The notes beneath the pieces were generated by a model. That model ran no database searches and was not told the origin of the DNA. It worked only from the letters and a program-made list of their open reading frames with translations. From the IMG/VR virus record IMGVR_UViG_3300027797_000019, positions 33,024 through 97,023 of that record: a DNA stretch of 64,000 nucleotides. One strand, 5' to 3'. Positions 1 to 64,000 of this stretch are shown one piece after another (position 1 is the stretch's first letter; every line of letters starts with the position of its first letter). The position numbers and the translations under genes were made by a program. This stretch comes from a virus.

Positions 1-1
1 T

Positions 2-1531
2 CAATCTGATCCACAGACACTTATCCAACTTTTACAACTTCTTATTGACAAAATATGTTCTTTAGAAGATCTTATTGATGGAGGTAATGGAGGTGGTAGT
101 GGTTCTGTGAATGTACAGCTTCCTCCTTGTCTTCGTTATACCAACAACGATGGTGACTTTATAGAATACTTAGAGCATACTGCATATAGCAGAAAACTTG
201 CTGCAGAGATATGCACGCTTATTGGAAACATTGCTTCTCATAATACACGTATTACAAATCTTGAAACACGTGTAACAACGTTGGAAAATGGTTCAGGCGG
301 TGGAGGTTCAACTTCTATTACAGTAACTCCACAGTGTACAGGTACTCCGGGTACTCCTACAACCATACAAAATGCTTTTTTGAATTTAGAAGACGAGTTT
401 TGTGATTTAAGAATCGCAACGGGTACAACTTCACAAATTCTTCAGGCACTTGCTAAACAATGTAATAATCTTGGAAGTCAATTCCAGTTATCTGGTAATG
501 GAGTAGCTGTAATGTCTCAGCTACCTGGTTGGGTTAATAATCCTACATCTGTTGCTGATACTATTAATAACATCTGGCTTACACTATGTGACATTAGAGA
601 TCGAGTTGATGATCTTGGTGTAGTAACATCAATTAAGTGTACTGACCTTATTATTGATTTCTTACTAACAGTTAACCAGCAAAGAACAAGTGCTTCACTA
701 ACGTTTGCAGGACTTTCAACAATACCAAGTGGCTTAACAGAGCAATTAGGAACAAGAGTTAGAATCGCTTGGAATAACGGTGCAAACTTTGTGGATGTTC
801 CATTTACTTTAGGAAATTTTGTATCTCCTGATGGTGGTCCATTTGAAATAAATCTTGCGTCATTAAATCCTAACGTTCCTACTGATAAAGACTTAACATT
901 TACAGTCACAACAACTTATACTGGTTCAGGTCTAACTTGTTCTAAAACTGCTATTAAAACCTCAACATTTACTTGTAATAAACCCACTGTTGGAACGGTT
1001 TCATTAGTACAAGCTACAGCTAGTAGTTTAGAAGTAGTTTGGGCAGAACCTACAACCGGAACTACACCAGTTATATCTTATACTGTAACTCTAAAAAATA
1101 ACTCTGGAACAATTACATATCAGACTGCACAGACAACTATAGGTCAGTACTTATTTAGCGGCTTAAATGCTTCTAGTTCTTATAGAGTAGACGTTGTAGT
1201 TAATTACGAGTGTGGTTCTTCAGCTGTAACAAGTGGATTGTTTAGTACTCTTTCCGGTGGTGGTACTACATATTACTATTATCAGGTAGAAAGATGTTGT
1301 GGTGCTAGCCCTACAATTTTGAATGTTAGAAGTAACAGCCAATTAACTGTTAATCAGGGTGTAAATATTTCAGGTTCAGCTAATGCCCCATACGCATGGC
1401 ATGTAATTGGGACATCTTCACAAATTGTTTCAGCTCCTGTAGTACTTGCTGTTCACCCAGATTGTGAAGCTGCAATTGATGATTTAGGAGATCCTTGTGA
1501 TGACGGTGGTGGTAATGGTGGTGTAGTTTAA
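2..1531 (+). CDS. Cys-rich virion surface/head-fibre-like protein with C-terminal FN3 domain (5'-partial)
   Basis: Frame is open from nt 2 (QSDPQTLIQLLQLLIDKICSL...), so the GTG at 107 is probably internal. Repeated helical P-x-T-(L/I)...-C-(D/S)-(L/I) units, short coiled coil (TRITNLETRVTTLE), complete FN3 (TCNKP...LEVVW...YTV...GLNASSSYRVDVVVNYEC). Confidence 0.7.
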   Translation, partial: QSDPQTLIQLLQLLIDKICSLEDLIDGGNGGGSGSVNVQLPPCLRYTNNDGDFIEYLEHTAYSRKLAAEICTLIGNIASHNTRITNLETRVTTLENGSGGGGSTSITVTPQCTGTPGTPTTIQNAFLNLEDEFCDLRIATGTTSQILQALAKQCNNLGSQFQLSGNGVAVMSQLPGWVNNPTSVADTINNIWLTLCDIRDRVDDLGVVTSIKCTDLIIDFLLTVNQQRTSASLTFAGLSTIPSGLTEQLGTRVRIAWNNGANFVDVPFTLGNFVSPDGGPFEINLASLNPNVPTDKDLTFTVTTTYTGSGLTCSKTAIKTSTFTCNKPTVGTVSLVQATASSLEVVWAEPTTGTTPVISYTVTLKNNSGTITYQTAQTTIGQYLFSGLNASSSYRVDVVVNYECGSSAVTSGLFSTLSGGGTTYYYYQVERCCGASPTILNVRSNSQLTVNQGVNISGSANAPYAWHVIGTSSQIVSAPVVLAVHPDCEAAIDDLGDPCDDGGGNGGVV

Positions 1532-1553
1532 AAACATAAAACATTAGATAAAG

Positions 1554-2438
1554 ATGTACCCTAACGATTATTGTCAACCTTGTCAACAAACAGTACCTCC
1601 GGTTACTGTACCACCTCCTCCAGTATGTGCTGGGGAGCCGTGTGTTGAGTTATATAAAGATGATTGTGTTCTTTATACAGGACCCAATTTTCCATGCTTA
1701 AATGTTACAACAAATGAGCGTCTTGAAAGCGTTTTGATTAAAATCATGACAAAACTTTCTCAGTGCTGTTGTGATGGTACACCTCAACCTGTTGACTGTG
1801 TTGTATCAGAATGGAGTGCTTGGGGTGAATGCATTTGTCCAGATGAAGGCGCCGAAATAGAAATATGTACTCAAACAAGAACTAGAACAGTTATTACACC
1901 AGCATCTAATGGAGGCGATCCTTGTCCTTTACTTATTGAAATAAGAGAATGCTGCCAACCAGTAAACTGTGTAGTATCTCAATGGAGCGAATGGTCTAAC
2001 TGCGTTAATGGCATTCAAACAAGAACAAGAACAGTAGTTACTCCCGCCTCTTGTGGTGGTACTGCTTGTCCTCCACTAGTAGAGACAAGGTCATGTTGTA
2101 CTCCTGTAAACTGTGTTGTATCAGCATGGGGTCCTTGGTCAAATTGTGTTAGCGGAGTTAGAACTAGAACAAGAACTGTTGTTACACCAGCATCATGTGG
2201 TGGAACAGCTTGTCCTGCACTTACAGAAACTCAAGATTGTGATGGGGGTTTACCTGTAGATTGCGTAGTTTCAGATTGGAGTCCTTGGTCTAATTGTGTT
2301 AACGGTGAGCAGACAAGAACTAGAACTGTTGTAACACCTGCTGAAAACGGTGGAGCACCATGTCCAACTTTGATAGAAACAAGAGACTGTATAGGATGTA
2401 CAACACCAACAGGTCTTTCAGTACAAACTTTAGCTTAA
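1554..2438 (+). CDS. Thrombospondin type-1 (spondin-like TSP1) repeat protein, putative virion fibre
   Basis: Four repeats PV(D/N)CVVSxWxxWxxC...(Q/R)TRTRTV(I/V)TPAxxGGxxCPxLxExxxC starting at 1788, 1959, 2103, 2253. N-terminal DCVLYTGPNFPCL...LESVLIKI motif; C-terminal CTTPTGLSV. Confidence 0.85.
   Translation: MYPNDYCQPCQQTVPPVTVPPPPVCAGEPCVELYKDDCVLYTGPNFPCLNVTTNERLESVLIKIMTKLSQCCCDGTPQPVDCVVSEWSAWGECICPDEGAEIEICTQTRTRTVITPASNGGDPCPLLIEIRECCQPVNCVVSQWSEWSNCVNGIQTRTRTVVTPASCGGTACPPLVETRSCCTPVNCVVSAWGPWSNCVSGVRTRTRTVVTPASCGGTACPALTETQDCDGGLPVDCVVSDWSPWSNCVNGEQTRTRTVVTPAENGGAPCPTLIETRDCIGCTTPTGLSVQTLA
1788..2390 (+). repeat. Four tandem TSP1-coding repeats (about 144-171 nt)
   Basis: Repeats 2 and 3 are spaced exactly 144 nt; protein-level WSxWSxC and TRTRTV motifs. 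Confidence 0.9.
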
Positions 2439-2462
2439 ACATAAACATTAAATTATAAAAAC

Positions 2463-3005
2463 ATGCCATCATTTACTTTAAACTGGACCCCTGCGGGTGG
2501 TCAAACAACAACAGCACAACGTGTGCAAAGAAAATCAGGCGGAGGAGCTTTTGCAACAATTGCAACTCTTGGTACTGCAGCTAGTACGTACACAGATACT
2601 AGTGGTTCTGATAACATACTTTATACTTATCAGATTGTTAACGTATGTACTAATGGCGAAGTAGATTCAAGTGACGTTCTTATTTGTAATCCTACTTGTC
2701 CTACAGTTACAGAAGTAGTTAGTGGAACTGGTGTAGAACTTTCTTTCCCTTCACTTTCAGGTAATACTGTTTATACAGGTAATGTTACATTTAGTGGTGG
2801 TATTGCTGCTCAAGCAACTAGTGGCAACGCTAATGGTTTTGCTTTAGGATTTACTGGTGCTTATGGTACAACTTATACATATACTTACACAGTTTCTTGT
2901 GGGGGATTCCAAATTTCATGTTCTGATACAGTTGCTATTTCTAGCCAACCATGTTTGACACCAACTGAACTTTCAGTAATGAATGACGCGGGTTTTGACT
3001 CATAA
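2463..3005 (+). CDS. Tandem FN3-like protein, putative virion fibre subunit
   Basis: FTLNWTP...TYTDT...YTYQIVNVC (FN3 lacking strand A), a second beta-sandwich ending YGTTYTYTYTVSC, C-terminal CLTPTELSV. Confidence 0.7.
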   Translation: MPSFTLNWTPAGGQTTTAQRVQRKSGGGAFATIATLGTAASTYTDTSGSDNILYTYQIVNVCTNGEVDSSDVLICNPTCPTVTEVVSGTGVELSFPSLSGNTVYTGNVTFSGGIAAQATSGNANGFALGFTGAYGTTYTYTYTVSCGGFQISCSDTVAISSQPCLTPTELSVMNDAGFDS

Positions 3006-3023
3006 GATAAAATTTAAAATATT

Positions 3024-3530
3024 ATGGCAACAGTAACATTAACATGGACACCAGCAGGAGGTGCTAACTCTACAAATCAAAGAATTTATAGAGGTTTAGA
3101 TCTTACTGTCTCTACACTGTTAGCAACTGTATCGCCTAGTGTAGCAACTTATACTGATTCAACCGCTCCTGATGGTGCAACTGTTTATTATCGAGTTGCT
3201 AATATCTGCAATAATGGTGGTCCAACTAATAGCACTGTAGTAAGTATAACTACACCCGGTGGCGGAGGTGGTGGCAGTACTGACCCTGTAGAATACTTTA
3301 ACGTTGGATGGGGTGGTGATACAAGTGCTGCATGCAGTATGGCTAATATTGGTGGTAATGTATTCTATACAACGTGTAGAACCGACGAGTTTGGTTCTGG
3401 ATGTCAATTGTATATTGATGGCTCTATGAGTGGACGTCTGCAAGGCTTTACGCATTTATTTGCTAATAACATGAACTGGCTTATTACTACCGAAGGTGTA
3501 GTTATTGGACCAGACGATACTCAGTGTTAA
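3024..3530 (+). CDS. FN3-like protein with Gly linker and Cys-containing C-terminal tip domain
   Basis: VTLTWTPAGG...QRIYR...TYTDST...YYRVANIC, paralogous to the N-terminal domain of 2463..3005; GGGGGG linker. Confidence 0.7.
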   Translation: MATVTLTWTPAGGANSTNQRIYRGLDLTVSTLLATVSPSVATYTDSTAPDGATVYYRVANICNNGGPTNSTVVSITTPGGGGGGSTDPVEYFNVGWGGDTSAACSMANIGGNVFYTTCRTDEFGSGCQLYIDGSMSGRLQGFTHLFANNMNWLITTEGVVIGPDDTQC

Positions 3531-3581
3531 GATAAAAAAATCATTGATCAGGTTTGTTGGTTTCTCCTGGCAGTGGTCTGT

Positions 3582-3613
3582 GAGACCCCCGGTAGCAATA
3601 CTGGGGGTTCTTG
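3582..3613 (+). terminator. Intrinsic terminator-like hairpin after the FN3/TSP1 cluster
   Basis: ACCCCCGGTA-GCAA-TACTGGGGGT stem with GNRA loop followed by TCTT. Confidence 0.7.
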
Positions 3614-3639
3614 CTATTATTTATAGTTAAAATCAATAC

Positions 3640-3673
3640 AAGTTCTACAAAAAGGTATATATTTGTAGAACTT
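3640..3673 (+). promoter_or_regulatory. 12-bp inverted repeat overlapping a Bacteroidota -7 promoter element
   Basis: AAGTTCTACAAA-N10-TTTGTAGAACTT; TATATTTG (TAnnTTTG) at 3658-3665, 31 nt upstream of the ATG at 3697. Confidence 0.6.
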
Positions 3674-3696
3674 ATCCATGAAAAACCCAATATAAT

Positions 3697-5028
3697 ATGA
3701 GTCTAATTTCATCTGTATATCAGAGTTTAAAACGCAAACGCTCTGATCAGGAGAAAGCTGAAAAGATAGGCATTCCCTTAAAAAAATACCTTGCATTAAA
3801 AGAGTTAATAGTTAATGCAATTAGTGAAATTTCTTCTGTAGTTGATAGTCACGTTGTTGATTATTTGCAAGGAAAGTTAGTTGATAAAGTTGAAGAAACA
3901 GCTCTCATTGGTCAATTAAATGAAGAGCTTGGTAAAATTGTCATTGATAAATCAAAGTCTGAAGGAGCTACTATTGTTGAACAGCACGTTGATCTGGAGA
4001 CCGGTACTACAAAAATTACCGGTCTTTTTGCTGCTGAGCCTAGAAGTTCTGAAGAAATAATAGAGCTACTTAATATTGATACACGAAAGTGGAAACTTTC
4101 GCAATACTGGAACAAAGAAAAAAGTGGGCGATGGTATGTGTCAGCACTTGTAAGTAAACTTCCAGAGGAGCAAGTTATACAAAGCACGTTTTTAGAGATT
4201 CTTCAAAATTATGAATTACCGGAAATTCAACCCCTCGACAAGAGTAACATCTTGCTCAATAAATCAGCAGAAGAAAAAGTCTGTGGAGTTTTCTCTCTTC
4301 AAGATCTTCACTTTGGAAAACCAGGAAACGAAAATCTCGGAGAAATTCTTGAAAACTGTGTAAAGTCCTTATTAACAAAGGCTTACAATACATACTACCT
4401 TGATGAAATAATTTTTGTAGTTGGTGGAGATGCTCTAAATATGGACACATTTAACGGTACAACCACAAAGGGGACTATTGTAGAAAATGGGGAAGGTCCT
4501 GTAGAAACCTACATTAAAGCTTTTGACTCTCTTATGCAAACAATTGGGACAATATCTCAATTTTGCAATAAGCTAAAAATAGTATACTTACCAGGTAATC
4601 ATGATAGATTGTCATCATTTCATCTGGTACATGCTTTACAGCAAGGTTTTAAAGATTGGTCAAATATTGATTTTGATAGCGCATATGCTGAAAGAAAAGT
4701 ACACCTATATGGTTTAAATATGTTCTGTTTTGAGCATGGTGATGTGACTACAAAAAACAATCCTTTGGTATATGCGACAGAATTTCCTATTGAATGGGGT
4801 TCTGCATCATTTAGAACTCTCTATGTTGGACATTATCACACAAAGAGGTCAAAGGAATACTTGACAGAAAACGAAGAAAACGGGTTTACAACTCGTCAAC
4901 TTCCAAGTTTGTCATCCTCAGATTATTATCATTACCACAATAAATGGACTGGTAATAAGCGCGCAGGAATTTTAGAACTGCACTGTGAGAAGAAAGGTAA
5001 AGTTTCAGAGTTTGTTTATACACTTTAA
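3697..5028 (+). CDS. Calcineurin-like metallophosphoesterase
   Basis: All five motifs in order: DLHFG, GGDALN, PGNHD, EHGD, GHYH. Confidence 0.85.
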   Translation: MSLISSVYQSLKRKRSDQEKAEKIGIPLKKYLALKELIVNAISEISSVVDSHVVDYLQGKLVDKVEETALIGQLNEELGKIVIDKSKSEGATIVEQHVDLETGTTKITGLFAAEPRSSEEIIELLNIDTRKWKLSQYWNKEKSGRWYVSALVSKLPEEQVIQSTFLEILQNYELPEIQPLDKSNILLNKSAEEKVCGVFSLQDLHFGKPGNENLGEILENCVKSLLTKAYNTYYLDEIIFVVGGDALNMDTFNGTTTKGTIVENGEGPVETYIKAFDSLMQTIGTISQFCNKLKIVYLPGNHDRLSSFHLVHALQQGFKDWSNIDFDSAYAERKVHLYGLNMFCFEHGDVTTKNNPLVYATEFPIEWGSASFRTLYVGHYHTKRSKEYLTENEENGFTTRQLPSLSSSDYYHYHNKWTGNKRAGILELHCEKKGKVSEFVYTL

Positions 5029-5063
5029 TGGGTCAAAACCATGAAAGTATGGCAAAAATTTAT

Positions 5064-5079
5064 TAAATTCTTATTGTAG
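5064..5079 (+). promoter_or_regulatory. Putative phage promoter motif (TAWATTHTWWWTGTAG)
   Basis: TAAATTCTTATTGTAG; similar intergenic copies at 16580, 44203, 59088, 63955 and 63786(-). Confidence 0.5.
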
Positions 5080-5086
5080 GACGTGC

Positions 5087-5671
5087 ATGAAAGACGCTAA
5101 GAAACCAGACTTAAATGCACCGCGTTTTAGACCCTCTGTATTGGGTACTCTTAATAAGTCTGTAATCAGTCTTCTGAGAGATAAAATACACGGTTTGAAC
5201 AAGCTTAGCGATGTTGAGATTAAGAATATAATCTTAACATTTAATGAGCTATTGTGGAACACGGTGTTAGAAAATAGGGACGGTGTTGAGCTTCCAGAGC
5301 ATGTGGGCAACTTATTCATAGGAACCTGTAAACCTAAAATTCGTAAAAACGTAGACTTTAAAAAGTCACAGGATTATTTAAAGGTAATCCAACATCGTAA
5401 CTGGGAAAGTGATGATTATCTAGCAAAGATATTCTATACTAATCATGAAACTAGATATCGATTTAAAAATTACGAAGTATGGGGTTTTCAGGGGTCGCGG
5501 AGGTTTAAAAGAACACTTGGTAAAGTGTATCCTGAAAACTGGAAGCTGTATGTTCAAGTAGATCACACGCTTCAAGTTTCCAAGCTGTTTAGAAAAAACA
5601 GTTACAGAATCATGAAGGAAGCAGAAAATACCAAAAACCTAGAAAGTTATGATGAACTAGCACTTGACTAA
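5087..5671 (+). CDS. IHF/HU-like DNA-binding protein (crAss-type)
   Basis: Basic protein with HU-like helix plus GVELPEHVGNLFIG segment; sits just before the ring/tail genes as in crAss-like phages. Confidence 0.6.
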   Translation: MKDAKKPDLNAPRFRPSVLGTLNKSVISLLRDKIHGLNKLSDVEIKNIILTFNELLWNTVLENRDGVELPEHVGNLFIGTCKPKIRKNVDFKKSQDYLKVIQHRNWESDDYLAKIFYTNHETRYRFKNYEVWGFQGSRRFKRTLGKVYPENWKLYVQVDHTLQVSKLFRKNSYRIMKEAENTKNLESYDELALD

Positions 5672-5696
5672 GCACGCTATTTAAAACATACAAGGG

Positions 5697-6371
5697 ATGG
5701 TAACTATTGGAGAAGTAATATCTAGGGTGCGTAATCAAGTTAAGTCGGTAAAGCAAGACGCTTTTTTAACCGACCGTTTTCTTCATTCCCTTATTCGCAA
5801 ATACGCAGCACTAATGATGCGACGTCAGGACAACCTGAATCGCATTATGAAATTTAACTCTGTATTTCAAGCTCTTTCTTTTGTTGAGCTTATTGAAATT
5901 GATAAGATTGAAGCACAATGTCATTGTGTTGAAAGTGGTTGCACATTTAAAAGAACAAAAGATAAAGTACCAGCTTTAATGCAGGGTTACTGGGGTCCTC
6001 TTATGAGGTCGGTTACAAGTATTGATATAAGTGAAGAACTTGTACCAACATTTCCGCACACATTTGAAAAGATTGCAAACCAAAAGACGTTTAAATACAA
6101 TAGGAAAAAATACTATTGGTATTTAGACGGGTATTTGTATTTCCCAAATCTAGAGTGGGATGCTATTAGAATTGAAGGTGTGTTTGAAGAAGACATTAGT
6201 AAATACAATTGCGATATTAAAGATGATTGTTTGTATATGCAGGATCGTGGATTTCATGTTCCTGAATTCCTTTTTGCAGAAATCGAACAGAATGTTGTAA
6301 GAGATCTCGCGGGAATGATTCAGATTCCTTCTGATATTATGCAAGACAACAGACACCTTGCTAGACAATAA
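5697..6371 (+). CDS. Ring / tail tubular (head-tail connector) protein
   Basis: N-terminal TIGEVISRVR helix, YYWYLDGYLYF...IRIEGVFE pattern, crAss synteny (IHF-ring-ring-muzzle). Confidence 0.6.
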   Translation: MVTIGEVISRVRNQVKSVKQDAFLTDRFLHSLIRKYAALMMRRQDNLNRIMKFNSVFQALSFVELIEIDKIEAQCHCVESGCTFKRTKDKVPALMQGYWGPLMRSVTSIDISEELVPTFPHTFEKIANQKTFKYNRKKYYWYLDGYLYFPNLEWDAIRIEGVFEEDISKYNCDIKDDCLYMQDRGFHVPEFLFAEIEQNVVRDLAGMIQIPSDIMQDNRHLARQ

Positions 6372-6382
6372 AACATTAAACG

Positions 6383-7477
6383 ATGCTTACGGAACTTCAA
6401 TATAGGACATTTGACGAGCTTCTGCAGAGCGTTGAGATTGACATGAAAGGTGTCGATAGTCAAGGTTATGTAGAACCACAAGAATTGCTTAAAGTAGCAA
6501 TTAAAGTCAACAGAGAATTAGGTTTAAAAATCAATCCTTCTAGACAGAAGTGTATTGAAATACATAAAGGAAAAGCCAGACTACCTGAAGATTTTAACGT
6601 GTTAAATTTTGCCTTGGTTTGCGAGTCAAGAAATGAGCATCCTATAGTTAGAAAAGAGAAGACTTACAACCAGGGTTTATTAGAGGGTGTTTTAATGGCA
6701 CAGAACATTCTTTCTAGAACAAGTGTTGATCAGTTTACGATTACAATGGATTTACAACCTAATGGTAATCTTATCAGTCATACTCTAAATACAATGGATG
6801 TAATTGTACAAGCACAATTACCTGATGGAACCCTAGCTTCATTTGATTTTTCTACACCAAGTACAGGTGAGATTATTTTAGACAATGATACAGCACAATT
6901 AATTACAGGTGTAAAGATTATCATTATTGGTAAAAAGTCAATTACAAATTTTGGTAGTCAACAACATACTAATCTTAATAATGACGACAATAATCCTTCA
7001 GTTACCTATATCTATAATAACGTAGTTAATACTTATAAAAGATTAGTACCAATTGAAATTAGACCCAGCAGAAAAATTATGAATGACTGCTGGAATCTTA
7101 CTGTAAAAAGTCATTACATAGGTTACTTAGAAAATGGATTTTTCCATGTCAATTTTGACGAGGGTACAATTTATCTAAATTATTCTTCTGTAATGGAGGA
7201 TGACGCGGGTAATCTTTTGGTTTTTGATCACCCTATTGTAAATGAATATTATGAATATGCACTAAAAGAGCGAATCTTTGAGAATATGTTTTTGAGTGGT
7301 GAGTCTTCAGTACAAAACAAATTGCAGTTTATATCTCAGAAATTGAGAATGTCAAGAAATAATGCATTTAGTTATGTAAATACTCCTGACTTTAATGAGT
7401 TGAAGCGCGTTTGGGAAATGAATAGAAAAGCGCAATACCACAACTACTACAACATGTTTAAGAGCAATATACGATGA
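6383..7477 (+). CDS. Ring / tail tubular protein with inserted beta-sandwich domain
   Basis: KARLPEDF and YLENGFFHVNFDEGTIYLNY...DDAGNLLVFD motifs typical of crAss tubular proteins; synteny. Confidence 0.65.
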   Translation: MLTELQYRTFDELLQSVEIDMKGVDSQGYVEPQELLKVAIKVNRELGLKINPSRQKCIEIHKGKARLPEDFNVLNFALVCESRNEHPIVRKEKTYNQGLLEGVLMAQNILSRTSVDQFTITMDLQPNGNLISHTLNTMDVIVQAQLPDGTLASFDFSTPSTGEIILDNDTAQLITGVKIIIIGKKSITNFGSQQHTNLNNDDNNPSVTYIYNNVVNTYKRLVPIEIRPSRKIMNDCWNLTVKSHYIGYLENGFFHVNFDEGTIYLNYSSVMEDDAGNLLVFDHPIVNEYYEYALKERIFENMFLSGESSVQNKLQFISQKLRMSRNNAFSYVNTPDFNELKRVWEMNRKAQYHNYYNMFKSNIR

Positions 7478-7827
7478 GCATTATACAAAAAAAGATTAAG
7501 GTTGGTGTTTATGATGCCAATGTGGTTTTTATGGTAACTGACTCAATGGAGGAAGTTGCGATAAAAACATTTCGTAAAACAAAAGAAATCTGGTCTATTG
7601 AAGACGCAGACGGTTGTGTTTTTTATACAACAGGTTTGTACTATTTAGTGCTTCTACAAGAACAAATATCTCACAACCTTATAGCTCATGAAATATTTCA
7701 TCTTTCAACTCGGATATGCGAAGATAGATATATCGAAGATGAAGAAACAAAAGCTTGGTTAACAGGTTATCTTACTGAAAACATTTATAAGTTTTTAGAC
7801 AAAAAGAAAATTGAAATAAAGCTATGA
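7474..7827 (+). CDS. Small HExxH zincin-like metallopeptidase
   Basis: IAHEIFHL followed by DEETKAWL (third ligand Glu); ATGA overlaps with both neighbours. Confidence 0.6.
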   Translation: MSIIQKKIKVGVYDANVVFMVTDSMEEVAIKTFRKTKEIWSIEDADGCVFYTTGLYYLVLLQEQISHNLIAHEIFHLSTRICEDRYIEDEETKAWLTGYLTENIYKFLDKKKIEIKL

Positions 7828-10800
7828 GTCAAGGGCTTGATAATAAAAGTAGTCTGCAGAAGAACAATACCTTTACAAAAGGTATGGTTAAAGACTTTAA
7901 CGACCTATTTGTCGGTGAGGGGTTGTGGACTCATGCCCGTAATGCGGTAAACAATTCACATCTTGGTGAGGTTGGTGTGTTAGGAAATGAGCAGGCAAAT
8001 AGATACTGTACTACAGCTCCCTACACTATAATAGGATTAATCCATAAGTCAAGTAGTGAGTGGATTGTATTTTCTACAAATAATACCGATAGCGAAATTG
8101 GAATTTTTGATGAAGGTTTGTGTAAATACACAAAATCTGTAAATGATAAATGTCTTGGTTTTAAGACAACTAATTTAATTACTGGTGCAGCAAAAGAAAA
8201 CTTTGACTGTACTCACTCTGTTTATTGGCAAGACGGGTTAAATCCTGATCGGTATATTAATCTGGATAATATACCCTATAAGAAGACTGGCGTCAACCTT
8301 TCCCCAGATCCTTCATGTTATATTCCAGAATATTCAGATGAATTGGATTGTGAAAAGACCCTCTTGCAATCTATAGTAGAAACACCCTGTATTCGTATCA
8401 GTAAGGGGAAAGGTGCCGGTCAATTACTTAATGGTTCTTATCAAGCTGTAATCGCTTACTCTGTAAATGGTGTTAGAGTAACGGATTACTTTAAACCAAG
8501 TAATGTTCAATCGCTGTGGAGTCATAGTGGTGTAGGTGGTTCAATGGAAATAGATATTGATGAAATAGACACAACATTTGATGAGTTTGAACTTGTTATG
8601 GTCACTACAGTCAATTTGCAAACTGTAGCTCGCAGAATAGGATATTATAATACTCGTCAAAAGAAAATAGTTCTTGACCTTATAGATCAAGCATGGGTAA
8701 CAATACCCTTGTCTTACATTCCTCTTCAAAATGCACTTTATTACAAGAGTGATAAAATATTTGAGATTAATGGTTACCTACTAAGATCTGGTGTAACAAC
8801 AAGACCTGATTTTAATTATCAACCTTTAGCAAACCAGATTCAGTCTAAATGGGTTTCTGTAGAATATCCTTCTAACTATTACATTAGAGGTGGTAATAAA
8901 ACTTCATACATGCGTGATGAGGTCTATAGCTTCTTTATTCGTTGGATTTATAAAACTGGTCATCGTTCTGCATCTTATCATATTCCAGGTAGAGCACCAA
9001 TAGCAACCGACACGCAAATAGCTACTGGTAATGATGTTTTGCCTGGTGAAACAATAAATTGGCAGGTTTATAATACTGCTACAAAAACAGCGGCTTCAGG
9101 AATACTTCCAGACGGTGGGGTATTATCTTTCACAGGTCAAATGGGGTATTGGGAATCTACAGAAAAATATTCTGATGACAAACCTGATATTTGGGGTCCA
9201 TTGTGTGGTAAACCTATTAGACATCATAAGTTTCCTGATAACGTTACAACACATATACACTCTAACGCAGGTTCGAAAATTTCAATACTAGGTGTTGAAT
9301 TTTTAAATATTCAGCACCCGTTAGATTTAGATGGTAATCCTATAGAAGATATTGTAGGATATGAGATATTAAGAGGATCTCGTGAGGGTAATAGAAGCAT
9401 AGTTGCTAAAGGATTGTTTAACAACATGTGGGAATATGAAATTGATGGACAACCTGGTAAAAAAGGATTGTATCAAAATTTTCCATATAATGACTTGAAT
9501 CCAAATGTGTTTTTAAGAACAGCGTTGAAAAAAGATAATGGTAATAAACCTGATCACAGTTCACTTGCACCGTCAAGTTATCGTAAGGATATTTACTCTT
9601 TTCATTCACCTGATACTACATTTAACAAACCTTTTTTCTCTCAAGGTGCAGTAGAAGTATATACGGTTGAGCATGGCTCTGTTGAAGGTAAATTTGAATT
9701 TCCATATAAGCATCCTAAAAGTAAATTAATTACAGATGGTGCTTTTGTATTTGCATCTGTTGTCGGTGCCGGTATAGCAGTTCTTGCAGCTTTAGGTAAG
9801 GCGACAAACAGGACTGATGTAAGCGCTACATTTCTTGGTGCAGGTGTAATAAAAATATCACAAGCTGAATCAGGAACTGCTACAGCTATTCCTGATATAG
9901 CAAGTATGATTACAGCAAGACCTGTAGGTACAGTTGCTGGTATTCTGTTAGCAGCACCAGCATTAATATATTATGGTGCTCTCGGTATTCAATCTGCTTT
10001 GGAAGCTATTTATGCATTTAGTCCATTTAGGGATTATGCTTTGCAAGTAAACTCTCACGGATTTTACAATAATGCAATACCGATTACTAATAAAGGTAAC
10101 AGGCGTAGAGCAGTTACAGATAATTCTGGAAGATATATTGATCCATTTGTTCAAGCATATGTTGATAATTTGAAGATTAATAATTTATTTAGAAATAAGT
10201 TTGTAGCAGTAAAACTATCTAGTCAATTATCTGACCCACATGTTAATGTTGGTAATAATTCTATTAAGGATAATTCAAGAGTAAGAATTCATGATTTAGA
10301 AAAGCATGATGATCCTACAAATGGCGTGTATAGTAGAAATACATCTGCATATTATGGGGCAATTAAATTGAGCTATGAGAATCAATATGGACAATTAGAT
10401 TCTATTGTTCAGCTTCCTATTGAAAGTTGCATATTCAAAACACAACCTGGTTCAATTAGATATCGAACTGGAGCATTATTTGGAGGAGATGTGTATATTA
10501 ATCGATACACTGAAAAAAATCCATATATGTTTTTTAATCAGTGGTTACTAGGTGAAAACAATGGTACAGAATACAACTATAAGAATTATATTAATGGACC
10601 GTTTCCTCGTTACTGGGCAAACTTAGAAAGGTTTGATTTAAATGATTTTACAATCAAACTAAATTTAAAGAAAGGTTTAGAACTTACTACACCAAGTGAT
10701 TTTCATCATATGGATAGAGCTGGTAGTAAGACTGGTGTTTTTGTACTTAAGCGAGCGTTTTTTTATCTATTTAATAATGGCGTGAGAGATTTCTTTGTGG

Positions 10801-12458
10801 AATCCGAAATAAACCTTGCACATAGAGATTACGGTGAATTGTTACATGAAAAACATTTTGAACCTGAAGGATACTCTGACTACAATGAAATGTTTAGATC
10901 AGATATTATCACTAAAGGTAACTACTATAAATATGATTTTTCTTTAAGCGTATCTAAGCTATATAACAATTTTTCAACTTGGGGTAAAGTACTTCCTAGA
11001 AGTTATGATCCACGAGTTGCGGTAGATTGTTTTGAGTATTATCCGAGTCGAGTTATTTATTCATTACAACAACAGGATGAACTAAAACGTGATAATTGGA
11101 AAGCATATCTTGCAAATAACTATAAGGATTTTGGAGGTAAGGTAAGTAATATCAAAAGCTTAAATGAGAATGGTGCTGTTATTCTATATGAAGATTCAGA
11201 ACCTACTCGTTTTGTAGGCGTAGATACACTTCAAACTCAAGGTGGTACAAAAATTACTATAGGGGATGGTGGATTATTCCAACAGAACATGCAATCCCTT
11301 GTTAACGCTGATGATATTCTAGAATATGGAAGTTGTCAAAGTCATAGATCAGCTATAAATACTCCTTATGGATTGTTTTACATTTCTCAGAAAATTGGTA
11401 AAGTGGTCCAATATGGTGGCGGAGGTTTAGAAGAAATATCTCGTAACGGTATGCGTCTCTGGTTTGCTGAGTACTTACCATCTAAGTTATTGCAAGCATT
11501 TCCTGATTATGATCTCTATGATAATCCTGTTGAAGGAATTGGTTGCCAGACAATATATGATGGTCAGTATGATTTGATCTATTTTACAAAAAGAGATTTT
11601 AAACCATTACTACCAGAAATTAAATATGACATAGAAGCTAAGAAGTTTTATGTTCCTTGTAATTACAATCTAATAGAAAACCAACCTTTAACACCGGTTG
11701 GTAGCAGATGCTATGTTGAACTTACAAATCCTAAATATTTTGAAGATTGTAGCTGGACTATCAGTTATGACCCTAAGTCAAAAGTTTGGGTAAGTTTTCA
11801 CGACTGGCATCCTAGTTTGACATTACCTGCATATGAGCATTTCTTAACAGTTAAAGGTTCAGAGTTTTGGAAACATAATGATCGTTGTGATCTTTATTCT
11901 AACTACTACGGTATTGACTATCCTTGGGAAGTAGAATTTCCTGTGACAAGTGGTAACAATGTAACTACTACAAGAAGTGTAGAATATTTACTGGAGAACT
12001 ACAAATACTATAATGATTGCCAGGACAGTTTTGCTCCTCTTGATCATAACTTTGACAGGGCTGTTATTTATAATAACGAGCAAATATCAGGTGTATTAGA
12101 GTTGCAGGTAAAGCCTAAAAATAATCCTATAGCATTACTGCAGTATCCAATTGCTGGTACTAATTCAGTACAAATACATTACTCAAAAGAAGAGAATAAG
12201 TATCGATTTAATCAGTTTTGGGATCTAACCAGAAACAGATTTGAATTTGTGGGCGGAGCTGTACCAATGTGGATTACCGAAGCTAATGGATATAAAAGGC
12301 GTATTAATCCTACATATATCAATTATGCTAAACCTCCGCTGGAACGTAAGAAATTCCGTCACTACGGAAATAGGTTGTTCTTGAGAAAGAATATAAGTGG
12401 TGAAATAAAAATGCTTCTTAAATTATTTACAACCAAACAACTGGTAAGTTTTAGATAA
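7824..12458 (+). CDS. Muzzle / tail stabilisation protein (crAss, P22 gp10-like)
   Basis: N-terminal FTKGMVKD...THARNA, YMRDEVYSFFIRW...SYHIPGR, FGGDVYI, C-terminal WTISY...WVSFHDW; 1544 aa; synteny. Confidence 0.75.
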   Translation: MSQGLDNKSSLQKNNTFTKGMVKDFNDLFVGEGLWTHARNAVNNSHLGEVGVLGNEQANRYCTTAPYTIIGLIHKSSSEWIVFSTNNTDSEIGIFDEGLCKYTKSVNDKCLGFKTTNLITGAAKENFDCTHSVYWQDGLNPDRYINLDNIPYKKTGVNLSPDPSCYIPEYSDELDCEKTLLQSIVETPCIRISKGKGAGQLLNGSYQAVIAYSVNGVRVTDYFKPSNVQSLWSHSGVGGSMEIDIDEIDTTFDEFELVMVTTVNLQTVARRIGYYNTRQKKIVLDLIDQAWVTIPLSYIPLQNALYYKSDKIFEINGYLLRSGVTTRPDFNYQPLANQIQSKWVSVEYPSNYYIRGGNKTSYMRDEVYSFFIRWIYKTGHRSASYHIPGRAPIATDTQIATGNDVLPGETINWQVYNTATKTAASGILPDGGVLSFTGQMGYWESTEKYSDDKPDIWGPLCGKPIRHHKFPDNVTTHIHSNAGSKISILGVEFLNIQHPLDLDGNPIEDIVGYEILRGSREGNRSIVAKGLFNNMWEYEIDGQPGKKGLYQNFPYNDLNPNVFLRTALKKDNGNKPDHSSLAPSSYRKDIYSFHSPDTTFNKPFFSQGAVEVYTVEHGSVEGKFEFPYKHPKSKLITDGAFVFASVVGAGIAVLAALGKATNRTDVSATFLGAGVIKISQAESGTATAIPDIASMITARPVGTVAGILLAAPALIYYGALGIQSALEAIYAFSPFRDYALQVNSHGFYNNAIPITNKGNRRRAVTDNSGRYIDPFVQAYVDNLKINNLFRNKFVAVKLSSQLSDPHVNVGNNSIKDNSRVRIHDLEKHDDPTNGVYSRNTSAYYGAIKLSYENQYGQLDSIVQLPIESCIFKTQPGSIRYRTGALFGGDVYINRYTEKNPYMFFNQWLLGENNGTEYNYKNYINGPFPRYWANLERFDLNDFTIKLNLKKGLELTTPSDFHHMDRAGSKTGVFVLKRAFFYLFNNGVRDFFVESEINLAHRDYGELLHEKHFEPEGYSDYNEMFRSDIITKGNYYKYDFSLSVSKLYNNFSTWGKVLPRSYDPRVAVDCFEYYPSRVIYSLQQQDELKRDNWKAYLANNYKDFGGKVSNIKSLNENGAVILYEDSEPTRFVGVDTLQTQGGTKITIGDGGLFQQNMQSLVNADDILEYGSCQSHRSAINTPYGLFYISQKIGKVVQYGGGGLEEISRNGMRLWFAEYLPSKLLQAFPDYDLYDNPVEGIGCQTIYDGQYDLIYFTKRDFKPLLPEIKYDIEAKKFYVPCNYNLIENQPLTPVGSRCYVELTNPKYFEDCSWTISYDPKSKVWVSFHDWHPSLTLPAYEHFLTVKGSEFWKHNDRCDLYSNYYGIDYPWEVEFPVTSGNNVTTTRSVEYLLENYKYYNDCQDSFAPLDHNFDRAVIYNNEQISGVLELQVKPKNNPIALLQYPIAGTNSVQIHYSKEENKYRFNQFWDLTRNRFEFVGGAVPMWITEANGYKRRINPTYINYAKPPLERKKFRHYGNRLFLRKNISGEIKMLLKLFTTKQLVSFR

Positions 12459-15400
12459 TGGAGAATTTATATAAATACATTTCATTTGATGGTTATCGAA
12501 ACGATAGTCCTGATAGATACAACCCTGTAAATATTATTCCTACAGGTCGTATTTCTATGAGAGATGTTAATTATCCTGTTTTTGGTATAGACGAATATGG
12601 TAATGGAGGTATTATGTATCCTGGTAATGATTATCAGTTTACAGGAAATACTGTTTTAGAAATTCCTATGATGCAGCGTGGGGGACAACCTGTATATGAT
12701 AACATTCCTAGTCCAGCTGTTATGAGGTCTAAAGCTCAAGCAGATCATGAAGCTGATATAGTATTAAGACAGAAAGCTCTTCAACCTATTACAAAGCCAG
12801 TTATTGATTTTATGCAGGAATGGATGAGTTCACCTATGTATAAAGCTATGCTTCAAAAGAGCAACGGTTCTAGTATAGCTAAAGGAAGAGAGAAACAGCT
12901 TCAGACAATGCGTGCACCTGGTTCATTTAATATAGATGTTGACTTAAATCCATATCATGATTGGGTAGATAATTTTTTTGTACCTAGAACTTTAGGTTCA
13001 TACGGTATAAATACCCTTACTGGGGAAAATAAAATCTATATAGATAAAAAAGAGACCGATCCAAAGAGACGTAAAGAAATTGCAGTTCATGAACTTTCTC
13101 ATGCTACTGATAATCCTAATGGTGCTGGTGGAACACCATTATTACCCGCTGCTGATATTGCTAAGATGCAAGCATACAGAGCTGCATTTGATAAAACAAG
13201 GAAATCTAAACCTGAAGACTGGCAGACTGAGTTTTATAACTATTTAGCTGAACCAACTGAAACAAGAGCTAGATTAAATACACTTAGATATCTTGGTAAA
13301 CAAAAAGGTATTTATGATCCTTTTACAGAGAAGATTGATAAAAACAAGTTAGATAAGTTTAACTCACTTTTTTCAAATGATATTTCTTTAAGACAGCTAA
13401 GAGAAATATACTCTGATGAACAGATAACAGATATGCTAAACAGTATTTCTAAAGTACCATCTGTTTCAAGTATCCCTTTAGCAAAAGGCGGTGGACAGCA
13501 CGGTGGTCTCGACAGATGGTTCGCTGAAAAGTGGGTTGATGTTAAGACAGGTAAAGAATGTGGTAGACAAGAAGGTGAAAAACGTAAAGGTTATCCCGCA
13601 TGTCGTCCTTCTAAAAGAGTATCTACTGATACTCCGAAAACAGCTTCAGAATTATCTTCTGCTGAAAAAGCAAGATTTAAAAGAGAGAAAACATCTAGTA
13701 AAAGAATTTCATATAACCATAAGAAAGAAGAAGGTGGTGAGCTTGAATTAGCTCAATATGGATATATGATACCACCTGCTGGATTCAATCTTATGCTTGG
13801 AGCATCAGAGTTATATAACTATTTCTTTGGTGATGAACCTAAAGAAGTAAGTAAACCTCAGGTTAAGAATGTTAGTCCAATGGGTTCTATGTATCAGCTA
13901 TATAATGCTGATTTAAACCAGTTCAAATCACAAAAGACTAATAATGATAAACTAAACCAAAATAACTCAGGAAACATTAATCTTTCATCTGGTAGATTTC
14001 AAGGTGCACAAGTATCGCCAGAAGTGATAAAAGAAGCTGTTGCATCTGCTAAAGCCCAGGGAATAGATCCGTGGTTAATGCTATCTGTAATCGGAAGAGA
14101 ATCAACATTTGGTAGTGGTACTGATGCAAACATAAAAAGAGCAGGTAGTAAATCAAAATTGGTATCTGGTTGGGATGTTGCAGAGAATTATACCCCATAC
14201 GATCCTTTAAGATTTCTTGCAGACAAAAAAGTTCCGGGTGTTAGTACAACTCGTGATGCACACGGTTGGCATTATAAGTTAGATGATAAAGCTGCGTTGA
14301 ATAAATATTTATCACAACATCCTGAATTAGTAGCTCAATATCAAAAGAAAGTAGAGAGTACCCCCGAACTTGGTAATCTTGATAGTTTTGATTTAGCTGC
14401 TAAATTTATTAAAGAACGAGGTCTTGCTCGTTATAACCCTGGAGATCCTAATTATTCTTCAATGGTTAATCAAGACATGAAATTATTACAATCTGACCCT
14501 AAATTAAAAGCATATATGAAAACGCTTGGATATGAGAACGGTGGCGAACTATTTGATATGAAATCAGGTGGTAATGTACCGACAAATCCTTCACTATGGA
14601 GTAAAGCAAAAGCTGCTGCAAAAGCAAAATATGATGTGTATCCTTCTGCATACGCAAATGGTTTTGCTGCTAAATGGTATAAACAGCGCGGAGGTAGTTG
14701 GAAAAAAGCTGCTGAAGGTGGATGCTTTGAATGCGGTGGACAGTTTGCAGAAGGTGGTGTTAACTATAATGACATGTTGAATCAACCAGTATTTATTCCA
14801 ACAAACTTTGTTCAGTTTGGTGGTGTAGCAAATCCACTAAAGCAACTGCAAAATATGGATACGGGTGATAAAATACAATTAGCAAAATTAGCAATGATGT
14901 TTGCTAAAGATGGCGGTGAAGCTGACGGGGGAATGGCACTTACACAAGTAAATGCAATGATTGATAGACTTAATAACCTTAAGAATTTTATTACTCTTGA
15001 ATCAGATTTAGATCCGTGGATCAGTGATAAAATATCTGTAATGAATCATTCTGCTACTGCAATTAATGATTACATGCAATATGGTGAACAAGAAGAACCT
15101 GAGGAAATGAGAGAAGGTGGAGGTATACCTACAAGGTATAAAAATATGGGATTCAGTAAGGTGGGTGTTAAAAAAGAATCTTCTCGTCCTGGTAAGAAAT
15201 GGATGGTACTTGCTAAAAAAGGCGATGACTATAAAGTTGTTCATGGTGGTTACGATGGTATGAAGGACTTTTCTCAACATGGTTCTGAAAAACGTAAAGA
15301 TCGTTTTTGGGATCGTATGGGTGGAAAAGATTCTGCAAAAGCAAAAGATCCATTTTCACCATTATACTGGCATAAGAAGTTTGGTACTTGGGCTGAAGGT

Positions 15401-16552
15401 GGTGAACCTCAGAATGAAGGGTTTCAAGCATTACCCGAAGAAGTGCAAAATAAAATTTTGAAAAGAATGATTGGTGGTGGAGAAGAAGGCGATTGGATGA
15501 CAATTGGTAAAACTACTAATAGAAACATTGCAGCTTATCAAGATAAACCTACCAGGAGCATGGTGAACTTTGGTGCTAATACAACACTTAATCCTACACT
15601 ATATGCTATTGAGGGTATGGATGACAAAGGTTTTTTTGGTGATCTTGCTGCTATTGCATTGGGTGCTGGTGCACTAAATAATGTTGGATTAGGTTACAGA
15701 AAACTTTTGGGTCCTGCATCTAAGACACAGACTCAGATGAATACTAGGACTGGTAAAATGGTAACATCCAATCTCATGGATCGTGATAGTAAGAAATTAA
15801 TGAATCAGTGGGAAAAACCTGAGTTTTATCAAGAACCTGTTCAAGATGAGTTAAGACGAAAGCAAAAAATGAATTTGAGTGTTCCACCGACTGGTGTAGA
15901 TACAATTCCGATGGATAGTTTTGAAAACATGGCAAAGTATGGAGGATATTATGTAAGCAAAATGCTAACCGGTGGTCAACCTATGTTGTCAAAAGATGAA
16001 TGGATGCAACAGAATGGTAGAGGGTTAATGGGTCAAGAATTACAAGATGAAAAAGATTATCAAGCGTATGTGCAACAGTGGCAGCTTGAGAATGAAAATT
16101 CAACAACTCAACAAACGCCTGCAACTACAACAACTACAACCCCTGAAGTAACTACAAGACTTGGTAAATCAAAGATGATTCCAAATCTTGAGTTAGATCC
16201 AGAAGGGCAAGCTCTTGCTTACGGTACTATTTCTGCGATAAGTACAATTGCTAACAGAAAGAATCGTAAAGACACCTTAAAAGAGTACGAAGCAAATCTT
16301 CAAAAGTATGGTAATACTGACTTTAGATTTGATAACAATTATGTCAATCGTGATATGTTTGGTCAATACACTACTAACAGAGCACAAGGTCAAAACTTTA
16401 TTTTAAATAAAACTACTTATGCTCAAGACATGGGTAATCAATTTAATTATGGTTTTGGTACAAACTTTAAAGAAGGTGGTGAATATGATTTAACACCTCA
16501 GCAGATTGCAGCTATCATGGCTGCTGGTGGAGAGATTGAGTTTATTGATTAA
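12458..16552 (+). CDS. Modular virion cargo protein (putative GG-cleaved polyprotein) with zincin and lysozyme/SLT-like modules
   Basis: HELSH...EPTETRARL at 13088; GIDPWLMLSVIGRESTFG...YNPG at about 14060-14440; about 16 x-x-x-GG motifs between modules. Confidence 0.65.
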   Translation: MENLYKYISFDGYRNDSPDRYNPVNIIPTGRISMRDVNYPVFGIDEYGNGGIMYPGNDYQFTGNTVLEIPMMQRGGQPVYDNIPSPAVMRSKAQADHEADIVLRQKALQPITKPVIDFMQEWMSSPMYKAMLQKSNGSSIAKGREKQLQTMRAPGSFNIDVDLNPYHDWVDNFFVPRTLGSYGINTLTGENKIYIDKKETDPKRRKEIAVHELSHATDNPNGAGGTPLLPAADIAKMQAYRAAFDKTRKSKPEDWQTEFYNYLAEPTETRARLNTLRYLGKQKGIYDPFTEKIDKNKLDKFNSLFSNDISLRQLREIYSDEQITDMLNSISKVPSVSSIPLAKGGGQHGGLDRWFAEKWVDVKTGKECGRQEGEKRKGYPACRPSKRVSTDTPKTASELSSAEKARFKREKTSSKRISYNHKKEEGGELELAQYGYMIPPAGFNLMLGASELYNYFFGDEPKEVSKPQVKNVSPMGSMYQLYNADLNQFKSQKTNNDKLNQNNSGNINLSSGRFQGAQVSPEVIKEAVASAKAQGIDPWLMLSVIGRESTFGSGTDANIKRAGSKSKLVSGWDVAENYTPYDPLRFLADKKVPGVSTTRDAHGWHYKLDDKAALNKYLSQHPELVAQYQKKVESTPELGNLDSFDLAAKFIKERGLARYNPGDPNYSSMVNQDMKLLQSDPKLKAYMKTLGYENGGELFDMKSGGNVPTNPSLWSKAKAAAKAKYDVYPSAYANGFAAKWYKQRGGSWKKAAEGGCFECGGQFAEGGVNYNDMLNQPVFIPTNFVQFGGVANPLKQLQNMDTGDKIQLAKLAMMFAKDGGEADGGMALTQVNAMIDRLNNLKNFITLESDLDPWISDKISVMNHSATAINDYMQYGEQEEPEEMREGGGIPTRYKNMGFSKVGVKKESSRPGKKWMVLAKKGDDYKVVHGGYDGMKDFSQHGSEKRKDRFWDRMGGKDSAKAKDPFSPLYWHKKFGTWAEGGEPQNEGFQALPEEVQNKILKRMIGGGEEGDWMTIGKTTNRNIAAYQDKPTRSMVNFGANTTLNPTLYAIEGMDDKGFFGDLAAIALGAGALNNVGLGYRKLLGPASKTQTQMNTRTGKMVTSNLMDRDSKKLMNQWEKPEFYQEPVQDELRRKQKMNLSVPPTGVDTIPMDSFENMAKYGGYYVSKMLTGGQPMLSKDEWMQQNGRGLMGQELQDEKDYQAYVQQWQLENENSTTQQTPATTTTTTPEVTTRLGKSKMIPNLELDPEGQALAYGTISAISTIANRKNRKDTLKEYEANLQKYGNTDFRFDNNYVNRDMFGQYTTNRAQGQNFILNKTTYAQDMGNQFNYGFGTNFKEGGEYDLTPQQIAAIMAAGGEIEFID

Positions 16553-16579
16553 TCCTATGGTAATCTGCGTAAAATATTG

Positions 16580-16595
16580 TAAATTCTAAATGTAG
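16580..16595 (+). promoter_or_regulatory. Putative phage promoter motif
   Basis: TAAATTCTAAATGTAG, 14/16 identical to the 5064 copy, intergenic. Confidence 0.5.
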
Positions 16596-16635
16596 GGGAT
16601 TTAAATCCGCATGCATTTTTAAACTTTAAAAGTTT

Positions 16636-19600
16636 ATGAAAGTAAGAATCACTAAAAAACCCGGAAGCACTGGAGACCAACGTAATTACGGATTGGTCAG
16701 AGGAAGTGCGTTCGATTCATTTGAAAGCAAGGATAATACCCCTATCTCTGATACAATGGGTGCTGTACCACGAAATCAAGCTAATATTGAAGCTGAGGGT
16801 GGAGAAACTATTGTTGGAGACTTGAACAATGACGGATACTTGGAGCATTTTAAAATTTCGGGTAAGCGTCACTCTAAAGGTGGTGTACCTTTGAATGTTC
16901 CTGGTGGATCATTTATTTTTTCAGATACCCCTAAACTTGCTATTAAAGACCAAGAAGTTCTTGCAAGATTTGGAAAGACTTTTAAAAAAGGTGGGTACAC
17001 TCCTGCTGAACTTGCTAAGCAGTATGACATCAATAAGTTTATTCAGCTAATGAAGGATGATAACTCTGATGCTATTACAAAGCGTACAGCTGGAGATATG
17101 GTTAAAAAGAATTCACAGAAGCTCGCTGAACTTGCATTAGTACAAGAATCAATGAAAGGTTTTCCTAGTGGTGTTCCTTCTATTGCTGCTCCTTTAATGG
17201 GTGCAGAACTAGGTCAAGCTAAGTATGGTGGGAGATTACCTAAAATGGAATTGGCAGGTGATCCTATTTACAATAAAACAACACCTATGTATATTAATGG
17301 GCAGATGTATTATTGGAAAGAAACTGTAGACAAACCCGGATGGGGAACTGGTGATACTGTTGTATTGTATAATCCCCAGACAGGTAAGGAACTTAAAATG
17401 GATAAAGACAGATATGAAACTTTATCTAAAAAAGAGTTTTTACCTACATATGATAATGTTTATGGTAAAGGTTTACCTGATAGAATTAGAGGTGTTAAAT
17501 ATCTAAACTGGGGACTTACACCAGAGGATGCTAAAAATATTAATGGTAATAATCAGCGAGTTTTGACAGATGGTGCAAGAAGAGTTTATCAAGCCGGTCA
17601 AAGATTTTCTACGGATGGGCAAAACTATTTTGAAATTGTAGATCCTTTTGCATATACTGAAGGTTGGGGTGAATCTTCATATTACGGTCCAGGTATGGGG
17701 ACTTATAACGTACAAGAAAAATCTGGTCCTGCTGTTGTAGTTAGACCTTTAAAAGTTACATATGATAATCAAGGTAAACCGGTCTATACAAGAAATGACG
17801 CAGCACCTTTGAGTTATATGACTGACGGAACTATTCTTGACGCACAACAAAATAATAAATTCACGTTTGTAGGAGGAACTCCTGTTTTTAGTGGAAATGT
17901 TGTTAAGGGTGACGCATCTACTGTTACTGGTGGGTTGGAAGGTACTATAGAAAATAAACCTACATATACTAGAACTGGTAAAACATTTGAAAAAGGTGGT
18001 TTAATACCCGTATTTGCAGAAGGAGGTCCTGGCGATAATAAAATCTATGAAGTAAAAGATGCAAGTGGTAAAATTCTATATGAGTATCGTGGAGTTACTT
18101 ATAACAGTTTAGATGAGGCAAAAGCTGCAAGAACAAAAAATGCTCCTGCTGGAAATTCTGGTAAAACTGAACCAAAAACAGGTGGTACACCTACTTTACC
18201 TAAAGAACTTGAATCTGTAAAGGATTATGTAAAGTGGGATAACAATGTTAAGAAATGGCGAGTAACACTACCAGATGGAACATCTTCAGAGGTACGTGAT
18301 AAAGTGGCTAACACTTTGACAAACTATGGTTTTAAAGATGTAATTCAGAGTGGTTCAAAAAAGATAACTACATCTGCTAAAGATTACGATTATTTCTATG
18401 CAGGTTTAAGACCTCAAGATTTTGAAGGTAAAATGGTAAGCAAGTTTATTGGAGCTGAAGAAGCTGGTAAGCTTGATGAAATTGCAACAAGAAAAAAATA
18501 TTTTGAAATTTTAGGAATTACAGGACTAACAGACGATCAGTTAAAAGATCCAAAAGCTCTTTATAACAATAAAGAGTTTATGGAAGGTAAATACTATCCT
18601 GCTTTCCAAAAAGTTCTTCCTCAAGATAAGTTTAGAAAAGTCATGAAAAATGACACTAAATGGGGACTTGAGCACTATGACGCTATACCTGATTTTGGTA
18701 CACCCGAAAAAATACCAACGCCAGAACTTGTTTATTGGTGTCTTCCCTCAAAAGAACAAGGTAAAGACGGTACATCAGGTCAGAGTAAAAAAGAGGAAGC
18801 ACCCGCAGGTGCTGTATTTTATACAAGTGTAGCAGAAAGAGATGCTGCTTGTAAAAATATTCCTACAACCACAACTACTCAGACTAAACAGACTCCTAAA
18901 AACTGGTGGTCACAAGATATTGGAAAATTTGCTGTTGGTCTTACAGATAAAGTGACAGAATTTGACCCCGTTCTTTATCAAGTACCTATTGTAGAAGAAG
19001 ACTATGTTTTACTTGATCCAGCCCGTCAGATTGCTGCAAGACAAGAGCAATTAAATAAGGGTATTGATTTAGTAGAAAATACCAGCGATGGTCAAGTAGC
19101 CCGTGCAAACGTAATGGGATATTCTGGTCAAGCAGCAGAGGATATGGCAAATGTTATTTCACAATATGAACAAGGTAATGTTGGTATTGTAAATAACGCA
19201 CTTGCAAGAAATGCTCAGGGAATGCGTCAAGGAATGTTAGAGAATGCTAAGTTACGCAGCGCATACAATGACGCACTTGCAGTTAAAGGACAAGCAGCTG
19301 AAAACGAAAGAAGACAAATCAAGTATCGTAATTTAGCAAACTGGATGGAAGGTGTTACAAATGCACAAAAGACAAATGAATGGCTTCCAATTCTTACACC
19401 TTCTTACAGAGTTAATGCATTAGATGGTTCTATTAACTATGCAGAAGGTTATGATCCTCGTAGTATGTATACTGGTGCAATTGTAGGAACAAATCCTGGA
19501 CTTTACGATCCTAGTCAAATTGCTTCATCTGTTGCTACAGCTTATGATGAAGGTTATCGTGCAAATATCAGTAAAGGTGAAGATGCTGCTAAGCAAGCTG

Positions 19601-19755
19601 GTAATGCAGCTGCACGTGCAGTACAAATGCGATTGAATAACCAAAATATGGGTATTGGTACTAATGGTTCAATGATGTATCCAGGAGCAGGAATGAATCA
19701 ACAACAAGTGTTGTGGAACATGCTCAACGGTATGCAAGACCCCAATAATCCGTAA
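16636..19755 (+). CDS. crAss-type cargo/ejection protein
   Basis: ANIEAEGGETI...GKRHSKGGVP...FIFSD motif recalled from crAss cargo proteins; helical Q/A-rich C-terminus. Confidence 0.6.
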   Translation: MKVRITKKPGSTGDQRNYGLVRGSAFDSFESKDNTPISDTMGAVPRNQANIEAEGGETIVGDLNNDGYLEHFKISGKRHSKGGVPLNVPGGSFIFSDTPKLAIKDQEVLARFGKTFKKGGYTPAELAKQYDINKFIQLMKDDNSDAITKRTAGDMVKKNSQKLAELALVQESMKGFPSGVPSIAAPLMGAELGQAKYGGRLPKMELAGDPIYNKTTPMYINGQMYYWKETVDKPGWGTGDTVVLYNPQTGKELKMDKDRYETLSKKEFLPTYDNVYGKGLPDRIRGVKYLNWGLTPEDAKNINGNNQRVLTDGARRVYQAGQRFSTDGQNYFEIVDPFAYTEGWGESSYYGPGMGTYNVQEKSGPAVVVRPLKVTYDNQGKPVYTRNDAAPLSYMTDGTILDAQQNNKFTFVGGTPVFSGNVVKGDASTVTGGLEGTIENKPTYTRTGKTFEKGGLIPVFAEGGPGDNKIYEVKDASGKILYEYRGVTYNSLDEAKAARTKNAPAGNSGKTEPKTGGTPTLPKELESVKDYVKWDNNVKKWRVTLPDGTSSEVRDKVANTLTNYGFKDVIQSGSKKITTSAKDYDYFYAGLRPQDFEGKMVSKFIGAEEAGKLDEIATRKKYFEILGITGLTDDQLKDPKALYNNKEFMEGKYYPAFQKVLPQDKFRKVMKNDTKWGLEHYDAIPDFGTPEKIPTPELVYWCLPSKEQGKDGTSGQSKKEEAPAGAVFYTSVAERDAACKNIPTTTTTQTKQTPKNWWSQDIGKFAVGLTDKVTEFDPVLYQVPIVEEDYVLLDPARQIAARQEQLNKGIDLVENTSDGQVARANVMGYSGQAAEDMANVISQYEQGNVGIVNNALARNAQGMRQGMLENAKLRSAYNDALAVKGQAAENERRQIKYRNLANWMEGVTNAQKTNEWLPILTPSYRVNALDGSINYAEGYDPRSMYTGAIVGTNPGLYDPSQIASSVATAYDEGYRANISKGEDAAKQAGNAAARAVQMRLNNQNMGIGTNGSMMYPGAGMNQQQVLWNMLNGMQDPNNP

Positions 19756-19777
19756 TTACACATAAAAGAAACTAATA

Positions 19778-22393
19778 ATGGCGACATACTTACCTAATGT
19801 ACAAGCTGTATTTCCGGAGAGACCATCGTTCACTCCGGACTTCTCTTTTTTAACAAGGGTATTGACTACACAGCAGCAGCGCTATGACGCTAATTTTATG
19901 CGTGTAAAAAACTTGTACAATTCTCAGTTTAGTAAAGCTCTCTCAAATTCTGACAACATTGAATTTAGAAATTTGATGTTAAAAAAGATGGATCAAGAGA
20001 TTGCAAGTATCTCCAATCTTGATTTAGCACTTCCTCAGAATGTTTCTTCTGCAATGACTGTTTTTAATCCATTGCTGCAAGATAATGATTTACAAGCTGA
20101 TTTAGTAAAGACACAACGTGCACAACAAGCTTATCAACAATATCAGCAGTATTCTCAAAGTACAGATCCTGATATTCGTGCACAAGCAAATCCTGCAGCA
20201 ATGCAGTATATTCAGATTGGTTTGGAAGAACTGCAAAATGCAAAGCGAGGTGATGGTTCAATTCAAGCCGCACAGGTACGTGATTTTGTCCCTTTTGAAG
20301 ATTACATAAAATACTTAGATGAAGCTGCTAATAAAGAAAAGCTTTCGATAAAATACACCGCACAAAAAGGTTATTATCTTGTAGATATTGAGAATGGTAA
20401 AGAAGCTATTATGCCTTTTAGTAGCTGGGCGTTAGGTCATCTTGGGAACAGATTTGATAGACAATTTGCAGTTATTGCTGAAGTAGAAAAACATAATGGT
20501 GTAAAAGCTTTTATGCAGCAAGGATTAAGTTATCAGGATGCATTGAAAGCATATGCAAAACAAGTGCAACCTAAGTTAGTTGAAACCTTTGTAAATGCTG
20601 CCGCAAATAGTACAGACAGACTTACTGAATTAGATGCTAAAATTAAATTCTTTAAGGATACTTATGGGGATAATGTACCTGAGCAATTTAAAGATCGCTA
20701 TAATCAATTGCTTGAAGCAAAAAAAGCAATGGATTCTGAAGCAACTACTAATATGAATCAAGCTGCAGATATTGCAAATGCTGATGATATTAGATTGTCC
20801 AATGCTGTGGTTAACTATTTGTTTGGTTCTAAAAAACAAGAAGCTGCTGTTCAGTGGGGTACAAATAAAGCTATGGCAACACAGTCTATGACATATAAGC
20901 CCGATGATGTAAAGCTAAAGTTTGCTCAAATGTCGCATGACAGAAGTATGAAACTTTTAGATCACCAATTATCTAAAGAGCGTGATTATTTGAAGTTTAC
21001 TTATGACTATAAACTAGCTGAAGCTAAAGGTGATATTATACCAGCAGAGGTACCTATGGGTAGAAATACAGACATTGAATCTGTAAGTGCTTTAACAGCT
21101 GCTGCTACTTTGAATAATAATGGTGTACAACAAATGGCATCTTATCTTGTAGATGCAAATGCGGGTTTGTTAAACTTTGTTGCTGGTTCTGAAAAAGGTG
21201 CTATGTATAGTTCACTGGTTAGTAAAATGTCAATGCATGCAAAGGGGAGTCAAATTCAGTATTCTGCCGATGAACTTAAAACATTAAGGGACCTGACTAG
21301 CGCTATGGGTGTTTCTTTTTATACACCTGACAGTCCACAAAAAGCCGGATTGATGATTTCTAATATTTCTACAGGTGTTTATAAAAAAGTAACATTGTCA
21401 AGCGGTGCAATTAATGAAGAAGCTGGGGGTATTAAACATACAAGAGAGGCAATTAAAAATGCATCAGCTTTAGTTCGTGCTTTAAATAATTCATGGAAAG
21501 AAACTACACAAGCGCAAGATGATTATCAAGCAGCACTTAGATTAGAAGTTCTTTCTGGAAACACTGTTAAACCAGAATACAGAGATAAAATAAGTGTTAT
21601 AGGTAATGATAGAAACGGTCGACCCATTTTGAGTGTAAATGCTCAGTTTGAGAAAGCTGTTGAAATGAAAATTTCAGGGACACTTCCTCAACGATATCAG
21701 AATGTTACTACTACAAGTGGTGATTTGACTCAATTCAATAGACTTAACGGTGCTCAAGTTAGTCAGCTTTTTAACGTGAATACTGCTTCAAAAATTGTTA
21801 TTGACGGTAAAGATGTTACTTCAGATTATAAAAAAGGTGAAGCTGATTTTAATGAAGCTATTCGTGGTATAAATGCAAATGATTTAGCTGAGTTATATGG
21901 TAATAATGCAGAATTTGCATTTAATCCTAACTCAAAAACAGTTGATATAACATTTAGAATTTCACCTACATCAAAATCTGCAACAGGTGTTAATTATAAA
22001 AAAGATGGGTTTGCGGGTAATGAAGTAAAGATTACTGTTCCTTATTCACAAATAGGTAGAATTATACCTGGTGCGATAGATAACATTCAAATGAATAGTT
22101 ATGATCCACAATCTCTTATGAATTTGGATTTATTTGCAACACAACCTTTTAGTGTTGTAAATTTCCCTTCATATATGGAAAGTGCAGGATTTAAAGGTAC
22201 AATTAGTGGTCAAGTAACTGGTGATGGTGCATATGCTTTAATTATTCAAGGAACAAAACGAATAGGTGGAAAAGATGTTTCATTCAAATATCCTGTTACT
22301 CAAAACATTGCTCCTGGTGATGTTAATGCGCTTAATGCTGTTGAAACAATCCTTGAACAAGAATTTCAAAAATACCTAGACCAAAGTAATTAA
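19778..22393 (+). CDS. Putative cargo/ejection protein
   Basis: 871-aa helical protein (FTPDFSFL...QQQRYDAN) within the cargo-RNAP operon. Confidence 0.5.
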   Translation: MATYLPNVQAVFPERPSFTPDFSFLTRVLTTQQQRYDANFMRVKNLYNSQFSKALSNSDNIEFRNLMLKKMDQEIASISNLDLALPQNVSSAMTVFNPLLQDNDLQADLVKTQRAQQAYQQYQQYSQSTDPDIRAQANPAAMQYIQIGLEELQNAKRGDGSIQAAQVRDFVPFEDYIKYLDEAANKEKLSIKYTAQKGYYLVDIENGKEAIMPFSSWALGHLGNRFDRQFAVIAEVEKHNGVKAFMQQGLSYQDALKAYAKQVQPKLVETFVNAAANSTDRLTELDAKIKFFKDTYGDNVPEQFKDRYNQLLEAKKAMDSEATTNMNQAADIANADDIRLSNAVVNYLFGSKKQEAAVQWGTNKAMATQSMTYKPDDVKLKFAQMSHDRSMKLLDHQLSKERDYLKFTYDYKLAEAKGDIIPAEVPMGRNTDIESVSALTAAATLNNNGVQQMASYLVDANAGLLNFVAGSEKGAMYSSLVSKMSMHAKGSQIQYSADELKTLRDLTSAMGVSFYTPDSPQKAGLMISNISTGVYKKVTLSSGAINEEAGGIKHTREAIKNASALVRALNNSWKETTQAQDDYQAALRLEVLSGNTVKPEYRDKISVIGNDRNGRPILSVNAQFEKAVEMKISGTLPQRYQNVTTTSGDLTQFNRLNGAQVSQLFNVNTASKIVIDGKDVTSDYKKGEADFNEAIRGINANDLAELYGNNAEFAFNPNSKTVDITFRISPTSKSATGVNYKKDGFAGNEVKITVPYSQIGRIIPGAIDNIQMNSYDPQSLMNLDLFATQPFSVVNFPSYMESAGFKGTISGQVTGDGAYALIIQGTKRIGGKDVSFKYPVTQNIAPGDVNALNAVETILEQEFQKYLDQSN

Positions 22394-22395
22394 TA

Positions 22396-25300
22396 ATGGC
22401 GGAGTTTGAGAATAACCCTTTTGATTCAGTATTTGGATCTGCTGCAACAGATGTATATCAGGACAGACCTAAACTTCCTGATAATCCATTTCAAACAGCG
22501 GTCAATGCTGTAAATACTGGAGGATACGGTGCACAATATTTTCCCGAATCTTCAGTTGCACCTTTTCGTGCACAAGATTTTTTTCAAGCTCAAGGTTTTG
22601 ATCCTGCTAATTATTCGCAGAACTACGCAGGTTATGCTGCAGCAGAAACTTGGGGTAGTACGTTTGGAAAAGCTTTTGATGATTTTGGTTATAAGTTTGG
22701 TAATTCTTTTGTAGAAGGTGCTTATAGTACAGGTAGACTACTTCGTTCAATTTTTACTTTAGGATCTTACGGTATTAATAAAGATGAAGATGATTTGCTA
22801 AAACAATATTATGCTGATCAGGAAAATGAGTTAAAGAATACAATATTTATGACTCCTGAAGAGCAGGAAAGTTTTTTTAACAAAAAGTTTGTCAAAGATT
22901 TTATTGGTAATGCTGGTTATACACTAGGTACACTAGCTGAAATTGCTGCTGAAACAGCTTTAACTTTTGGCGTTGGTGCTGCAGTTTCAGCAGGACTTAA
23001 AGGTGTAGGATTAACTGCAAGAGCAGCTACATTGGGAGCTGGTGCAATATCAGCCGAAAGTGCAGCTGCAGGGTTAAGTGCATCAACTAAAGTCTTGGAA
23101 GGTGCAGCTGCCGCAGGAAGAGCTGCCGTTGACGATGTTGCAAAAGCGGGTATGACTCATGCAGAAGCTGCTGCTAATCTAAGCACCATGGGTCGTGTTG
23201 GAGAGTTTGGTAATAGAGTTGTAAATGAGACTTTCAGAGCAGTCGGAATGAACTTTGCTGACATTGCAAAAGCTCAAGGTCTGTATAATAAGATTTGGGC
23301 TGCTGGTGAAAACTTTATTCCTGTAGCAGGTAATTTAATGCGGACTGGTAAAGAACTAGCAATTGCTGGTGCAAATGGTGCAGACATGTTAAAACTAGCA
23401 GGTGTTGGTTTTAATGGTTTTAGAAGAAGTTTAAATGAAATGACTCTTGCTACTTCTGAGTCAGCATTTGAAAGTGCTAATGCTTATGGTGATACATATA
23501 CAGCATTGCATAATCAGTTTAGAGAACAATATGACAGAGTTCCTACAGAATTAGAAGAAAAGGCTATTAGAGAAACAGCAATGAATGTTGGCGGAAGCGT
23601 GTTTGATATAAACATGGGTATTCTGCTAACAATGAATAAAATACAGTTTGGTAACTTGTTTAGTCGATTTGGACCTACTAACAAGTTCATGCGTGAGATG
23701 GTAGTTAATAACGCTGAAGATAGAGTACTTGCAAGAGCTGTTGCAAATGACGTAAAAACTAAATTTTACAAACAAGGTTTTTTAGGAACGTTTGGGAATC
23801 TTGGTGAAATTGCAGAAGACTTTGGTAAAAAAAGAGCTACTTGGGAAGCTACCAAATCACTTGGTAGAGGTATGGGTAAGTTTGAACTTACGGAAGGTGT
23901 GCAAGAATTACTCCAAGAAGGTAGTGCTGTAGGTGTAAAAGACTATTATGAGTCTATTTACAACGGTAACCCAATGTCTTTAGAAGAGTCTATAACTAGA
24001 GGTGCTCGATCTCAAGCAAACCAGGAAGGTTTTAAGACATTCTTAATGGGTGCTTTGACAGGAAGACTTGTTGCTCCAGTTACATATGTAGGTGGTAAAG
24101 CCAGTGAATATGGTTATGCTGCTGTGCAGGGTAATCTTGAATCAATGAAAGTTCAAGATCAAAAAGTAACTGACGCTGTTAACCAGCTTAATTTATTTTT
24201 TGACAATAAGCGTAACGGTACACAGCACTATGTAAGAAATGCGAGAGAACAAGCAGTAGCTTCTGAAAACATCACAGAAGCTGCAACAACGGGTAACGTA
24301 TATGAATTTAATAATGCTAAAGAAGATGCGTTGGTTTCAGCTGTAAGAGCTGCAATGATGACTAATACAACTGATGCTTTTGTTTCAGCACTACGCCAAA
24401 CTGGTGAACAATTTTCAGAAGCAGAGTTTAAAGAAGCGTATGGTGTTGATGTAAATGAAACCGGGTATAACTCTGTTAAAGAGTTTACCAATAAGATTGC
24501 TGATGACATTAATACTTATACAGATACATATAAAAGTTTAGTAAGAAAATATGGACCATTAGTAGATCCTCAAATATTTCCTAAAGACAGTAAGGATTTT
24601 CGCAGAGCTATGTACTTACAAAATGCTTTGTATGGTGCAATAGATGTTGTTGCAGTAAATAGTATCAAAGGCAAACAAGCTGGCGAAAGAAGTAGAACAT
24701 TAGCAAATGAGCTTAGATCTATTAGTGAAATTGCAAATAGTGCTGATTACGCTCTACGTATTTTAAGTAATCCTAGAAATCTAGAAAGTGAATTAGGTAT
24801 TGCTCAAAGTGAGCTTGCGAGTTTACAGGCAAGCTATGAACAAACACAAGATCCTGCTTTAAAGCAAGCTATTGATAACAAAGTTGAAGAGCTTGAATTA
24901 CTCAATAGTTGGAAACAGTTTTGGTTATTTGAAAATACAATTGAACAACAAGAGCTTGAAGGTCAAGAAGAATTGAGTGGTGATGAGCGTGAAAAAAATA
25001 AAAAACTCCCTAAAGATTTACAGTATACATTTATTGGTACAGCAAACAAAAAAGCATACCAAGATGGTACTCTGACTAAAGAAGAATTTGATACTCTGAT
25101 TAAAAATGACACTGTTCAACAGTTATTCAAAAAGATTGTCAATCTTAAAAATAAACAAGCGGGTCTAGATACAAGAGTATCGGATGAGACAATTAGACAA
25201 AGCATTGACAAATTAGTCGACTACATTCGTCTGGATAAAAATGCTAAAGACTACATTAATGCTGTTGATATTCTCCTAGACCCTAAGAATTTTAGAAAAG

Positions 25301-26433
25301 CACATTTACGTTTTGCTGATGGTGAATTTAAAGCTCGTATTTCTGATGCCCTTACATGGTTAGAAAATGAGCTGGTATTGAGTATTACCAGAAGAGAAAT
25401 ATCAGAAAGATTTTCAGGTCAAGCGCAAATTAATCCTGTAGAATTCATCGAGTTTTACATGGACAATTTTGAAAAAGTAAGTAAAGAGGTTAAAGATTTT
25501 GTAAAGAGTCAAGATTCTTATAAGAAAATATTTGCTGTATACATTTCAGCTAATCGTGGTGTTGAAGAGCAAGAGTATGTTCAGGAAGAGCTTACAAAAC
25601 TTATAGATGCTATTAAAGAAAAGTATAACATAGATAAGGAAAAAGCACCGAATGTAGCTGAAAATCAAGACAATACAACGCAACCGCCTTCTACGACTAC
25701 TCCAGTTAACGATGACGAAGACGATCCTCAGGCTACGCCAGTTACAGCTGCTGATATTCAATCTGCAACAGGATTAGACGAGGACGCTGCTACTGATGCT
25801 GAAGAACTTGTACCTGCTCAAACTATACCGAAGACAGCAGCAGAAGCTGATGATTTATCTATACTAGATGCATTTGATAATGCTCTAACATCTGCACCTG
25901 TAGAAGATGCTGCTCAACCATCGGAAACAATTCCTGTGACAGATACTAAACCTGCAGAGCAACCAGAGCAGAAAAGCTCCGTAGAATTAGATTTATTTGT
26001 TGTAGATCTTGCTGCACAATCATTACCTAATGCATCTTGGGCAGTGCAAGCACAGTTTATTAATGATCTCAGAAAGAAGTTTGAGAATTATAATCGCAGA
26101 GCTAAGAAAAAATTAGCAGACATTGAAGAATATGTTCAAACAGTTTCTGGTAAGAAGGCGGTAAAAGATCTTATTTCAAATGCTGGGCAGTCACAAACTG
26201 AAATACAATTTGCAGAACCTGTAATTGAAACAAGAGACATATCAACACCAAATATTGATGTTGCAAATCTTACACAAGAGCAGGTTATAAACTTTGAAGA
26301 TTTAAAAAATACTCATTCTGAACTTGTAGAGTTTAAACAAAAAGCTCTACAAAATAAGGAAAAAAGTGTTAACTTTGATATAGAGAGAGACTTGGCTTCA
26401 GACATCAATGATGCGCTGACTTGTCTCTTGTAA
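22396..26433 (+). CDS. Large virion (ejection) protein with membrane-inserting G/A-rich segments
   Basis: 1345 aa; TLAEIAAETALTFGVGAAVSAG and TEGVQELLQE...FLMGALTG segments; acidic P/T/A linker near the C-terminus; directly upstream of the RNAP gene. Confidence 0.55.
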   Translation: MAEFENNPFDSVFGSAATDVYQDRPKLPDNPFQTAVNAVNTGGYGAQYFPESSVAPFRAQDFFQAQGFDPANYSQNYAGYAAAETWGSTFGKAFDDFGYKFGNSFVEGAYSTGRLLRSIFTLGSYGINKDEDDLLKQYYADQENELKNTIFMTPEEQESFFNKKFVKDFIGNAGYTLGTLAEIAAETALTFGVGAAVSAGLKGVGLTARAATLGAGAISAESAAAGLSASTKVLEGAAAAGRAAVDDVAKAGMTHAEAAANLSTMGRVGEFGNRVVNETFRAVGMNFADIAKAQGLYNKIWAAGENFIPVAGNLMRTGKELAIAGANGADMLKLAGVGFNGFRRSLNEMTLATSESAFESANAYGDTYTALHNQFREQYDRVPTELEEKAIRETAMNVGGSVFDINMGILLTMNKIQFGNLFSRFGPTNKFMREMVVNNAEDRVLARAVANDVKTKFYKQGFLGTFGNLGEIAEDFGKKRATWEATKSLGRGMGKFELTEGVQELLQEGSAVGVKDYYESIYNGNPMSLEESITRGARSQANQEGFKTFLMGALTGRLVAPVTYVGGKASEYGYAAVQGNLESMKVQDQKVTDAVNQLNLFFDNKRNGTQHYVRNAREQAVASENITEAATTGNVYEFNNAKEDALVSAVRAAMMTNTTDAFVSALRQTGEQFSEAEFKEAYGVDVNETGYNSVKEFTNKIADDINTYTDTYKSLVRKYGPLVDPQIFPKDSKDFRRAMYLQNALYGAIDVVAVNSIKGKQAGERSRTLANELRSISEIANSADYALRILSNPRNLESELGIAQSELASLQASYEQTQDPALKQAIDNKVEELELLNSWKQFWLFENTIEQQELEGQEELSGDEREKNKKLPKDLQYTFIGTANKKAYQDGTLTKEEFDTLIKNDTVQQLFKKIVNLKNKQAGLDTRVSDETIRQSIDKLVDYIRLDKNAKDYINAVDILLDPKNFRKAHLRFADGEFKARISDALTWLENELVLSITRREISERFSGQAQINPVEFIEFYMDNFEKVSKEVKDFVKSQDSYKKIFAVYISANRGVEEQEYVQEELTKLIDAIKEKYNIDKEKAPNVAENQDNTTQPPSTTTPVNDDEDDPQATPVTAADIQSATGLDEDAATDAEELVPAQTIPKTAAEADDLSILDAFDNALTSAPVEDAAQPSETIPVTDTKPAEQPEQKSSVELDLFVVDLAAQSLPNASWAVQAQFINDLRKKFENYNRRAKKKLADIEEYVQTVSGKKAVKDLISNAGQSQTEIQFAEPVIETRDISTPNIDVANLTQEQVINFEDLKNTHSELVEFKQKALQNKEKSVNFDIERDLASDINDALTCLL

Positions 26434-26453
26434 ATAAGCTAATCCGGTAAACT

Positions 26454-29400
26454 ATGACTAACTGTAAGGTAACACCTGCGGACTTCCTTCCTATTTTAAA
26501 GAAGCTGGTGCAGGCGGACCCACAGCGATATACTAACTTTGATAATGTAGCAAAAGCAGTAATCACTAATGGTTCCCTAACCCCCTTTAATAAAGCAACC
26601 GCTATTTATTCATTTGCAGAGCTATTTCAAGCTTTGCACGGACTTGATGTTTCCTTTTATGAATTAGGAAAAGCAAACAATATTGTCGGATTAAAAAGTC
26701 TTATTGAATCAAACCCTGATAACTTTATTGATCAAGCATCTGAAATTTTTGGTGTAAAGTCTAAAGTATCCACAATCAAACCTGAAAAAATTATTGACTC
26801 AATTAAAAATCTTGAGTCATTAAAATCAATTACACAGGTACAGATTGATAATATTCTTAAAGATGTAAATGCGTTTCTATCATCAAATGATTATAAAAAT
26901 CAGGATGATAGATTGCAGGATATTAATAAGTTTATGGATTTTCTTGAGAATACTATTAAACAGCTATCTCCGGAAAATCAGACGTTTCTACTTAATAGAA
27001 CTACAGCTGCACGTACAAAGCTGATAGGCAAATCACCTTATATTCGTTTACAGAATTTGTCAGAAGACTTGCAAACTTACATTGTAAGTCTGCCAGGTTT
27101 TATAGTAGTAGAAGCTGTAAAGCAAGATGGTCAATTTATCTCTTTGAGTGGTGAAGTAATTACGGATTATCTTTTTGCGCGTCCTGCTTTACCTACACCT
27201 AGCGAAACCTTTAACAGAGGTGAAACTATTTTCTATGACGTAAACATGCGCTCTGGTCTAAGAATCAGAGATATTATTTTAGAAGGTCAGAAACCCGCAT
27301 CAGAAGTTTTGGCATCAAAATCAAAAGAAGCAGTTAATTCTGCTTTTAAAGTTTTTGCAGTTAAGGTTGGTAACATTGCAGATAATCGCATATCACGAAT
27401 ATATTCAGAAGCTTCATCAAATCCTTCATTAGCAGGTTTGGCTAATCGGACTTATGAAACTTTTGAGAATGAAGCTCAGATTCAAAAGCTTGAAAAATCT
27501 GTTGGTTTTACTGAAGTTCTTACAGTTGCTAGACCTAAACAAGATCAAGGATTTATTTTAGTGGGTGTTGTAGAAGGTACGGGTGAAACCTTTGAAATAT
27601 TTACTCTTAACAATTACAGTTTTGTTGACAATAACAACAACACAACTATTGTAGACTTCAGTAACGCTGAGCATCTTAAAAGAATACAAAACACCTCTGT
27701 AACGAATAGAAATGGTCAATACGCTAAACTGACTGATGCTGATATCAATGAGCTTAAAAAAGCTTATGAAATTTATAAGCAGTTTGAAAATCAAGTATTA
27801 CCAGAAGTAGAACTTGGTGGAGCAGTTACAGATGTAACAAATATATTCAAAAATAGTTACAACCTATTCTCCTATGGTGCAGGTTCTGGTACATCTAGTC
27901 AATCTTTAGATGACTATGTAATGAATAATCCTGAGACAGCACCGACAGTTGATGTTGTAACATTAGACGAAAGAACAGGAATAGAAACTAATCGTAAAAC
28001 CATACAAGTACCATTAGTCCTTTTTACAAATACGAATCGTTCTACTATTCAGGTTAATCCTGAAGATTTCAATATCGACTCTACTAACTGGTCTTTTGAG
28101 TCACAATTAGGTAATAAAGAAATTATTGAGTTTAATGGAAAAGCGTATAGTTCTGTATCAGAATTTGCTGTAGACTACCTCGGTAAGAATAGTCTTGGAA
28201 GATGGATTAATGCTATGAATTCCAGATCGATTCCTTATAATAAGAAATATCTATTGACAAAGACAGGATCTGGTTTAGTTACATCAAATCCTATCGCGTC
28301 TACAATGTTTAATAACGCAAAGTTTATAGGGTTATATGCAAGAATTGCTAGTCATTTTGATGTTGTAGCTGAGGCATTAGCTACAGCTGAAGGATTAAGT
28401 GATGAGCAGATTAACGATTTGAACTTTGAATTCAATACCAAACAAATTCAAATTGATCCTCGCGGTAGTGTAGCTGTAAACATTAATGTCAGAAAGAGTA
28501 ACGAGAATAAACCTATTCTGGTGTTTACTCTTAAACCTATGCAAAGAGTATACGGTGGTCTAATAAAGCCAATTAGTATTGAGTTTCCAATTGATACGAT
28601 TAAAGATGACATTAAAAGATTTAAGTCTAACAGTGTACTTGAAAAACTAAAAGGAAAGTACACATCTTTAAATATTCACGATTTAAGCACACCAGAAGGT
28701 ATTATCGATTTATACGCTGATTTAGCTAAACTTCAGGAAAGACATCCCGAAGACGCCGAACTTAAAAATTATAATTTACGAGTTACTCAAAGTGTACAGC
28801 GTATTACTAAGAGTATCGTAGATTCAATGGTTGGTACATTTGAAGATGTAATTAATGCAGGTTCAGATGAACTTAAATCTGCGTATGAAAAAAGTGGTTT
28901 AAAAAAGAACCCATTTTTGATTATTGCTCAAACTACACCTGGTTTACCGGGTGAAGGACCTATTTATTCATTACGTGTCAATGATGTCAAAGTTGGAAAA
29001 TTCAATACAAAATTCTATCAAGTTCTTACAGCTAAACCAAGTAAAGTCGCTTTTGAAGCAGCTTACCAAAACTCTACGTCGACTAAAATATCATCTACAA
29101 AAGAGTCAGGGATTGGGTCAACAAACACTCAAGCTAATCCTGCGATACAGAACAATGGGTTAGATATTCCAGTTGAAGACAGCATTCTTTCTGTTGAAGA
29201 AGACTTTTCTGATAATTATACTGAACCGTTTAGCGAAGAACGATTACAATCTGAAAAAGCATGGTTACAAGAAAATCTTAAGTCTGCTAAGCTAGAAGAA
29301 AAAGATTTGTCTGAACTTCTAGAAATAGTAGAAGCAAACGGAACCATATTGGGTATGTATAAGGATAGCGTGATCTATCTAAATAAGACTATCAAATCTG

Positions 29401-32400
29401 GTGGTACTATTTATCACGAAGCTTTTCACCATGTTTTCAGAAAGTTGATGACTTCAAAAGAACGTTCTAGACTATTCAAAGAAGTTAAAGCAAATACTAA
29501 AAACAGTAAATATTTTACAGACGAATACCGTAAATCATTTGCTCAACGTAGAAAGTTAACTGGTAGCAAGGAAAGAATCGACAACCTTATTGCTGAAGAA
29601 ATTTTAGCAGAAGGGTTTAAGTCATATATGACAAAAACTAAAGCTTCAAAACCTGTGGGTTTGCTTGCTAAATTATTTAGCTTACTTAAAGATATTATTG
29701 CATTCTTTACTAAGAATGCTAGTACTATCGATAAGGTTTATGGTAGAATTGCTACAGGATATTATAAAAATGCATCTGTTATTAGTAACTATGAAACAGG
29801 TTCGGTAGCTTTTGAACTAGCCCCTACTCGACATAGAATTGTTCAAAAAGAAGACGGTACTGTTAAAAGGGTATCTAGCTTCCTTCCTGTAGAAGATCAA
29901 AAGCAATTAGCATATAGACTTGCATACGAGATCATGAATTTTGATCCTCGTGAATTTGCCGAAATCAATCCTGATATAAAGTTAACACTAAGAGATAAGT
30001 TCGACTTGCAGAGAAAACTTCTTGCAATGTCTGACTTTAACATTGAAAGTTGGATTGCAACAAATCCTGGTAAGAATAGTGTTATTCAGGAAAACTGGAG
30101 ATCAAGACTTGAAGACATGCGTGCTATTTTAGCACATGGTGTGTTGCAATTTAATATAGATGGTCAAATGATGGCTTTTCTTCCAAAAGCCGAAAACATG
30201 ACTGGTAATCCATCTTATGACAATATTGATGATTCAGGTGTATCTCAAGTTTATGACAAATCAGTTGACGTACTTTTTGATCAAGTCAAGAGTATTTTAA
30301 AACACATAAACTTTGGGTCTGCGGTTGCGCATAAAGAGCAAGAAGATATTGTAGAGCAGGATATAATCAATCAGGATGATTTTGATATTTCTGAAGATGA
30401 ATTAGGATCTGCTTCTGATTTGGACTCATCTTTCTTTAATATTAATCCACTTGAAGGATTACCTAGAGAAATGAGAAGATTTTTGTCTTTGGTTAAATAT
30501 GAAACTGAAGATGAGAATGGTGTCAAGTATAGTAGAATGGTTGATGGTTCTAACATCTTCAATTTATTGATGAAGATTACCGCTAATGCTATGCCGGAAG
30601 AAATTATTCCTAGAATTGCATTGGCTGGTGAGCAATACCGCTATGATGAAAATATTGAAGAAGCTCGTTCTTTAGAAGCAGTATTTAATGTTCTTCAAAA
30701 GAATATTAGGTTTAATGAAAGCTTTGAACCTATTGGTGGAGATTTACTTCTATACTCTCAAGTAATTGATACATTCCACAATGCTGAAATGGATTCATTA
30801 CTTACCAAGCTTAACACTAAAGAAGAATATGATGATCAGAATCAGCTTATTTCATCTCAAACAAGCACATCGCAGGTAGAAAAACTTACTCGTGCAGACG
30901 TTCAATCTAAAATGGATGGATTAGAATCCAAGCTTAAATCTACTAATACAAAATCTGCATCGACAGAAGAATATAAACAAGCTGCTGAAACACTATCTAA
31001 TCTTGCGCTTTCTATTTATCAAAATACGGGTAGAATAACAGATCTTATTGTTTCTAACCAAGAGGTTAAAATTGAATCTTTAGTAGATTCATTATACAAG
31101 AACATGCAGATTCTGGGTATAAACATTCCTAAATCTCTACTTAGATTTTCATTGCTATCAATTGATGTAAAAGAAAATGGAGTACTTCCAAGACAAGAGG
31201 AGAACGTATTTAGACATTACTATGCATTTGAAAGTTTTGCGCATAGTGATGAATACCTACCTAAAAACTTCTTTAAGAATCTCAGTGACATGGCAAAAAA
31301 CATGTCAAAGGGTGTACGTTTCAATACAATCCAGGGACAAAAACTTGATATTTTAAGTAGTTCAAGAACATCAGGTAATGATGGATTTTATGCTTCATTG
31401 CGTAGAGCTATGAAGTATGTGCTTAAAATGGACCCTAAAGAACTACCATCTGTGGTGACAAATGCAGAAGGTAAACCAGTTTACAGATATGTTAAATACA
31501 CTCCTGCTGTATTGTTGCTTCAGGAAATAAAAAACAAAGGTCTTGAAGAAGCTCTGGCATCTAGTATTTACTATAGCGAATACCTCAAACCATGGTTTGA
31601 AGATAACATCTTTGTTGCATCTGCACTGAAAGATAGCGCTGAAGGAGATAAGAAAACTGTAGAGAGAAGACTTGCTTTAAAGACATTTTTTGAAAATCTA
31701 TCAGTAAGTGTCAACGCAGGACTTGAACAAACAGTCAATGGTCAAAGAGTTAGATCTGCAAACTATAAAGGTCTAAATGCTAGATCACAGTATTTACAGG
31801 AGTTAATGAATTTCTCTCAACGTTCAGTATTAAAGTCTGAACATCAGATGTTAACAGCAAACGATGAAAGAGTTTCTTTGACTGGAGAGGTTACAGTATT
31901 TAATCGCAACCTTACTCAGCTTGAAGCTTCGCAAACTAACTTTCTGATAAATGCAATGTATATAAACTTTGCACCAAAGATTGTGGCAGGGAAAGTAGCA
32001 TTCGAGAATACCCCTGTGCAATATCTGCGGGTAGCAGTACAGCAAGAATTTAATCGTATACAAAGAGAATGGTCTGCCAGATCTTTGCGTGATAGTTTAT
32101 ACGAGCAGGGTAATAACACATATCTTAATAATTTTAATGCTAAGAAGACACCTACAGGTGAAATCATTACCGATGATACATCTTTGGCGCAGTCTAAGAA
32201 ATTAAGAGCTTATCAATTTAATAACCTAGATGATTTCTTTGTTACTGGTAAATCTGTTTCTGAGTTTGAAGAAGGTACTGTTCAATTTGAAAGAGCAACA
32301 CTAAGAGATGAACTTATAGAAATAGCAAAAAGAGACGGTGAAGACAAGATTGATTTCAAAAATCTAGATTCAGATTTGAAATCAAGACTTGATAAACAAC

Positions 32401-35400
32401 TTTCATTATACGCTGAAGAATCATTTAAAAAGTATGTAGATAACCTTGTTCTTAACGATATCATTAAAAGAGATGATAGAGGTGTAATTAACTTAAAAGG
32501 TGGTTCAAGACCTAGAGAGATTAGAAATGGTGTAATTAATAACCTAGATGCTAATCAGACAAAAGGAAGTGCACGTGGTACTGCTTTTCAATCTGTTTAT
32601 TTTAGTAATAAAGACCTCGGTATTAATGGTGATGAGCAATTTTTAAGAGACTACTATTTTAACTATTTGATTAACGGTTTGTTTGTTAATCAAATTATTG
32701 ATGGTGACAGAGCAATGGGTATTAAAAACACCATTGATTATTTTAAACGTAACAAGTCTCTACTTGCTGCGGGTAGTACAATGAAAAGAGGATGGTATAA
32801 TGTCGCACATGTTGACGACATTATGCTTTTGCTGAACAGAAACAATATTCTTGCTGGACAATACGATAGTATTGATGATATTGAAGACGACACAATTCGT
32901 TCAGAGTTCCAAGCTTTAGTTGGTGAAGATGGTGTTATCAAAGAAGAGAATGGCAAGGAAAAAGTATTTGACGGTCAGTCTCTTACTCTTTTGATGCATC
33001 GTATTGACTTTTATCAAGAAACAGGTAGATTACCTGAAAAGGCGAGAAACCTTTTGATTGAATCTAACTATCGCAGACTTACAAACAAAGAGATATCTTA
33101 TTTAGAGGATAACAGAATTGTTCTTAACTCTTTTAAAACTGTACATGCAGGACGTGAAAATTATTTCAAACAGTCTGAGCATATCATTAATCGTAATGAT
33201 GTTAGTGTTCTTAATATAACAAATGAGCAAGATCAAGCTATTTTAGAAAATGCATATCGTACAATCTACGACTTGCGTCAAAAAGCCAGATTAATTGAAC
33301 CGGGTAATACAGAACATGAATTAATACAAAACCAAATAAAAGATTTGTATTCAACTATTCATGGTTTTTGGTTACCTCGTCCACACAGACAGAAGCTGCA
33401 TGATCTTTTAAATGCTATGGAATATCATCAGATAGATATGCTGATGGATACTACTGCATCTAAAAAAGTTACAAGCTTGCCTGTTAGCATGGATGAAAGA
33501 GATGGTAATTACATTTCACTTAATAGAAGTAGTTACCGAGTTGACGCAAGATTTAAGTTTAATCAAGTTGAAACTAGCGGAGTATCCGATGAATCTAAAG
33601 CATCTGTTCAAGCTAAGATTTTGCTTCCTGCAGATATTCAGAATACTATTGATAGAATGCTTGCAGAATCAGCTCCTGAAGACCGTGAGCGTGTAACATC
33701 TGAGACACAACAACTTGCAAATATCTTATCTAGATATAACACCACTTTAGCTCGTTCTACAAATTCACGATTGCAGTTTATGTTGAAAGCTCTTAGAGAT
33801 GAGAATGGGAACATAAATATTGGAGAGCTTGTAGATACAATTAGAGAAGCTTTGGTTGATCAGGGGGCTGATAGTAATATGCTAAAGTTTTTTGAAACTC
33901 AGGATGGTAAACCTAAATTTAATGTCAACCTACCTGTAATACGTAAAACATTCCAGTATTATTTCTTCAGTCATTACAGCAATAAAGTATTTGACGAAAA
34001 AGTAAAAGGCGGGAAATATTTCCATGCCACATCGTTTGGATATAAACTATTATACGACAAGCAAACTGGTCGTGTTATTGATTCTGTTGAGCAAGGAATG
34101 GTTGAAAGCGCGGGTCAGTATGAGCAATATTTAGATAGCGACAGATTTGGTACACGATATCCTGGGATATCTACAGAAGTAGATGCTGAAGGAAATACTA
34201 CATACTTTGTAGAAGTAATTGTACCAATGCCTGAATTTAAGTCTTTTGAAGAGTATCAACTCTTTAAAGATAAAATGACTAAAGCATTTGCTACCCGTAT
34301 TCCTACAGAAGATAAGCGATCAATGATAGCTTTCAAGATAGTAGATTTTATTGATGCTTCTTATAAGAATACAATTATTGCACCTCAACTAGTACACTTA
34401 CTTGCAGGTTCTGACTTAGATATTGACTCTTTGTATGCACATGGATATGCGTCTTATGAAGATGCTGTTGGTAAAAAGCATGTATATGGTGACTATAGCG
34501 GTTACGATGGTGTAAGTCGAAATGATGCTCAATTTCTAGAACTCATTAATTCTGTTGGAAGTAATAGCGTATTCCGTTATGAGATTAAAAAAGCTCACCG
34601 CGAATTGATGCAGGAGTTTTATGAAGCTCGGAAGGATAATGAAATTGCTTACGATGAAGATACTGATAGAGTAATGCAACTTATGGGTCTTCCTACTATG
34701 CCTGAATTAGCAGAATTGTGGGGTGCTGAAAATATACAAGAGGAAGTATTCAAAGAATACATGACTGTAAGAAACACCAATGAAGCAAATGAAGAACAAG
34801 CAAATTGGAAACTTCAGGGTGAACTTTCAACAAAACTACGTGCCGCAAAAGGAAGAACAGATTTACTAGAGTCTCAATTTAGCGAGCTTGATAAGAAAGC
34901 ATATGTTAAATTGTATAATTACATTAATGCTGTACAGCTTGTTCTTGCAACTAACGGCTTACCATACACTACTGAACAATTTAGAGAAAATCCACAAATA
35001 ACGGTAGAGACCTATCAGAATCAAAACCTGGATGCAAAGCTTGGTATTATCAGTAATAAGATTGTATTCGACAGCTTGTATTCAGAAGAAAGATCAGACC
35101 CAAGTATGTTTAAAGACTTGGCAATCAATATATTAGGTCTTTCTCCAGAAGCTATAGCTGCAAAATACAACGCCTTTAGTATTGACGGTGTTATAAATGT
35201 AAACAGACTAAATGCTGTAAACAAAGACGGTATTGGTATTACTGCAAATTTTAATAAGTTTCTTGCTTTGGTTGGCGCTAATAAGCTAGTTCTTAAACCT
35301 GAGGAAAGAATTTGGTTTTTAACAGATAACTCTGGAAACAGCAAATTCTATGATTCTTTTGGTGGTAATGAATCTTATCGCTCTATACAACTTGTAGGTA

Positions 35401-37406
35401 ATGCTCTAGGCATGTTCGCTGATGGTGCAAAAGATCCTATCCCAGCTTTATTGCAACTTAATGATGTGAACTTAAATGTCACTCTGGCAATGATTGGTTT
35501 AGGATTACCTATAGAAATGGCTGTGTTTACAAACATGTTACCTGAAATTATTGATGCAGCTGATTCTGTAAAAGATTCAGAAATAAATGGAACATATATT
35601 AAAATGTTCTATAAAGAAGTAAATACTCAGAAGAGAAAACTTCTCACAGATCAGGTCTCAAAGGATTTGTCAGCTGCTAAAATACTTAGCGCATCTCGTA
35701 GAAACTTGATTTATGGTAATGTGTCAGTTAAGTTTACACCACCTACTCAGATTGATAATAGTCGTTTGGATGCTAAACTCTTGACACCCGCTGAACTTGG
35801 GTATACCATTACAGCAAAGTCTGGTGAACCTTTGAGCTTAGAAGCGCAGAAGTATATTCTTCTTGATATGTACTCTAGACAAGCCGCACAATCTTTTGGT
35901 ATTATGGATGCCGGTAGAATTGTAAACCTGTTTAAGAGAATTAAGCCAAGTGCCGCAATGCTTGATAGATTTAGTAAATCTATTAGCAGACTTAAGAATA
36001 ACAGTGGAATATTCCAGAATAGCTCTGAGCTGTTTAAAGGAGAATCTGTGTGGAATCCATTAGCCGCTGCTGTATCGGATATGAATACCCAGCTTTCTAG
36101 AGTAATGTTGTCAAGAAGTAATCCATTGACGTCTTTACGTAATCTGTTTGGAAATATATTCCAAGAGCAAGAAGAAATGGCGGATGTAATTATCGGAACG
36201 CTTATTCTTGATAAAATGAGAGTTGAAGCGGAAAATCCTGGTATAAATAATGATGATCAGTTCTTAAAAAATACTCTCAAAGAAATGTTCAGACCAGAGT
36301 TTTGGTTTGGCAGTGTTTCAGATACATCTAAGTTTACAACTTTAGAAGAAGATTTAGAATATTTGAATGACCAGTATTCTTCTAACCCATTTGTAAGAAG
36401 TATCAGTATTCGTTCAAAAGAAGATGCAGGTGCCGCAAGGTCTTACTACATTTTACAAATGAATACAAAAGCTAAACTTGTACCTGAACTTAAAGAAGAG
36501 ATTATTGACGGTTTTAATGCTTTATTAAAGAGCGTTGATCCTCGTGCCAGAAAGATTGCTGTTAAACTATTCTTCCATGAGATTATTAGAAATGGTATGG
36601 GTAGAAAAGCAAGTAATTTTGCACAATACATTAATACTGATTTGTATAAGAATCTTAATGCTTATACAGAAGAACTTATATCTGCAATATCTAGTAAGAG
36701 TAAATTTGAGCAGTTTTTCAACGGAAAGCGACAAATTAAAGATGTCATGTTCCAGTTATATGTGAAAATGCTTGACGCTGCTGCCACAAGTAAAAATTCT
36801 AAGATACCTACTGTAAATGCAGTATTTATCCAGGATATCGAAATGGCAAAAAAAATATTTGGGGTTGAGTCTATAAAAGCTAATAAAAAAGGTTTTGCTT
36901 ATTCTGACAATATCATTAAAGATCTTGGGTCTGGTAAATATGTTATTTCCCTAGATATGAGATCTTATGAAGGTGAGAATAGAAATCTGATGAATGCTCA
37001 AGTTGCTCCTCTTGGTGTACGAATGGAGGATATGATTACAAATAGATACGAGTTTCCAGCAATGATTAAAAATGCGAATTCAGGTGAAATATTTGTACTT
37101 ACTAAACTCAGAACATCTGAGAAAAGTGAAATGACTACTATGTCTGAATTATTGAGTCAAAGTATCGAAAGTGCTGGAGCTGTTTTGGGTGTTCAAGCTG
37201 AATATCAATTATATCAACCAACAGTTATTGATGGTATTAGCTTAGCAGGATTTTCTAGAAAAGAGATTAATGATTTTATTTCATATGCAAGTGATCCTAA
37301 TAAGAGCTTACCTGAAAGCGTAACACCCCAAGTGTCTGACTTAGACATTGCGTCTAAAGAATTGACAGACAAAACAAACAATGGTGAAATAGAAACTAAA
37401 TGCTAA
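26454..37406 (+). CDS. Virion-packaged single-chain DNA-dependent RNA polymerase (crAss/phi14:2 gp66-like) with zincin domain
   Basis: TRIPTEDKRS followed by AGSDLDIDSL (DxDxD at 34413-34427); HEAFHH...EEILAE zincin at 29415; 3650 aa. Confidence 0.85.
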   Translation: MTNCKVTPADFLPILKKLVQADPQRYTNFDNVAKAVITNGSLTPFNKATAIYSFAELFQALHGLDVSFYELGKANNIVGLKSLIESNPDNFIDQASEIFGVKSKVSTIKPEKIIDSIKNLESLKSITQVQIDNILKDVNAFLSSNDYKNQDDRLQDINKFMDFLENTIKQLSPENQTFLLNRTTAARTKLIGKSPYIRLQNLSEDLQTYIVSLPGFIVVEAVKQDGQFISLSGEVITDYLFARPALPTPSETFNRGETIFYDVNMRSGLRIRDIILEGQKPASEVLASKSKEAVNSAFKVFAVKVGNIADNRISRIYSEASSNPSLAGLANRTYETFENEAQIQKLEKSVGFTEVLTVARPKQDQGFILVGVVEGTGETFEIFTLNNYSFVDNNNNTTIVDFSNAEHLKRIQNTSVTNRNGQYAKLTDADINELKKAYEIYKQFENQVLPEVELGGAVTDVTNIFKNSYNLFSYGAGSGTSSQSLDDYVMNNPETAPTVDVVTLDERTGIETNRKTIQVPLVLFTNTNRSTIQVNPEDFNIDSTNWSFESQLGNKEIIEFNGKAYSSVSEFAVDYLGKNSLGRWINAMNSRSIPYNKKYLLTKTGSGLVTSNPIASTMFNNAKFIGLYARIASHFDVVAEALATAEGLSDEQINDLNFEFNTKQIQIDPRGSVAVNINVRKSNENKPILVFTLKPMQRVYGGLIKPISIEFPIDTIKDDIKRFKSNSVLEKLKGKYTSLNIHDLSTPEGIIDLYADLAKLQERHPEDAELKNYNLRVTQSVQRITKSIVDSMVGTFEDVINAGSDELKSAYEKSGLKKNPFLIIAQTTPGLPGEGPIYSLRVNDVKVGKFNTKFYQVLTAKPSKVAFEAAYQNSTSTKISSTKESGIGSTNTQANPAIQNNGLDIPVEDSILSVEEDFSDNYTEPFSEERLQSEKAWLQENLKSAKLEEKDLSELLEIVEANGTILGMYKDSVIYLNKTIKSGGTIYHEAFHHVFRKLMTSKERSRLFKEVKANTKNSKYFTDEYRKSFAQRRKLTGSKERIDNLIAEEILAEGFKSYMTKTKASKPVGLLAKLFSLLKDIIAFFTKNASTIDKVYGRIATGYYKNASVISNYETGSVAFELAPTRHRIVQKEDGTVKRVSSFLPVEDQKQLAYRLAYEIMNFDPREFAEINPDIKLTLRDKFDLQRKLLAMSDFNIESWIATNPGKNSVIQENWRSRLEDMRAILAHGVLQFNIDGQMMAFLPKAENMTGNPSYDNIDDSGVSQVYDKSVDVLFDQVKSILKHINFGSAVAHKEQEDIVEQDIINQDDFDISEDELGSASDLDSSFFNINPLEGLPREMRRFLSLVKYETEDENGVKYSRMVDGSNIFNLLMKITANAMPEEIIPRIALAGEQYRYDENIEEARSLEAVFNVLQKNIRFNESFEPIGGDLLLYSQVIDTFHNAEMDSLLTKLNTKEEYDDQNQLISSQTSTSQVEKLTRADVQSKMDGLESKLKSTNTKSASTEEYKQAAETLSNLALSIYQNTGRITDLIVSNQEVKIESLVDSLYKNMQILGINIPKSLLRFSLLSIDVKENGVLPRQEENVFRHYYAFESFAHSDEYLPKNFFKNLSDMAKNMSKGVRFNTIQGQKLDILSSSRTSGNDGFYASLRRAMKYVLKMDPKELPSVVTNAEGKPVYRYVKYTPAVLLLQEIKNKGLEEALASSIYYSEYLKPWFEDNIFVASALKDSAEGDKKTVERRLALKTFFENLSVSVNAGLEQTVNGQRVRSANYKGLNARSQYLQELMNFSQRSVLKSEHQMLTANDERVSLTGEVTVFNRNLTQLEASQTNFLINAMYINFAPKIVAGKVAFENTPVQYLRVAVQQEFNRIQREWSARSLRDSLYEQGNNTYLNNFNAKKTPTGEIITDDTSLAQSKKLRAYQFNNLDDFFVTGKSVSEFEEGTVQFERATLRDELIEIAKRDGEDKIDFKNLDSDLKSRLDKQLSLYAEESFKKYVDNLVLNDIIKRDDRGVINLKGGSRPREIRNGVINNLDANQTKGSARGTAFQSVYFSNKDLGINGDEQFLRDYYFNYLINGLFVNQIIDGDRAMGIKNTIDYFKRNKSLLAAGSTMKRGWYNVAHVDDIMLLLNRNNILAGQYDSIDDIEDDTIRSEFQALVGEDGVIKEENGKEKVFDGQSLTLLMHRIDFYQETGRLPEKARNLLIESNYRRLTNKEISYLEDNRIVLNSFKTVHAGRENYFKQSEHIINRNDVSVLNITNEQDQAILENAYRTIYDLRQKARLIEPGNTEHELIQNQIKDLYSTIHGFWLPRPHRQKLHDLLNAMEYHQIDMLMDTTASKKVTSLPVSMDERDGNYISLNRSSYRVDARFKFNQVETSGVSDESKASVQAKILLPADIQNTIDRMLAESAPEDRERVTSETQQLANILSRYNTTLARSTNSRLQFMLKALRDENGNINIGELVDTIREALVDQGADSNMLKFFETQDGKPKFNVNLPVIRKTFQYYFFSHYSNKVFDEKVKGGKYFHATSFGYKLLYDKQTGRVIDSVEQGMVESAGQYEQYLDSDRFGTRYPGISTEVDAEGNTTYFVEVIVPMPEFKSFEEYQLFKDKMTKAFATRIPTEDKRSMIAFKIVDFIDASYKNTIIAPQLVHLLAGSDLDIDSLYAHGYASYEDAVGKKHVYGDYSGYDGVSRNDAQFLELINSVGSNSVFRYEIKKAHRELMQEFYEARKDNEIAYDEDTDRVMQLMGLPTMPELAELWGAENIQEEVFKEYMTVRNTNEANEEQANWKLQGELSTKLRAAKGRTDLLESQFSELDKKAYVKLYNYINAVQLVLATNGLPYTTEQFRENPQITVETYQNQNLDAKLGIISNKIVFDSLYSEERSDPSMFKDLAINILGLSPEAIAAKYNAFSIDGVINVNRLNAVNKDGIGITANFNKFLALVGANKLVLKPEERIWFLTDNSGNSKFYDSFGGNESYRSIQLVGNALGMFADGAKDPIPALLQLNDVNLNVTLAMIGLGLPIEMAVFTNMLPEIIDAADSVKDSEINGTYIKMFYKEVNTQKRKLLTDQVSKDLSAAKILSASRRNLIYGNVSVKFTPPTQIDNSRLDAKLLTPAELGYTITAKSGEPLSLEAQKYILLDMYSRQAAQSFGIMDAGRIVNLFKRIKPSAAMLDRFSKSISRLKNNSGIFQNSSELFKGESVWNPLAAAVSDMNTQLSRVMLSRSNPLTSLRNLFGNIFQEQEEMADVIIGTLILDKMRVEAENPGINNDDQFLKNTLKEMFRPEFWFGSVSDTSKFTTLEEDLEYLNDQYSSNPFVRSISIRSKEDAGAARSYYILQMNTKAKLVPELKEEIIDGFNALLKSVDPRARKIAVKLFFHEIIRNGMGRKASNFAQYINTDLYKNLNAYTEELISAISSKSKFEQFFNGKRQIKDVMFQLYVKMLDAAATSKNSKIPTVNAVFIQDIEMAKKIFGVESIKANKKGFAYSDNIIKDLGSGKYVISLDMRSYEGENRNLMNAQVAPLGVRMEDMITNRYEFPAMIKNANSGEIFVLTKLRTSEKSEMTTMSELLSQSIESAGAVLGVQAEYQLYQPTVIDGISLAGFSRKEINDFISYASDPNKSLPESVTPQVSDLDIASKELTDKTNNGEIETKC

Positions 37407-37415
37407 TGCTATCCT

Positions 37416-40400
37416 ATGAGTACTTGTAAATTTTTATACAACGGACTAGAGTACAACGAGAGCGATATTAAATTGCTTCTTGAAAATGAGGTTATTGAAT
37501 CTGCTCAATATAATCTGACTGATTATAAATTAAGCAACCGTGATAGTAATGTTGCAAAAGCATTTAGATTAAGAGAAATATCTCCTGGTCGATATCTTGC
37601 TACACCCAAGCAATTAGAGGGTTTGAGAAAATGGACTAGTTCTCCTGATGTAAGGGGTGTAGGTTTATTCTACAAACCATATTATACATATGGTGAAAAC
37701 TTATTTGAAGTTAGTTTTAGTACCCCGCAAGCTAATCTAACGGGCGTATTGACTCCTCAAATTCGTGCTAAACAATTAAGAGAGTCTGAACAACAAGATG
37801 TTATCCAAAAAACATTAGACAGAATGTCTGAGGTTTTCCCTGGTTTAAAAGTTTCGTTTGTTAATCCTGAAGATCTTGTTCAATCAGAGCACGGGATTAA
37901 TGTAGATCGAATTAATGGTTTCTTTAAAAATAGTACGGTTTATCTTGTCAATGGTCGTGCAAATACTTCAATAGCAATAGAAGAAGTACTGCACCCATTT
38001 GTCAATACACTGTATGTAGAAAATAGACCTTTGTTTGATCAGCTTTTAAGAGCTGGTAAAAAGCTCGATATTCAGTTTTTTAATGAAATAAGTAACAGGT
38101 ATAAAAACGGTACAGGATATAGCGCTTTAGATATCAATAAAGAGTTTGTAACACAAATGTTACAACGTGCTGTAAAACAAGAGTTTGCAAATAATCCTAC
38201 GCGCCCTGCTTCTGAATTTATGCGTTTGATGGAGCAGTTTTTTGGATGGCTTAAAAATCTAATTTCTGAGATTGTATATCTAGTTAATAGTCGTGGTAAT
38301 CGTGTGATTGATATATCGAGTCTTCCTGAAAAATTAAGTTTTGAAAATTTAGCGGTGTTGCTAAATACTGCTGAGGTAGAGTTTTATATTAACTACAATC
38401 AATCAGGAATAGCATACAGCTTGGACGAAGCTAAACAGGTAAATGATTTATTTAATAGTCAACCCGATGAAAATCTAAGAAGAAGTAATACCCAATATAA
38501 ACTTGATCGCATTAACTCTCAGATTGAAACATTAAAAGCTGTTGTAGAAAATCCAAGAGTTAAGCAAAATGCTAAGCAAGTAGAAACACTTACTAAGCTT
38601 ATGGAGAATGCTGAAAAGAATGCAAAGTTCTTTCGTGATAGTTTAGAAGCTGAAGCTCAAGGACGAAAGCCCCTTGAGTCTGTAAGTGTTAGTGGATTCA
38701 TCGGTTCATCAGAATTTACAACAGTACAAGATTACACCGACTTTAAAGAGTTCGGTACATTTATGCATGCTATACTTGAAGAAGTTCAAGAGGAAGCTAC
38801 AAAAGAAAACAAACGTCTCAGAGAAATATTATCTGAAGAAAAGTTTAAAACAATCCTCGAATCATACCGCAAGAAGAATCCTTTCCAGATTCAGAATTTG
38901 AAAGATGAAGAAATGTTTGAGATGGCACTACAAGTCATTGATGTGCTTGGTTCCAATGTGTCTGCCAGCAATATCATTTTACCTGAACTTACTGTTGGTG
39001 CAAGTGTATCAACTTCTGAGACGGGTCGTACAATGATGCTTGGAAGACTGGATATGGTTGTAATTGATATTACCGGACAACTTCATATTGTAGACTTCAA
39101 AACTAAAAAGGTTAAGCAACTTGTTGTACCTCAAAAAGATGGTGTAACTGATTTTAATATTAACCGGGTATACAAAGAACTTGCAAATAATAAGATTAAA
39201 ATTAATTCGACTAACGGTACAGCTGTAGAATTTCAGGGTCAAAAAAGATCTACTTATGATACATGGAATGCTCAATTGCTTGCATACGAGTATATGCTAA
39301 GACAAAATGGTATTAATGTAGGTAAAAAGGAAATCATTGCTCTAATATATCAAGCAGATATTAATAAGATATACCAAGGGTTTGCTGTTCAAAAGTTTGA
39401 AGGTAACTTCTATGAATATGCTGGGATGGTCAGTATTGAAGGAGATAATCGAAGTGCTGCATTTTCTGAAATTGGTGCTAGGGAATACGATAAAATTAAA
39501 AAAGTTGTTTCCAAATATGTAGAGATTGGTGAATCTCAAGAAAACCAGCAGGAAGTAAATGAGGAGCGCATGGCTTTTGATATGACTGCTGAGCAGTACA
39601 AGCTTTTTGTTAGCTCACTTAAAAAAGCTGTTTCAGATAATATAGATGCTTTATATGGAGAGAGATCTAATCTAAAGTCAAAAGAGGGATATGATCAGGA
39701 AGTTGATACTATCAACAAAAGAATAGAAACTCTCAAAACATTTAAAGACATTATTGATAAAGGAGGTGACATCGCTTCTTCTCTTAAGTTTGCACGTGTT
39801 GTTGAACAAATGGATATTGATATCAATAACATGCTTAAAAACTTTAACGAGGCATTGTCTAGTACCGATGAAGTAGCAAAATCAAGAAAGGTATTAGTCT
39901 ACAAAAAAATGTTGGATAATACCCGTGAAATCATGCGCCTTGTTGAAAATCAAATTAATAGAGCTGAATTTGATGGTAAGATTCAAAAGACTGGTTTTAT
40001 GTACCAGCTTGTTAAAGACTTATCTGCCAAGCTTGATATTATGCAAGCTGATTATAGAGAATATGCTGTTCCGCTTTTTGTAAAAATGATACAGTCTACA
40101 TTCTCAGAAAAAACTTTTGAGGCTGTTGGTGATGATATGCGTATGGCTTTGGAACCCAAGATTAAAAAACTAGAAGAAGAAATTCAAAATCTTATTGATG
40201 GTACACCACTCAAAGGTTTAGATAAGCTTAAATTAAAAGCACTTAAGTTTTTAAATAAAGAATCTTATGATGAGGTTATGGATAAGCTGGATCCTAATAA
40301 GAGAGGTGTCATATATGCTATTGAAGCTAAACAACTTGAGCTAAAAAGATTAAAACTTATCTATGAAACTGGATTTAACTATGATACAGAAAGTATTAAA

Positions 40401-43400
40401 AAAGTAATTGAGGGGACAACTGATCCTGACAGTATTCTTTATATTGGTGCAAGTAATCCAAAACTCATTAGTTTTTTAGGAATGTCGCCTGACCAGTTTA
40501 TATCATCTGCTGGTAATAGCGATCTTGCTATTGCTGCATTTACAAACTTTTTGAAAGACTCTCAAGCTGAAGCTCAAACGTCATTTATTAATGATATTCA
40601 ACAATCTGAACTACAAACCTTACTAGAAAATTTCAGAAGAGGAAGATCTGTTGAATCAATGAATGCACTTGTAAGTGAAATTAGAACAATTCAGTCTTAC
40701 AATGAAAATGGAGAAGCTGCCTCATACCAAGTAGCTACTTATATTAAACCAAGCAGTGAGTCTTACGATAATAAGTTTAATCTTTATAGACAACAGCTTA
40801 AAGCAATTCGTACTAAGATTGATGAAGTAAAAAAAGAAAGAGATAAAGCAGCACAAGAAAAGAATAAAGAAGCATACGAAAAGTTAAAACTAGAAGTAGC
40901 ATCTCTAATTCGTGAGAAAGAAAATATTACTCGTGATCATACAAACTGGATGAGAGAAAACTCGTCGTTACCCTATATTGATGTTTACTATGAGTATCTG
41001 TCTAAACTTTCTCCTGAAATTAAAGAAAAGCTTGAGCTTCTATATATGGAACGAGAAGTTATTCTTGATAGTGTAGGTTTTGGAAATGAGGAACTTATTG
41101 ATGAAGAAGACTTTGATCGTATGCGGGAAATTGACATTGAGATTAAAAAACTCAGAAATGACGCAGCTAAACAAGATTCTCAGTACCAGGAGTATATTGA
41201 TGCTCTTAATACTTTGTTTGTTTATGATGTAAATCAGAATCTTTTCGACCGTATTTACAACAGAAAAAAATTGGAGTATGCAAATAATCCAGAAATGCTG
41301 CGCAAATGGGAAGAGGAAAACATTGTTAGTATACCAAATACTGCATACTATGAGGCTTTAGAATCAATTTACAGTGAAATTGAAAGTATTACTGCAGGTT
41401 TAGGTGATCCTGAACTTACCAATTTGTTTGAGCGCAGAAGACAATTAATGTCTCCATACAAGCGAGATGGTCAATTTGACCCAAGATATTTGTCTGAGCA
41501 AGATAGAAATGAGCTGGATAAGATTACTCAGCAAATCGAAAGTTTAAAAGAAGCTAATAAGTCTTTTAATATATTTAGATTTCTTACTGAAGAGGATGCA
41601 AGTCGATTGAGAGATTTAAGTGCAGAACTTAGAAATATTTCTACTCAACGTTTAAATAAGTTTTATGAGCAAGAACGTGATGAGCGTAAAAATAATCTCT
41701 TGAGAGCAAAGTCTTTGATGGATAATGCAAGGTTGAGATTAGAAGACGCTATTGCTGCAGGTGATAATATTAGGATTGAGAGTGCTAGTACTGATTTAGC
41801 ATTTGCTGAAGTTCAGTTCCAGGCTGAAGAAAAAGTATTTGGTAAATGGTATAATCAACATCATTACTCACCATATGTTTCAATCTTAGAGCAAGATATT
41901 CAATTTGCTACAACAAAGATATTTCTATATGATCGTGTACCTGCCGATCCTCAGTACATGGAAAAACGTCCTAGTAGTAAGTATACTATCAGAAGATTAA
42001 GCGAAGAGGCTTATAACAAAGATTATCAAGAGCTTGCTGATCGTACACCATTACCAAGGGGGTTAAGAATTGTAAATGGTGTCATCGAGGTACTACCCGG
42101 ATTTGAAAATTCAGATAACATTAACTCTAAGTACGTCAAATTATCTCAGGACAAGTCGGCATTTGCTTATTATAATGCGTTTATGAAGATGTTCTTTGAT
42201 ATGCAGAGAAAAACCACAGGTAAAGTCCTAGGTTATAAAGTACCTGCCTCTAAAGCAACTCTTATCGAAAACATTGTTGCCAAAGGATTTTCTCGTGGAA
42301 TGTATAGTGAAATAGCTAAGATGCGAGATAATTTTTTTGGTGTAAAAGTCAGCCAAGAAGATGCTGTAACAAACTTGTATGGTGACATGGGTCCTGATTC
42401 AATTAGGTTCAGATTCAACGATCAATATGATACCAACCTTCAAACTGTTGATGCTGTGAATGCTGGTGCTAAATGGTTATTTGAAGCTTATATAAATCAA
42501 GCAATGTCAGATATGCAACCAACAGCTCAACACATTGTTAATATTGTTGGTGATTTTCGTCGAGAACTAGAGATTAGAAACTCTAATACCGCTACTGATA
42601 AAAAACGTATTCAGGATCTAGCAAAGCTTGAAGAATTGCTTCAGTTTGAAAAACGCAAGTTTATCTCTGGTCAATATGAAGAAGACACAAACAGAAGAAC
42701 GAAGAAAGCACTAAACGGTGTATTAAAAATTGCATCTTTTGGTCGTTTAGGTTTTGATATCACTATGCAGTTTAAAAACTTTATATCTGGTAATATTCAA
42801 GCTTTCTTAGCAACGCATAGTTCTGGACATTACAGTGTACAAGATTACAGATGGGCAAAGTCTCAGATATACGGATATAACGGATTTTTCAGAAAGTATT
42901 TAAGCGACTGGGGAAAACTTGGTAATCTATCTGTAGAGACTATGATGTATAGAATGTATAATCCTGCTCAAAAAGATTATATCAAGTATTTAAACCTAAC
43001 AACAGGTTCTAAGAAAAGAAGAGTACTTGAGAAACTTAGTTCTATTCAAGAACTTGCTTACGCTCTCCAAGATAAAGGTGATACTGAAGTAAGTATGACT
43101 GTTTGGTTAGCTGTTATGAATAGCTACAAGTTTGCCGTTATTGACCCTATTACTCGAGAAGAAGTTAAAGATGATAACGGTGACACCATAATGGTAAGTG
43201 CCTATGAAGCATATACGCAAACCCCTGATGGAAGAATCACTATTAGACCAGATGTAAACTTTACTAAAGATGATGAAAAACGTCTGAGAAGAATTGTTTA
43301 TTCTGAATCACGTAGAGCACAAGGTGCTTATGCAAAGAGCGATATGCCGGCTATTGAACAAACACTTGTAGGTAAAATGATGTACTTTTTTAAAAAATAC

Positions 43401-44114
43401 CTCGTCCCACAAGCTATTAACAGACTTGGAAATTTGCGTACTAATTGGGAAGGCGAAGAAGCTGCTATGGGTTATTGGCGCGCATTAGCAGCTATTGGTA
43501 GTCTGTACTCTTATAAAGAAATGGGTAAGCACCTTCTTCTTGGTGGATTTAGTCCAAGACTTACAAAAAATTCTCCTGTAAATGCTTTTTATAGTAGAAA
43601 AGCTGCTCAAGCTAGTAAAGAATTTTATGCAGCTATTTTGTTAGTAAGTATATCGTTTCTTCTTGCAAATTATGTACGTCGTAAAAAAGATGATGACGAA
43701 GAACTTGGCATGTTTGAAGGAAATGCTATCAGACTTATTTGGGGTCTTAAAGCAGAAACTGCATCACTTACACCTGTGCCAGGAATTGGAAGTTTTGATG
43801 AGTATGCTAGAAACTTTACTCAAATTACAAGTTTAGTTAATGATGGTTTGAAATTCTATAGAGCGGGTGAACACTTGGTAGCTTTTGCATTAATGAATGC
43901 TTATGATTTTACAGGTGCAGATCGACCTGACCCAGAAGATAATTCAATTATGGCAGGTATATTTAGAAGAGGAACTTACCAAAGGCGTGTTGGATTTTAT
44001 GAAAAAGGTGAACCTAAAGTTAACAAGGACTTTGTAGACTTAACAGGTATTAAGAATATCCGTGACTTTTTTGATCCTAATTACCGGATTAGTATAATGC
44101 TAAAGAGTCAATAA
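37416..44114 (+). CDS. Giant virion protein with degenerate zincin-like and PD-(D/E)XK nuclease domains
   Basis: IEEVLHP...KEFVT at 37980; FGTFMHAILE, PE, GRLDMVV, IVDFKT, QLLAY (RecB/Cas4-like) at about 38750-39290; long helical C-terminal region. Confidence 0.7.
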   Translation: MSTCKFLYNGLEYNESDIKLLLENEVIESAQYNLTDYKLSNRDSNVAKAFRLREISPGRYLATPKQLEGLRKWTSSPDVRGVGLFYKPYYTYGENLFEVSFSTPQANLTGVLTPQIRAKQLRESEQQDVIQKTLDRMSEVFPGLKVSFVNPEDLVQSEHGINVDRINGFFKNSTVYLVNGRANTSIAIEEVLHPFVNTLYVENRPLFDQLLRAGKKLDIQFFNEISNRYKNGTGYSALDINKEFVTQMLQRAVKQEFANNPTRPASEFMRLMEQFFGWLKNLISEIVYLVNSRGNRVIDISSLPEKLSFENLAVLLNTAEVEFYINYNQSGIAYSLDEAKQVNDLFNSQPDENLRRSNTQYKLDRINSQIETLKAVVENPRVKQNAKQVETLTKLMENAEKNAKFFRDSLEAEAQGRKPLESVSVSGFIGSSEFTTVQDYTDFKEFGTFMHAILEEVQEEATKENKRLREILSEEKFKTILESYRKKNPFQIQNLKDEEMFEMALQVIDVLGSNVSASNIILPELTVGASVSTSETGRTMMLGRLDMVVIDITGQLHIVDFKTKKVKQLVVPQKDGVTDFNINRVYKELANNKIKINSTNGTAVEFQGQKRSTYDTWNAQLLAYEYMLRQNGINVGKKEIIALIYQADINKIYQGFAVQKFEGNFYEYAGMVSIEGDNRSAAFSEIGAREYDKIKKVVSKYVEIGESQENQQEVNEERMAFDMTAEQYKLFVSSLKKAVSDNIDALYGERSNLKSKEGYDQEVDTINKRIETLKTFKDIIDKGGDIASSLKFARVVEQMDIDINNMLKNFNEALSSTDEVAKSRKVLVYKKMLDNTREIMRLVENQINRAEFDGKIQKTGFMYQLVKDLSAKLDIMQADYREYAVPLFVKMIQSTFSEKTFEAVGDDMRMALEPKIKKLEEEIQNLIDGTPLKGLDKLKLKALKFLNKESYDEVMDKLDPNKRGVIYAIEAKQLELKRLKLIYETGFNYDTESIKKVIEGTTDPDSILYIGASNPKLISFLGMSPDQFISSAGNSDLAIAAFTNFLKDSQAEAQTSFINDIQQSELQTLLENFRRGRSVESMNALVSEIRTIQSYNENGEAASYQVATYIKPSSESYDNKFNLYRQQLKAIRTKIDEVKKERDKAAQEKNKEAYEKLKLEVASLIREKENITRDHTNWMRENSSLPYIDVYYEYLSKLSPEIKEKLELLYMEREVILDSVGFGNEELIDEEDFDRMREIDIEIKKLRNDAAKQDSQYQEYIDALNTLFVYDVNQNLFDRIYNRKKLEYANNPEMLRKWEEENIVSIPNTAYYEALESIYSEIESITAGLGDPELTNLFERRRQLMSPYKRDGQFDPRYLSEQDRNELDKITQQIESLKEANKSFNIFRFLTEEDASRLRDLSAELRNISTQRLNKFYEQERDERKNNLLRAKSLMDNARLRLEDAIAAGDNIRIESASTDLAFAEVQFQAEEKVFGKWYNQHHYSPYVSILEQDIQFATTKIFLYDRVPADPQYMEKRPSSKYTIRRLSEEAYNKDYQELADRTPLPRGLRIVNGVIEVLPGFENSDNINSKYVKLSQDKSAFAYYNAFMKMFFDMQRKTTGKVLGYKVPASKATLIENIVAKGFSRGMYSEIAKMRDNFFGVKVSQEDAVTNLYGDMGPDSIRFRFNDQYDTNLQTVDAVNAGAKWLFEAYINQAMSDMQPTAQHIVNIVGDFRRELEIRNSNTATDKKRIQDLAKLEELLQFEKRKFISGQYEEDTNRRTKKALNGVLKIASFGRLGFDITMQFKNFISGNIQAFLATHSSGHYSVQDYRWAKSQIYGYNGFFRKYLSDWGKLGNLSVETMMYRMYNPAQKDYIKYLNLTTGSKKRRVLEKLSSIQELAYALQDKGDTEVSMTVWLAVMNSYKFAVIDPITREEVKDDNGDTIMVSAYEAYTQTPDGRITIRPDVNFTKDDEKRLRRIVYSESRRAQGAYAKSDMPAIEQTLVGKMMYFFKKYLVPQAINRLGNLRTNWEGEEAAMGYWRALAAIGSLYSYKEMGKHLLLGGFSPRLTKNSPVNAFYSRKAAQASKEFYAAILLVSISFLLANYVRRKKDDDEELGMFEGNAIRLIWGLKAETASLTPVPGIGSFDEYARNFTQITSLVNDGLKFYRAGEHLVAFALMNAYDFTGADRPDPEDNSIMAGIFRRGTYQRRVGFYEKGEPKVNKDFVDLTGIKNIRDFFDPNYRISIMLKSQ

Positions 44115-44121
44115 CACGGGT

Positions 44122-44160
44122 AGGTGTAAAGGGGGTTGGGAAACCATCCCCCTACACCTT
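44122..44160 (+). terminator. Strong hairpin at the end of the cargo/RNAP operon
   Basis: AGGTGTA(AA)GGGGGTTGG-GAAA-CCATCCCCCTACACCT; only a short T run follows. Confidence 0.65.
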
Positions 44161-44202
44161 AAAAAGTTAGCTACTTCTTATAGAAGTTTCATGGGAATTC
44201 GG

Positions 44203-44218
44203 TATATTATTATTAGGA
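44203..44218 (+). promoter_or_regulatory. Putative phage promoter motif (variant)
   Basis: TATATTATTATTAGGA upstream of the tail-fibre operon. Confidence 0.4.
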
Positions 44219-44267
44219 GATACTTCCTGAAAGATATTCTATTGTCTACAACTAAATCTTATATATT

Positions 44268-45593
44268 ATGGCATCAAAATTCTTAGTTCCAGTACAGTTA
44301 CCCGAAATTCAGGGTACTCCCACAGCACCTGGAGCAGGTTTCAAAAAAGTCTATCTTAAAGACGGCTTTACAAAAATTATGGACTCTGCAGGTGTGCAGA
44401 GAGACCTTGTACTAGACAGAGTTCTCACAAACTTAACTATTCCCGCAACAGCAACAGCTATTGGTAGTACAGACACTGTACTTACAGCTTTTGCTAAAAT
44501 TCAGAAGTCTCTAAATTCCATTGCGTTAGTAGGTGATGTTGCAGGTACTGCTGCTTACAACAACATTAGTGGACGTTTAGAAATTCAAGCTACTGTTCAA
44601 CCAAACAGTGTTGCTTTAGGAACAGACACAACTGGTGATTATGTTCAAGGTATTTCTTCTGACACTGGTATTGACGTTATTGGAAGCGGCGGTGAGGGAT
44701 CTACTCCAAGTATTAAACTTCGTGGTGCAGATGCACTTACACCAGATAAACTAATTAAATGGGATGGTGCAGCTCAGCAAGTAGTTGATTCAATCATTGA
44801 TGATGATGGTACTACTGCTTCTGTAAGAGGTGCTTTATCTACCGATGGTGGAGCAACAGTTAATGGTGCTTTACAAGTTAATAGTACTGCAAACATTACA
44901 GGTAATACCCAAGTTGGTGGTAATCTCCGTGTAATTGGAAACCTTCAAGTAGATGGTACAGTTACTACTGTAAACTCAGAAACTGTTACAATTGCTGATA
45001 ACATTATGTTGTTGAACAGCAATGTTACAGGAGCACCAACAGAAAATGCTGGTATTGAAATTGAAAGAGGTACTGCAGCAAATGTTCAAATTCTTTGGAA
45101 TGAATCTTCAGATAAATGGACGCTTACAGAAAACGGTACCGAGTATTATGATATTCTCAGCACTAACCCTGTTTCTGTAGAGTTTATTCAAGACTCTGCA
45201 TTGGGAGCTATTTCTGCAGGTGTTGGTATTGTTGTTACTTATAACGATGCTGCTAATACTCTTGAAGTAAAACATGATGATACGTCTAGCGTTGGAAATA
45301 CTGCAAATTCTGGTACATCTGTATTACAGAATTTGACTTTTGACACATTCGGTCACGTACAAACGGTAAGTAGTGTTGCTCTTAAGCATACTGCCTTAAT
45401 TGGTGATGGAGCTAACGTAGCATTTACTATTGATCATAATAAAGGTGAAGAACATGTAGTAGTACAAGTATATACTACAGCAATGCCGGGTGAACAAGTT
45501 GAGTGTGAGGTGCTTTTAATTAATGCTAACCAAGCATTATTGCGATTTGTAGACGCACCTGCTCCAGGAGAATTTACAGCAGTAGTAATCTAA
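44268..45593 (+). CDS. Tail fibre / structural protein
   Basis: VALGTDTTGDYV, GNLQVDGTVTTVNSETVTIADN, AGIEIERG...WNESSDKW motifs typical of phage fibre proteins; C-terminal FTIDHN...VVVQVY domain. Confidence 0.65.
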   Translation: MASKFLVPVQLPEIQGTPTAPGAGFKKVYLKDGFTKIMDSAGVQRDLVLDRVLTNLTIPATATAIGSTDTVLTAFAKIQKSLNSIALVGDVAGTAAYNNISGRLEIQATVQPNSVALGTDTTGDYVQGISSDTGIDVIGSGGEGSTPSIKLRGADALTPDKLIKWDGAAQQVVDSIIDDDGTTASVRGALSTDGGATVNGALQVNSTANITGNTQVGGNLRVIGNLQVDGTVTTVNSETVTIADNIMLLNSNVTGAPTENAGIEIERGTAANVQILWNESSDKWTLTENGTEYYDILSTNPVSVEFIQDSALGAISAGVGIVVTYNDAANTLEVKHDDTSSVGNTANSGTSVLQNLTFDTFGHVQTVSSVALKHTALIGDGANVAFTIDHNKGEEHVVVQVYTTAMPGEQVECEVLLINANQALLRFVDAPAPGEFTAVVI

Positions 45594-45607
45594 AAAATAT
45601 TCTTGTA

Positions 45608-46174
45608 ATGGCAAGAAGAACTGAATCTGATGTTTTTATACGTGGAAAGTTGCAAGTAGACCAAATAACTAATTTGGTTGCTAATGCTACTCGATTTGCC
45701 GTAGTGGAACCGGGTTCTGGAGAAATCAAGTATCGTACTTCTACACAAATTCTTGACGACATTGACGCAGCGCCTGTAACAATTAATATTGATCAGGTTC
45801 TGGCAAACGGAAATACATCTACCAGACACCTACAAGTAGGTAGTCATACGGTTACCGGTCAATTTGTATTAAGCTCTTTAGGGGTTGGTACGTTGAAAGT
45901 TGATCATACAGGTTTAGTGTATTCTGATGCATCCAGTGTAGTAGACGAAACAGATTATGATTATAATATAATCGGTACCCGAAATGGTATCAACCAGGTG
46001 TTTAGAACACAAGTGCCTTATATAGCTGGTTCCACCAAACTCTATATTAACGGTATCAGAATGACTGAGGGCATTGGTTACGATTATTCAGAATCTGGAG
46101 CTAATATCTTGACAATCTATGACCCACCACTTGCGTCAGATCTTATCACTGTAGATTACAAGATACAGCTCTAA
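45608..46174 (+). CDS. Tail-associated structural protein
   Basis: C-terminal GTRNGINQVF...LYINGI...G.DY...PP...D.I.VDY beta domain common in phage tail proteins. Confidence 0.5.
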   Translation: MARRTESDVFIRGKLQVDQITNLVANATRFAVVEPGSGEIKYRTSTQILDDIDAAPVTINIDQVLANGNTSTRHLQVGSHTVTGQFVLSSLGVGTLKVDHTGLVYSDASSVVDETDYDYNIIGTRNGINQVFRTQVPYIAGSTKLYINGIRMTEGIGYDYSESGANILTIYDPPLASDLITVDYKIQL

Positions 46175-46216
46175 TTGCTTCTGACTGAATAGTCAAAGTT
46201 AATTTTAAGGTCAAAG

Positions 46217-49200
46217 ATGGCAAGTACTCAAATAACAGGTAGACAAATTGCTGATGGCAGCATTGAACGCTCGGATATTAATATTTCCGCAGCGGGTAAA
46301 GCGCTTATTCGCAAAATTATAGAAACACCTTCAACAGGTCTTACAATTTCTTCTTACACTGGCGCTGATTCAGGTACCGGTGATGTTACGCTTGCTATTG
46401 ATACAAACACTATTGCTACAAGAGCCTGGGTACAAGCTCAGGGATATCTTACATCTAACGATGGTTATATTTCAGAAGTAGCGCTACATGGTAATGATCT
46501 TCAGTTTACGGGCGTTGGTAATGCATTTAGCGGAAACGTCGACCTTTCTTCTTTAATTCCTACAGAAGTAGATACTCTTGCTACGGTAACTTCAAGGGGT
46601 GCTGTAACAAGTACCCCTGTTACTTTTAATAGTAATGTAACTCTAGGTAACAACGCTGACTTAATTTTCCAAGACCTTGCTGGTGTATTTCCTACGACAG
46701 GTAAAGGTTTTGACTGGACCTTAAATAATGATGGTGCTAGAATTTATGCAATTCAACCATCTTCTGACAGCATTGATTTTGTATTTCAACTTAGAGACAA
46801 TGCTACAACTAATGATAGATTTGTATTCTGGGTTCAGGAATGGCGAGGTGTAGCGTATGACAAATATCCTCTTATTATTAGAGGTGGTACTGAGTTTGAT
46901 CTTGTAGACTCAGGTCTTTTTATCCGTGGAACACAAGTAATTACTAACGGTAGAAATCTTCAGAATGTTAGTGGTAACATATCTATGTTCACTAATGATT
47001 CTGGATACATTACTGTAGCAGCTCTTAATGGTTATGCTACACAGACTTATGTAAATACAAATATACAAAGTGGATTAGATTCATTAGCGGCGGTTGCTCA
47101 TTCTGGGGCGTATGCTGACTTATCTGGCACACCAGCCTACGCAATAACAGCGACTCAATGGACTGTAAATCATACATTAGCTGATGGTACTCGATATCTA
47201 ATTAATGATGTTGTTTATGACAATGGAAATATCTACAGAGCATTATTCGAAAACGAAAGTATACCAACTTCAAATACCACCTATTGGCAATTAGTTGGAC
47301 CAGGTAGCAGAATAAACTTAGATGGTAGAGATATCCCTAATATTCAGTTTACTCAACTTAGTTCAGTACCAACTACAATTGCTGGGTATGGTATAACAAA
47401 TGCCTACACAGACGCACAAATACAAAACTTTTTTAATGGCGCAAATGCCATTACAGGATACAATAAATCAAATTGGGATACTGCTTACAGCTGGGGTAAT
47501 CACGCTACAGCTGGATATCAGCCGGCGTCTACTGCTATTAATACAAGTAATATTGGTTCTCAGAGTGTTAACTACGCTAACAGTGCTGGTTCTTCTACAA
47601 CTACACTTAGAGGTACTGTTGAAGATACTCGTGGTGGTCAAAGAACTCCTACAGACTATGATGATTATCGTGTAAGTTGGGAGTTTACAAATCAAATTTC
47701 CGGATTATCTGGTAATAGTACTTGGTGGTCAGCAATGACTATTCAAGGATGGCATGACGGATATGCTGCATGGCAAATTATCGGTCCTGCATCTTCAGCA
47801 GTTGAAGATTTTTATCTACGTTCTGGTAATAATGATACCTGGAATACTTCTAGAAGAATCTGGCACAATGGAGATTTTACAACTACAAATGTATCTAACT
47901 GGAATACAGCCTATTCATGGGGTAATCATGCAACTGTAGGTTATGCAACTCAGACTTGGGTTCAGTCTCAGGGATATTTAACATCTGTATCAGACATCTG
48001 GGTAAATACCAGCGGTGATACAATGACTGGTGCTTTAACTTTTCAAGGAGGATGGGCAAGCACTATTCTTGATGGCGATAATGTAGTACTTAGAAAACCA
48101 AATTACTCTAGTGGTGGATGGGCGAGAACCTTATTAAACTTTCAAGAATACGATACTACATCTCTTTTCCAAATTGGAGGTTATGGCAGTAATAATACCA
48201 TGACTTATGGTTATCTAGGATCAGCATATAACACACCAACATTTAGATGGTATGCTAATAAAAATGTTGTATTTGATGGTAACGTAGGTTTTGGTGTAGT
48301 ACCTTCTACTGGAGATAGAGTTGAAGTAGCCGGATCATTTAGAGTACACACAGGAAATAACTGGGATGGAGTTACTATTTATTCTGATGGAGCAAATGGT
48401 TATATTAGAGGCTTAGGTGATGAAACAGGATTACATATTCGTTCTGAATATGGTAATATATATCTTGCTGATGATCGTGGTGTAGTAGGTATTGGTGATA
48501 TACATGCAAGCTATAAGTTTAACGTATCGGGTGCAATTCGTCTTACAGGTTCGCTTGTATTTGATGATACTACCAGTAATACAATTCAACATCGTGCTGG
48601 TACAGATATTAATACACTTGTAACAGTTGGACACGGAGGTTTTGATCATAATGGATATCTGCGAATTGGTGGTGCTAATGTTGCTACACAATCTTGGGTA
48701 ACTTCTCAAGGTTATCTTACATCATATACAGAAACTGATACTTTAAACAGTGTAACAACTCGTAGCGCAACCACTTCAAACACTATTCAAGTTGGAAAAC
48801 TTGGCATTGGTAGAGCAGCAGGTTCTAATGAATCTATTTCTGTAGAAAATCCAGAAGGAACATGGTTAATACAAGGATTTAGAAGTGGTGTTTCAGCAGG
48901 CGGTCTGCATACAAATGATGGTGTTTTACATGTTCAATCTGCTAATGTTAGAATTCAAGCTTCTAGCAATGCTACATGGAATGGTGATACTCTTGCTACT
49001 CGCCCATGGGTAACATCACAAGGTTATCTTACATCTCTTCCTGCACATAACCACGATGGTGTTTACTTACCAATTAATCCGGATGGTGATGGTCCTGCAT
49101 GGTCTTATGCAGATGAAAACCCTACTATCAACGGTAAGTATGTTGGTGGTGGTCAAAGATTTGGCGCTGATGGTGACAACCTTACAGGTGGTTTCCTGCA

Positions 49201-51202
49201 AGCAAGACACATTAATGCTTATGACGGTCACGTTAATGCGACTGATGGATATTTTGTAGGACTACTCGAATACGGTGCTAATAGTGGAATTCACAACACT
49301 ACACAAGTAATTGACTCTGGTGGTAGATGGGTAGGTGTAGCAATTGCTGATAATAAAATTGCAAGTTCTGGAAACTGGAATACGGCATATAGTTGGGGTA
49401 ACCATGCATCTATTGGATATGCTACACAAGCATACGTAAATACAGCAGTATCTAATCTTGTAGACTCAGCTCCAGGAACCTTAGATACACTGAATGAATT
49501 AGCCGCAGCTTTAGGTGATGATCCAAACTTTGCAACTACGGTAACAAATAGTATAGCAACAAAGTTACCACTTGCTGGTGGCACAATGACCGGTTCTCTA
49601 AGATTTAATGAAGGTAGTGGATTTGGTCGTGTAGCTTACTTGGATAACTACCACGGTATGATTCTTCGCGGTATTCCAAGTGATGCTGCTGGTAATGTTA
49701 CAGTAGGTGATTATACCTCTTTAATTCAGCATAGTGGTGACTTTAGATTCTACAGAACCAATGGTTCTATAAATGAATTATACTTTCAGGTTAATGCATC
49801 AGCAGCATACTGGAGAGGAAATACTATTTGGCATTCAGGAAATGACGGAGCAGGGTCAGGTCTTGACGCAGATTTACTTGATGGATTTCAAGCTTCACAG
49901 AGTGGTGGAGGTAATGTTGTTCTGACTACAGCATCTAATGGATACTTGTATGTAAACAACTGGATTCATCCTGCAAACGGAACTGGTTTATTTTATGATT
50001 CAGGACCGCACTTTTATGAAAGTGAAGGTCAAATGTACTCATCACATGCTCTGAGAGTTAATGCTAATATTCTTATTACTGATGGTACTGACAATAATAG
50101 ATTTACTAAAGGTAGTAACTTCTTAAACCTTAGAGATCCATGGAATAATCTTCACATGCGGATTGACAGCGGTGGAGGAATGTATTTTGATGCAGGTCAC
50201 TTCTTATTAAGAAGACCTGACGGAGGTACTAACTGGTTGTACTTAGATGGTTCAAACTACAATGTATTCATTGAACAGCATAACTATGCTCGTGTAACAT
50301 TTAGATATAACACTGACAGATACGCTCAGTCATGGTATAACTCTACTACTGGTGCATACTGGTGGGTAACTACTGATGCCGGACAACTAGGTCTTCACAG
50401 AAATGGTGATGGTGATAAGTTTTACTTTAGTAATGGTGGTGACTTTTACTCAACAACAAATGGTTGGTTAAGCACAGCTCTTGCAGGTAAATCTAATACT
50501 GGTCATACTCACGATGATAGATACTATACAGAATCTGAATCTGATGCAAGATATCAACCAATAGAAAATCAAAGATTATCTACCAGCAACTCACCAACGT
50601 TTGCTGGACTTACTATTAACGGTGGAGTTAATGCATATGCAGGTGTTATTAGATTAAATGAAATACGATTTACTGATACAGCAGGAAGCACAGAGTCTGA
50701 TCCATACACTATGCGTTGGGTTAGTGAAAGTTCAGTTCGTGGTGCTGGTTTAAGCTGGTTGGAGTTTCAGCTTAATGATGACTCAAACGAAGAAATACGT
50801 ATATATGGTAATTCTTGTGTTGGATATGGTTGTGGTACATATTCTGAAAATCTTTATCACCGGTTTAGGGCAGATGGTTATGCATGGCATGCTGGTGATT
50901 TAGAAGTTGGAGGAACTATTACAGAAAACTCATCCATTCGATATAAAGAAAACGTCCGACCACTTGAATCAGTTTCTGATAAGATTGCTAAAGTAGCACC
51001 AGTACGATATAATAAAAAAGGTGGTAGTACAGAAGAAATTGGATTCATCGCCGAAGATATGGCAACAATATATCCTGAAGTAGTAAAATTTGATGCCGAA
51101 GGTAGACCTGATGGTATTAACTATACTCGTCTATCAGCAATTTTGATTAAAGCTGTCCAGGAATTAACCAACAAAGTAAACAAACTAGAAAAGAAAGCAT
51201 AA
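46217..51202 (+). CDS. Tail fibre with C-terminal intramolecular chaperone (Peptidase S74)
   Basis: APGTLDTLNELAAALGDDPNFATT, GSGLDADLLDG, SSIRYKENV...IGFIAED...YPEVV...INY...LIKAVQEL coiled coil. Confidence 0.9.
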   Translation: MASTQITGRQIADGSIERSDINISAAGKALIRKIIETPSTGLTISSYTGADSGTGDVTLAIDTNTIATRAWVQAQGYLTSNDGYISEVALHGNDLQFTGVGNAFSGNVDLSSLIPTEVDTLATVTSRGAVTSTPVTFNSNVTLGNNADLIFQDLAGVFPTTGKGFDWTLNNDGARIYAIQPSSDSIDFVFQLRDNATTNDRFVFWVQEWRGVAYDKYPLIIRGGTEFDLVDSGLFIRGTQVITNGRNLQNVSGNISMFTNDSGYITVAALNGYATQTYVNTNIQSGLDSLAAVAHSGAYADLSGTPAYAITATQWTVNHTLADGTRYLINDVVYDNGNIYRALFENESIPTSNTTYWQLVGPGSRINLDGRDIPNIQFTQLSSVPTTIAGYGITNAYTDAQIQNFFNGANAITGYNKSNWDTAYSWGNHATAGYQPASTAINTSNIGSQSVNYANSAGSSTTTLRGTVEDTRGGQRTPTDYDDYRVSWEFTNQISGLSGNSTWWSAMTIQGWHDGYAAWQIIGPASSAVEDFYLRSGNNDTWNTSRRIWHNGDFTTTNVSNWNTAYSWGNHATVGYATQTWVQSQGYLTSVSDIWVNTSGDTMTGALTFQGGWASTILDGDNVVLRKPNYSSGGWARTLLNFQEYDTTSLFQIGGYGSNNTMTYGYLGSAYNTPTFRWYANKNVVFDGNVGFGVVPSTGDRVEVAGSFRVHTGNNWDGVTIYSDGANGYIRGLGDETGLHIRSEYGNIYLADDRGVVGIGDIHASYKFNVSGAIRLTGSLVFDDTTSNTIQHRAGTDINTLVTVGHGGFDHNGYLRIGGANVATQSWVTSQGYLTSYTETDTLNSVTTRSATTSNTIQVGKLGIGRAAGSNESISVENPEGTWLIQGFRSGVSAGGLHTNDGVLHVQSANVRIQASSNATWNGDTLATRPWVTSQGYLTSLPAHNHDGVYLPINPDGDGPAWSYADENPTINGKYVGGGQRFGADGDNLTGGFLQARHINAYDGHVNATDGYFVGLLEYGANSGIHNTTQVIDSGGRWVGVAIADNKIASSGNWNTAYSWGNHASIGYATQAYVNTAVSNLVDSAPGTLDTLNELAAALGDDPNFATTVTNSIATKLPLAGGTMTGSLRFNEGSGFGRVAYLDNYHGMILRGIPSDAAGNVTVGDYTSLIQHSGDFRFYRTNGSINELYFQVNASAAYWRGNTIWHSGNDGAGSGLDADLLDGFQASQSGGGNVVLTTASNGYLYVNNWIHPANGTGLFYDSGPHFYESEGQMYSSHALRVNANILITDGTDNNRFTKGSNFLNLRDPWNNLHMRIDSGGGMYFDAGHFLLRRPDGGTNWLYLDGSNYNVFIEQHNYARVTFRYNTDRYAQSWYNSTTGAYWWVTTDAGQLGLHRNGDGDKFYFSNGGDFYSTTNGWLSTALAGKSNTGHTHDDRYYTESESDARYQPIENQRLSTSNSPTFAGLTINGGVNAYAGVIRLNEIRFTDTAGSTESDPYTMRWVSESSVRGAGLSWLEFQLNDDSNEEIRIYGNSCVGYGCGTYSENLYHRFRADGYAWHAGDLEVGGTITENSSIRYKENVRPLESVSDKIAKVAPVRYNKKGGSTEEIGFIAEDMATIYPEVVKFDAEGRPDGINYTRLSAILIKAVQELTNKVNKLEKKA

Positions 51203-54200
51203 GATATGGCTAATTTAAGGAATACCGTAGTTACAGGATCTCTAAGACTTGCAAGTCATGGAGCGGGTATGGTGCGTACTGATGCAAATGGTACCATCTC
51301 TACTGCTGCAATGACAGCAGGAGACCTTCCTTCTCACAACCATGACGACAGATATTACACTGAGTCTGAAATAAATTCACTTTTAAGTGCAAAACAAGAT
51401 ACTGCCACAGCAATTACAACAAGTAACATTGGTAGTCAGTCTGTAAATTATGCTAACTCTGCAGGTACTTCTGGACAAGTGAGTGGTGTATCTGTTTCTA
51501 GTTTACAGATGCAATACCTTAAAAACACTTTAGACCCCTCAACTCTTCCTTATACGTGTGATATCTATGTAGATGGTGATGCTAATACCTATTATCCTGT
51601 TCATTTCATATGGGGAGACCAGGACGTTTGGAGAAGAATTGTAATAAAGCGTGGATATGGTGAAGAAGCTCCTTGGGACCCCATTGGAACTGGTTCTCAC
51701 CACGGTGGACTTCTTTTAGACTGGGAAGGAAACTTTGGTGGATGGGGTGGAGCAGAATACTCTGATAGACTTCGTGTATTTAATGAATCATATACTAACG
51801 TATGTGCTGATATGTACATCTATACCCATTCAATGGGTTATGTATTTATGCTTCGTGGTGGTCATGCATTATATCATATTTTTTCTGATCAACCTATTCG
51901 AGGATATCATCAAACAGGTACACCTGATATTGCGTATAATACAAGTACATTGTTTTATGATCATTCAAATACATCTTATAGAGTATATGCTCCATCACCT
52001 GTAACTACAGTAAACTCATCTCGTATTGATGGTCTCAGAACTAAAAAGCAATCTCTTTTTGATAATAGATATCTTAGACAAGGTGTAGATATTAACGGTA
52101 TTGGTAGTATTACTACTACTAACAGTTATGCTACAAACTTTATGGCTGCAAATGCCTTTTATTTAAATGGTCAGTCTTATTACTTAAACTCATATAACGG
52201 AGGTATTTATACCAACGCTAGATTTGAGTCAGCTAGTAATATCTATATGAGTGGTAATCTTGTTGCCACTCAAGCATGGGTTCAAGCCCAAGGATACAGA
52301 ACAACAGATTCTGATAATCAGACACTAAGTGTTTCTGGTAGTACTCTTACTATTTCAGGTGGTAACTCAGTTACTATGCCTAGTGGAGGAATTTCGCAAG
52401 GCGATGCTGATGCAAGATATTTACGTTATACAGGTGCAGAGCTAACAGAAGGGAATTATTTTTATTACAGAAGTAATCGTGGTTCATATCTTGGGGAATT
52501 AAATAGTGCTAGTCTTCAAGTATATGCTACAGGAGGTAATTCAGCATTTATGTCTTTTCATAGAAGTGGAAATTATGCTGTAAACTTTGGTTTAGACGCC
52601 GATAATGTTATGCGTATTGGTGGATGGTCTGCTAGTGCTGATCGTTGGGTATTGGATATGAGTGGTAACAATACTGTTGCTGGTTCTTTTCGTGCTCCAA
52701 TTTTTTACGATTCTGCAGACACTACATATTATGGTGATTTTGCTGGTACATCTTGGCTTAGACATCTATCCGTAGGTGATGTAAATGCATCTAATGATGG
52801 TGGATGGAATGCCAGATTAAACCTAACTGGTTCATCTCACGCAAGACTTGATGTAAAGAGTAATAGTGATGGTATTATTACTACAATGTACTCTCACACT
52901 GGCCAAGGAGTTGGTAGGGTCGGAACCTCTTCTAACCACCCATTAGCATTTATGGTTAATGGTGGTATCGCTGGATACGCATATGCTAATTACCTACAAG
53001 GGGTTGATTCTGTTCGTGCCCCAATCTTCTACGATTCTCAAAACACAAACTACTATGTAGATCCAAATAGCAACTCATACTTATCAAGGCTTCATGTTGC
53101 AGACGCTAGTAGTGGTGTTTCAATGCATGTTGGTCTTGGCTCTACTCACGGAGTTTATACATTAGATAACGACAGAAAGTACTTGGTAGTATCAGGTGAG
53201 TACTACCCTCATATGGCACTTGTTGCTAGATCTGCAAATAACACAAATCACGGAGCCGTATTTTCTTTTGTTGGAACAGAGGGTAGTTCTCCAAGGCAAT
53301 GGAACCTTGGAATTGCAAATCAGAATCCTTTTATATTTAGCATTGGATATAATACAACTAACGATACAAATCCTCACTACGGCGTAGGAGACGGTTGGTC
53401 TAGTAATGATGCTAACCACGCAAGATTAAGTATCGATAGAAGTGGAAATACAAAGATTCGTGGTATGCTTTATGTTAACGGAACTAGCGGTGGTATATCT
53501 ACCGGTAGTGCTGTTATTCACGCAGGTAACATAGGTTCACAATCTGTAAGTTACGCTACTACATCGGGTGCGTTAACTTCAATGAACATATCTCAATTCA
53601 CAAATAACTCTGGGTATATAACATCCGGAGACACAACGACAGGGATATTTACTACTTTCTTAGGTAACGGAACTAGCAATATAGGCAGCGGTTATACTAG
53701 AGTAATTAGGAATGAAAACGGATTAGGTGGCAATCCTAACTATGCACCTATTTTGCACATCGCTGCTTCTGATACAATGTGGCAAATCGCTGGTCCACAC
53801 GCCGGTCAAACAAATTTAGTTTGGAGGTCTGGGTATGCTGGAGCTTGGGATACCCCTTGGTGGACAATTCTTCATACAGGGAACTATACTTCATTCGCAC
53901 CATCTTTGACGGGAACTGGAGCATCCGGTACTTGGGGTATAAGTATTACAGGTAATGCCAATACTGCAACCACTGCTGGGGCGTTAACCTCAATGAACAT
54001 ATCTCAATTCACTAATAACAGTGGATATATTACGGGTTCTTATGTTGTTGCTAATGGAACTAGTGCTGGTGATATTGATGCTGATTGGGGACAGTCATTT
54101 AAAACTTTTGATCCTGTTCCAAGCGGTACTCCACCATTAGCATCACCAAATATTAGAACAATAAATGTCGGAGAAAACTATGCAAGGAGAACACAATTAG

Positions 54201-57200
54201 CATTTAATTACTCTTCAGATCAGGCTTGGTTTAGAAGAAGACAAGATAGTACTTGGTATACTTGGAGGGAGTTTATCCATAGTGGTAATATAGGTTCACA
54301 ATCTGTAAACTATGCATCATCTGCAAATTATGCTACATCAGCAGGTAATTCTGATACAGTAGATGGATATCATGAATCATCTTTTTGGAGAGATGGACAA
54401 AATAGAGTTATTGGTGTACTTCGATTTACTGGAGAAGGTGGCGACTCCGGTAATGGTTCTCTTGCAACATCATACGGAATATATCAACAAGGCGGAGCTT
54501 GGACTCATCCTTATCCTGATCTTTGCATTGGATTTCACACTGGAATTAAAATTGGCGCTCATTATAGTTATCAAGGAACTCGTTTTTACAATAATTCTGA
54601 CTGGGCTACAGAGATTTTTTCAGTAGGGAATGGAGATAATCATGTAAGAGTTCAAAATAACTTATATGTTTATGGTAACACCTACTTGGGAGACGGTAAT
54701 GGTGATGAAGTTCACATTAATGATATTCTTAGAGTAGGTGCTACAGATTCTGGTGATGCTCATATTTTCTTTGGTGAGGGTGGTTCTGCAGGTTCTGACT
54801 ATGGGGCACATTTGTACTGGGATTCTGGATATACTTTCACATGGAACACCAGAAATGCAGGTACTGATACTAGACTATTTAGTTATGTTACTAATGATAC
54901 AACGTACCTGTATTGGAATCGTCACCATCATTTAGAAAACAAAGAACTTAATTATGTAGGTCAGTTACATCTAAATAACGGTTTTGCTCTTCAGCAATCA
55001 GGTAGTTATGGATATATAAACAACTGGTTAAAACTAGGAACCACAGGTATATTTTCAGATACAAACTCAGCTCATATATATCCTAATACTTCTACATCAT
55101 ACGGTTCTTGGAGAATGGATGGTAGTAGAGGCGGTTGGAGAGGTATCAACTTTGCAGGAAATGTCACACTCATGATGAATGATAATGAGACAGGTTTTTA
55201 CAGAGATGGATATGGATGGCAATGGCGATGGGAAAATGGTACTGGTTATATTTATAAAAATGGTCAAGGTGGTGGAACATCAGCTGCAATTTTAGACAGT
55301 TCTAACTGGACAAACTATGTTACTACTTTACAAGGTTATAGCGCTAGTGCTTTAGTGACCCAGTCTAGAGGTATGCACTCAGGAAGTGATTTTCCTAATG
55401 GTACACTTGTAAGAACAAGTATTGATGCCAATGGATGGGCTGGAAATTCTTTTGTAATGGAAGTTTCTGGTAAGAGTTATGGATCAGGTACACCATTTAA
55501 ACTTGTGATGGAAGGTTACTTGTATGCTGATACTATTATCAATGTATCTGCAATGTCTTATGGATCATATTTCCCTGGTGGACTTGTGGTATTTAGACTT
55601 GATGGAAAACTTTGTTTCTGGTGGGCAAGAGGTTCATACTGGAATTCATTTGAAGTTCATGTAAGAAGTGCTGATGGTGAATCATGGAACAGAGTTACTA
55701 GTATTGGTGATTCTCCTGATCCAGGTGGTGACAAAAGAGTTGGTTGTACACCAACACAAGTTGTTCACTCAGGTAATATTGGATCACAATCTGTTAACTA
55801 CGCAAGTAGTGCAGGTAATTCAGCTCAACTCAATGGCTTGAGCAAAATACAACTTTGGAATAACAGTGGACAAGGACATGGTACCTATCAAACATTTGGA
55901 GCAATTCCAAACTTTGGTGTATGGTTTATGCAAGGCTCTGGTGCTGCAGATACTCCACAGGCAGGTTCTCAATACTATGTACAGACACAAGGTTTAGGTA
56001 ATGATTATGCATATGGTACTTATGGATTAATGACTGCTGTAGCAAGAAATCATGATCGTAAGTATACTTATTATAGAACACAAGAAGGTGGTAGTTGGGG
56101 AAGTTGGACAAAAGCAGCTGCAGGTTATGCTGATGAAGCAGGTACTGCGAATGCTGTTGCATGGACCAACGTGTCTGGTAGACCCACAGCTTTATCTCAG
56201 TTTACAAATGATTTAACATTTACATCAAGTGATACATTGCAGTCTGTAACAAACAGAGGTGCAAGTACATCAGCTCAAGTAAGTTTTACAAAAACTGATG
56301 ATCATGCTATATCTGTAGGAACTATCAGAGGTAGAGCAGTAGGTTCTCAAACTGGAGAATTTATCCAGTTATATGAAAGAGTAAATATAGGTGGACCAAG
56401 TGGATGGGGAGCTAGTAATACATCAGCACCATCTTTTGGTTTATCAGTTTATGGTGGAGCTAATATTGGCTATGGTAATAATGCTAGTTTATTTGCTTAT
56501 GCTTATAGAGGTAATGGTAATGTAGGAGGAACAGGAGAAGCATCTTGGCACCCTGCTGGTATATACTCTGGCGGTACACAATGGTTTTATGGAACTACAT
56601 ATCGTAACAATGCTGCAACATATGACCATGGTAATTTATACTTTAGCGGTAATTATGGTTATGGTATAGTTGGTTTGTATAACGCTTCAAGATACCAAGC
56701 AGTTTTTGCAATGGGTGATTCATATAGACTACCTATTGATGGTACAACTACAGGAAATCTTTATGGTCTTGCTTGGTCACATCCTAATGCAGGAGGTGTA
56801 GCAAGTAACTTGAATTCACACGGTCTTCTTGTAATGGAGAATGGTACATTCTTAGCAGCAATTTCTGGTTCAATTAGAGCTAGAGATGATGTGCGTGCTC
56901 CTGCTCTTTATGATTCAGGTTCTCGTGTAGCTATTTCAAGAGGTGAAGGTAGAGACTATGTTAATTATTCAAGATATGTTTATAACAATGGTGCATACTC
57001 AGGTTCTGGATGGATTGAACCATCTGATCTTGGTGTAAGATATGCAGCTTCTGCAGGAAGTGCCTCTACTGCTCGTTATTTACCAACATATTATGTTGGT
57101 GGTCAACAAACAAATCCTCAAGTATACTTTAACAATGGTGTTGGCTTTAACGTTGCTATGACTGGAGCATGGTCAGTTTGGTCAGATACTCTTTGGATAA

Positions 57201-57990
57201 ATGGATATTCTGGAGGAGATGTTCCTTGGATGTGTGCTCTTCATTTTTTAAGAAATAGCGAACCAAGAATGGCTATATCTGCTCAAAGATTTGATTCAAG
57301 CGGTTATGGTTCATACTATGAAGTTATAACAGCATACAATATTGCTTCTCAAACCGTAGCTTCTGCAGGTAATGCAACAACAGCAGGTGGATTAGCAGTA
57401 CATGGTGGTAGAAACAATGAAGTAAACAAAATTGTAAGAACAGATGCCAATGGATATATACAAGCGGGATGGATTAACACAACTTCTGGAGCATTTTCAA
57501 GTGGTATAAATAAAATATATTGTTCTGATGATGACTATATGCGTTATCAAACTCCAGCAAACTTTATATCAAACTTAGGATTAATTACTACTGGTAATAT
57601 AGGTTCTCAGTCAGTAAACTATGCTAATAGTGCAGGTTCTGCAGGTTCTGTATCATGGGGTAATGTTAGTTCAAAGCCTGCTGGTTGGTTAAATACTGCA
57701 ACACTTGTAGAAGAGATTGCACCAAGTGCAAGTGCTTTCCCTAGTGGTTTCTATCAGTCTTACTTGGGTGCAGGTAATCCAACAGGAACATGGTTCAACT
57801 ATATTAACGTAAGACATAGTAATCCTGCAAACGGTCATGGATATCAGTTAGGAATGTCTTACTATGACAACATTCTATGGTTTAGAAGTTATCAAGGAGG
57901 TTTATCACCATCATTTCAATCATGGGCGTATGCTATTAGTAGTCAAAATATTGGATCACAGTCTGTAAGTTATGCAACTTCAGCAGGTTC
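47549..57990 (+). repeat. Dispersed NIGSQSV(N/S)YA linker repeats in both fibres
   Basis: Copies at 47549, 51425, 53528, 54287, 55775, 57338 (variant NIASQTV), 57596, 57947. Confidence 0.85.
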
Positions 57991-58639
57991 TGCAACATCT
58001 GCAACTACAGCTAGTACATTATCAGGAAATGCAACTATTAATGGACTAAACTTTGGAGGTGTTTTTGCATTAACTGGATCAGGAGCTTCTACTAGTAATA
58101 GTACTGGTACTAGAATGAGTGAAAGTTATGGTGTACTTTGGAACTTTAGTAATTCTGCAACATGGCATCATCAAATAATAAATGGTTCTTCATTAGTTGG
58201 ATTTCAATCTTCTGGTGGGAACTATGGTGGGGGTAATTATTATGGAACAGGTGATGTTACTGCATATTATTCTGATGAAAGATTAAAAACTAAGATAACC
58301 ACTATTACAGATGCTATAGAAAAAATTAAATCTTTAGAAGGTTTTGTATACATAGAAAATGATTTAGCTAGAAGTTTAGGTTACACTAACGAAAAAGAAC
58401 AAGTTGGGGTATCTGCTCAAAAAATTCAAGCTGTATTACCGCAGGCTGTTTCTTTAGCACCATTTGATATGCAAGGTGTTCCAGAGACAGGAGAAATTAT
58501 ATCTAAAACTGGAGAAAACTATCTTACTGTAAAATATGATCGTATTGTACCTTTATTAATTGAAGGTATTAAAGAGCAGCAATTACAGATAGAAAAGATG
58601 AAAAAACAAATTGATGAACTTAAAGCTAAGCTTGTATAA
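51206..58639 (+). CDS. Giant mosaic tail fibre (2477 aa) with Peptidase S74 chaperone
   Basis: YSDERLK...GVSAQKIQAVLPQAV...VKYDRIVPLLIEGIKE; many G/S/Y/W-rich modules separated by NIGSQSVxYA linkers. Confidence 0.9.
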   Translation: MANLRNTVVTGSLRLASHGAGMVRTDANGTISTAAMTAGDLPSHNHDDRYYTESEINSLLSAKQDTATAITTSNIGSQSVNYANSAGTSGQVSGVSVSSLQMQYLKNTLDPSTLPYTCDIYVDGDANTYYPVHFIWGDQDVWRRIVIKRGYGEEAPWDPIGTGSHHGGLLLDWEGNFGGWGGAEYSDRLRVFNESYTNVCADMYIYTHSMGYVFMLRGGHALYHIFSDQPIRGYHQTGTPDIAYNTSTLFYDHSNTSYRVYAPSPVTTVNSSRIDGLRTKKQSLFDNRYLRQGVDINGIGSITTTNSYATNFMAANAFYLNGQSYYLNSYNGGIYTNARFESASNIYMSGNLVATQAWVQAQGYRTTDSDNQTLSVSGSTLTISGGNSVTMPSGGISQGDADARYLRYTGAELTEGNYFYYRSNRGSYLGELNSASLQVYATGGNSAFMSFHRSGNYAVNFGLDADNVMRIGGWSASADRWVLDMSGNNTVAGSFRAPIFYDSADTTYYGDFAGTSWLRHLSVGDVNASNDGGWNARLNLTGSSHARLDVKSNSDGIITTMYSHTGQGVGRVGTSSNHPLAFMVNGGIAGYAYANYLQGVDSVRAPIFYDSQNTNYYVDPNSNSYLSRLHVADASSGVSMHVGLGSTHGVYTLDNDRKYLVVSGEYYPHMALVARSANNTNHGAVFSFVGTEGSSPRQWNLGIANQNPFIFSIGYNTTNDTNPHYGVGDGWSSNDANHARLSIDRSGNTKIRGMLYVNGTSGGISTGSAVIHAGNIGSQSVSYATTSGALTSMNISQFTNNSGYITSGDTTTGIFTTFLGNGTSNIGSGYTRVIRNENGLGGNPNYAPILHIAASDTMWQIAGPHAGQTNLVWRSGYAGAWDTPWWTILHTGNYTSFAPSLTGTGASGTWGISITGNANTATTAGALTSMNISQFTNNSGYITGSYVVANGTSAGDIDADWGQSFKTFDPVPSGTPPLASPNIRTINVGENYARRTQLAFNYSSDQAWFRRRQDSTWYTWREFIHSGNIGSQSVNYASSANYATSAGNSDTVDGYHESSFWRDGQNRVIGVLRFTGEGGDSGNGSLATSYGIYQQGGAWTHPYPDLCIGFHTGIKIGAHYSYQGTRFYNNSDWATEIFSVGNGDNHVRVQNNLYVYGNTYLGDGNGDEVHINDILRVGATDSGDAHIFFGEGGSAGSDYGAHLYWDSGYTFTWNTRNAGTDTRLFSYVTNDTTYLYWNRHHHLENKELNYVGQLHLNNGFALQQSGSYGYINNWLKLGTTGIFSDTNSAHIYPNTSTSYGSWRMDGSRGGWRGINFAGNVTLMMNDNETGFYRDGYGWQWRWENGTGYIYKNGQGGGTSAAILDSSNWTNYVTTLQGYSASALVTQSRGMHSGSDFPNGTLVRTSIDANGWAGNSFVMEVSGKSYGSGTPFKLVMEGYLYADTIINVSAMSYGSYFPGGLVVFRLDGKLCFWWARGSYWNSFEVHVRSADGESWNRVTSIGDSPDPGGDKRVGCTPTQVVHSGNIGSQSVNYASSAGNSAQLNGLSKIQLWNNSGQGHGTYQTFGAIPNFGVWFMQGSGAADTPQAGSQYYVQTQGLGNDYAYGTYGLMTAVARNHDRKYTYYRTQEGGSWGSWTKAAAGYADEAGTANAVAWTNVSGRPTALSQFTNDLTFTSSDTLQSVTNRGASTSAQVSFTKTDDHAISVGTIRGRAVGSQTGEFIQLYERVNIGGPSGWGASNTSAPSFGLSVYGGANIGYGNNASLFAYAYRGNGNVGGTGEASWHPAGIYSGGTQWFYGTTYRNNAATYDHGNLYFSGNYGYGIVGLYNASRYQAVFAMGDSYRLPIDGTTTGNLYGLAWSHPNAGGVASNLNSHGLLVMENGTFLAAISGSIRARDDVRAPALYDSGSRVAISRGEGRDYVNYSRYVYNNGAYSGSGWIEPSDLGVRYAASAGSASTARYLPTYYVGGQQTNPQVYFNNGVGFNVAMTGAWSVWSDTLWINGYSGGDVPWMCALHFLRNSEPRMAISAQRFDSSGYGSYYEVITAYNIASQTVASAGNATTAGGLAVHGGRNNEVNKIVRTDANGYIQAGWINTTSGAFSSGINKIYCSDDDYMRYQTPANFISNLGLITTGNIGSQSVNYANSAGSAGSVSWGNVSSKPAGWLNTATLVEEIAPSASAFPSGFYQSYLGAGNPTGTWFNYINVRHSNPANGHGYQLGMSYYDNILWFRSYQGGLSPSFQSWAYAISSQNIGSQSVSYATSAGSATSATTASTLSGNATINGLNFGGVFALTGSGASTSNSTGTRMSESYGVLWNFSNSATWHHQIINGSSLVGFQSSGGNYGGGNYYGTGDVTAYYSDERLKTKITTITDAIEKIKSLEGFVYIENDLARSLGYTNEKEQVGVSAQKIQAVLPQAVSLAPFDMQGVPETGEIISKTGENYLTVKYDRIVPLLIEGIKEQQLQIEKMKKQIDELKAKLV
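53570..54019 (+). repeat. 39-bp direct repeat (37/39 identical), 411 bp apart, in frame
   Basis: GCGTTAAC(T/C)TCAATGAACATATCTCAATTCAC(A/T)AATAAC at 53570-53608 and 53981-54019. Confidence 0.9.
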
Positions 58640-58641
58640 AA

Positions 58642-59052
58642 ATGGCACTACCTAGTTCTAGTACAATAGCAATGTCGCAGATAAATACTGAACTTGGTCG
58701 TTCAGCATCTGCTACTATATCGCTTGATACTGCTGAAAATGGGGGTTATGGTGCTATTAATCAAAATAGTTCTTCAAGACCAAATGCATCAAATCCAGCA
58801 GCTATGAGTGAGTGGTATGGTTACAATCACAGTGCAAGTGGTGGTGGTGAGCCTCAGAACTGTTTCTCAGCAGTAGTTGCGCAAGAAGGATTTTGGGAGG
58901 CATTTACATGTGATGGTAGTCGTACTTCAGGTAACGGAGGCAGTGGCGACCCAATAAACTGCTGTATAAATTTCGATCAACCATATATAAATCTTGAGAT
59001 GATTGGTGGTGGTTGTCAAGGTGGATGTGGTCGGGGAAACATCGAATTTTAA
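58642..59052 (+). CDS. Small fibre-associated protein with Cys-rich C-terminal domain
   Basis: MALPSSSTIAMSQINTELG...MSEWYGY N-terminus, typically found just downstream of S74 fibres. Confidence 0.55.
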   Translation: MALPSSSTIAMSQINTELGRSASATISLDTAENGGYGAINQNSSSRPNASNPAAMSEWYGYNHSASGGGEPQNCFSAVVAQEGFWEAFTCDGSRTSGNGGSGDPINCCINFDQPYINLEMIGGGCQGGCGRGNIEF

Positions 59053-59087
59053 AAACTTTTAAACTTGGAGAATTTATTAAAATTTTG

Positions 59088-59103
59088 TATATTATTAATG
59101 TAG
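59088..59103 (+). promoter_or_regulatory. Putative phage promoter motif
   Basis: TATATTATTAATGTAG, 25 nt upstream of the ATG at 59129. Confidence 0.5.
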
Positions 59104-59128
59104 AACTTACCTAAAAACTTATATAAAA

Positions 59129-59644
59129 ATGGCACTTAAAATTACAGCTCAAATCGGTACCGATCAGGGTATTACCAGCGAAGCGTATGTGCGTATTATG
59201 TCTTACCAGATTAACAAAATTGGTAACGCATACTTCAACATTCAGCTTTTAAAATCTGAGGAAGATGCTATAGAAGTATCTGCTTCAGGTCCTTTAGCTA
59301 TTGCGGGTCAAACAGCAAGAAATGCGCAAATTGGTGACAACTTGTTTGTTCCTATGACAAAAGTGATTACAGTAACTCAAACTGTAAAACGCAGTGTTCC
59401 TGAAGAACAACAAGTTACTGAGACAATCACTGTCCCTCCTGCAGAAGAAGGCGGAGAACCTACAACTCAGACAGTTACAAGAACTCAAACTGTGTTTGTA
59501 GAGAAAGATGTTGAAGAAAGCATCGAGAAAACTGTTCCCGATCTGTCAGCAGCTGAAGGAATTGATATTTTTGAATTTGGTTACTCTAAACTCAAAGAGA
59601 AACTTGTGGGTCTTTTTGGTGAAGAGAGCGTACTTGATTGCTAA
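59129..59644 (+). CDS. Hypothetical protein (possibly tail-fibre assembly related)
   Basis: 171-aa ORF with A-rich initiation region; T/V/E-rich central hairpin. Confidence 0.55.
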   Translation: MALKITAQIGTDQGITSEAYVRIMSYQINKIGNAYFNIQLLKSEEDAIEVSASGPLAIAGQTARNAQIGDNLFVPMTKVITVTQTVKRSVPEEQQVTETITVPPAEEGGEPTTQTVTRTQTVFVEKDVEESIEKTVPDLSAAEGIDIFEFGYSKLKEKLVGLFGEESVLDC

Positions 59645-59646
59645 AA

Positions 59647-59784
59647 ATGGCAGCAAAGAAAGGATCAATAGGTTCTGTTAAAGCTGCTAAAGTGACTTTT
59701 GGAAAGCGCAAGCAAGGAAGTCATGCTAAAAGCTACAACAAGCACAACCGAAAAGAAAAAAATTATAGGGGTCAGGGTAGATAA
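59647..59784 (+). CDS. Small basic protein with C-terminal YRGQGR motif (not in ORF track)
   Basis: MAAKKGSIGSVKAAKVTFGKRKQGSHAKSYNKHNRKEKNYRGQGR*, 45 aa, starts 2 nt after the previous stop. Confidence 0.75.
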   Translation: MAAKKGSIGSVKAAKVTFGKRKQGSHAKSYNKHNRKEKNYRGQGR

Positions 59785-59795
59785 TACCCTGATTC

Positions 59796-59827
59796 TTTGT
59801 TTAAATTGTAGAACTCTCGTATATTTG
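59796..59827 (+). promoter_or_regulatory. Bacteroidota housekeeping-sigma promoter (-33/-7)
   Basis: TTTG (59796-59799), 20-nt spacer, TATATTTG (59820-59827); matches TTTG-N19-21-TAnnTTTG. Confidence 0.7.
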
Positions 59828-59855
59828 TAGAGTTAACAAATCTAAAAATACGTAT

Positions 59856-60275
59856 ATGGAAACAGTAAAAACCAGTCTAACTCTAGAAGAGATTATCTTC
59901 CTGGAAGCAGAAATTGGTGGCGTTGCTAATGAAACAGGGATTGTTTCTAAAGGATTGCTCCAACACAAGCTTTCAATTGCTACAAAGTATCACTTGAATA
60001 AACTCTTGACTTCTTTACAAGAAGACAAAAAGTATATTGGTGAACAGCGTAATGAACTAATTAAGTCTTTAGGAACGGAATCTGAAGAGGGATCTTTTGA
60101 GATCAAAAACGAAATTGATGGTGAATTAAATCCCAATATTATCGAATTCCGTAAACAATGGGATGAGCTTATGAAAACTCAGCGCGAAGTTGAACACATT
60201 AAGCTGAGCATTGACGAATTCAAAGATATTGAAACTGAATCGAACTTTTCAGTTCTTTTCAAGTTGTTAGGTTGA
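59856..60275 (+). CDS. Hypothetical helical protein
   Basis: 139-aa acidic helical ORF (KLSIATKYHL...RNELIK) between a promoter and a terminator. Confidence 0.6.
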   Translation: METVKTSLTLEEIIFLEAEIGGVANETGIVSKGLLQHKLSIATKYHLNKLLTSLQEDKKYIGEQRNELIKSLGTESEEGSFEIKNEIDGELNPNIIEFRKQWDELMKTQREVEHIKLSIDEFKDIETESNFSVLFKLLG

Positions 60276-60300
60276 TTCATGGTGATGTGTTAGTAAATGG

Positions 60301-60330
60301 AAAACCCCGGTGATGCTGCCGGGGTTTTTT
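60301..60330. terminator. Bidirectional intrinsic terminator between convergent transcription units
   Basis: AAAACCCCGGT-GATGCT-GCCGGGGTTTTTT. Confidence 0.85.
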
Positions 60331-60359
60331 ATTCCACTAATTCTAACAAAACATGAGCA

Positions 60360-60980
60360 TCAAAATACAGTAACAGCAAATTGCTGTGTCTCAGCAATTT
60401 CATCTCCGTCGAGTATGCGTTGACAATAATTAGCTAAGACAGATGTGACAATCTTGTGAGCATCAGACTTACTTATAAAGTATTGACAATATTTTAAGTA
60501 AGCGGGATTTGTCTCATTGATGTACAAGTCGGTTGCTTTCATTACAATATCCCAATTAAATTCAGGATATTCGCTAAAGAACCATACAAATCTTTGCATT
60601 ACATCACGACCATTACCACGATATCCACCACCTTTAGGGAATTTCTTTTGAAATTCTGAAATTTTTAGCGCCCATTCTTCTTTCTGAGAGGTATTTAGTG
60701 CCTGTTTTTTAAGTTTTGCGCTCAATATTCCTTCCATTTCTTCCACAAAAGCTAAACCTTTTGATGTTAGCTCAAATTTTCTAGCTTGAACAAAATTGTC
60801 TTCATCACGGATTTCAACCTGACGAATAAATTGGGCATCAACTAATTTGCTATACTCCGCCATATCTGGGAAATATGCTCTATAAGAAACGTTCTTATAG
60901 ATAGAATACAATACACACCATGAATTGGGTGTAATTCCTGATTTAAATAAATGATTGAATAACTTTTCTTGTAATATCAT
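60360..60980 (-). CDS. Hypothetical protein, possible winged-helix DNA-binding/replication protein
   Basis: Probable ATG start at 60980 (MILQEKLF); L.DAQFI...FELTSKG wHTH-like wing; YLKYCQYFISK C-terminal domain. Confidence 0.5.
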   Translation of the reverse strand: MILQEKLFNHLFKSGITPNSWCVLYSIYKNVSYRAYFPDMAEYSKLVDAQFIRQVEIRDEDNFVQARKFELTSKGLAFVEEMEGILSAKLKKQALNTSQKEEWALKISEFQKKFPKGGGYRGNGRDVMQRFVWFFSEYPEFNWDIVMKATDLYINETNPAYLKYCQYFISKSDAHKIVTSVLANYCQRILDGDEIAETQQFAVTVF

Positions 60981-61007
60981 AGTTATAAATTGAATGCGTT
61001 TGGTTTT

Positions 61008-61041
61008 AAAAAAACTTGAGGTCATATATTGCGACCTCAAG
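61008..61041 (-). terminator. Intrinsic terminator after nrdA
   Basis: Minus strand CTTGAGGTC-N9-GACCTCAAG-TTTTTTT. Confidence 0.8.
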
Positions 61042-61053
61042 CTCTTTTAGAAA

Positions 61054-62700
61054 TTAACCTGCGCAAGACTCGCAGCTAAGAATATCTCTTGCAAACTCTT
61101 GTGCAGCATTTTGACCTAGTTGATAATATAAGGTCTTAATACCAAGCTCATGAGCTTTTAAAAGAATAGTGTTAATGTCCCGAGTAGGGGTTGCAGGATG
61201 AACCATAAGATTTAATGACTGACCCTGATCAATAAACTTTTGTCTCTGAGACGCCTGAATGATAATTTCCATCTGAGAGATTTCCATAAACGTCCTGAAA
61301 ACTAGTTTTTCTTCGTCTGAGAAAAAACTTAAATGTTGAACACTACCGGCTCTCTGTAAGATGGATTCCCATACATCCATTGTGTCTTTACCTTTCTCAC
61401 TTAGAAGCTCTTTTAAGTACGGATTTTTAACGGCGTGCTTGATTTTAGCTGTCTTTTTGATATAGTAATTAGATGTATAAGGTTCGATTGACTGCGACTG
61501 TTGTCCCATAATAAACGATGACGATGTATTTGGAGCTACTGCTGTCAGTGTTGCATGACGTCTACCATATCCTTTTAGAGCTTCGGGTTCACCATAAAGC
61601 TCAGCCATCTCTTTAGATGCAGCCCATGCTTGTTTCTGAATAGTCTGAAAAATTTGAGTATTCAAGAATTTTGCAGGAAGTGACTCAAATGCAATCATGT
61701 GACTTTGTAAATAAGAGTGGTAACCTGAAGCACCAATTCCTATAGCTCTGTGTCTTTCAGCAAAACGAATAGCTCTGGATACAAATGGTGTTTCTCTATA
61801 CCTGTCAATAAACTCCTGCAAAACAGCATCAGCTATATAAACAGCAATTCTCACAGCATCTGTATCTTTCCACTCATCAAACTTAACCAGGTTCATTCCA
61901 ACCAGGTCGCATACAAATGACTCTTCCTCTGTAGAAGGAAGAAGGATTTCTGTGCACATATTTGAAGAGTTGATTCGAGCGCCACTGTCTTTGTAAACGT
62001 CTACTGTGTTATTGTTTACATTATCTGTGTAGAAAATATAAGGGAATCCTGTACGATTTCTGGAGTCAATAACCATTGCCCAAAGCTCGCGTTTATCCAT
62101 ATCTCCTGCTTTCATGTCTTCCAACCATTTGTCAGAAACACAAACACCAAAGGGAAAACGCTGTAGTTTATGACCTTCAGCGTTAATACGTAAGAAATCT
62201 TTGACATCGCCGTGCGTAATATCCAGGTAAGCAGCAAACTCACCTCTGCGAACATTGTTCTGAGAAATTACATTTTTGGTAGTGTCAAACATTTGCATAA
62301 AATGTACAGCACCATAAGTCTCTCCGCCGGTAGAAATTTTGCTACCAGCGGGTCGAATTTCACCAAAGTATCCTGATGTACCACCCCCAATTTTACACAG
62401 CATACCTACTTCAGCATTTCCTCGTATAATAGATTCAATGCTATCACCAACATGTGTATTAAAGCAGGAAATACCAGAACCTCTTCCAGCTCCGACGTTG
62501 CTCCATACGGGTGACGGCAATACATAGTAACCGTTTTCTATATATTCTTTAACCTTGGATTCAATTTCTTTACTCTTATACGTGTCACCCACAAGTTTAG
62601 CAATTGCATCAATTCTATCAGATATAGTACTATCATTATGAAAATATCCTCTTCCCATAAACTCCTCACTTAAGGGAGTATACCAGTCCATTTTTGCCAT
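61054..62700 (-). CDS. nrdA: Ribonucleotide reductase class I alpha subunit (short, no ATP cone)
   Basis: ISCF, GGGTSG, SNMCTE, VAPNTSSS, DQGQSLN, KTLYY, C-terminal CESC. Confidence 0.95.
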   Translation of the reverse strand: MAKMDWYTPLSEEFMGRGYFHNDSTISDRIDAIAKLVGDTYKSKEIESKVKEYIENGYYVLPSPVWSNVGAGRGSGISCFNTHVGDSIESIIRGNAEVGMLCKIGGGTSGYFGEIRPAGSKISTGGETYGAVHFMQMFDTTKNVISQNNVRRGEFAAYLDITHGDVKDFLRINAEGHKLQRFPFGVCVSDKWLEDMKAGDMDKRELWAMVIDSRNRTGFPYIFYTDNVNNNTVDVYKDSGARINSSNMCTEILLPSTEEESFVCDLVGMNLVKFDEWKDTDAVRIAVYIADAVLQEFIDRYRETPFVSRAIRFAERHRAIGIGASGYHSYLQSHMIAFESLPAKFLNTQIFQTIQKQAWAASKEMAELYGEPEALKGYGRRHATLTAVAPNTSSSFIMGQQSQSIEPYTSNYYIKKTAKIKHAVKNPYLKELLSEKGKDTMDVWESILQRAGSVQHLSFFSDEEKLVFRTFMEISQMEIIIQASQRQKFIDQGQSLNLMVHPATPTRDINTILLKAHELGIKTLYYQLGQNAAQEFARDILSCESCAG

Positions 62701-62701
62701 A

Positions 62702-63676
62702 TTAAAAGAGATCTTTACTTGTTATTGATTTTTGAAATTTGGTGTAGTTTGTTCCTTGTGTATTGAAAAAGTCATTACGAACATATCCGTAGATTGCCTC
62801 AACCATCCAATAGAGTTCAGACAATACTGTTTCGTTTATTTCGAATAATTCTTCCCCACCTATAGCGGTAAGAGAGTTATTGAAACGATTTTTGATAAAC
62901 TCTACAACAGCTTCTTTAGATACGGTGTCTATTTCCCCTTCTTCAAATATCCAGTCAATGATTTTTACCTCAGCATCAAAAGCTTTTTTACATGCTCGGT
63001 AAATTTTATCATAGAAATCTTGATCAAACCATTCAGGGTACTCTTTTTTAATAAGATTAATTACGTGCATACCCAATTGAGCATGGATAATTTCTTCTTT
63101 CATGGTGGCTTCAATGACTGTGTCCACTTCTTTAAGAAGATTTTTTTTCTCAATAAAGGATTTGACAATAGCAAATTGACTGAACAGAGATACGTTTTCA
63201 ATGAACATAGAGAATAACGCTAGATTAAGCGTATATACTTGTTTAGCATTATCACCACTGTTTTTTAAGTACTTTGTCAAGTAGTCAACCCTTCCTCCAA
63301 TAACGGGGTTTTGTAAGAGTAGGTCAAACTCACTGTTAAATCCTAGTACTTCTAGAAGCTTTGAATATGCTTCTGAATGGACCACTTCATTTTCAGCAAA
63401 CGTGATTCCTACTGCATTAAATTCTGGTTTAGGGATGTGCTCTCCTAGTTTAGCCCAGAAGGTCTTTACGCTAATCTCAATCTGAGAAATAGCTAGAAGA
63501 GTTCTTTTAATAGCTTCTTTTTCTGGAACAGAAAGCTTGTGTTTAAAATCATAGGCGTCGCTGTCAAAGTTAAATTCTTCAACATCCCAGCGACTGTGTT
63601 TAATTGCATCCCTGTACTTAATAATTTCAGGATACTCATACGGCTTAAAAGCGATACGCTTGTCAAAAATTCCCAT
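62702..63676 (-). CDS. nrdB: Ribonucleotide reductase class I beta subunit (class Id-like)
   Basis: KPYEYP, W30, E67/K71, E97-x-x-H100, Y104, E160, E195-x-x-H198, DFF C-terminal motif. Confidence 0.95.
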   Translation of the reverse strand: MGIFDKRIAFKPYEYPEIIKYRDAIKHSRWDVEEFNFDSDAYDFKHKLSVPEKEAIKRTLLAISQIEISVKTFWAKLGEHIPKPEFNAVGITFAENEVVHSEAYSKLLEVLGFNSEFDLLLQNPVIGGRVDYLTKYLKNSGDNAKQVYTLNLALFSMFIENVSLFSQFAIVKSFIEKKNLLKEVDTVIEATMKEEIIHAQLGMHVINLIKKEYPEWFDQDFYDKIYRACKKAFDAEVKIIDWIFEEGEIDTVSKEAVVEFIKNRFNNSLTAIGGEELFEINETVLSELYWMVEAIYGYVRNDFFNTQGTNYTKFQKSITSKDLF

Positions 63677-63709
63677 ATTCTTAGAGTTTTGTTAGTTGCA
63701 TATAGAGAC

Positions 63710-63754
63710 AAAAAGACCTCCCACGTCCCGTAAAACAGAAGGACATGAAGGGTC
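63710..63754 (-). terminator. Terminator-like hairpin in the nrdB 5' region
   Basis: Minus strand GACCCTTCATGTCC...GGACGTGGGAGGTC followed by a T run. Confidence 0.5.
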
Positions 63755-63770
63755 AATAAATAAATTGGAG

Positions 63771-63786
63771 TTACATATATAATTTA
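63771..63786 (-). promoter_or_regulatory. Putative phage promoter motif facing nrdB
   Basis: Minus strand TAAATTATATATGTAA. Confidence 0.4.
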
Positions 63787-63954
63787 CAAAGTTCTACAGG
63801 AAGTCTTGTTCGTTTGTGCATGAATTTTTTTGAATTTTTCATGCAGAAACTACAAACACTTCTTTTACAGTACATTGAAATCATAGGGGTGAATTATTTT
63901 TTACTAAAGGTCTACAAAGTAAACGAATTTCTTGGAGAACTCGAAACTATTGGG

Positions 63955-63970
63955 TATATTTTATATGAGG
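63955..63970 (+). promoter_or_regulatory. Putative phage promoter motif facing out of the window
   Basis: TATATTTTATATGAGG, preceded by CTTGGAGAA as in the 59088 copy. Confidence 0.4.
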
Positions 63971-64000
63971 GAGGTGGTAGAATTATTAAAATTTTTTACA

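What the first reader, a model, noticed from the sequence alone, without database searches (positions are those of the whole stretch)
1554..3530. FN3 domains split across genes: candidate donor-strand-complemented, disulfide-locked pilus-like phage filament
Seen: ORF 1554 ends CTTPTGLSVQTLA* (2397-2438) and ORF 2463 ends PCLTPTELSVMNDAGFDS* (from 2949). Both look like an FN3 first strand (C-x-x-P-T-x-L-S-V). The next genes begin directly at FN3 strand B (MPSFTLNWTPAGG, MATVTLTWTPAGG) and keep a Cys at the end of strand F (YQIVNVC at 2646, YRVANIC at 3207). The intact FN3 in the upstream gene has both Cys in cis (TCNKP at 974 ... VNYEC at 1211). Each spacer holds a second in-frame TAA, so these are separate proteins. 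Inference: the A strand is donated in trans and probably disulfide-bonded to the F-strand Cys of the next subunit. The roles read like a pilus: base with donor only (TSP1 protein), shaft with acceptor plus donor (2463, able to self-polymerise), and tip cap with acceptor only plus a distinct C-terminal domain (3024). Donor-strand exchange is established for chaperone-usher and Bacteroidota type V pili; I know of no FN3-based phage version.
Basis: partly seen in the sequence, partly recalled or inferred. Interest (0 to 1): 0.88.

Follow-up and report, generated by a model that had tools for sequence, protein, structure and literature searches.

The report
Phage fibre joined by split FN3 domains
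In this crAss-like phage, three neighbouring fibre genes are cut exactly inside a fibronectin-type-III domain, so each protein's tail strand most likely completes the first domain of the next protein and plugs the three together end to end, a joining principle known from bacterial pili but not yet described for a phage fibre.

Summary
Genes 1554-2438, 2463-3005 and 3024-3530 are separate. Two of them end with an FN3 strand A. Two of them begin at strand B.

In the 97-kb record, only these three genes carry either motif. About 16 distinct junctions in 22 related loci keep the same cut. Identity falls to 36%, and spacer length (3-59 nt) and frame vary, so read-through and assembly error are excluded.

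An HMM built from 421 uncut FN3 units matches each acceptor only from position 21-23. Adding the upstream tail moves the match to position 6-8 and adds 8.3 bits, against 0.7 bits for a shuffled tail.

AlphaFold2 models the middle protein alone as an FN3 without strand A, with its tail pointing away. A read-through construct models three complete FN3 domains, with each tail in the strand-A position.

Both cysteines are present at every split junction examined. They never occur together in 2,040 uncut cellular units.

The best reading is a three-protein fibre (base, shaft, tip) joined by donor-strand completion and probably locked by disulfides. This rests on computation only.

Self-polymerisation and the disulfide were not tested. 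I found no published phage precedent.

The parts
2..1531 (+). Upstream fibre protein (5' end outside the window; 580 aa in the full record). It has a coiled-coil-like segment and an intact FN3 with both Cys in cis (974, 1211). It serves as context and as a cis comparison and is not part of the chain.
   Evidence: Pfam fn3 E 8e-8 at aa 329-406. Its N-terminal module is homologous to that of the TSP1 protein (E 7e-7).
1554..2438 (+). Base subunit (294 aa): a Cys-rich N-terminal module shared with the upstream fibre protein, four TSP1 repeats, and a C-terminal donor strand. It has a donor only.
   Evidence: Pfam TSP1_spondin E 1.3e-43, four stretches. Relatives of 283-560 aa keep the same end.
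2397..2435 (+). Donor strand 1: a Cys followed by FN3 strand A, the last 13 residues of the base subunit.
   Evidence: It forms a strand (residues 55-61 of P0018) in the strand-A position of the next protein's FN3 in the read-through model. Adding it extends the HMM match from position 23 to position 7, +9.1 bits.
2439..2462 (+). Spacer 1: 24 nt, A-rich, with stops in all three frames.
   Evidence: Relatives have 23-32 nt at this junction, often out of frame.
2463..3005 (+). Shaft subunit (180 aa): an FN3 lacking strand A (aa 1-76, orphan Cys62 at 2646), a complete FN3 (aa 77-160), and donor strand 2. It has both an acceptor and a donor.
   Evidence: AF2 pLDDT 90.4 with strands B, C, C', E, F and G only. 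Tandem-FN3 fold. FN3 targets align starting 10-15 residues into the chain.
2949..3002 (+). Donor strand 2: Cys164 at 2952 followed by strand A and a short tail.
   Evidence: P163, C164 and P167 are invariant and L170 nearly so in 11 homologues. It forms a strand (residues 240-246 of P0018) in the read-through model. Three-FN3 chains align over model residues 50-338.
3006..3023 (+). Spacer 2: 18 nt, with a second in-frame TAA.
3024..3530 (+). Tip subunit (168 aa): an FN3 lacking strand A (aa 1-78, Cys62 at 3207), a Gly linker, and a C-terminal domain of unknown fold with four Cys. It has an acceptor only.
   Evidence: There is no Pfam hit, only weak PHROG hits and no Atlas lead for the C-terminal domain.
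3584..3609 (+). Terminator-like hairpin (11-bp stem) after the tip gene. None lies between the fibre genes on this strand.

Best explanation
The three genes encode the base, shaft and tip of one thin fibre of a crAss-like phage. Each subunit boundary lies in the A-B turn of a bacterial-type FN3 domain.

The proximal protein ends with strand A, preceded by a Cys. The distal protein starts at strand B, and its first FN3 lacks strand A. On assembly, the C-terminal strand of the proximal subunit pairs with strand B of the distal subunit and completes its sandwich. This is donor-strand completion. The result is a continuous string: TSP1 x4, then FN3 (split), FN3, FN3 (split), then the tip domain.

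The donor Cys and the orphan Cys at the end of strand F probably form a disulfide that makes the joint covalent once the virion is outside the cell. The tip's C-terminal domain is the likely binding module.

The conserved plug and socket would let tips and bases be exchanged by recombination.

What is shown: the anatomy, its conservation, its colinearity with uncut domains, and compatibility in a model. What is inferred: trans pairing in the virion, the disulfide, the order of subunits, and the function of the tip.
For: 1. Separate genes. There are two in-frame TAA per spacer. In relatives the spacers are 3-59 nt, in frame or not, and often have stops in all frames.

2. A conserved cut. Eleven homologues of 177-185 aa at 36-95% identity share the same start and the same tail. 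M1, L6, W8, T9, P10, C62, P163, C164 and P167 are invariant.

3. Strict adjacency. Every donor-ended gene is followed by an acceptor-started gene, in about 16 distinct junctions. In the own 97-kb record there are exactly 2 donors and 2 acceptors among 151 ORFs.

4. Colinearity with uncut units. Against an HMM of 421 uncut units, the twelve acceptors that match it clearly align from position 21-23, and tail plus acceptor from position 6-8. The four divergent acceptor types score under 7 bits alone, and three of the four gain 6-10 bits with the tail. The mean gain is +8.3 bits over all 16 junctions, against +0.7 for a shuffled tail. In 198 two-domain matches in giant proteins, the tail region runs straight into the next strand B.

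5. Models. The shaft alone gives pLDDT 90.4, has no strand A, and has a coil tail. Against PelI 3b8y_A it aligns to chain residues 30-106 (74 aa, Z 11.2) when alone, but to chain residues 20-106 (84 aa, Z 13.5, rmsd 1.7) in the read-through model. In that model, whole FN3 chains align 91 of 92 aa at rmsd 2.1 (5n48_B), and three-FN3 chains align 254 aa (6xax_B).

6. Cysteines. Both are present in 16 of 16 split units. They co-occur in 0 of 2,040 uncut cellular units. Crassvirus virions do carry inter-subunit disulfides (PMC10172136).

7. No close fused homologue was found.
Against: There is no experiment and no true multimer prediction.

The read-through model ties the chains together with 6-9-residue linkers, so AlphaFold could complete the fold simply because the strand is adjacent. 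Donor pLDDT is only about 66-72. The 3024 part had a shallow alignment, and its C-terminal domain is below pLDDT 50.

Donor sequences look generic, so nothing yet explains an ordered assembly. Some relatives have more acceptors than donors (L003, L010, L018-L021).

The phage is known only from metagenomes, and the record is 81% complete.
Confidence: 0.62

Rival explanations
1. Pilus-like homopolymer. The 180-aa protein, which has both a socket and a plug, polymerises head to tail into a shaft of variable length. The TSP1 protein starts the shaft and the 168-aa protein caps it.
For: The two donors are near-identical in the strand itself, and the two acceptors are about 40% identical, so no specificity is visible. 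Distant relatives encode a 103-105-aa protein that is just one A-less FN3 plus a tail, a minimal pilin-like unit.
Against: Nothing tests it. The own record has equal numbers of donors and acceptors, and the genes are tightly coupled, which fits 1:1:1. No chaperone or usher-like control is encoded.
Confidence: 0.15
2. Relic of gene fission. The tails are leftovers of an older fused FN3 array. The A-less domains are stable alone, and the proteins either attach by other surfaces or act separately.
For: Uncut arrays of the same FN3 subtype are abundant: 8,381 hits, with giant proteins of up to 46 repeats. AF2 gives the A-less domain high confidence on its own.
Against: The tail holds three of the few invariant residues in the C-terminal half, at 36% overall identity. 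The cut is at the same turn in every junction. Donor and acceptor are always adjacent. An orphan Cys is kept on both sides.
Confidence: 0.15
3. One polyprotein. Stop-codon read-through, ribosome hopping or frameshifting joins the three ORFs, which are all in one frame in this window.
For: The same frame is kept across both junctions here, and across four junctions in L019-L021, where spacers are 3-9 nt.
Against: There are two in-frame TAA per spacer here, and stops in all three frames in spacer 1. The junctions are out of frame in L001 (junction 1), L003, L004, L008, L009 and L011, with spacers of 19-38 nt. The rest of the genome reads well under table 11.
Confidence: 0.04
4. Cis closure. The 180-aa protein's own tail folds back to complete its own first domain.
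For: It carries both parts.
Against: In the AF2 monomer the tail is coil. It aligns with the start of a third FN3 in three-domain chains, so it points away. The donor-only and acceptor-only proteins cannot be satisfied in cis.
Confidence: 0.03

Closest known systems
Bacteroidota type V pili (FimA/Mfa1 type)
   Same: The socket is made by the absence of an N-terminal strand, and it is filled by a C-terminal strand of another subunit. Base, shaft and tip roles follow from which parts a subunit has. Crass-like phages infect Bacteroidota. (This comparison is from my own knowledge of the field.)
   Different: In pili, the N-terminal strand is removed by a protease in the periplasm. Here the gene simply starts after it. 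The fold here is FN3, not the pilin fold, and there is no lipoprotein export. No FimA family match was found in the record.
Chaperone-usher pili (donor-strand complementation and exchange)
   Same: An incomplete Ig-like sandwich is completed by a strand from the neighbouring subunit. The tip adhesin has a socket only.
   Different: In those pili, the missing strand is the C-terminal G strand and the donor is an N-terminal extension. They also need a chaperone and an usher, and neither is present here.
Chain-like fibres of podophages GP4, VP1 and A1002
   Same: Phage fibres are built from several small proteins held by beta-sheet augmentation (PMC13730344).
   Different: There, fibre dimers add strands to a separate rope protein. 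No single domain is divided between two genes, and the fold is not FN3.
Strand-swapped FN3 scaffold (Tencon, PDB 4m6a) and engineered split Ig-like tags such as SpyTag/SpyCatcher
   Same: The N-terminal strand of an FN3 can be supplied by another chain (title of 4m6a). In the engineered tags, a strand peptide completes an Ig-like domain and is then locked covalently.
   Different: Those are laboratory artefacts or designs, whereas this would be natural. It would be encoded as neighbouring genes and locked, if at all, by a disulfide and not an isopeptide.
Crassvirus fibres of PhiCrAss001 (gp21, gp22, gp29)
   Same: The virus order and the genome neighbourhood are the same, between capsid genes and tail ring genes. 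Fibres are anchored by short N-terminal segments, and the virions are disulfide-stabilised (PMC10172136).
   Different: No sequence similarity was found. The distal fibre parts of crAss001 are unresolved, and no split domain has been reported.

Membership tests
Fibronectin type III domain (Pfam PF00041 / FN3 fold) | Seven-strand sandwich (A, B, C, C', E, F, G) recognisable by sequence profile | tested here: inconclusive
   Pfam fn3 does not reach its threshold on the 180- or 168-aa proteins. An HMM of 421 related uncut units does match them at 37-53 bits, but only from position 21-23.
Fibronectin type III domain (Pfam PF00041 / FN3 fold) | FN3 fold by structure comparison | tested here: met
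   By Foldseek, the best hits are tandem FN3 pairs, E 4e-5. By VIA-align, Z is 10-11 with strands B-G only when the protein is alone, and Z is 12.5-13.5 with the whole domain once the upstream tail is present.
Donor-strand-complemented fibres in general (working principle) | The subunit's sandwich lacks one strand | tested here: met
   Strand A is absent in sequence and in the model.
Donor-strand-complemented fibres in general (working principle) | A strand from the neighbouring subunit fills the gap | tested here: inconclusive
   This is seen only in a covalently linked read-through model.
Chaperone-usher pili | PapD-like chaperone and usher encoded alongside | tested here: not met
   No PF00345 or PF00577 match in the 97-kb record, and the controls responded. 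The record is 81% complete.
Type V pili | FimA-type pilin fold or family | tested here: not met
   No PF06321 match. The fold here is FN3.
Crassvirales | Tail ring proteins R1 and R2 and the typical gene order | tested here: met
   CrAss_Ring_2 E 1.3e-22 at 5697-6371 and CrAss_Ring_1 E 3e-9 at 6383-7477. Giant downstream genes follow.

The most novel reading that the evidence does not exclude
A natural 'plug and socket' built from a split FN3 domain. A 10-15-residue C-terminal strand docks into an A-less FN3 on another protein and is then fixed by a disulfide. Environmental crAss-like phages would use it to build fibres from interchangeable base, shaft and tip genes. Some lineages would use alternative tips that compete for one plug, or minimal 103-aa subunits that polymerise. 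This would be the first donor-strand-completed appendage of a virus, and a ready-made protein-ligation pair.
Probability: 0.3. Interest if true: 0.85.

Novelty: new variant of a known kind. Interest (0 to 1): 0.72.

Why it matters
It would show how a phage can assemble a long, thin fibre from small genes. It would also explain the conserved gene boundary as a universal joint that lets receptor-binding tips be swapped by recombination.

It would extend donor-strand completion from bacterial and archaeal pili to viruses. In this case no chaperone, usher or protease is needed, because the gene itself leaves the strand out.

A short natural peptide that completes and covalently locks an FN3 domain could also serve as a protein-coupling tool.

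The three proteins are small and can be expressed, so the claim can be tested directly.

Tried and rejected

**Searches that found nothing**
- Megablast and tblastn against GenBank phages gave no match.
- A profile of the 180-aa family against PDB sequences gave no hit.
- BLASTP of the intact upstream FN3 against the read-through protein gave nothing significant, so these FN3 are too divergent for pairwise search.
- PHROGs gave no family for the fibre proteins.
- The Atlas features search on the tip C-terminal domain gave only unnamed viral clusters at 0.80-0.84, which is at noise level.
- Literature searches for donor strand, strand complementation or strand swap together with phage fibres and FN3 found no precedent.

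**A failed alignment**
- The first block alignment (A2) was misaligned by MAFFT because the two acceptor domains are homologous. I discarded it and built A4 from natural read-through rows instead.

**Readings rejected**
- Read-through or recoding, because frames and spacers vary.
- Assembly error, because the same cut occurs in more than 20 independent contigs.
- Recent decay, because the cut is kept at 36% identity.
- A mini-intron, because the spacers are only 3-59 nt.

Full report
**What is there.** The window belongs to a crAss-like phage. Pfam finds tail ring proteins R2 (5697-6371, E 1.3e-22) and R1 (6383-7477, E 3e-9), followed by the usual giant genes. The record is an IMG/VR contig of 97,023 bp, linear, with a CheckV estimate of 81% complete. 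No GenBank phage is similar.

Upstream of the ring genes lie four fibre-like genes:
- ORF 2-1531 has a coiled-coil-like segment and an intact FN3.
- ORF 1554-2438 has a Cys-rich N-terminal module and four TSP1 repeats (E 1.3e-43).
- ORF 2463-3005 encodes 180 aa.
- ORF 3024-3530 encodes 168 aa.

A terminator-like hairpin follows at 3584-3609. Spacer 1 also has stops in the other two frames.

**The cut is specific and conserved.** In the whole record, a pattern scan of 151 ATG-ORFs found a strand-A-like end in only two genes and a strand-B start in only two genes. These are the three genes in question, and they are consecutive.

The 180-aa protein has eleven homologues of 177-185 aa at 36-95% identity. 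All of them start and end at the same points. The invariant residues include M1, L6, W8, T9 and P10 at the start, Cys62, and P163, C164 and P167 in the tail.

I fetched 22 related loci from IMG/VR and from metagenomes. In every one, a gene that ends with the donor motif is followed by a gene that starts at strand B. That gives about 16 distinct junctions. Spacers range from 3 to 59 nt, in frame or out of frame, and several have stops in all three frames. So these are separate genes. Read-through, assembly error and recent decay are all excluded.

A search among longer proteins found no close fused form. It returned only generic cellular FN3 proteins at 41% identity or less.

**Donor plus acceptor equals one ordinary FN3.** A profile of the 180-aa family finds 8,381 proteins. 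The best hits are giant proteins carrying up to 46 uncut copies of the same FN3 subtype. I built an HMM from 421 complete uncut units and used it as follows:
- The twelve phage acceptors that match this HMM clearly do so only from position 21-23. The four divergent acceptor types score under 7 bits alone.
- Placing the upstream gene's tail in front of the acceptor moves the start to position 6-8.
- This adds 8.3 bits on average over all 16 junctions, against 0.7 bits for a shuffled tail.
- The initiator Met falls in the A-B turn.

In 198 two-domain matches inside giant proteins, the segment equivalent to the phage tail runs directly into the next strand B. The phage gene boundary is therefore a cut in the A-B turn of a tandem FN3 array.

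**Models.** AlphaFold2 on the 180-aa family gives pLDDT 90.4. The model has strands B, C, C', E, F and G, then a complete second sandwich, then a coil tail. Foldseek identifies the fold as tandem FN3. In VIA-align, FN3 chains match the first domain only from 10-15 residues into the chain. For example, PelI 3b8y_A aligns at chain residues 30-106 (74 aa, Z 11.2). The tail aligns with the start of a third FN3 in three-domain chains, so it points away from its own first domain.

I therefore folded a read-through construct, window 2247-3527 with TAA read as Gly. Its alignment was built from natural read-through rows and family members.

In this model both tails become strands (residues 55-61 and 240-246). 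The same PDB chains now align from their first strand:
- 3b8y_A aligns at chain residues 20-106 (84 aa, rmsd 1.7, Z 13.5).
- 5n48_B aligns 91 of 92 aa at rmsd 2.1.
- Three-FN3 chains align over model residues 50-338 (6xax_B, 254 aa).

This shows that the parts fit together as one domain. It does not prove trans pairing. The chains were tied together by linkers, and donor confidence is moderate (pLDDT about 66-72).

**Cysteines.** Every split unit examined (16 of 16) has a Cys three residues before the Pro-Thr that opens strand A, and a Cys at the end of strand F. The phage's uncut FN3 units have both as well. In 2,040 uncut units of the giant proteins, the two never occur together; there are 2 and 99 single occurrences respectively. 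In the shaft and tip proteins, Cys62 has no conserved partner within its own FN3 domain. An inter-subunit disulfide is therefore a reasonable inference. Crassvirus virions are known to contain such bonds (PMC10172136). No distance could be measured here.

**Mechanism proposed.** The base subunit has an N-terminal module shared with the upstream fibre protein and so is probably the attachment end. It continues with four TSP1 repeats and a plug. The shaft has a socket, one FN3 and a plug. The tip has a socket and an unknown C-terminal domain. Two plugs and two sockets in the record fit a 1:1:1 chain. The tight, terminator-free gene spacing fits coupled synthesis.

Relatives vary the bases (283-560 aa, with extra uncut FN3 units) and the tips (168-, 178- and 255-263-aa families) around the same joint. 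This suggests module exchange at the joint. Whether the fibre sits on the head or on the tail hub cannot be told from sequence.

**Comparison with known systems.** The principle is donor-strand completion, as in pili. The polarity (N-terminal strand missing, C-terminal donor) is that of Bacteroidota type V pili and not of chaperone-usher pili. No pilin, chaperone or usher family is present, so this is not a member of those families. Phage chain-like fibres use beta-augmentation onto a rope protein (PMC13730344), but no domain is divided between genes there. An engineered FN3 can swap its N-terminal strand (PDB 4m6a). My literature searches found no phage fibre built on a split FN3.

**Verdict.** The disulfide is plausible, and polymerisation remains open. 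I class it as a new variant of a known principle, and it can be tested directly at the bench.

Noticed in passing
window 1788-2396: Four spondin-type thrombospondin-1 repeats (Pfam PF19028, E 1.3e-43) sit in a phage fibre protein. Relatives carry two to five of them, mixed with uncut FN3 units.
   Followed up: partly
window 1554-1790 and L001 2537-2860: The two fibre proteins share a Cys-rich N-terminal module (BLASTP E 7e-7). The same module heads the 407- and 498-aa donor-ended proteins of distant loci. It is probably the attachment end.
   Followed up: partly
L003 7573-8881; L010 678-1494: Two acceptor-only genes (178 aa and about 255 aa) lie in a row after a single donor-ended shaft gene. 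They may be alternative tips competing for one plug.
   Followed up: no
L019 678-4571 (also L018, L020, L021): These loci have a different gene order. They encode a 103-105-aa protein that is one A-less FN3 plus a tail, and an anchor protein whose donor end is only 3 nt from the next gene. In L019-L021 five consecutive genes share one frame, and the first acceptor has no adjacent donor.
   Followed up: partly
window 3697-5028: A 443-aa protein matches phrog_704 'DNA repair exonuclease' (E 8e-45) and weakly matches Metallophos. It sits where crAss001 has its tail hub genes.
   Followed up: no
L015 1136-1194: This is the only junction with a long (59-nt) spacer. The spacer holds a GC-rich hairpin that looks like a terminator, placed between the donor gene and the acceptor gene.
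   Followed up: no
window 2439-2462: The spacer carries stop codons in all three frames. L003 and L009 have a repeated CTTAA motif at the same junction that also gives stops in all three frames.
   Followed up: partly

Follow-up and report, generated by a model that had tools for sequence, protein, structure and literature searches.

Core protein precursors are cleaved at Gly-Gly sites in adenovirus, by adenain (site consensus (M/I/L)-X-G-G↓X), and in African swine fever virus, where pS273R acts on pp220 and pp62. In phages T4 and phiKZ, internal head and inner-body proteins are cut at short motifs by a prohead protease that can be recognised in the phage genome and trims capsid proteins as well. 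In phages and conjugative elements, polyvalent proteins (Iyer, Burroughs, Anand, de Souza, Aravind 2017, PMC5512222) combine many unrelated domains in one chain delivered with the DNA, undergo rapid domain shuffling and typically include zincin-like metallopeptidase and lysozyme/transglycosylase domains. Cargo protein 1 of crAss001 (C1, gp45; Bayfield et al. 2023, PMC10172136; PDB 7QOG and related; Pfam crAss_CARG1, PF25725) has a beads-on-a-string build and was found in both tail and capsid.

The window analysed here comprises 64,000 nucleotides of an IMG/VR virus record (IMGVR_UViG_3300027797_000019); its relevant features are collected in Table 1. Crassvirus capsid and ring proteins are present in this genome, and the gene order is ring 2, ring 1, muzzle, P0001 and giant ORFs, P0001 immediately following the ring and muzzle genes, in the same place as gp45 in crAss001. 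Its start overlaps by one base the stop of the upstream ORF, and the 1544-aa protein in the muzzle position matches crAss001 gp44 by BLASTP (E 2e-05). The 1039-aa ORF downstream gave no match in Pfam and PHROG searches, and its 10 GG dipeptides do not exceed expectation (11.0). Like P0001, gp45 is a beads-on-a-string protein; homologues of gp45 are enriched in GG (five of five examined, z 2.3–2.9) with the form [F/Y]-x-x-G-G, and a GG-bounded module, KGTFKA...KKANFA...GG, is common to P0001 relatives and gp45 homologues (E 2.8e-23 for cr128, 6.5e-05 for DAC17 and 7.5e-04 for crAss001 gp45). In contrast, BLAST detected no similarity between P0001 and gp45 themselves; P0001 is longer, and its zincin, lysozyme-like, DUF5872 and DUF5754 units are lacking in gp45. 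The lack of sequence similarity, together with the failure to detect crAss_CARG1 in this genome and four relatives, speak against equivalence of the two proteins. As part of the uncut-hinge reading weighed below, we tentatively regard P0001 as the counterpart of cargo protein 1 in an uncultured crAss-like phage, probably a marine one. Most likely, it is packed into the particle and then injected.

Table 1. Features of the P0001 locus (window positions; aa numbering is that of P0001).
Feature	Position	Strand	Remarks
Crassvirus tail ring proteins 2 and 1	5697..7477	+	Pfam CrAss_Ring_2 1.3e-22, CrAss_Ring_1 3e-09
Virion structural protein, muzzle-protein position	7824..12458	+	1544 aa; PHROG virion structural protein 4.2e-71
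P0001, modular cargo-position ORF	12458..16552	+	1364 aa, single ORF on translation
Module 1, small beta-rich unit	12458..12685	+	aa 1–76; ends MQRGG
Module 2, zincin-like	12689..13486	+	aa 78–343; HELSH and downstream PTETRARL; ends LAKGG
Module 3, basic C-terminal half of DUF5872	13496..13738	+	aa 347–427; GLDRWFAEKWVD...YPACRP; ends KEEGG
Module 4, lysozyme/lytic-transglycosylase-like	13739..14545	+	aa 428–696; folded core 470–694; ends YENGG
Module 5, N-terminal half of DUF5872	14573..14695	+	aa 706–746; PTNPSLW...YPSAYA...KWYKQRGG
Seam-rich spacer	14696..14932	+	aa 747–825; AAEGG, CFECGG, QFAEGG, VQFGG, AKDGG, EADGG
Module 6, helix pair	14933..15124	+	aa 826–889; MALTQ...DLDPWISDKI...; ends MREGGG
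Module 7, DUF5754/Tlr6F-like	15125..15403	+	aa 890–982; ends WAEGG
Short conserved peptide	15404..15481	+	aa 983–1008; EPQNEGFQALPEEVQNKILKRMIGGG; GFxALPxYVQxKI conserved
C-terminal region	15482..16549	+	aa 1009–1364; AKYGG, MLTGG, FKEGG, C-terminal MAAGGEIEFID
Cargo protein 2-position ORF	16636..19755	+	1039 aa

P0001 contains 27 GG dipeptides against 11.6 ± 3.1 expected from composition-preserving shuffles (n = 5000), none of which reached 27. Its z of 5.3 is the highest among the 45 ORFs of at least 150 aa in the 97-kb genome, followed by short Gly-rich ORFs (3.0–3.6), and the remaining giant cargo, RNAP and fibre ORFs show no excess (z −1.6 to 0.9). Over 120 family proteins, 2638 GG were observed for 1326 expected, about a twofold excess. 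The 16 x-x-x-G-G motifs listed in the initial annotation are all present where it placed them (GG at aa 75, 344, 426, 695, 704, 754, 766, 788, 819, 887, 981, 1006, 1162, 1172, 1340 and 1357). Some GG pairs are not seams between modules: those at aa 930 and 955 lie within DUF5754 and that at aa 224 within the zincin, and GG1357 becomes GY or GA in relatives. Adjacent glycines are kept in 275 of 292 distinct seam contexts (about 95%), and Met, Tyr or Phe occupies position −3 in 73–91% of short GG-to-GG spacers, a preference that persists after redundancy reduction. Preferences at −3 (Met/Tyr/Phe), −2 and +1 (Glu/Gln) are also found in spacers free of modules. Tandem motifs occur 4–8 residues apart, and spacing is very irregular overall, from 2 to >250 residues. 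This hydrophobic-x-x-Gly-Gly junction pattern is real and apparently undescribed so far, and its Gly-Gly pair is under strict selection.

AlphaFold predicted confident units at aa 10–72, 470–694, 705–750 and 885–980, with pLDDT <50 at the seams, and Pfam matched DUF5872 twice and DUF5754. Module 1 (pLDDT 83–90 at aa 10–72, <50 at 73–89) also occurs at internal positions in relatives P0008, P0009 and P0011. In module 2, HExxH and PTETRARL are conserved in the zincin alignment; its PHROG matches to a metallo-protease and a tail protein are both weak, its fold prediction is of low confidence, and it is missing in the close orthologues P0003, P0005 and P0006. Module 3 matches PF19197 (aa 347–413, profile positions 52–111); in Prochlorococcus phage P-SCSP2 it has a gene of its own, located between those for scaffold and capsid. 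Module 4 (pLDDT 87–95) has a predicted lysozyme-like fold at aa 506–697 that matched MltF (Z 8.3, rmsd 2.9 over 102 aa) and g-type lysozyme (Z 7.2) in VIA-align, ranks 1–15 and most of the top 25 being muramidases, lytic transglycosylases and other cell-wall hydrolases. At module 5, the second DUF5872 stretch found by Pfam (pLDDT 92–98), a separate ORF begins precisely in many relatives (MANKPNNPSLW). The spacer is predicted with pLDDT <50 at aa 754–797 and 808–830 and ~54 at 796–805; helices are predicted for module 6 (pLDDT ~50), and a block EPDGxMALGQ...SDLEPW is conserved there in relatives. Module 7 scored 27.3 bits against PF19058 (cut-off 27.4; pLDDT 80–96) and is the best-conserved part of the family, with all but three of 57 invariant columns at aa 888–982. 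This unit, for which the name Tlr6F is used (PMC12220804), also forms stand-alone genes of 91–108 aa in L059–L068, with both ends at seams. Roughly half of the relatives share the conserved C-terminal region, which has a confident helical unit at aa 1175–1215, right after GG1172.

Among 119 relatives, 66% of internal BLAST breakpoints fell within 5 aa of a GG, compared with 15.5% under circular shifts, and none of 2000 shifts reached the observed value. The orthologue comparison proposed in the initial annotation placed module insertions, deletions and permutations, as well as gene splits, precisely at GG; the seams are the points at which modules have been gained, lost, reordered or separated during evolution. 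Breakpoints, splits and AlphaFold units agree with the description of P0001 as a chain of self-contained modules bordered by x-x-G-G. The suggestion that several of these modules are small genes in other viruses was borne out for three of them, seam to seam (both DUF5872 halves and DUF5754/Tlr6F). The idea of an extensible cassette also held, since relatives carry added modules (ADP-ribosyltransferase, SET, YkuD, glucosaminidase, LysM and others) and in one orthologue, 99% identical, 200 additional residues lie between two GG seams. Such additions of effector domains resemble polyvalent proteins; unlike P0001, these show no conserved junction peptide in the available part of their description, which mentions neither a 'linker' nor a GG motif (PMC5512222).

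The same annotation had interpreted the seams as maturation-protease sites. If P0001 were a true polyprotein, a Gly-Gly-specific protease would cut it at hydrophobic-x-x-Gly-Gly, either within the capsid or once it had been ejected into the host, and its modules would be set free as individual proteins that act as effectors or bind DNA. The protease could be a phage enzyme that has escaped recognition, an enzyme of the host or, in proteins that carry it, the embedded zincin. The near-invariant Gly-Gly with its flanking preferences even in module-free spacers is consistent with cleavage, and so are modules that work as separate genes elsewhere, genes split precisely at seams and a permutable module order. 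The precursors of adenovirus and African swine fever virus are likewise packaged proteins punctuated by Gly-Gly, with core proteins resembling the small basic modules, and giant viruses and polinton-like viruses likewise contain DUF5754 and DUF5872. However, cutting of P0001 is putative, a clan CE protease was undetectable, and the hydrophobic residue of the seam is at P5, one position farther from GG than the P4 of adenain sites. The internal proteins of T4 and phiKZ, which their prohead proteases cut, are also stored in the head, injected and supplied with several motif copies, whereas here no prohead protease was found and the motif is restricted to one gene, the GG excess being missing in other large cargo, RNAP and fibre ORFs. 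The search suggested for a Ulp1/adenain-like or other maturation protease was negative: neither Ulp1/C48, adenain/C5, C39 nor HK97-type S78 proteases appeared at E<=1 in this genome and four near-complete relatives, and Pfam and PHROG scans found no peptidase family in the remaining ORFs, leaving the protease-site claim unsupported. Zincin domains have been proposed to process polyvalent proteins (available part of PMC5512222), but the zincin is missing from the genomes of four of five relatives; being optional in the family, it cannot provide a general autoprocessing activity. Moreover, the published gp45 model is unbroken over residues 425–552 (PMC10172136), a stretch that passes three GG pairs (GG427-428, GG434 and GG447), of which GG427-428 is homologous to the seam ending the module common to P0001 relatives and gp45 homologues. 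In re-analysed peptide-mass lists from the 2018 crAss001 gel, full-length gp45 was at chance in the 77–100 kDa bands, where portal gp20 and tail gp22, gp25 and gp26 were each clear in at least one band; this hint of cleavage, against an uncut chain, is weak because bands 11–13 are not in the data set. Proteolysis at the seams is rather unlikely; it may take place after ejection, or through a host enzyme.

An improbable alternative is that Met/Tyr/Phe-x-x-Gly-Gly acts as a docking or loading handle. A part of the virion (portal, ring proteins, capsid interior or scaffold) or a cargo module would recognise this short linear motif, and its many copies would add avidity when the cargo is packaged or stored in order. 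In favour of this, the motif has sequence specificity and is multivalent, with tandem copies, and in crAss001 short gp45 segments are found attached to the ring proteins, the muzzle and the portal (PMC10172136), the resolved pieces starting at or just past GG motifs; KKYAxGG is also present near the N-termini of small basic proteins adjoining stand-alone DUF5754 genes. The partner is putative, however, the spacing is very irregular, and the motif is gone where modules are separate genes, so a joint fits better than a per-module loading handle. That the pairs are functionless scars of illegitimate recombination at GGT-GGT/GGA microhomology seems very improbable. Module shuffling precisely at GG and the predominance of GGT or GGA in GG codons would fit, but GGT makes up 71% of all Gly codons in P0001 and the codon pattern is therefore what composition predicts. 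A scar should also drift, whereas among proteins that share no more than 35–50% identity GG persists in ~95% of seam contexts, with the two preceding residues varying freely. Purifying selection on the Gly-Gly codons is largely established.

In preference to proteolysis, and with less than even confidence, we read the seams as uncut hinges or handles. The continuity of the gp45 model across the homologous seam, the lack of a protease family in five genomes, the dispensable zincin and the absence of the motif from other large ORFs argue for this. Two further points speak against it. A plain flexible linker would accept Ser, Asn, Ala or Pro, yet Gly-Gly is almost never replaced and the −3 Met/Tyr/Phe is retained even in spacers following no module, which looks like sequence-specific recognition. 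Moreover, continuity of the chain is dispensable at some seams, because the gene is split there in many relatives and module order is permuted.

With uncut hinges, P0001 would be a polyvalent beads-on-a-string protein that is stored within tail barrel and capsid and leaves the particle before the DNA does. The beads are the beta module, the zincin-like peptidase, two DUF5872 halves, the lysozyme-like peptidoglycan hydrolase, the helix pair, the Tlr6F/DUF5754 unit and the C-terminal region. Each junction consists of four residues, x-x-Gly-Gly, placed behind the final hydrophobic residue (mostly Met, Tyr or Phe) of the module that comes before it. Left uncut in the virion, the seams would serve as side-chain-free swivels, perhaps also as docking handles, and would allow some 12 copies to be packed in a confined space. 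Modules could unfold and refold independently during threading through the portal and tail channel, and new effector modules could be added without disturbing their neighbours.

The initial annotation had described P0001, a protein of 1364 residues, as modules punctuated by about 16 Gly-Gly motifs. All 16 were found in the ORF where it had placed them, and Gly-Gly occurs 27 times in the protein, compared with 11.6 ± 3.1 times in shuffled sequences (0/5000). No other ORF of the genome matches its Gly-Gly z-score of 5.3; values for the remaining large ORFs (cargo, polymerase and fibre) run from −1.6 to 0.9, and those of a few short Gly-rich ORFs from 3.0 to 3.6. More than 585 relatives of 750–2400 residues were retrieved by database search, and the best 120 contain 2638 Gly-Gly pairs where 1326 are expected. 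Among 292 distinct contexts of the x-x-Gly-Gly peptide between modules (hereafter, the seam), anchored on conserved module ends, Gly-Gly is adjacent in 275, and the two residues ahead of it vary freely. After redundancy reduction, the third residue before the pair (position −3) is enriched in Met (3.6-fold), Phe (3.0-fold) and Tyr (2.8-fold), and Glu is 2.6-fold enriched directly after it. Short spacers of 4–8 residues from one Gly-Gly to the next, with no preceding module, have Met, Tyr or Phe at −3 in 73–91% and show the fuller consensus E-[ILMV]-P-E-[MY]-x-x-G-G. Codons at the pairs follow the overall Gly codon usage of the P0001 gene, which places the constraint on the protein. Use of Met at −3 as an internal translation start was rejected, since Met, Tyr and Phe are interchangeable there. 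At two loci (L067 4703–5438 and L065 3742–4329), KKYAxGG or KYEVGG lies near the N-termini of small, very basic proteins adjoining stand-alone DUF5754 genes, and aromatic-x-x-Gly-Gly therefore also occurs outside fused cargo proteins.

At least seven distinct modules make up P0001. From family alignments, AlphaFold modelled confident units at residues 10–72 (beta), 470–694, 705–750, 885–980 and 1175–1215, with pLDDT below 50 at the seams. DUF5872 (PF19197) was detected above its gathering threshold (69.9 versus 27.5 bits) in two stretches; these halves of the 116-position profile are apart and permuted compared with stand-alone proteins of 112–114 aa, lying in reversed order with a lysozyme-like unit between them. 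DUF5754, the Tlr6F family found in polinton-like viruses, giant viruses and phages (PMC12220804), fell just short of its cut-off in the Pfam scan (PF19058; 27.3 versus 27.4 bits); it is listed for P0001 in the precomputed annotation of the collection, and the unit shares 74–87% identity with the DUF5754 segments found in relatives, among them stand-alone genes of 91–108 aa. The fold of residues 470–694 matched MltF (Z 8.3, rmsd 2.9 Å over 102 residues) and g-type lysozyme (Z 7.2), ranks 1–15 and most of the top 25 rows being cell-wall hydrolases, and a GRES motif is conserved in this lysozyme-like unit, which had no sequence match in Pfam, NCBIfam or the PDB. In an alignment of 15 relatives, a further unit shows HELSH and, about 50 residues later, a conserved PTETRARL, on which its reading as a putative zincin is based; it matched a PHROG metallo-protease only at E 0.009, and its AlphaFold fold is of low confidence. 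Searches with P0001 against PDB chains and NCBIfam gave no match, Foldseek with the whole 700-residue model returned nothing at E ≤ 0.001, its few lysozyme matches being weak, and a fold search with a second model returned generic helical hairpins only. Relatives add PF03496, PF00856, PF03734, PF01832, PF01476 and PF12200; the units added in P0008, P0029, P0039, P0057, P0059 and P0073 are annotated as ADP-ribosyltransferase (PF03496), SET methyltransferase (PF00856), YkuD L,D-transpeptidase, glucosaminidase and LysM, and these extra modules suggest that host-directed effectors are carried in the same cassette.

Comparison with 119 relatives placed 66% of internal BLAST breakpoints within 5 residues of a Gly-Gly pair, versus 15.5% in a circular-shift control (0/2000). 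The orthologue comparison proposed in the initial annotation likewise found inserts, losses, permutations and splits coinciding with Gly-Gly. In a 99%-identical orthologue, ...EEGG|E and ...QQGG|E are separated by 200 additional residues; orthologues of 79–85% identity lack the zincin, ...MGSGG being joined straight to QHGGLDRWF; and in one other relative the lysozyme-like unit precedes the zincin. Many relatives have a split gene, the upstream ORF ending ...YNHKRN-stop where P0001 has ...YNHKKEEGG, and the next ORF opening MANKPNNPSLW where P0001 has MKSGG-NVPTNPSLW. The initial annotation's statement that several modules exist elsewhere as small stand-alone genes was borne out for the DUF5872 halves and DUF5754. 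In a cyanopodovirus, the two halves are separate small genes lying between those for scaffold and capsid, and at three loci of other phages (L065 2672–3297, L067 2849–3488 and L068 5869–6509) a stand-alone DUF5754 gene directly follows one for an undivided DUF5872 protein of 112–114 aa. Stand-alone DUF5754 genes begin MAIPDRYKNMGF, may end ...FKTW-stop, and span exactly the interval between two seams. As the splits and stand-alone genes are bounded at seams, and x-x-G-G is missing where modules are separate genes, the motif belongs to the junction. The extensible cassette of modules was rightly recognised, given the 200-residue insert and the modules added in relatives.

The window covers bases 33024–97023 of a 97-kb viral contig that is estimated to be 81% complete. 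The contig runs collinear with G001, a complete relative of 120.7 kb that has terminal repeats, and about 22 kb of the replication genes present in G001 are missing from it. Within this missing stretch, G001 encodes a tyrosine integrase (Phage_integrase, 2.6e-16; bases 50707–51843, L074:10707–11843), a hint that this crassvirus lineage may be temperate. Pfam models matched the crassvirus major capsid protein and both tail ring proteins (1 and 2), and PHROGs the terminase and portal. Among the head genes, a 126-aa ORF (own genome 30183–30563, L004:12183–12563) matches DUF5856 in Pfam (2.7e-19) and also a PHROG that carries the annotation starvation-inducible (Dps-like) regulator (3.7e-26). P0001 is encoded next after the muzzle-position gene and before the genes for cargo 2 and the virion RNA polymerase, that is, at the position of cargo protein 1 (gp45 family). 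In Bacteroides phage crAss001, the gene after the muzzle gene encodes gp45, cargo protein 1. Pieces of it were resolved in two places (PMC10172136): within the capsid, on the portal, and along the inner wall of the tail barrel. Elsewhere in the window, the thrombospondin repeats, unusual in a phage, may be surface adhesion domains, and the Peptidase_S74 domain is typical of self-cleaving tail fibres or spikes and has no relation to the Gly-Gly seams.

Tail and cargo genes around P0001 and further ORFs, in window coordinates
Feature	Position	Strand	Remark
Fibronectin type III ORF	2–1531	+	adjoins the 294-aa ORF
294-aa ORF	1554–2438	+	four thrombospondin type-1/spondin repeats (Pfam TSP1_spondin, 1.3e-43)
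Ring 2	from 5697	+	gene order
Ring 1	from 6383	+	gene order
117-aa ORF	between ring 1 and the 1544-aa ORF		gene order
1544-aa virion protein, muzzle position	from 7824	+	weakly resembles gp44, the muzzle protein of crAss001 (E 2e-05)
P0001 ORF	12458–16552	+	directly downstream of the muzzle-position ORF
ORFs of 1039, 871, 1345, 3650 and 2232 aa	downstream of P0001, in that order		
2232-aa giant ORF	37416–44114	+	PD-(D/E)XK nuclease domain (aa 444–567; Pfam, 1.3e-08)
1661-aa Gly-rich ORF	46217–51202	+	C-terminal Peptidase_S74 intramolecular-chaperone domain (8.4e-11)

P0001 shares its gene position with crAss001 cargo protein 1, but the portal-binding domain of gp45 (PF25725, crAss_CARG1) had no match at E ≤ 1 in our genome or four relatives, BLASTP between gp45 and P0001 gave nothing below E 1.9, and alignment of the two families with hhalign reached a probability of 6.5%. 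The five gp45 homologues examined, from gut crassviruses, were all enriched in Gly-Gly (z 2.3–2.9), with [F/Y]-x-x-G-G. A Gly-Gly-bounded module, KGTFKA...KKANFA...GG, common among the relatives of P0001 and absent from P0001 itself, was detectable in gp45 proteins only with a dedicated HMM, matching cr128 (E 2.8e-23), DAC17 in two tandem copies (6.5e-05 and 0.0077) and crAss001 gp45 at residues 362–420 (E 7.5e-04). Given this enrichment and the common module, the seam grammar is a shared and old feature of crassvirus proteins in the cargo-1 position. Gene 55 of Bacteroides phage DAC17 (L084 4427–5794), in the cargo-2 position beside the gp45 homologue, also has 9 Gly-Gly pairs where 2.7 are expected (z 4.1); its counterparts in crAss001 and cr111 show no enrichment. 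Of known concepts, the nearest are cargo protein 1 of crAss001 and the polyvalent proteins that phages and plasmids encode, which combine 2–15 unrelated domains per polypeptide, typically a zincin-like peptidase with cell-wall hydrolase or effector domains (Iyer et al. 2017). With at least seven distinct modules, and further ones in its relatives, P0001 has such a domain composition. The available portions of the descriptions of both concepts do not mention a conserved junction peptide.

The initial annotation had taken the motifs for putative maturation-protease sites, a reading that is unproven and for which the enzyme is lacking. The search that it advised for a Ulp1/adenain-like or other maturation protease found none: PF02902 (Ulp1/C48), PF00770 (adenain/C5), PF03412 (C39) and the HK97-type S78 protease had no match at E ≤ 1 in our genome and four relatives (95–100% complete), although a very divergent clan CE enzyme could evade PF02902 and PF00770. 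Neither Pfam nor PHROG picked up a peptidase family among the head, tail and giant ORFs; the same holds for 80 further ORFs of the complete relative, judged on the 25 best families per ORF set, where weak peptidase matches could be hidden. The embedded zincin was rejected as a general processing enzyme, being missing from close orthologues and from four of five relatives' genomes. A virion-wide maturation protease is not supported either, because the other large cargo, RNA polymerase and fibre ORFs show no Gly-Gly excess. The site itself differs from known ones: the adenain-type sequence (M/I/L)-X-G-G|X, cut in adenain, pS273R and Ulp1-like systems by a virus-encoded clan CE cysteine protease, has its hydrophobic residue at P4, whereas the P0001 family favours Met, Tyr or Phe at P5, and double-glycine leaders of the C39 system have hydrophobic residues at −4 and −7. 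Our search of the literature on crassvirus cargo found nothing relevant on proteolysis or Gly-Gly motifs.

We tentatively prefer, at slightly short of an even chance, the reading that the seams are uncut hinges or joints. The published crAss001 model covers gp45 residues 425–552, opening with A-F-G-G-W, and the chain is therefore continuous through GG427–428, the seam closing the shared module, and two more Gly-Gly pairs. This, together with the protease searches, the patchy zincin and the lack of the motif in other large cargo ORFs, makes it rather unlikely that a Gly-Gly-specific protease yet to be recognised, whether of the phage or of its host, cuts the seams. With such cutting, crassvirus cargo protein 1 would be a true polyprotein, giving rise to a dozen small proteins (effector, cell-wall-degrading and DNA-binding). 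Cutting would nevertheless agree with the extreme strictness of the Gly-Gly pair within a sequence-specific motif, and with gene splits and permutations showing that covalent continuity is dispensable. Re-analysis of the 2018 crAss001 gel peptide-mass lists also found gp45 at chance in bands 5–7 (77–100 kDa; 4–5 matches versus 3.3–3.8 expected), where portal gp20 and tail gp22, gp25 and gp26 each scored 11–25 in at least one band; as the lists do not include the lower bands 11–13, which puts smaller gp45 fragments outside their reach, this is a hint only. That the seams serve as docking handles is improbable; a complex prediction for the DUF5754 module with the seam-rich residues 745–829 returned no answer (score 0.00) and carries no weight either way. 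We regard it as highly improbable that Gly-Gly is a recombination scar.

Crassviruses are among the most abundant gut phages and are common in the sea and, to our knowledge, almost nothing is known of how their injected cargo is organised. Hydrophobic-x-x-Gly-Gly offers a simple rule for parsing large unannotated cargo proteins into units, and the junction grammar explains how new effector modules are gained, lost or turned into separate genes. Through it, the two DUF5872 halves and DUF5754/Tlr6F, three widespread families whose function is unknown and which occur in giant viruses and polinton-like viruses as well, are tied to a virion-cargo context. Cut seams would give tailed phages a Gly-Gly polyprotein system without a known protease, and a true polyprotein would provide an alternative reading of the gp45 pieces in both tail and capsid. 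Uncut seams would amount to a new type of conserved joint between modules, in proteins that have to be threaded through a portal. Cultured crAss001, DAC17 or crAss002 would allow a direct test of cutting against hinge.
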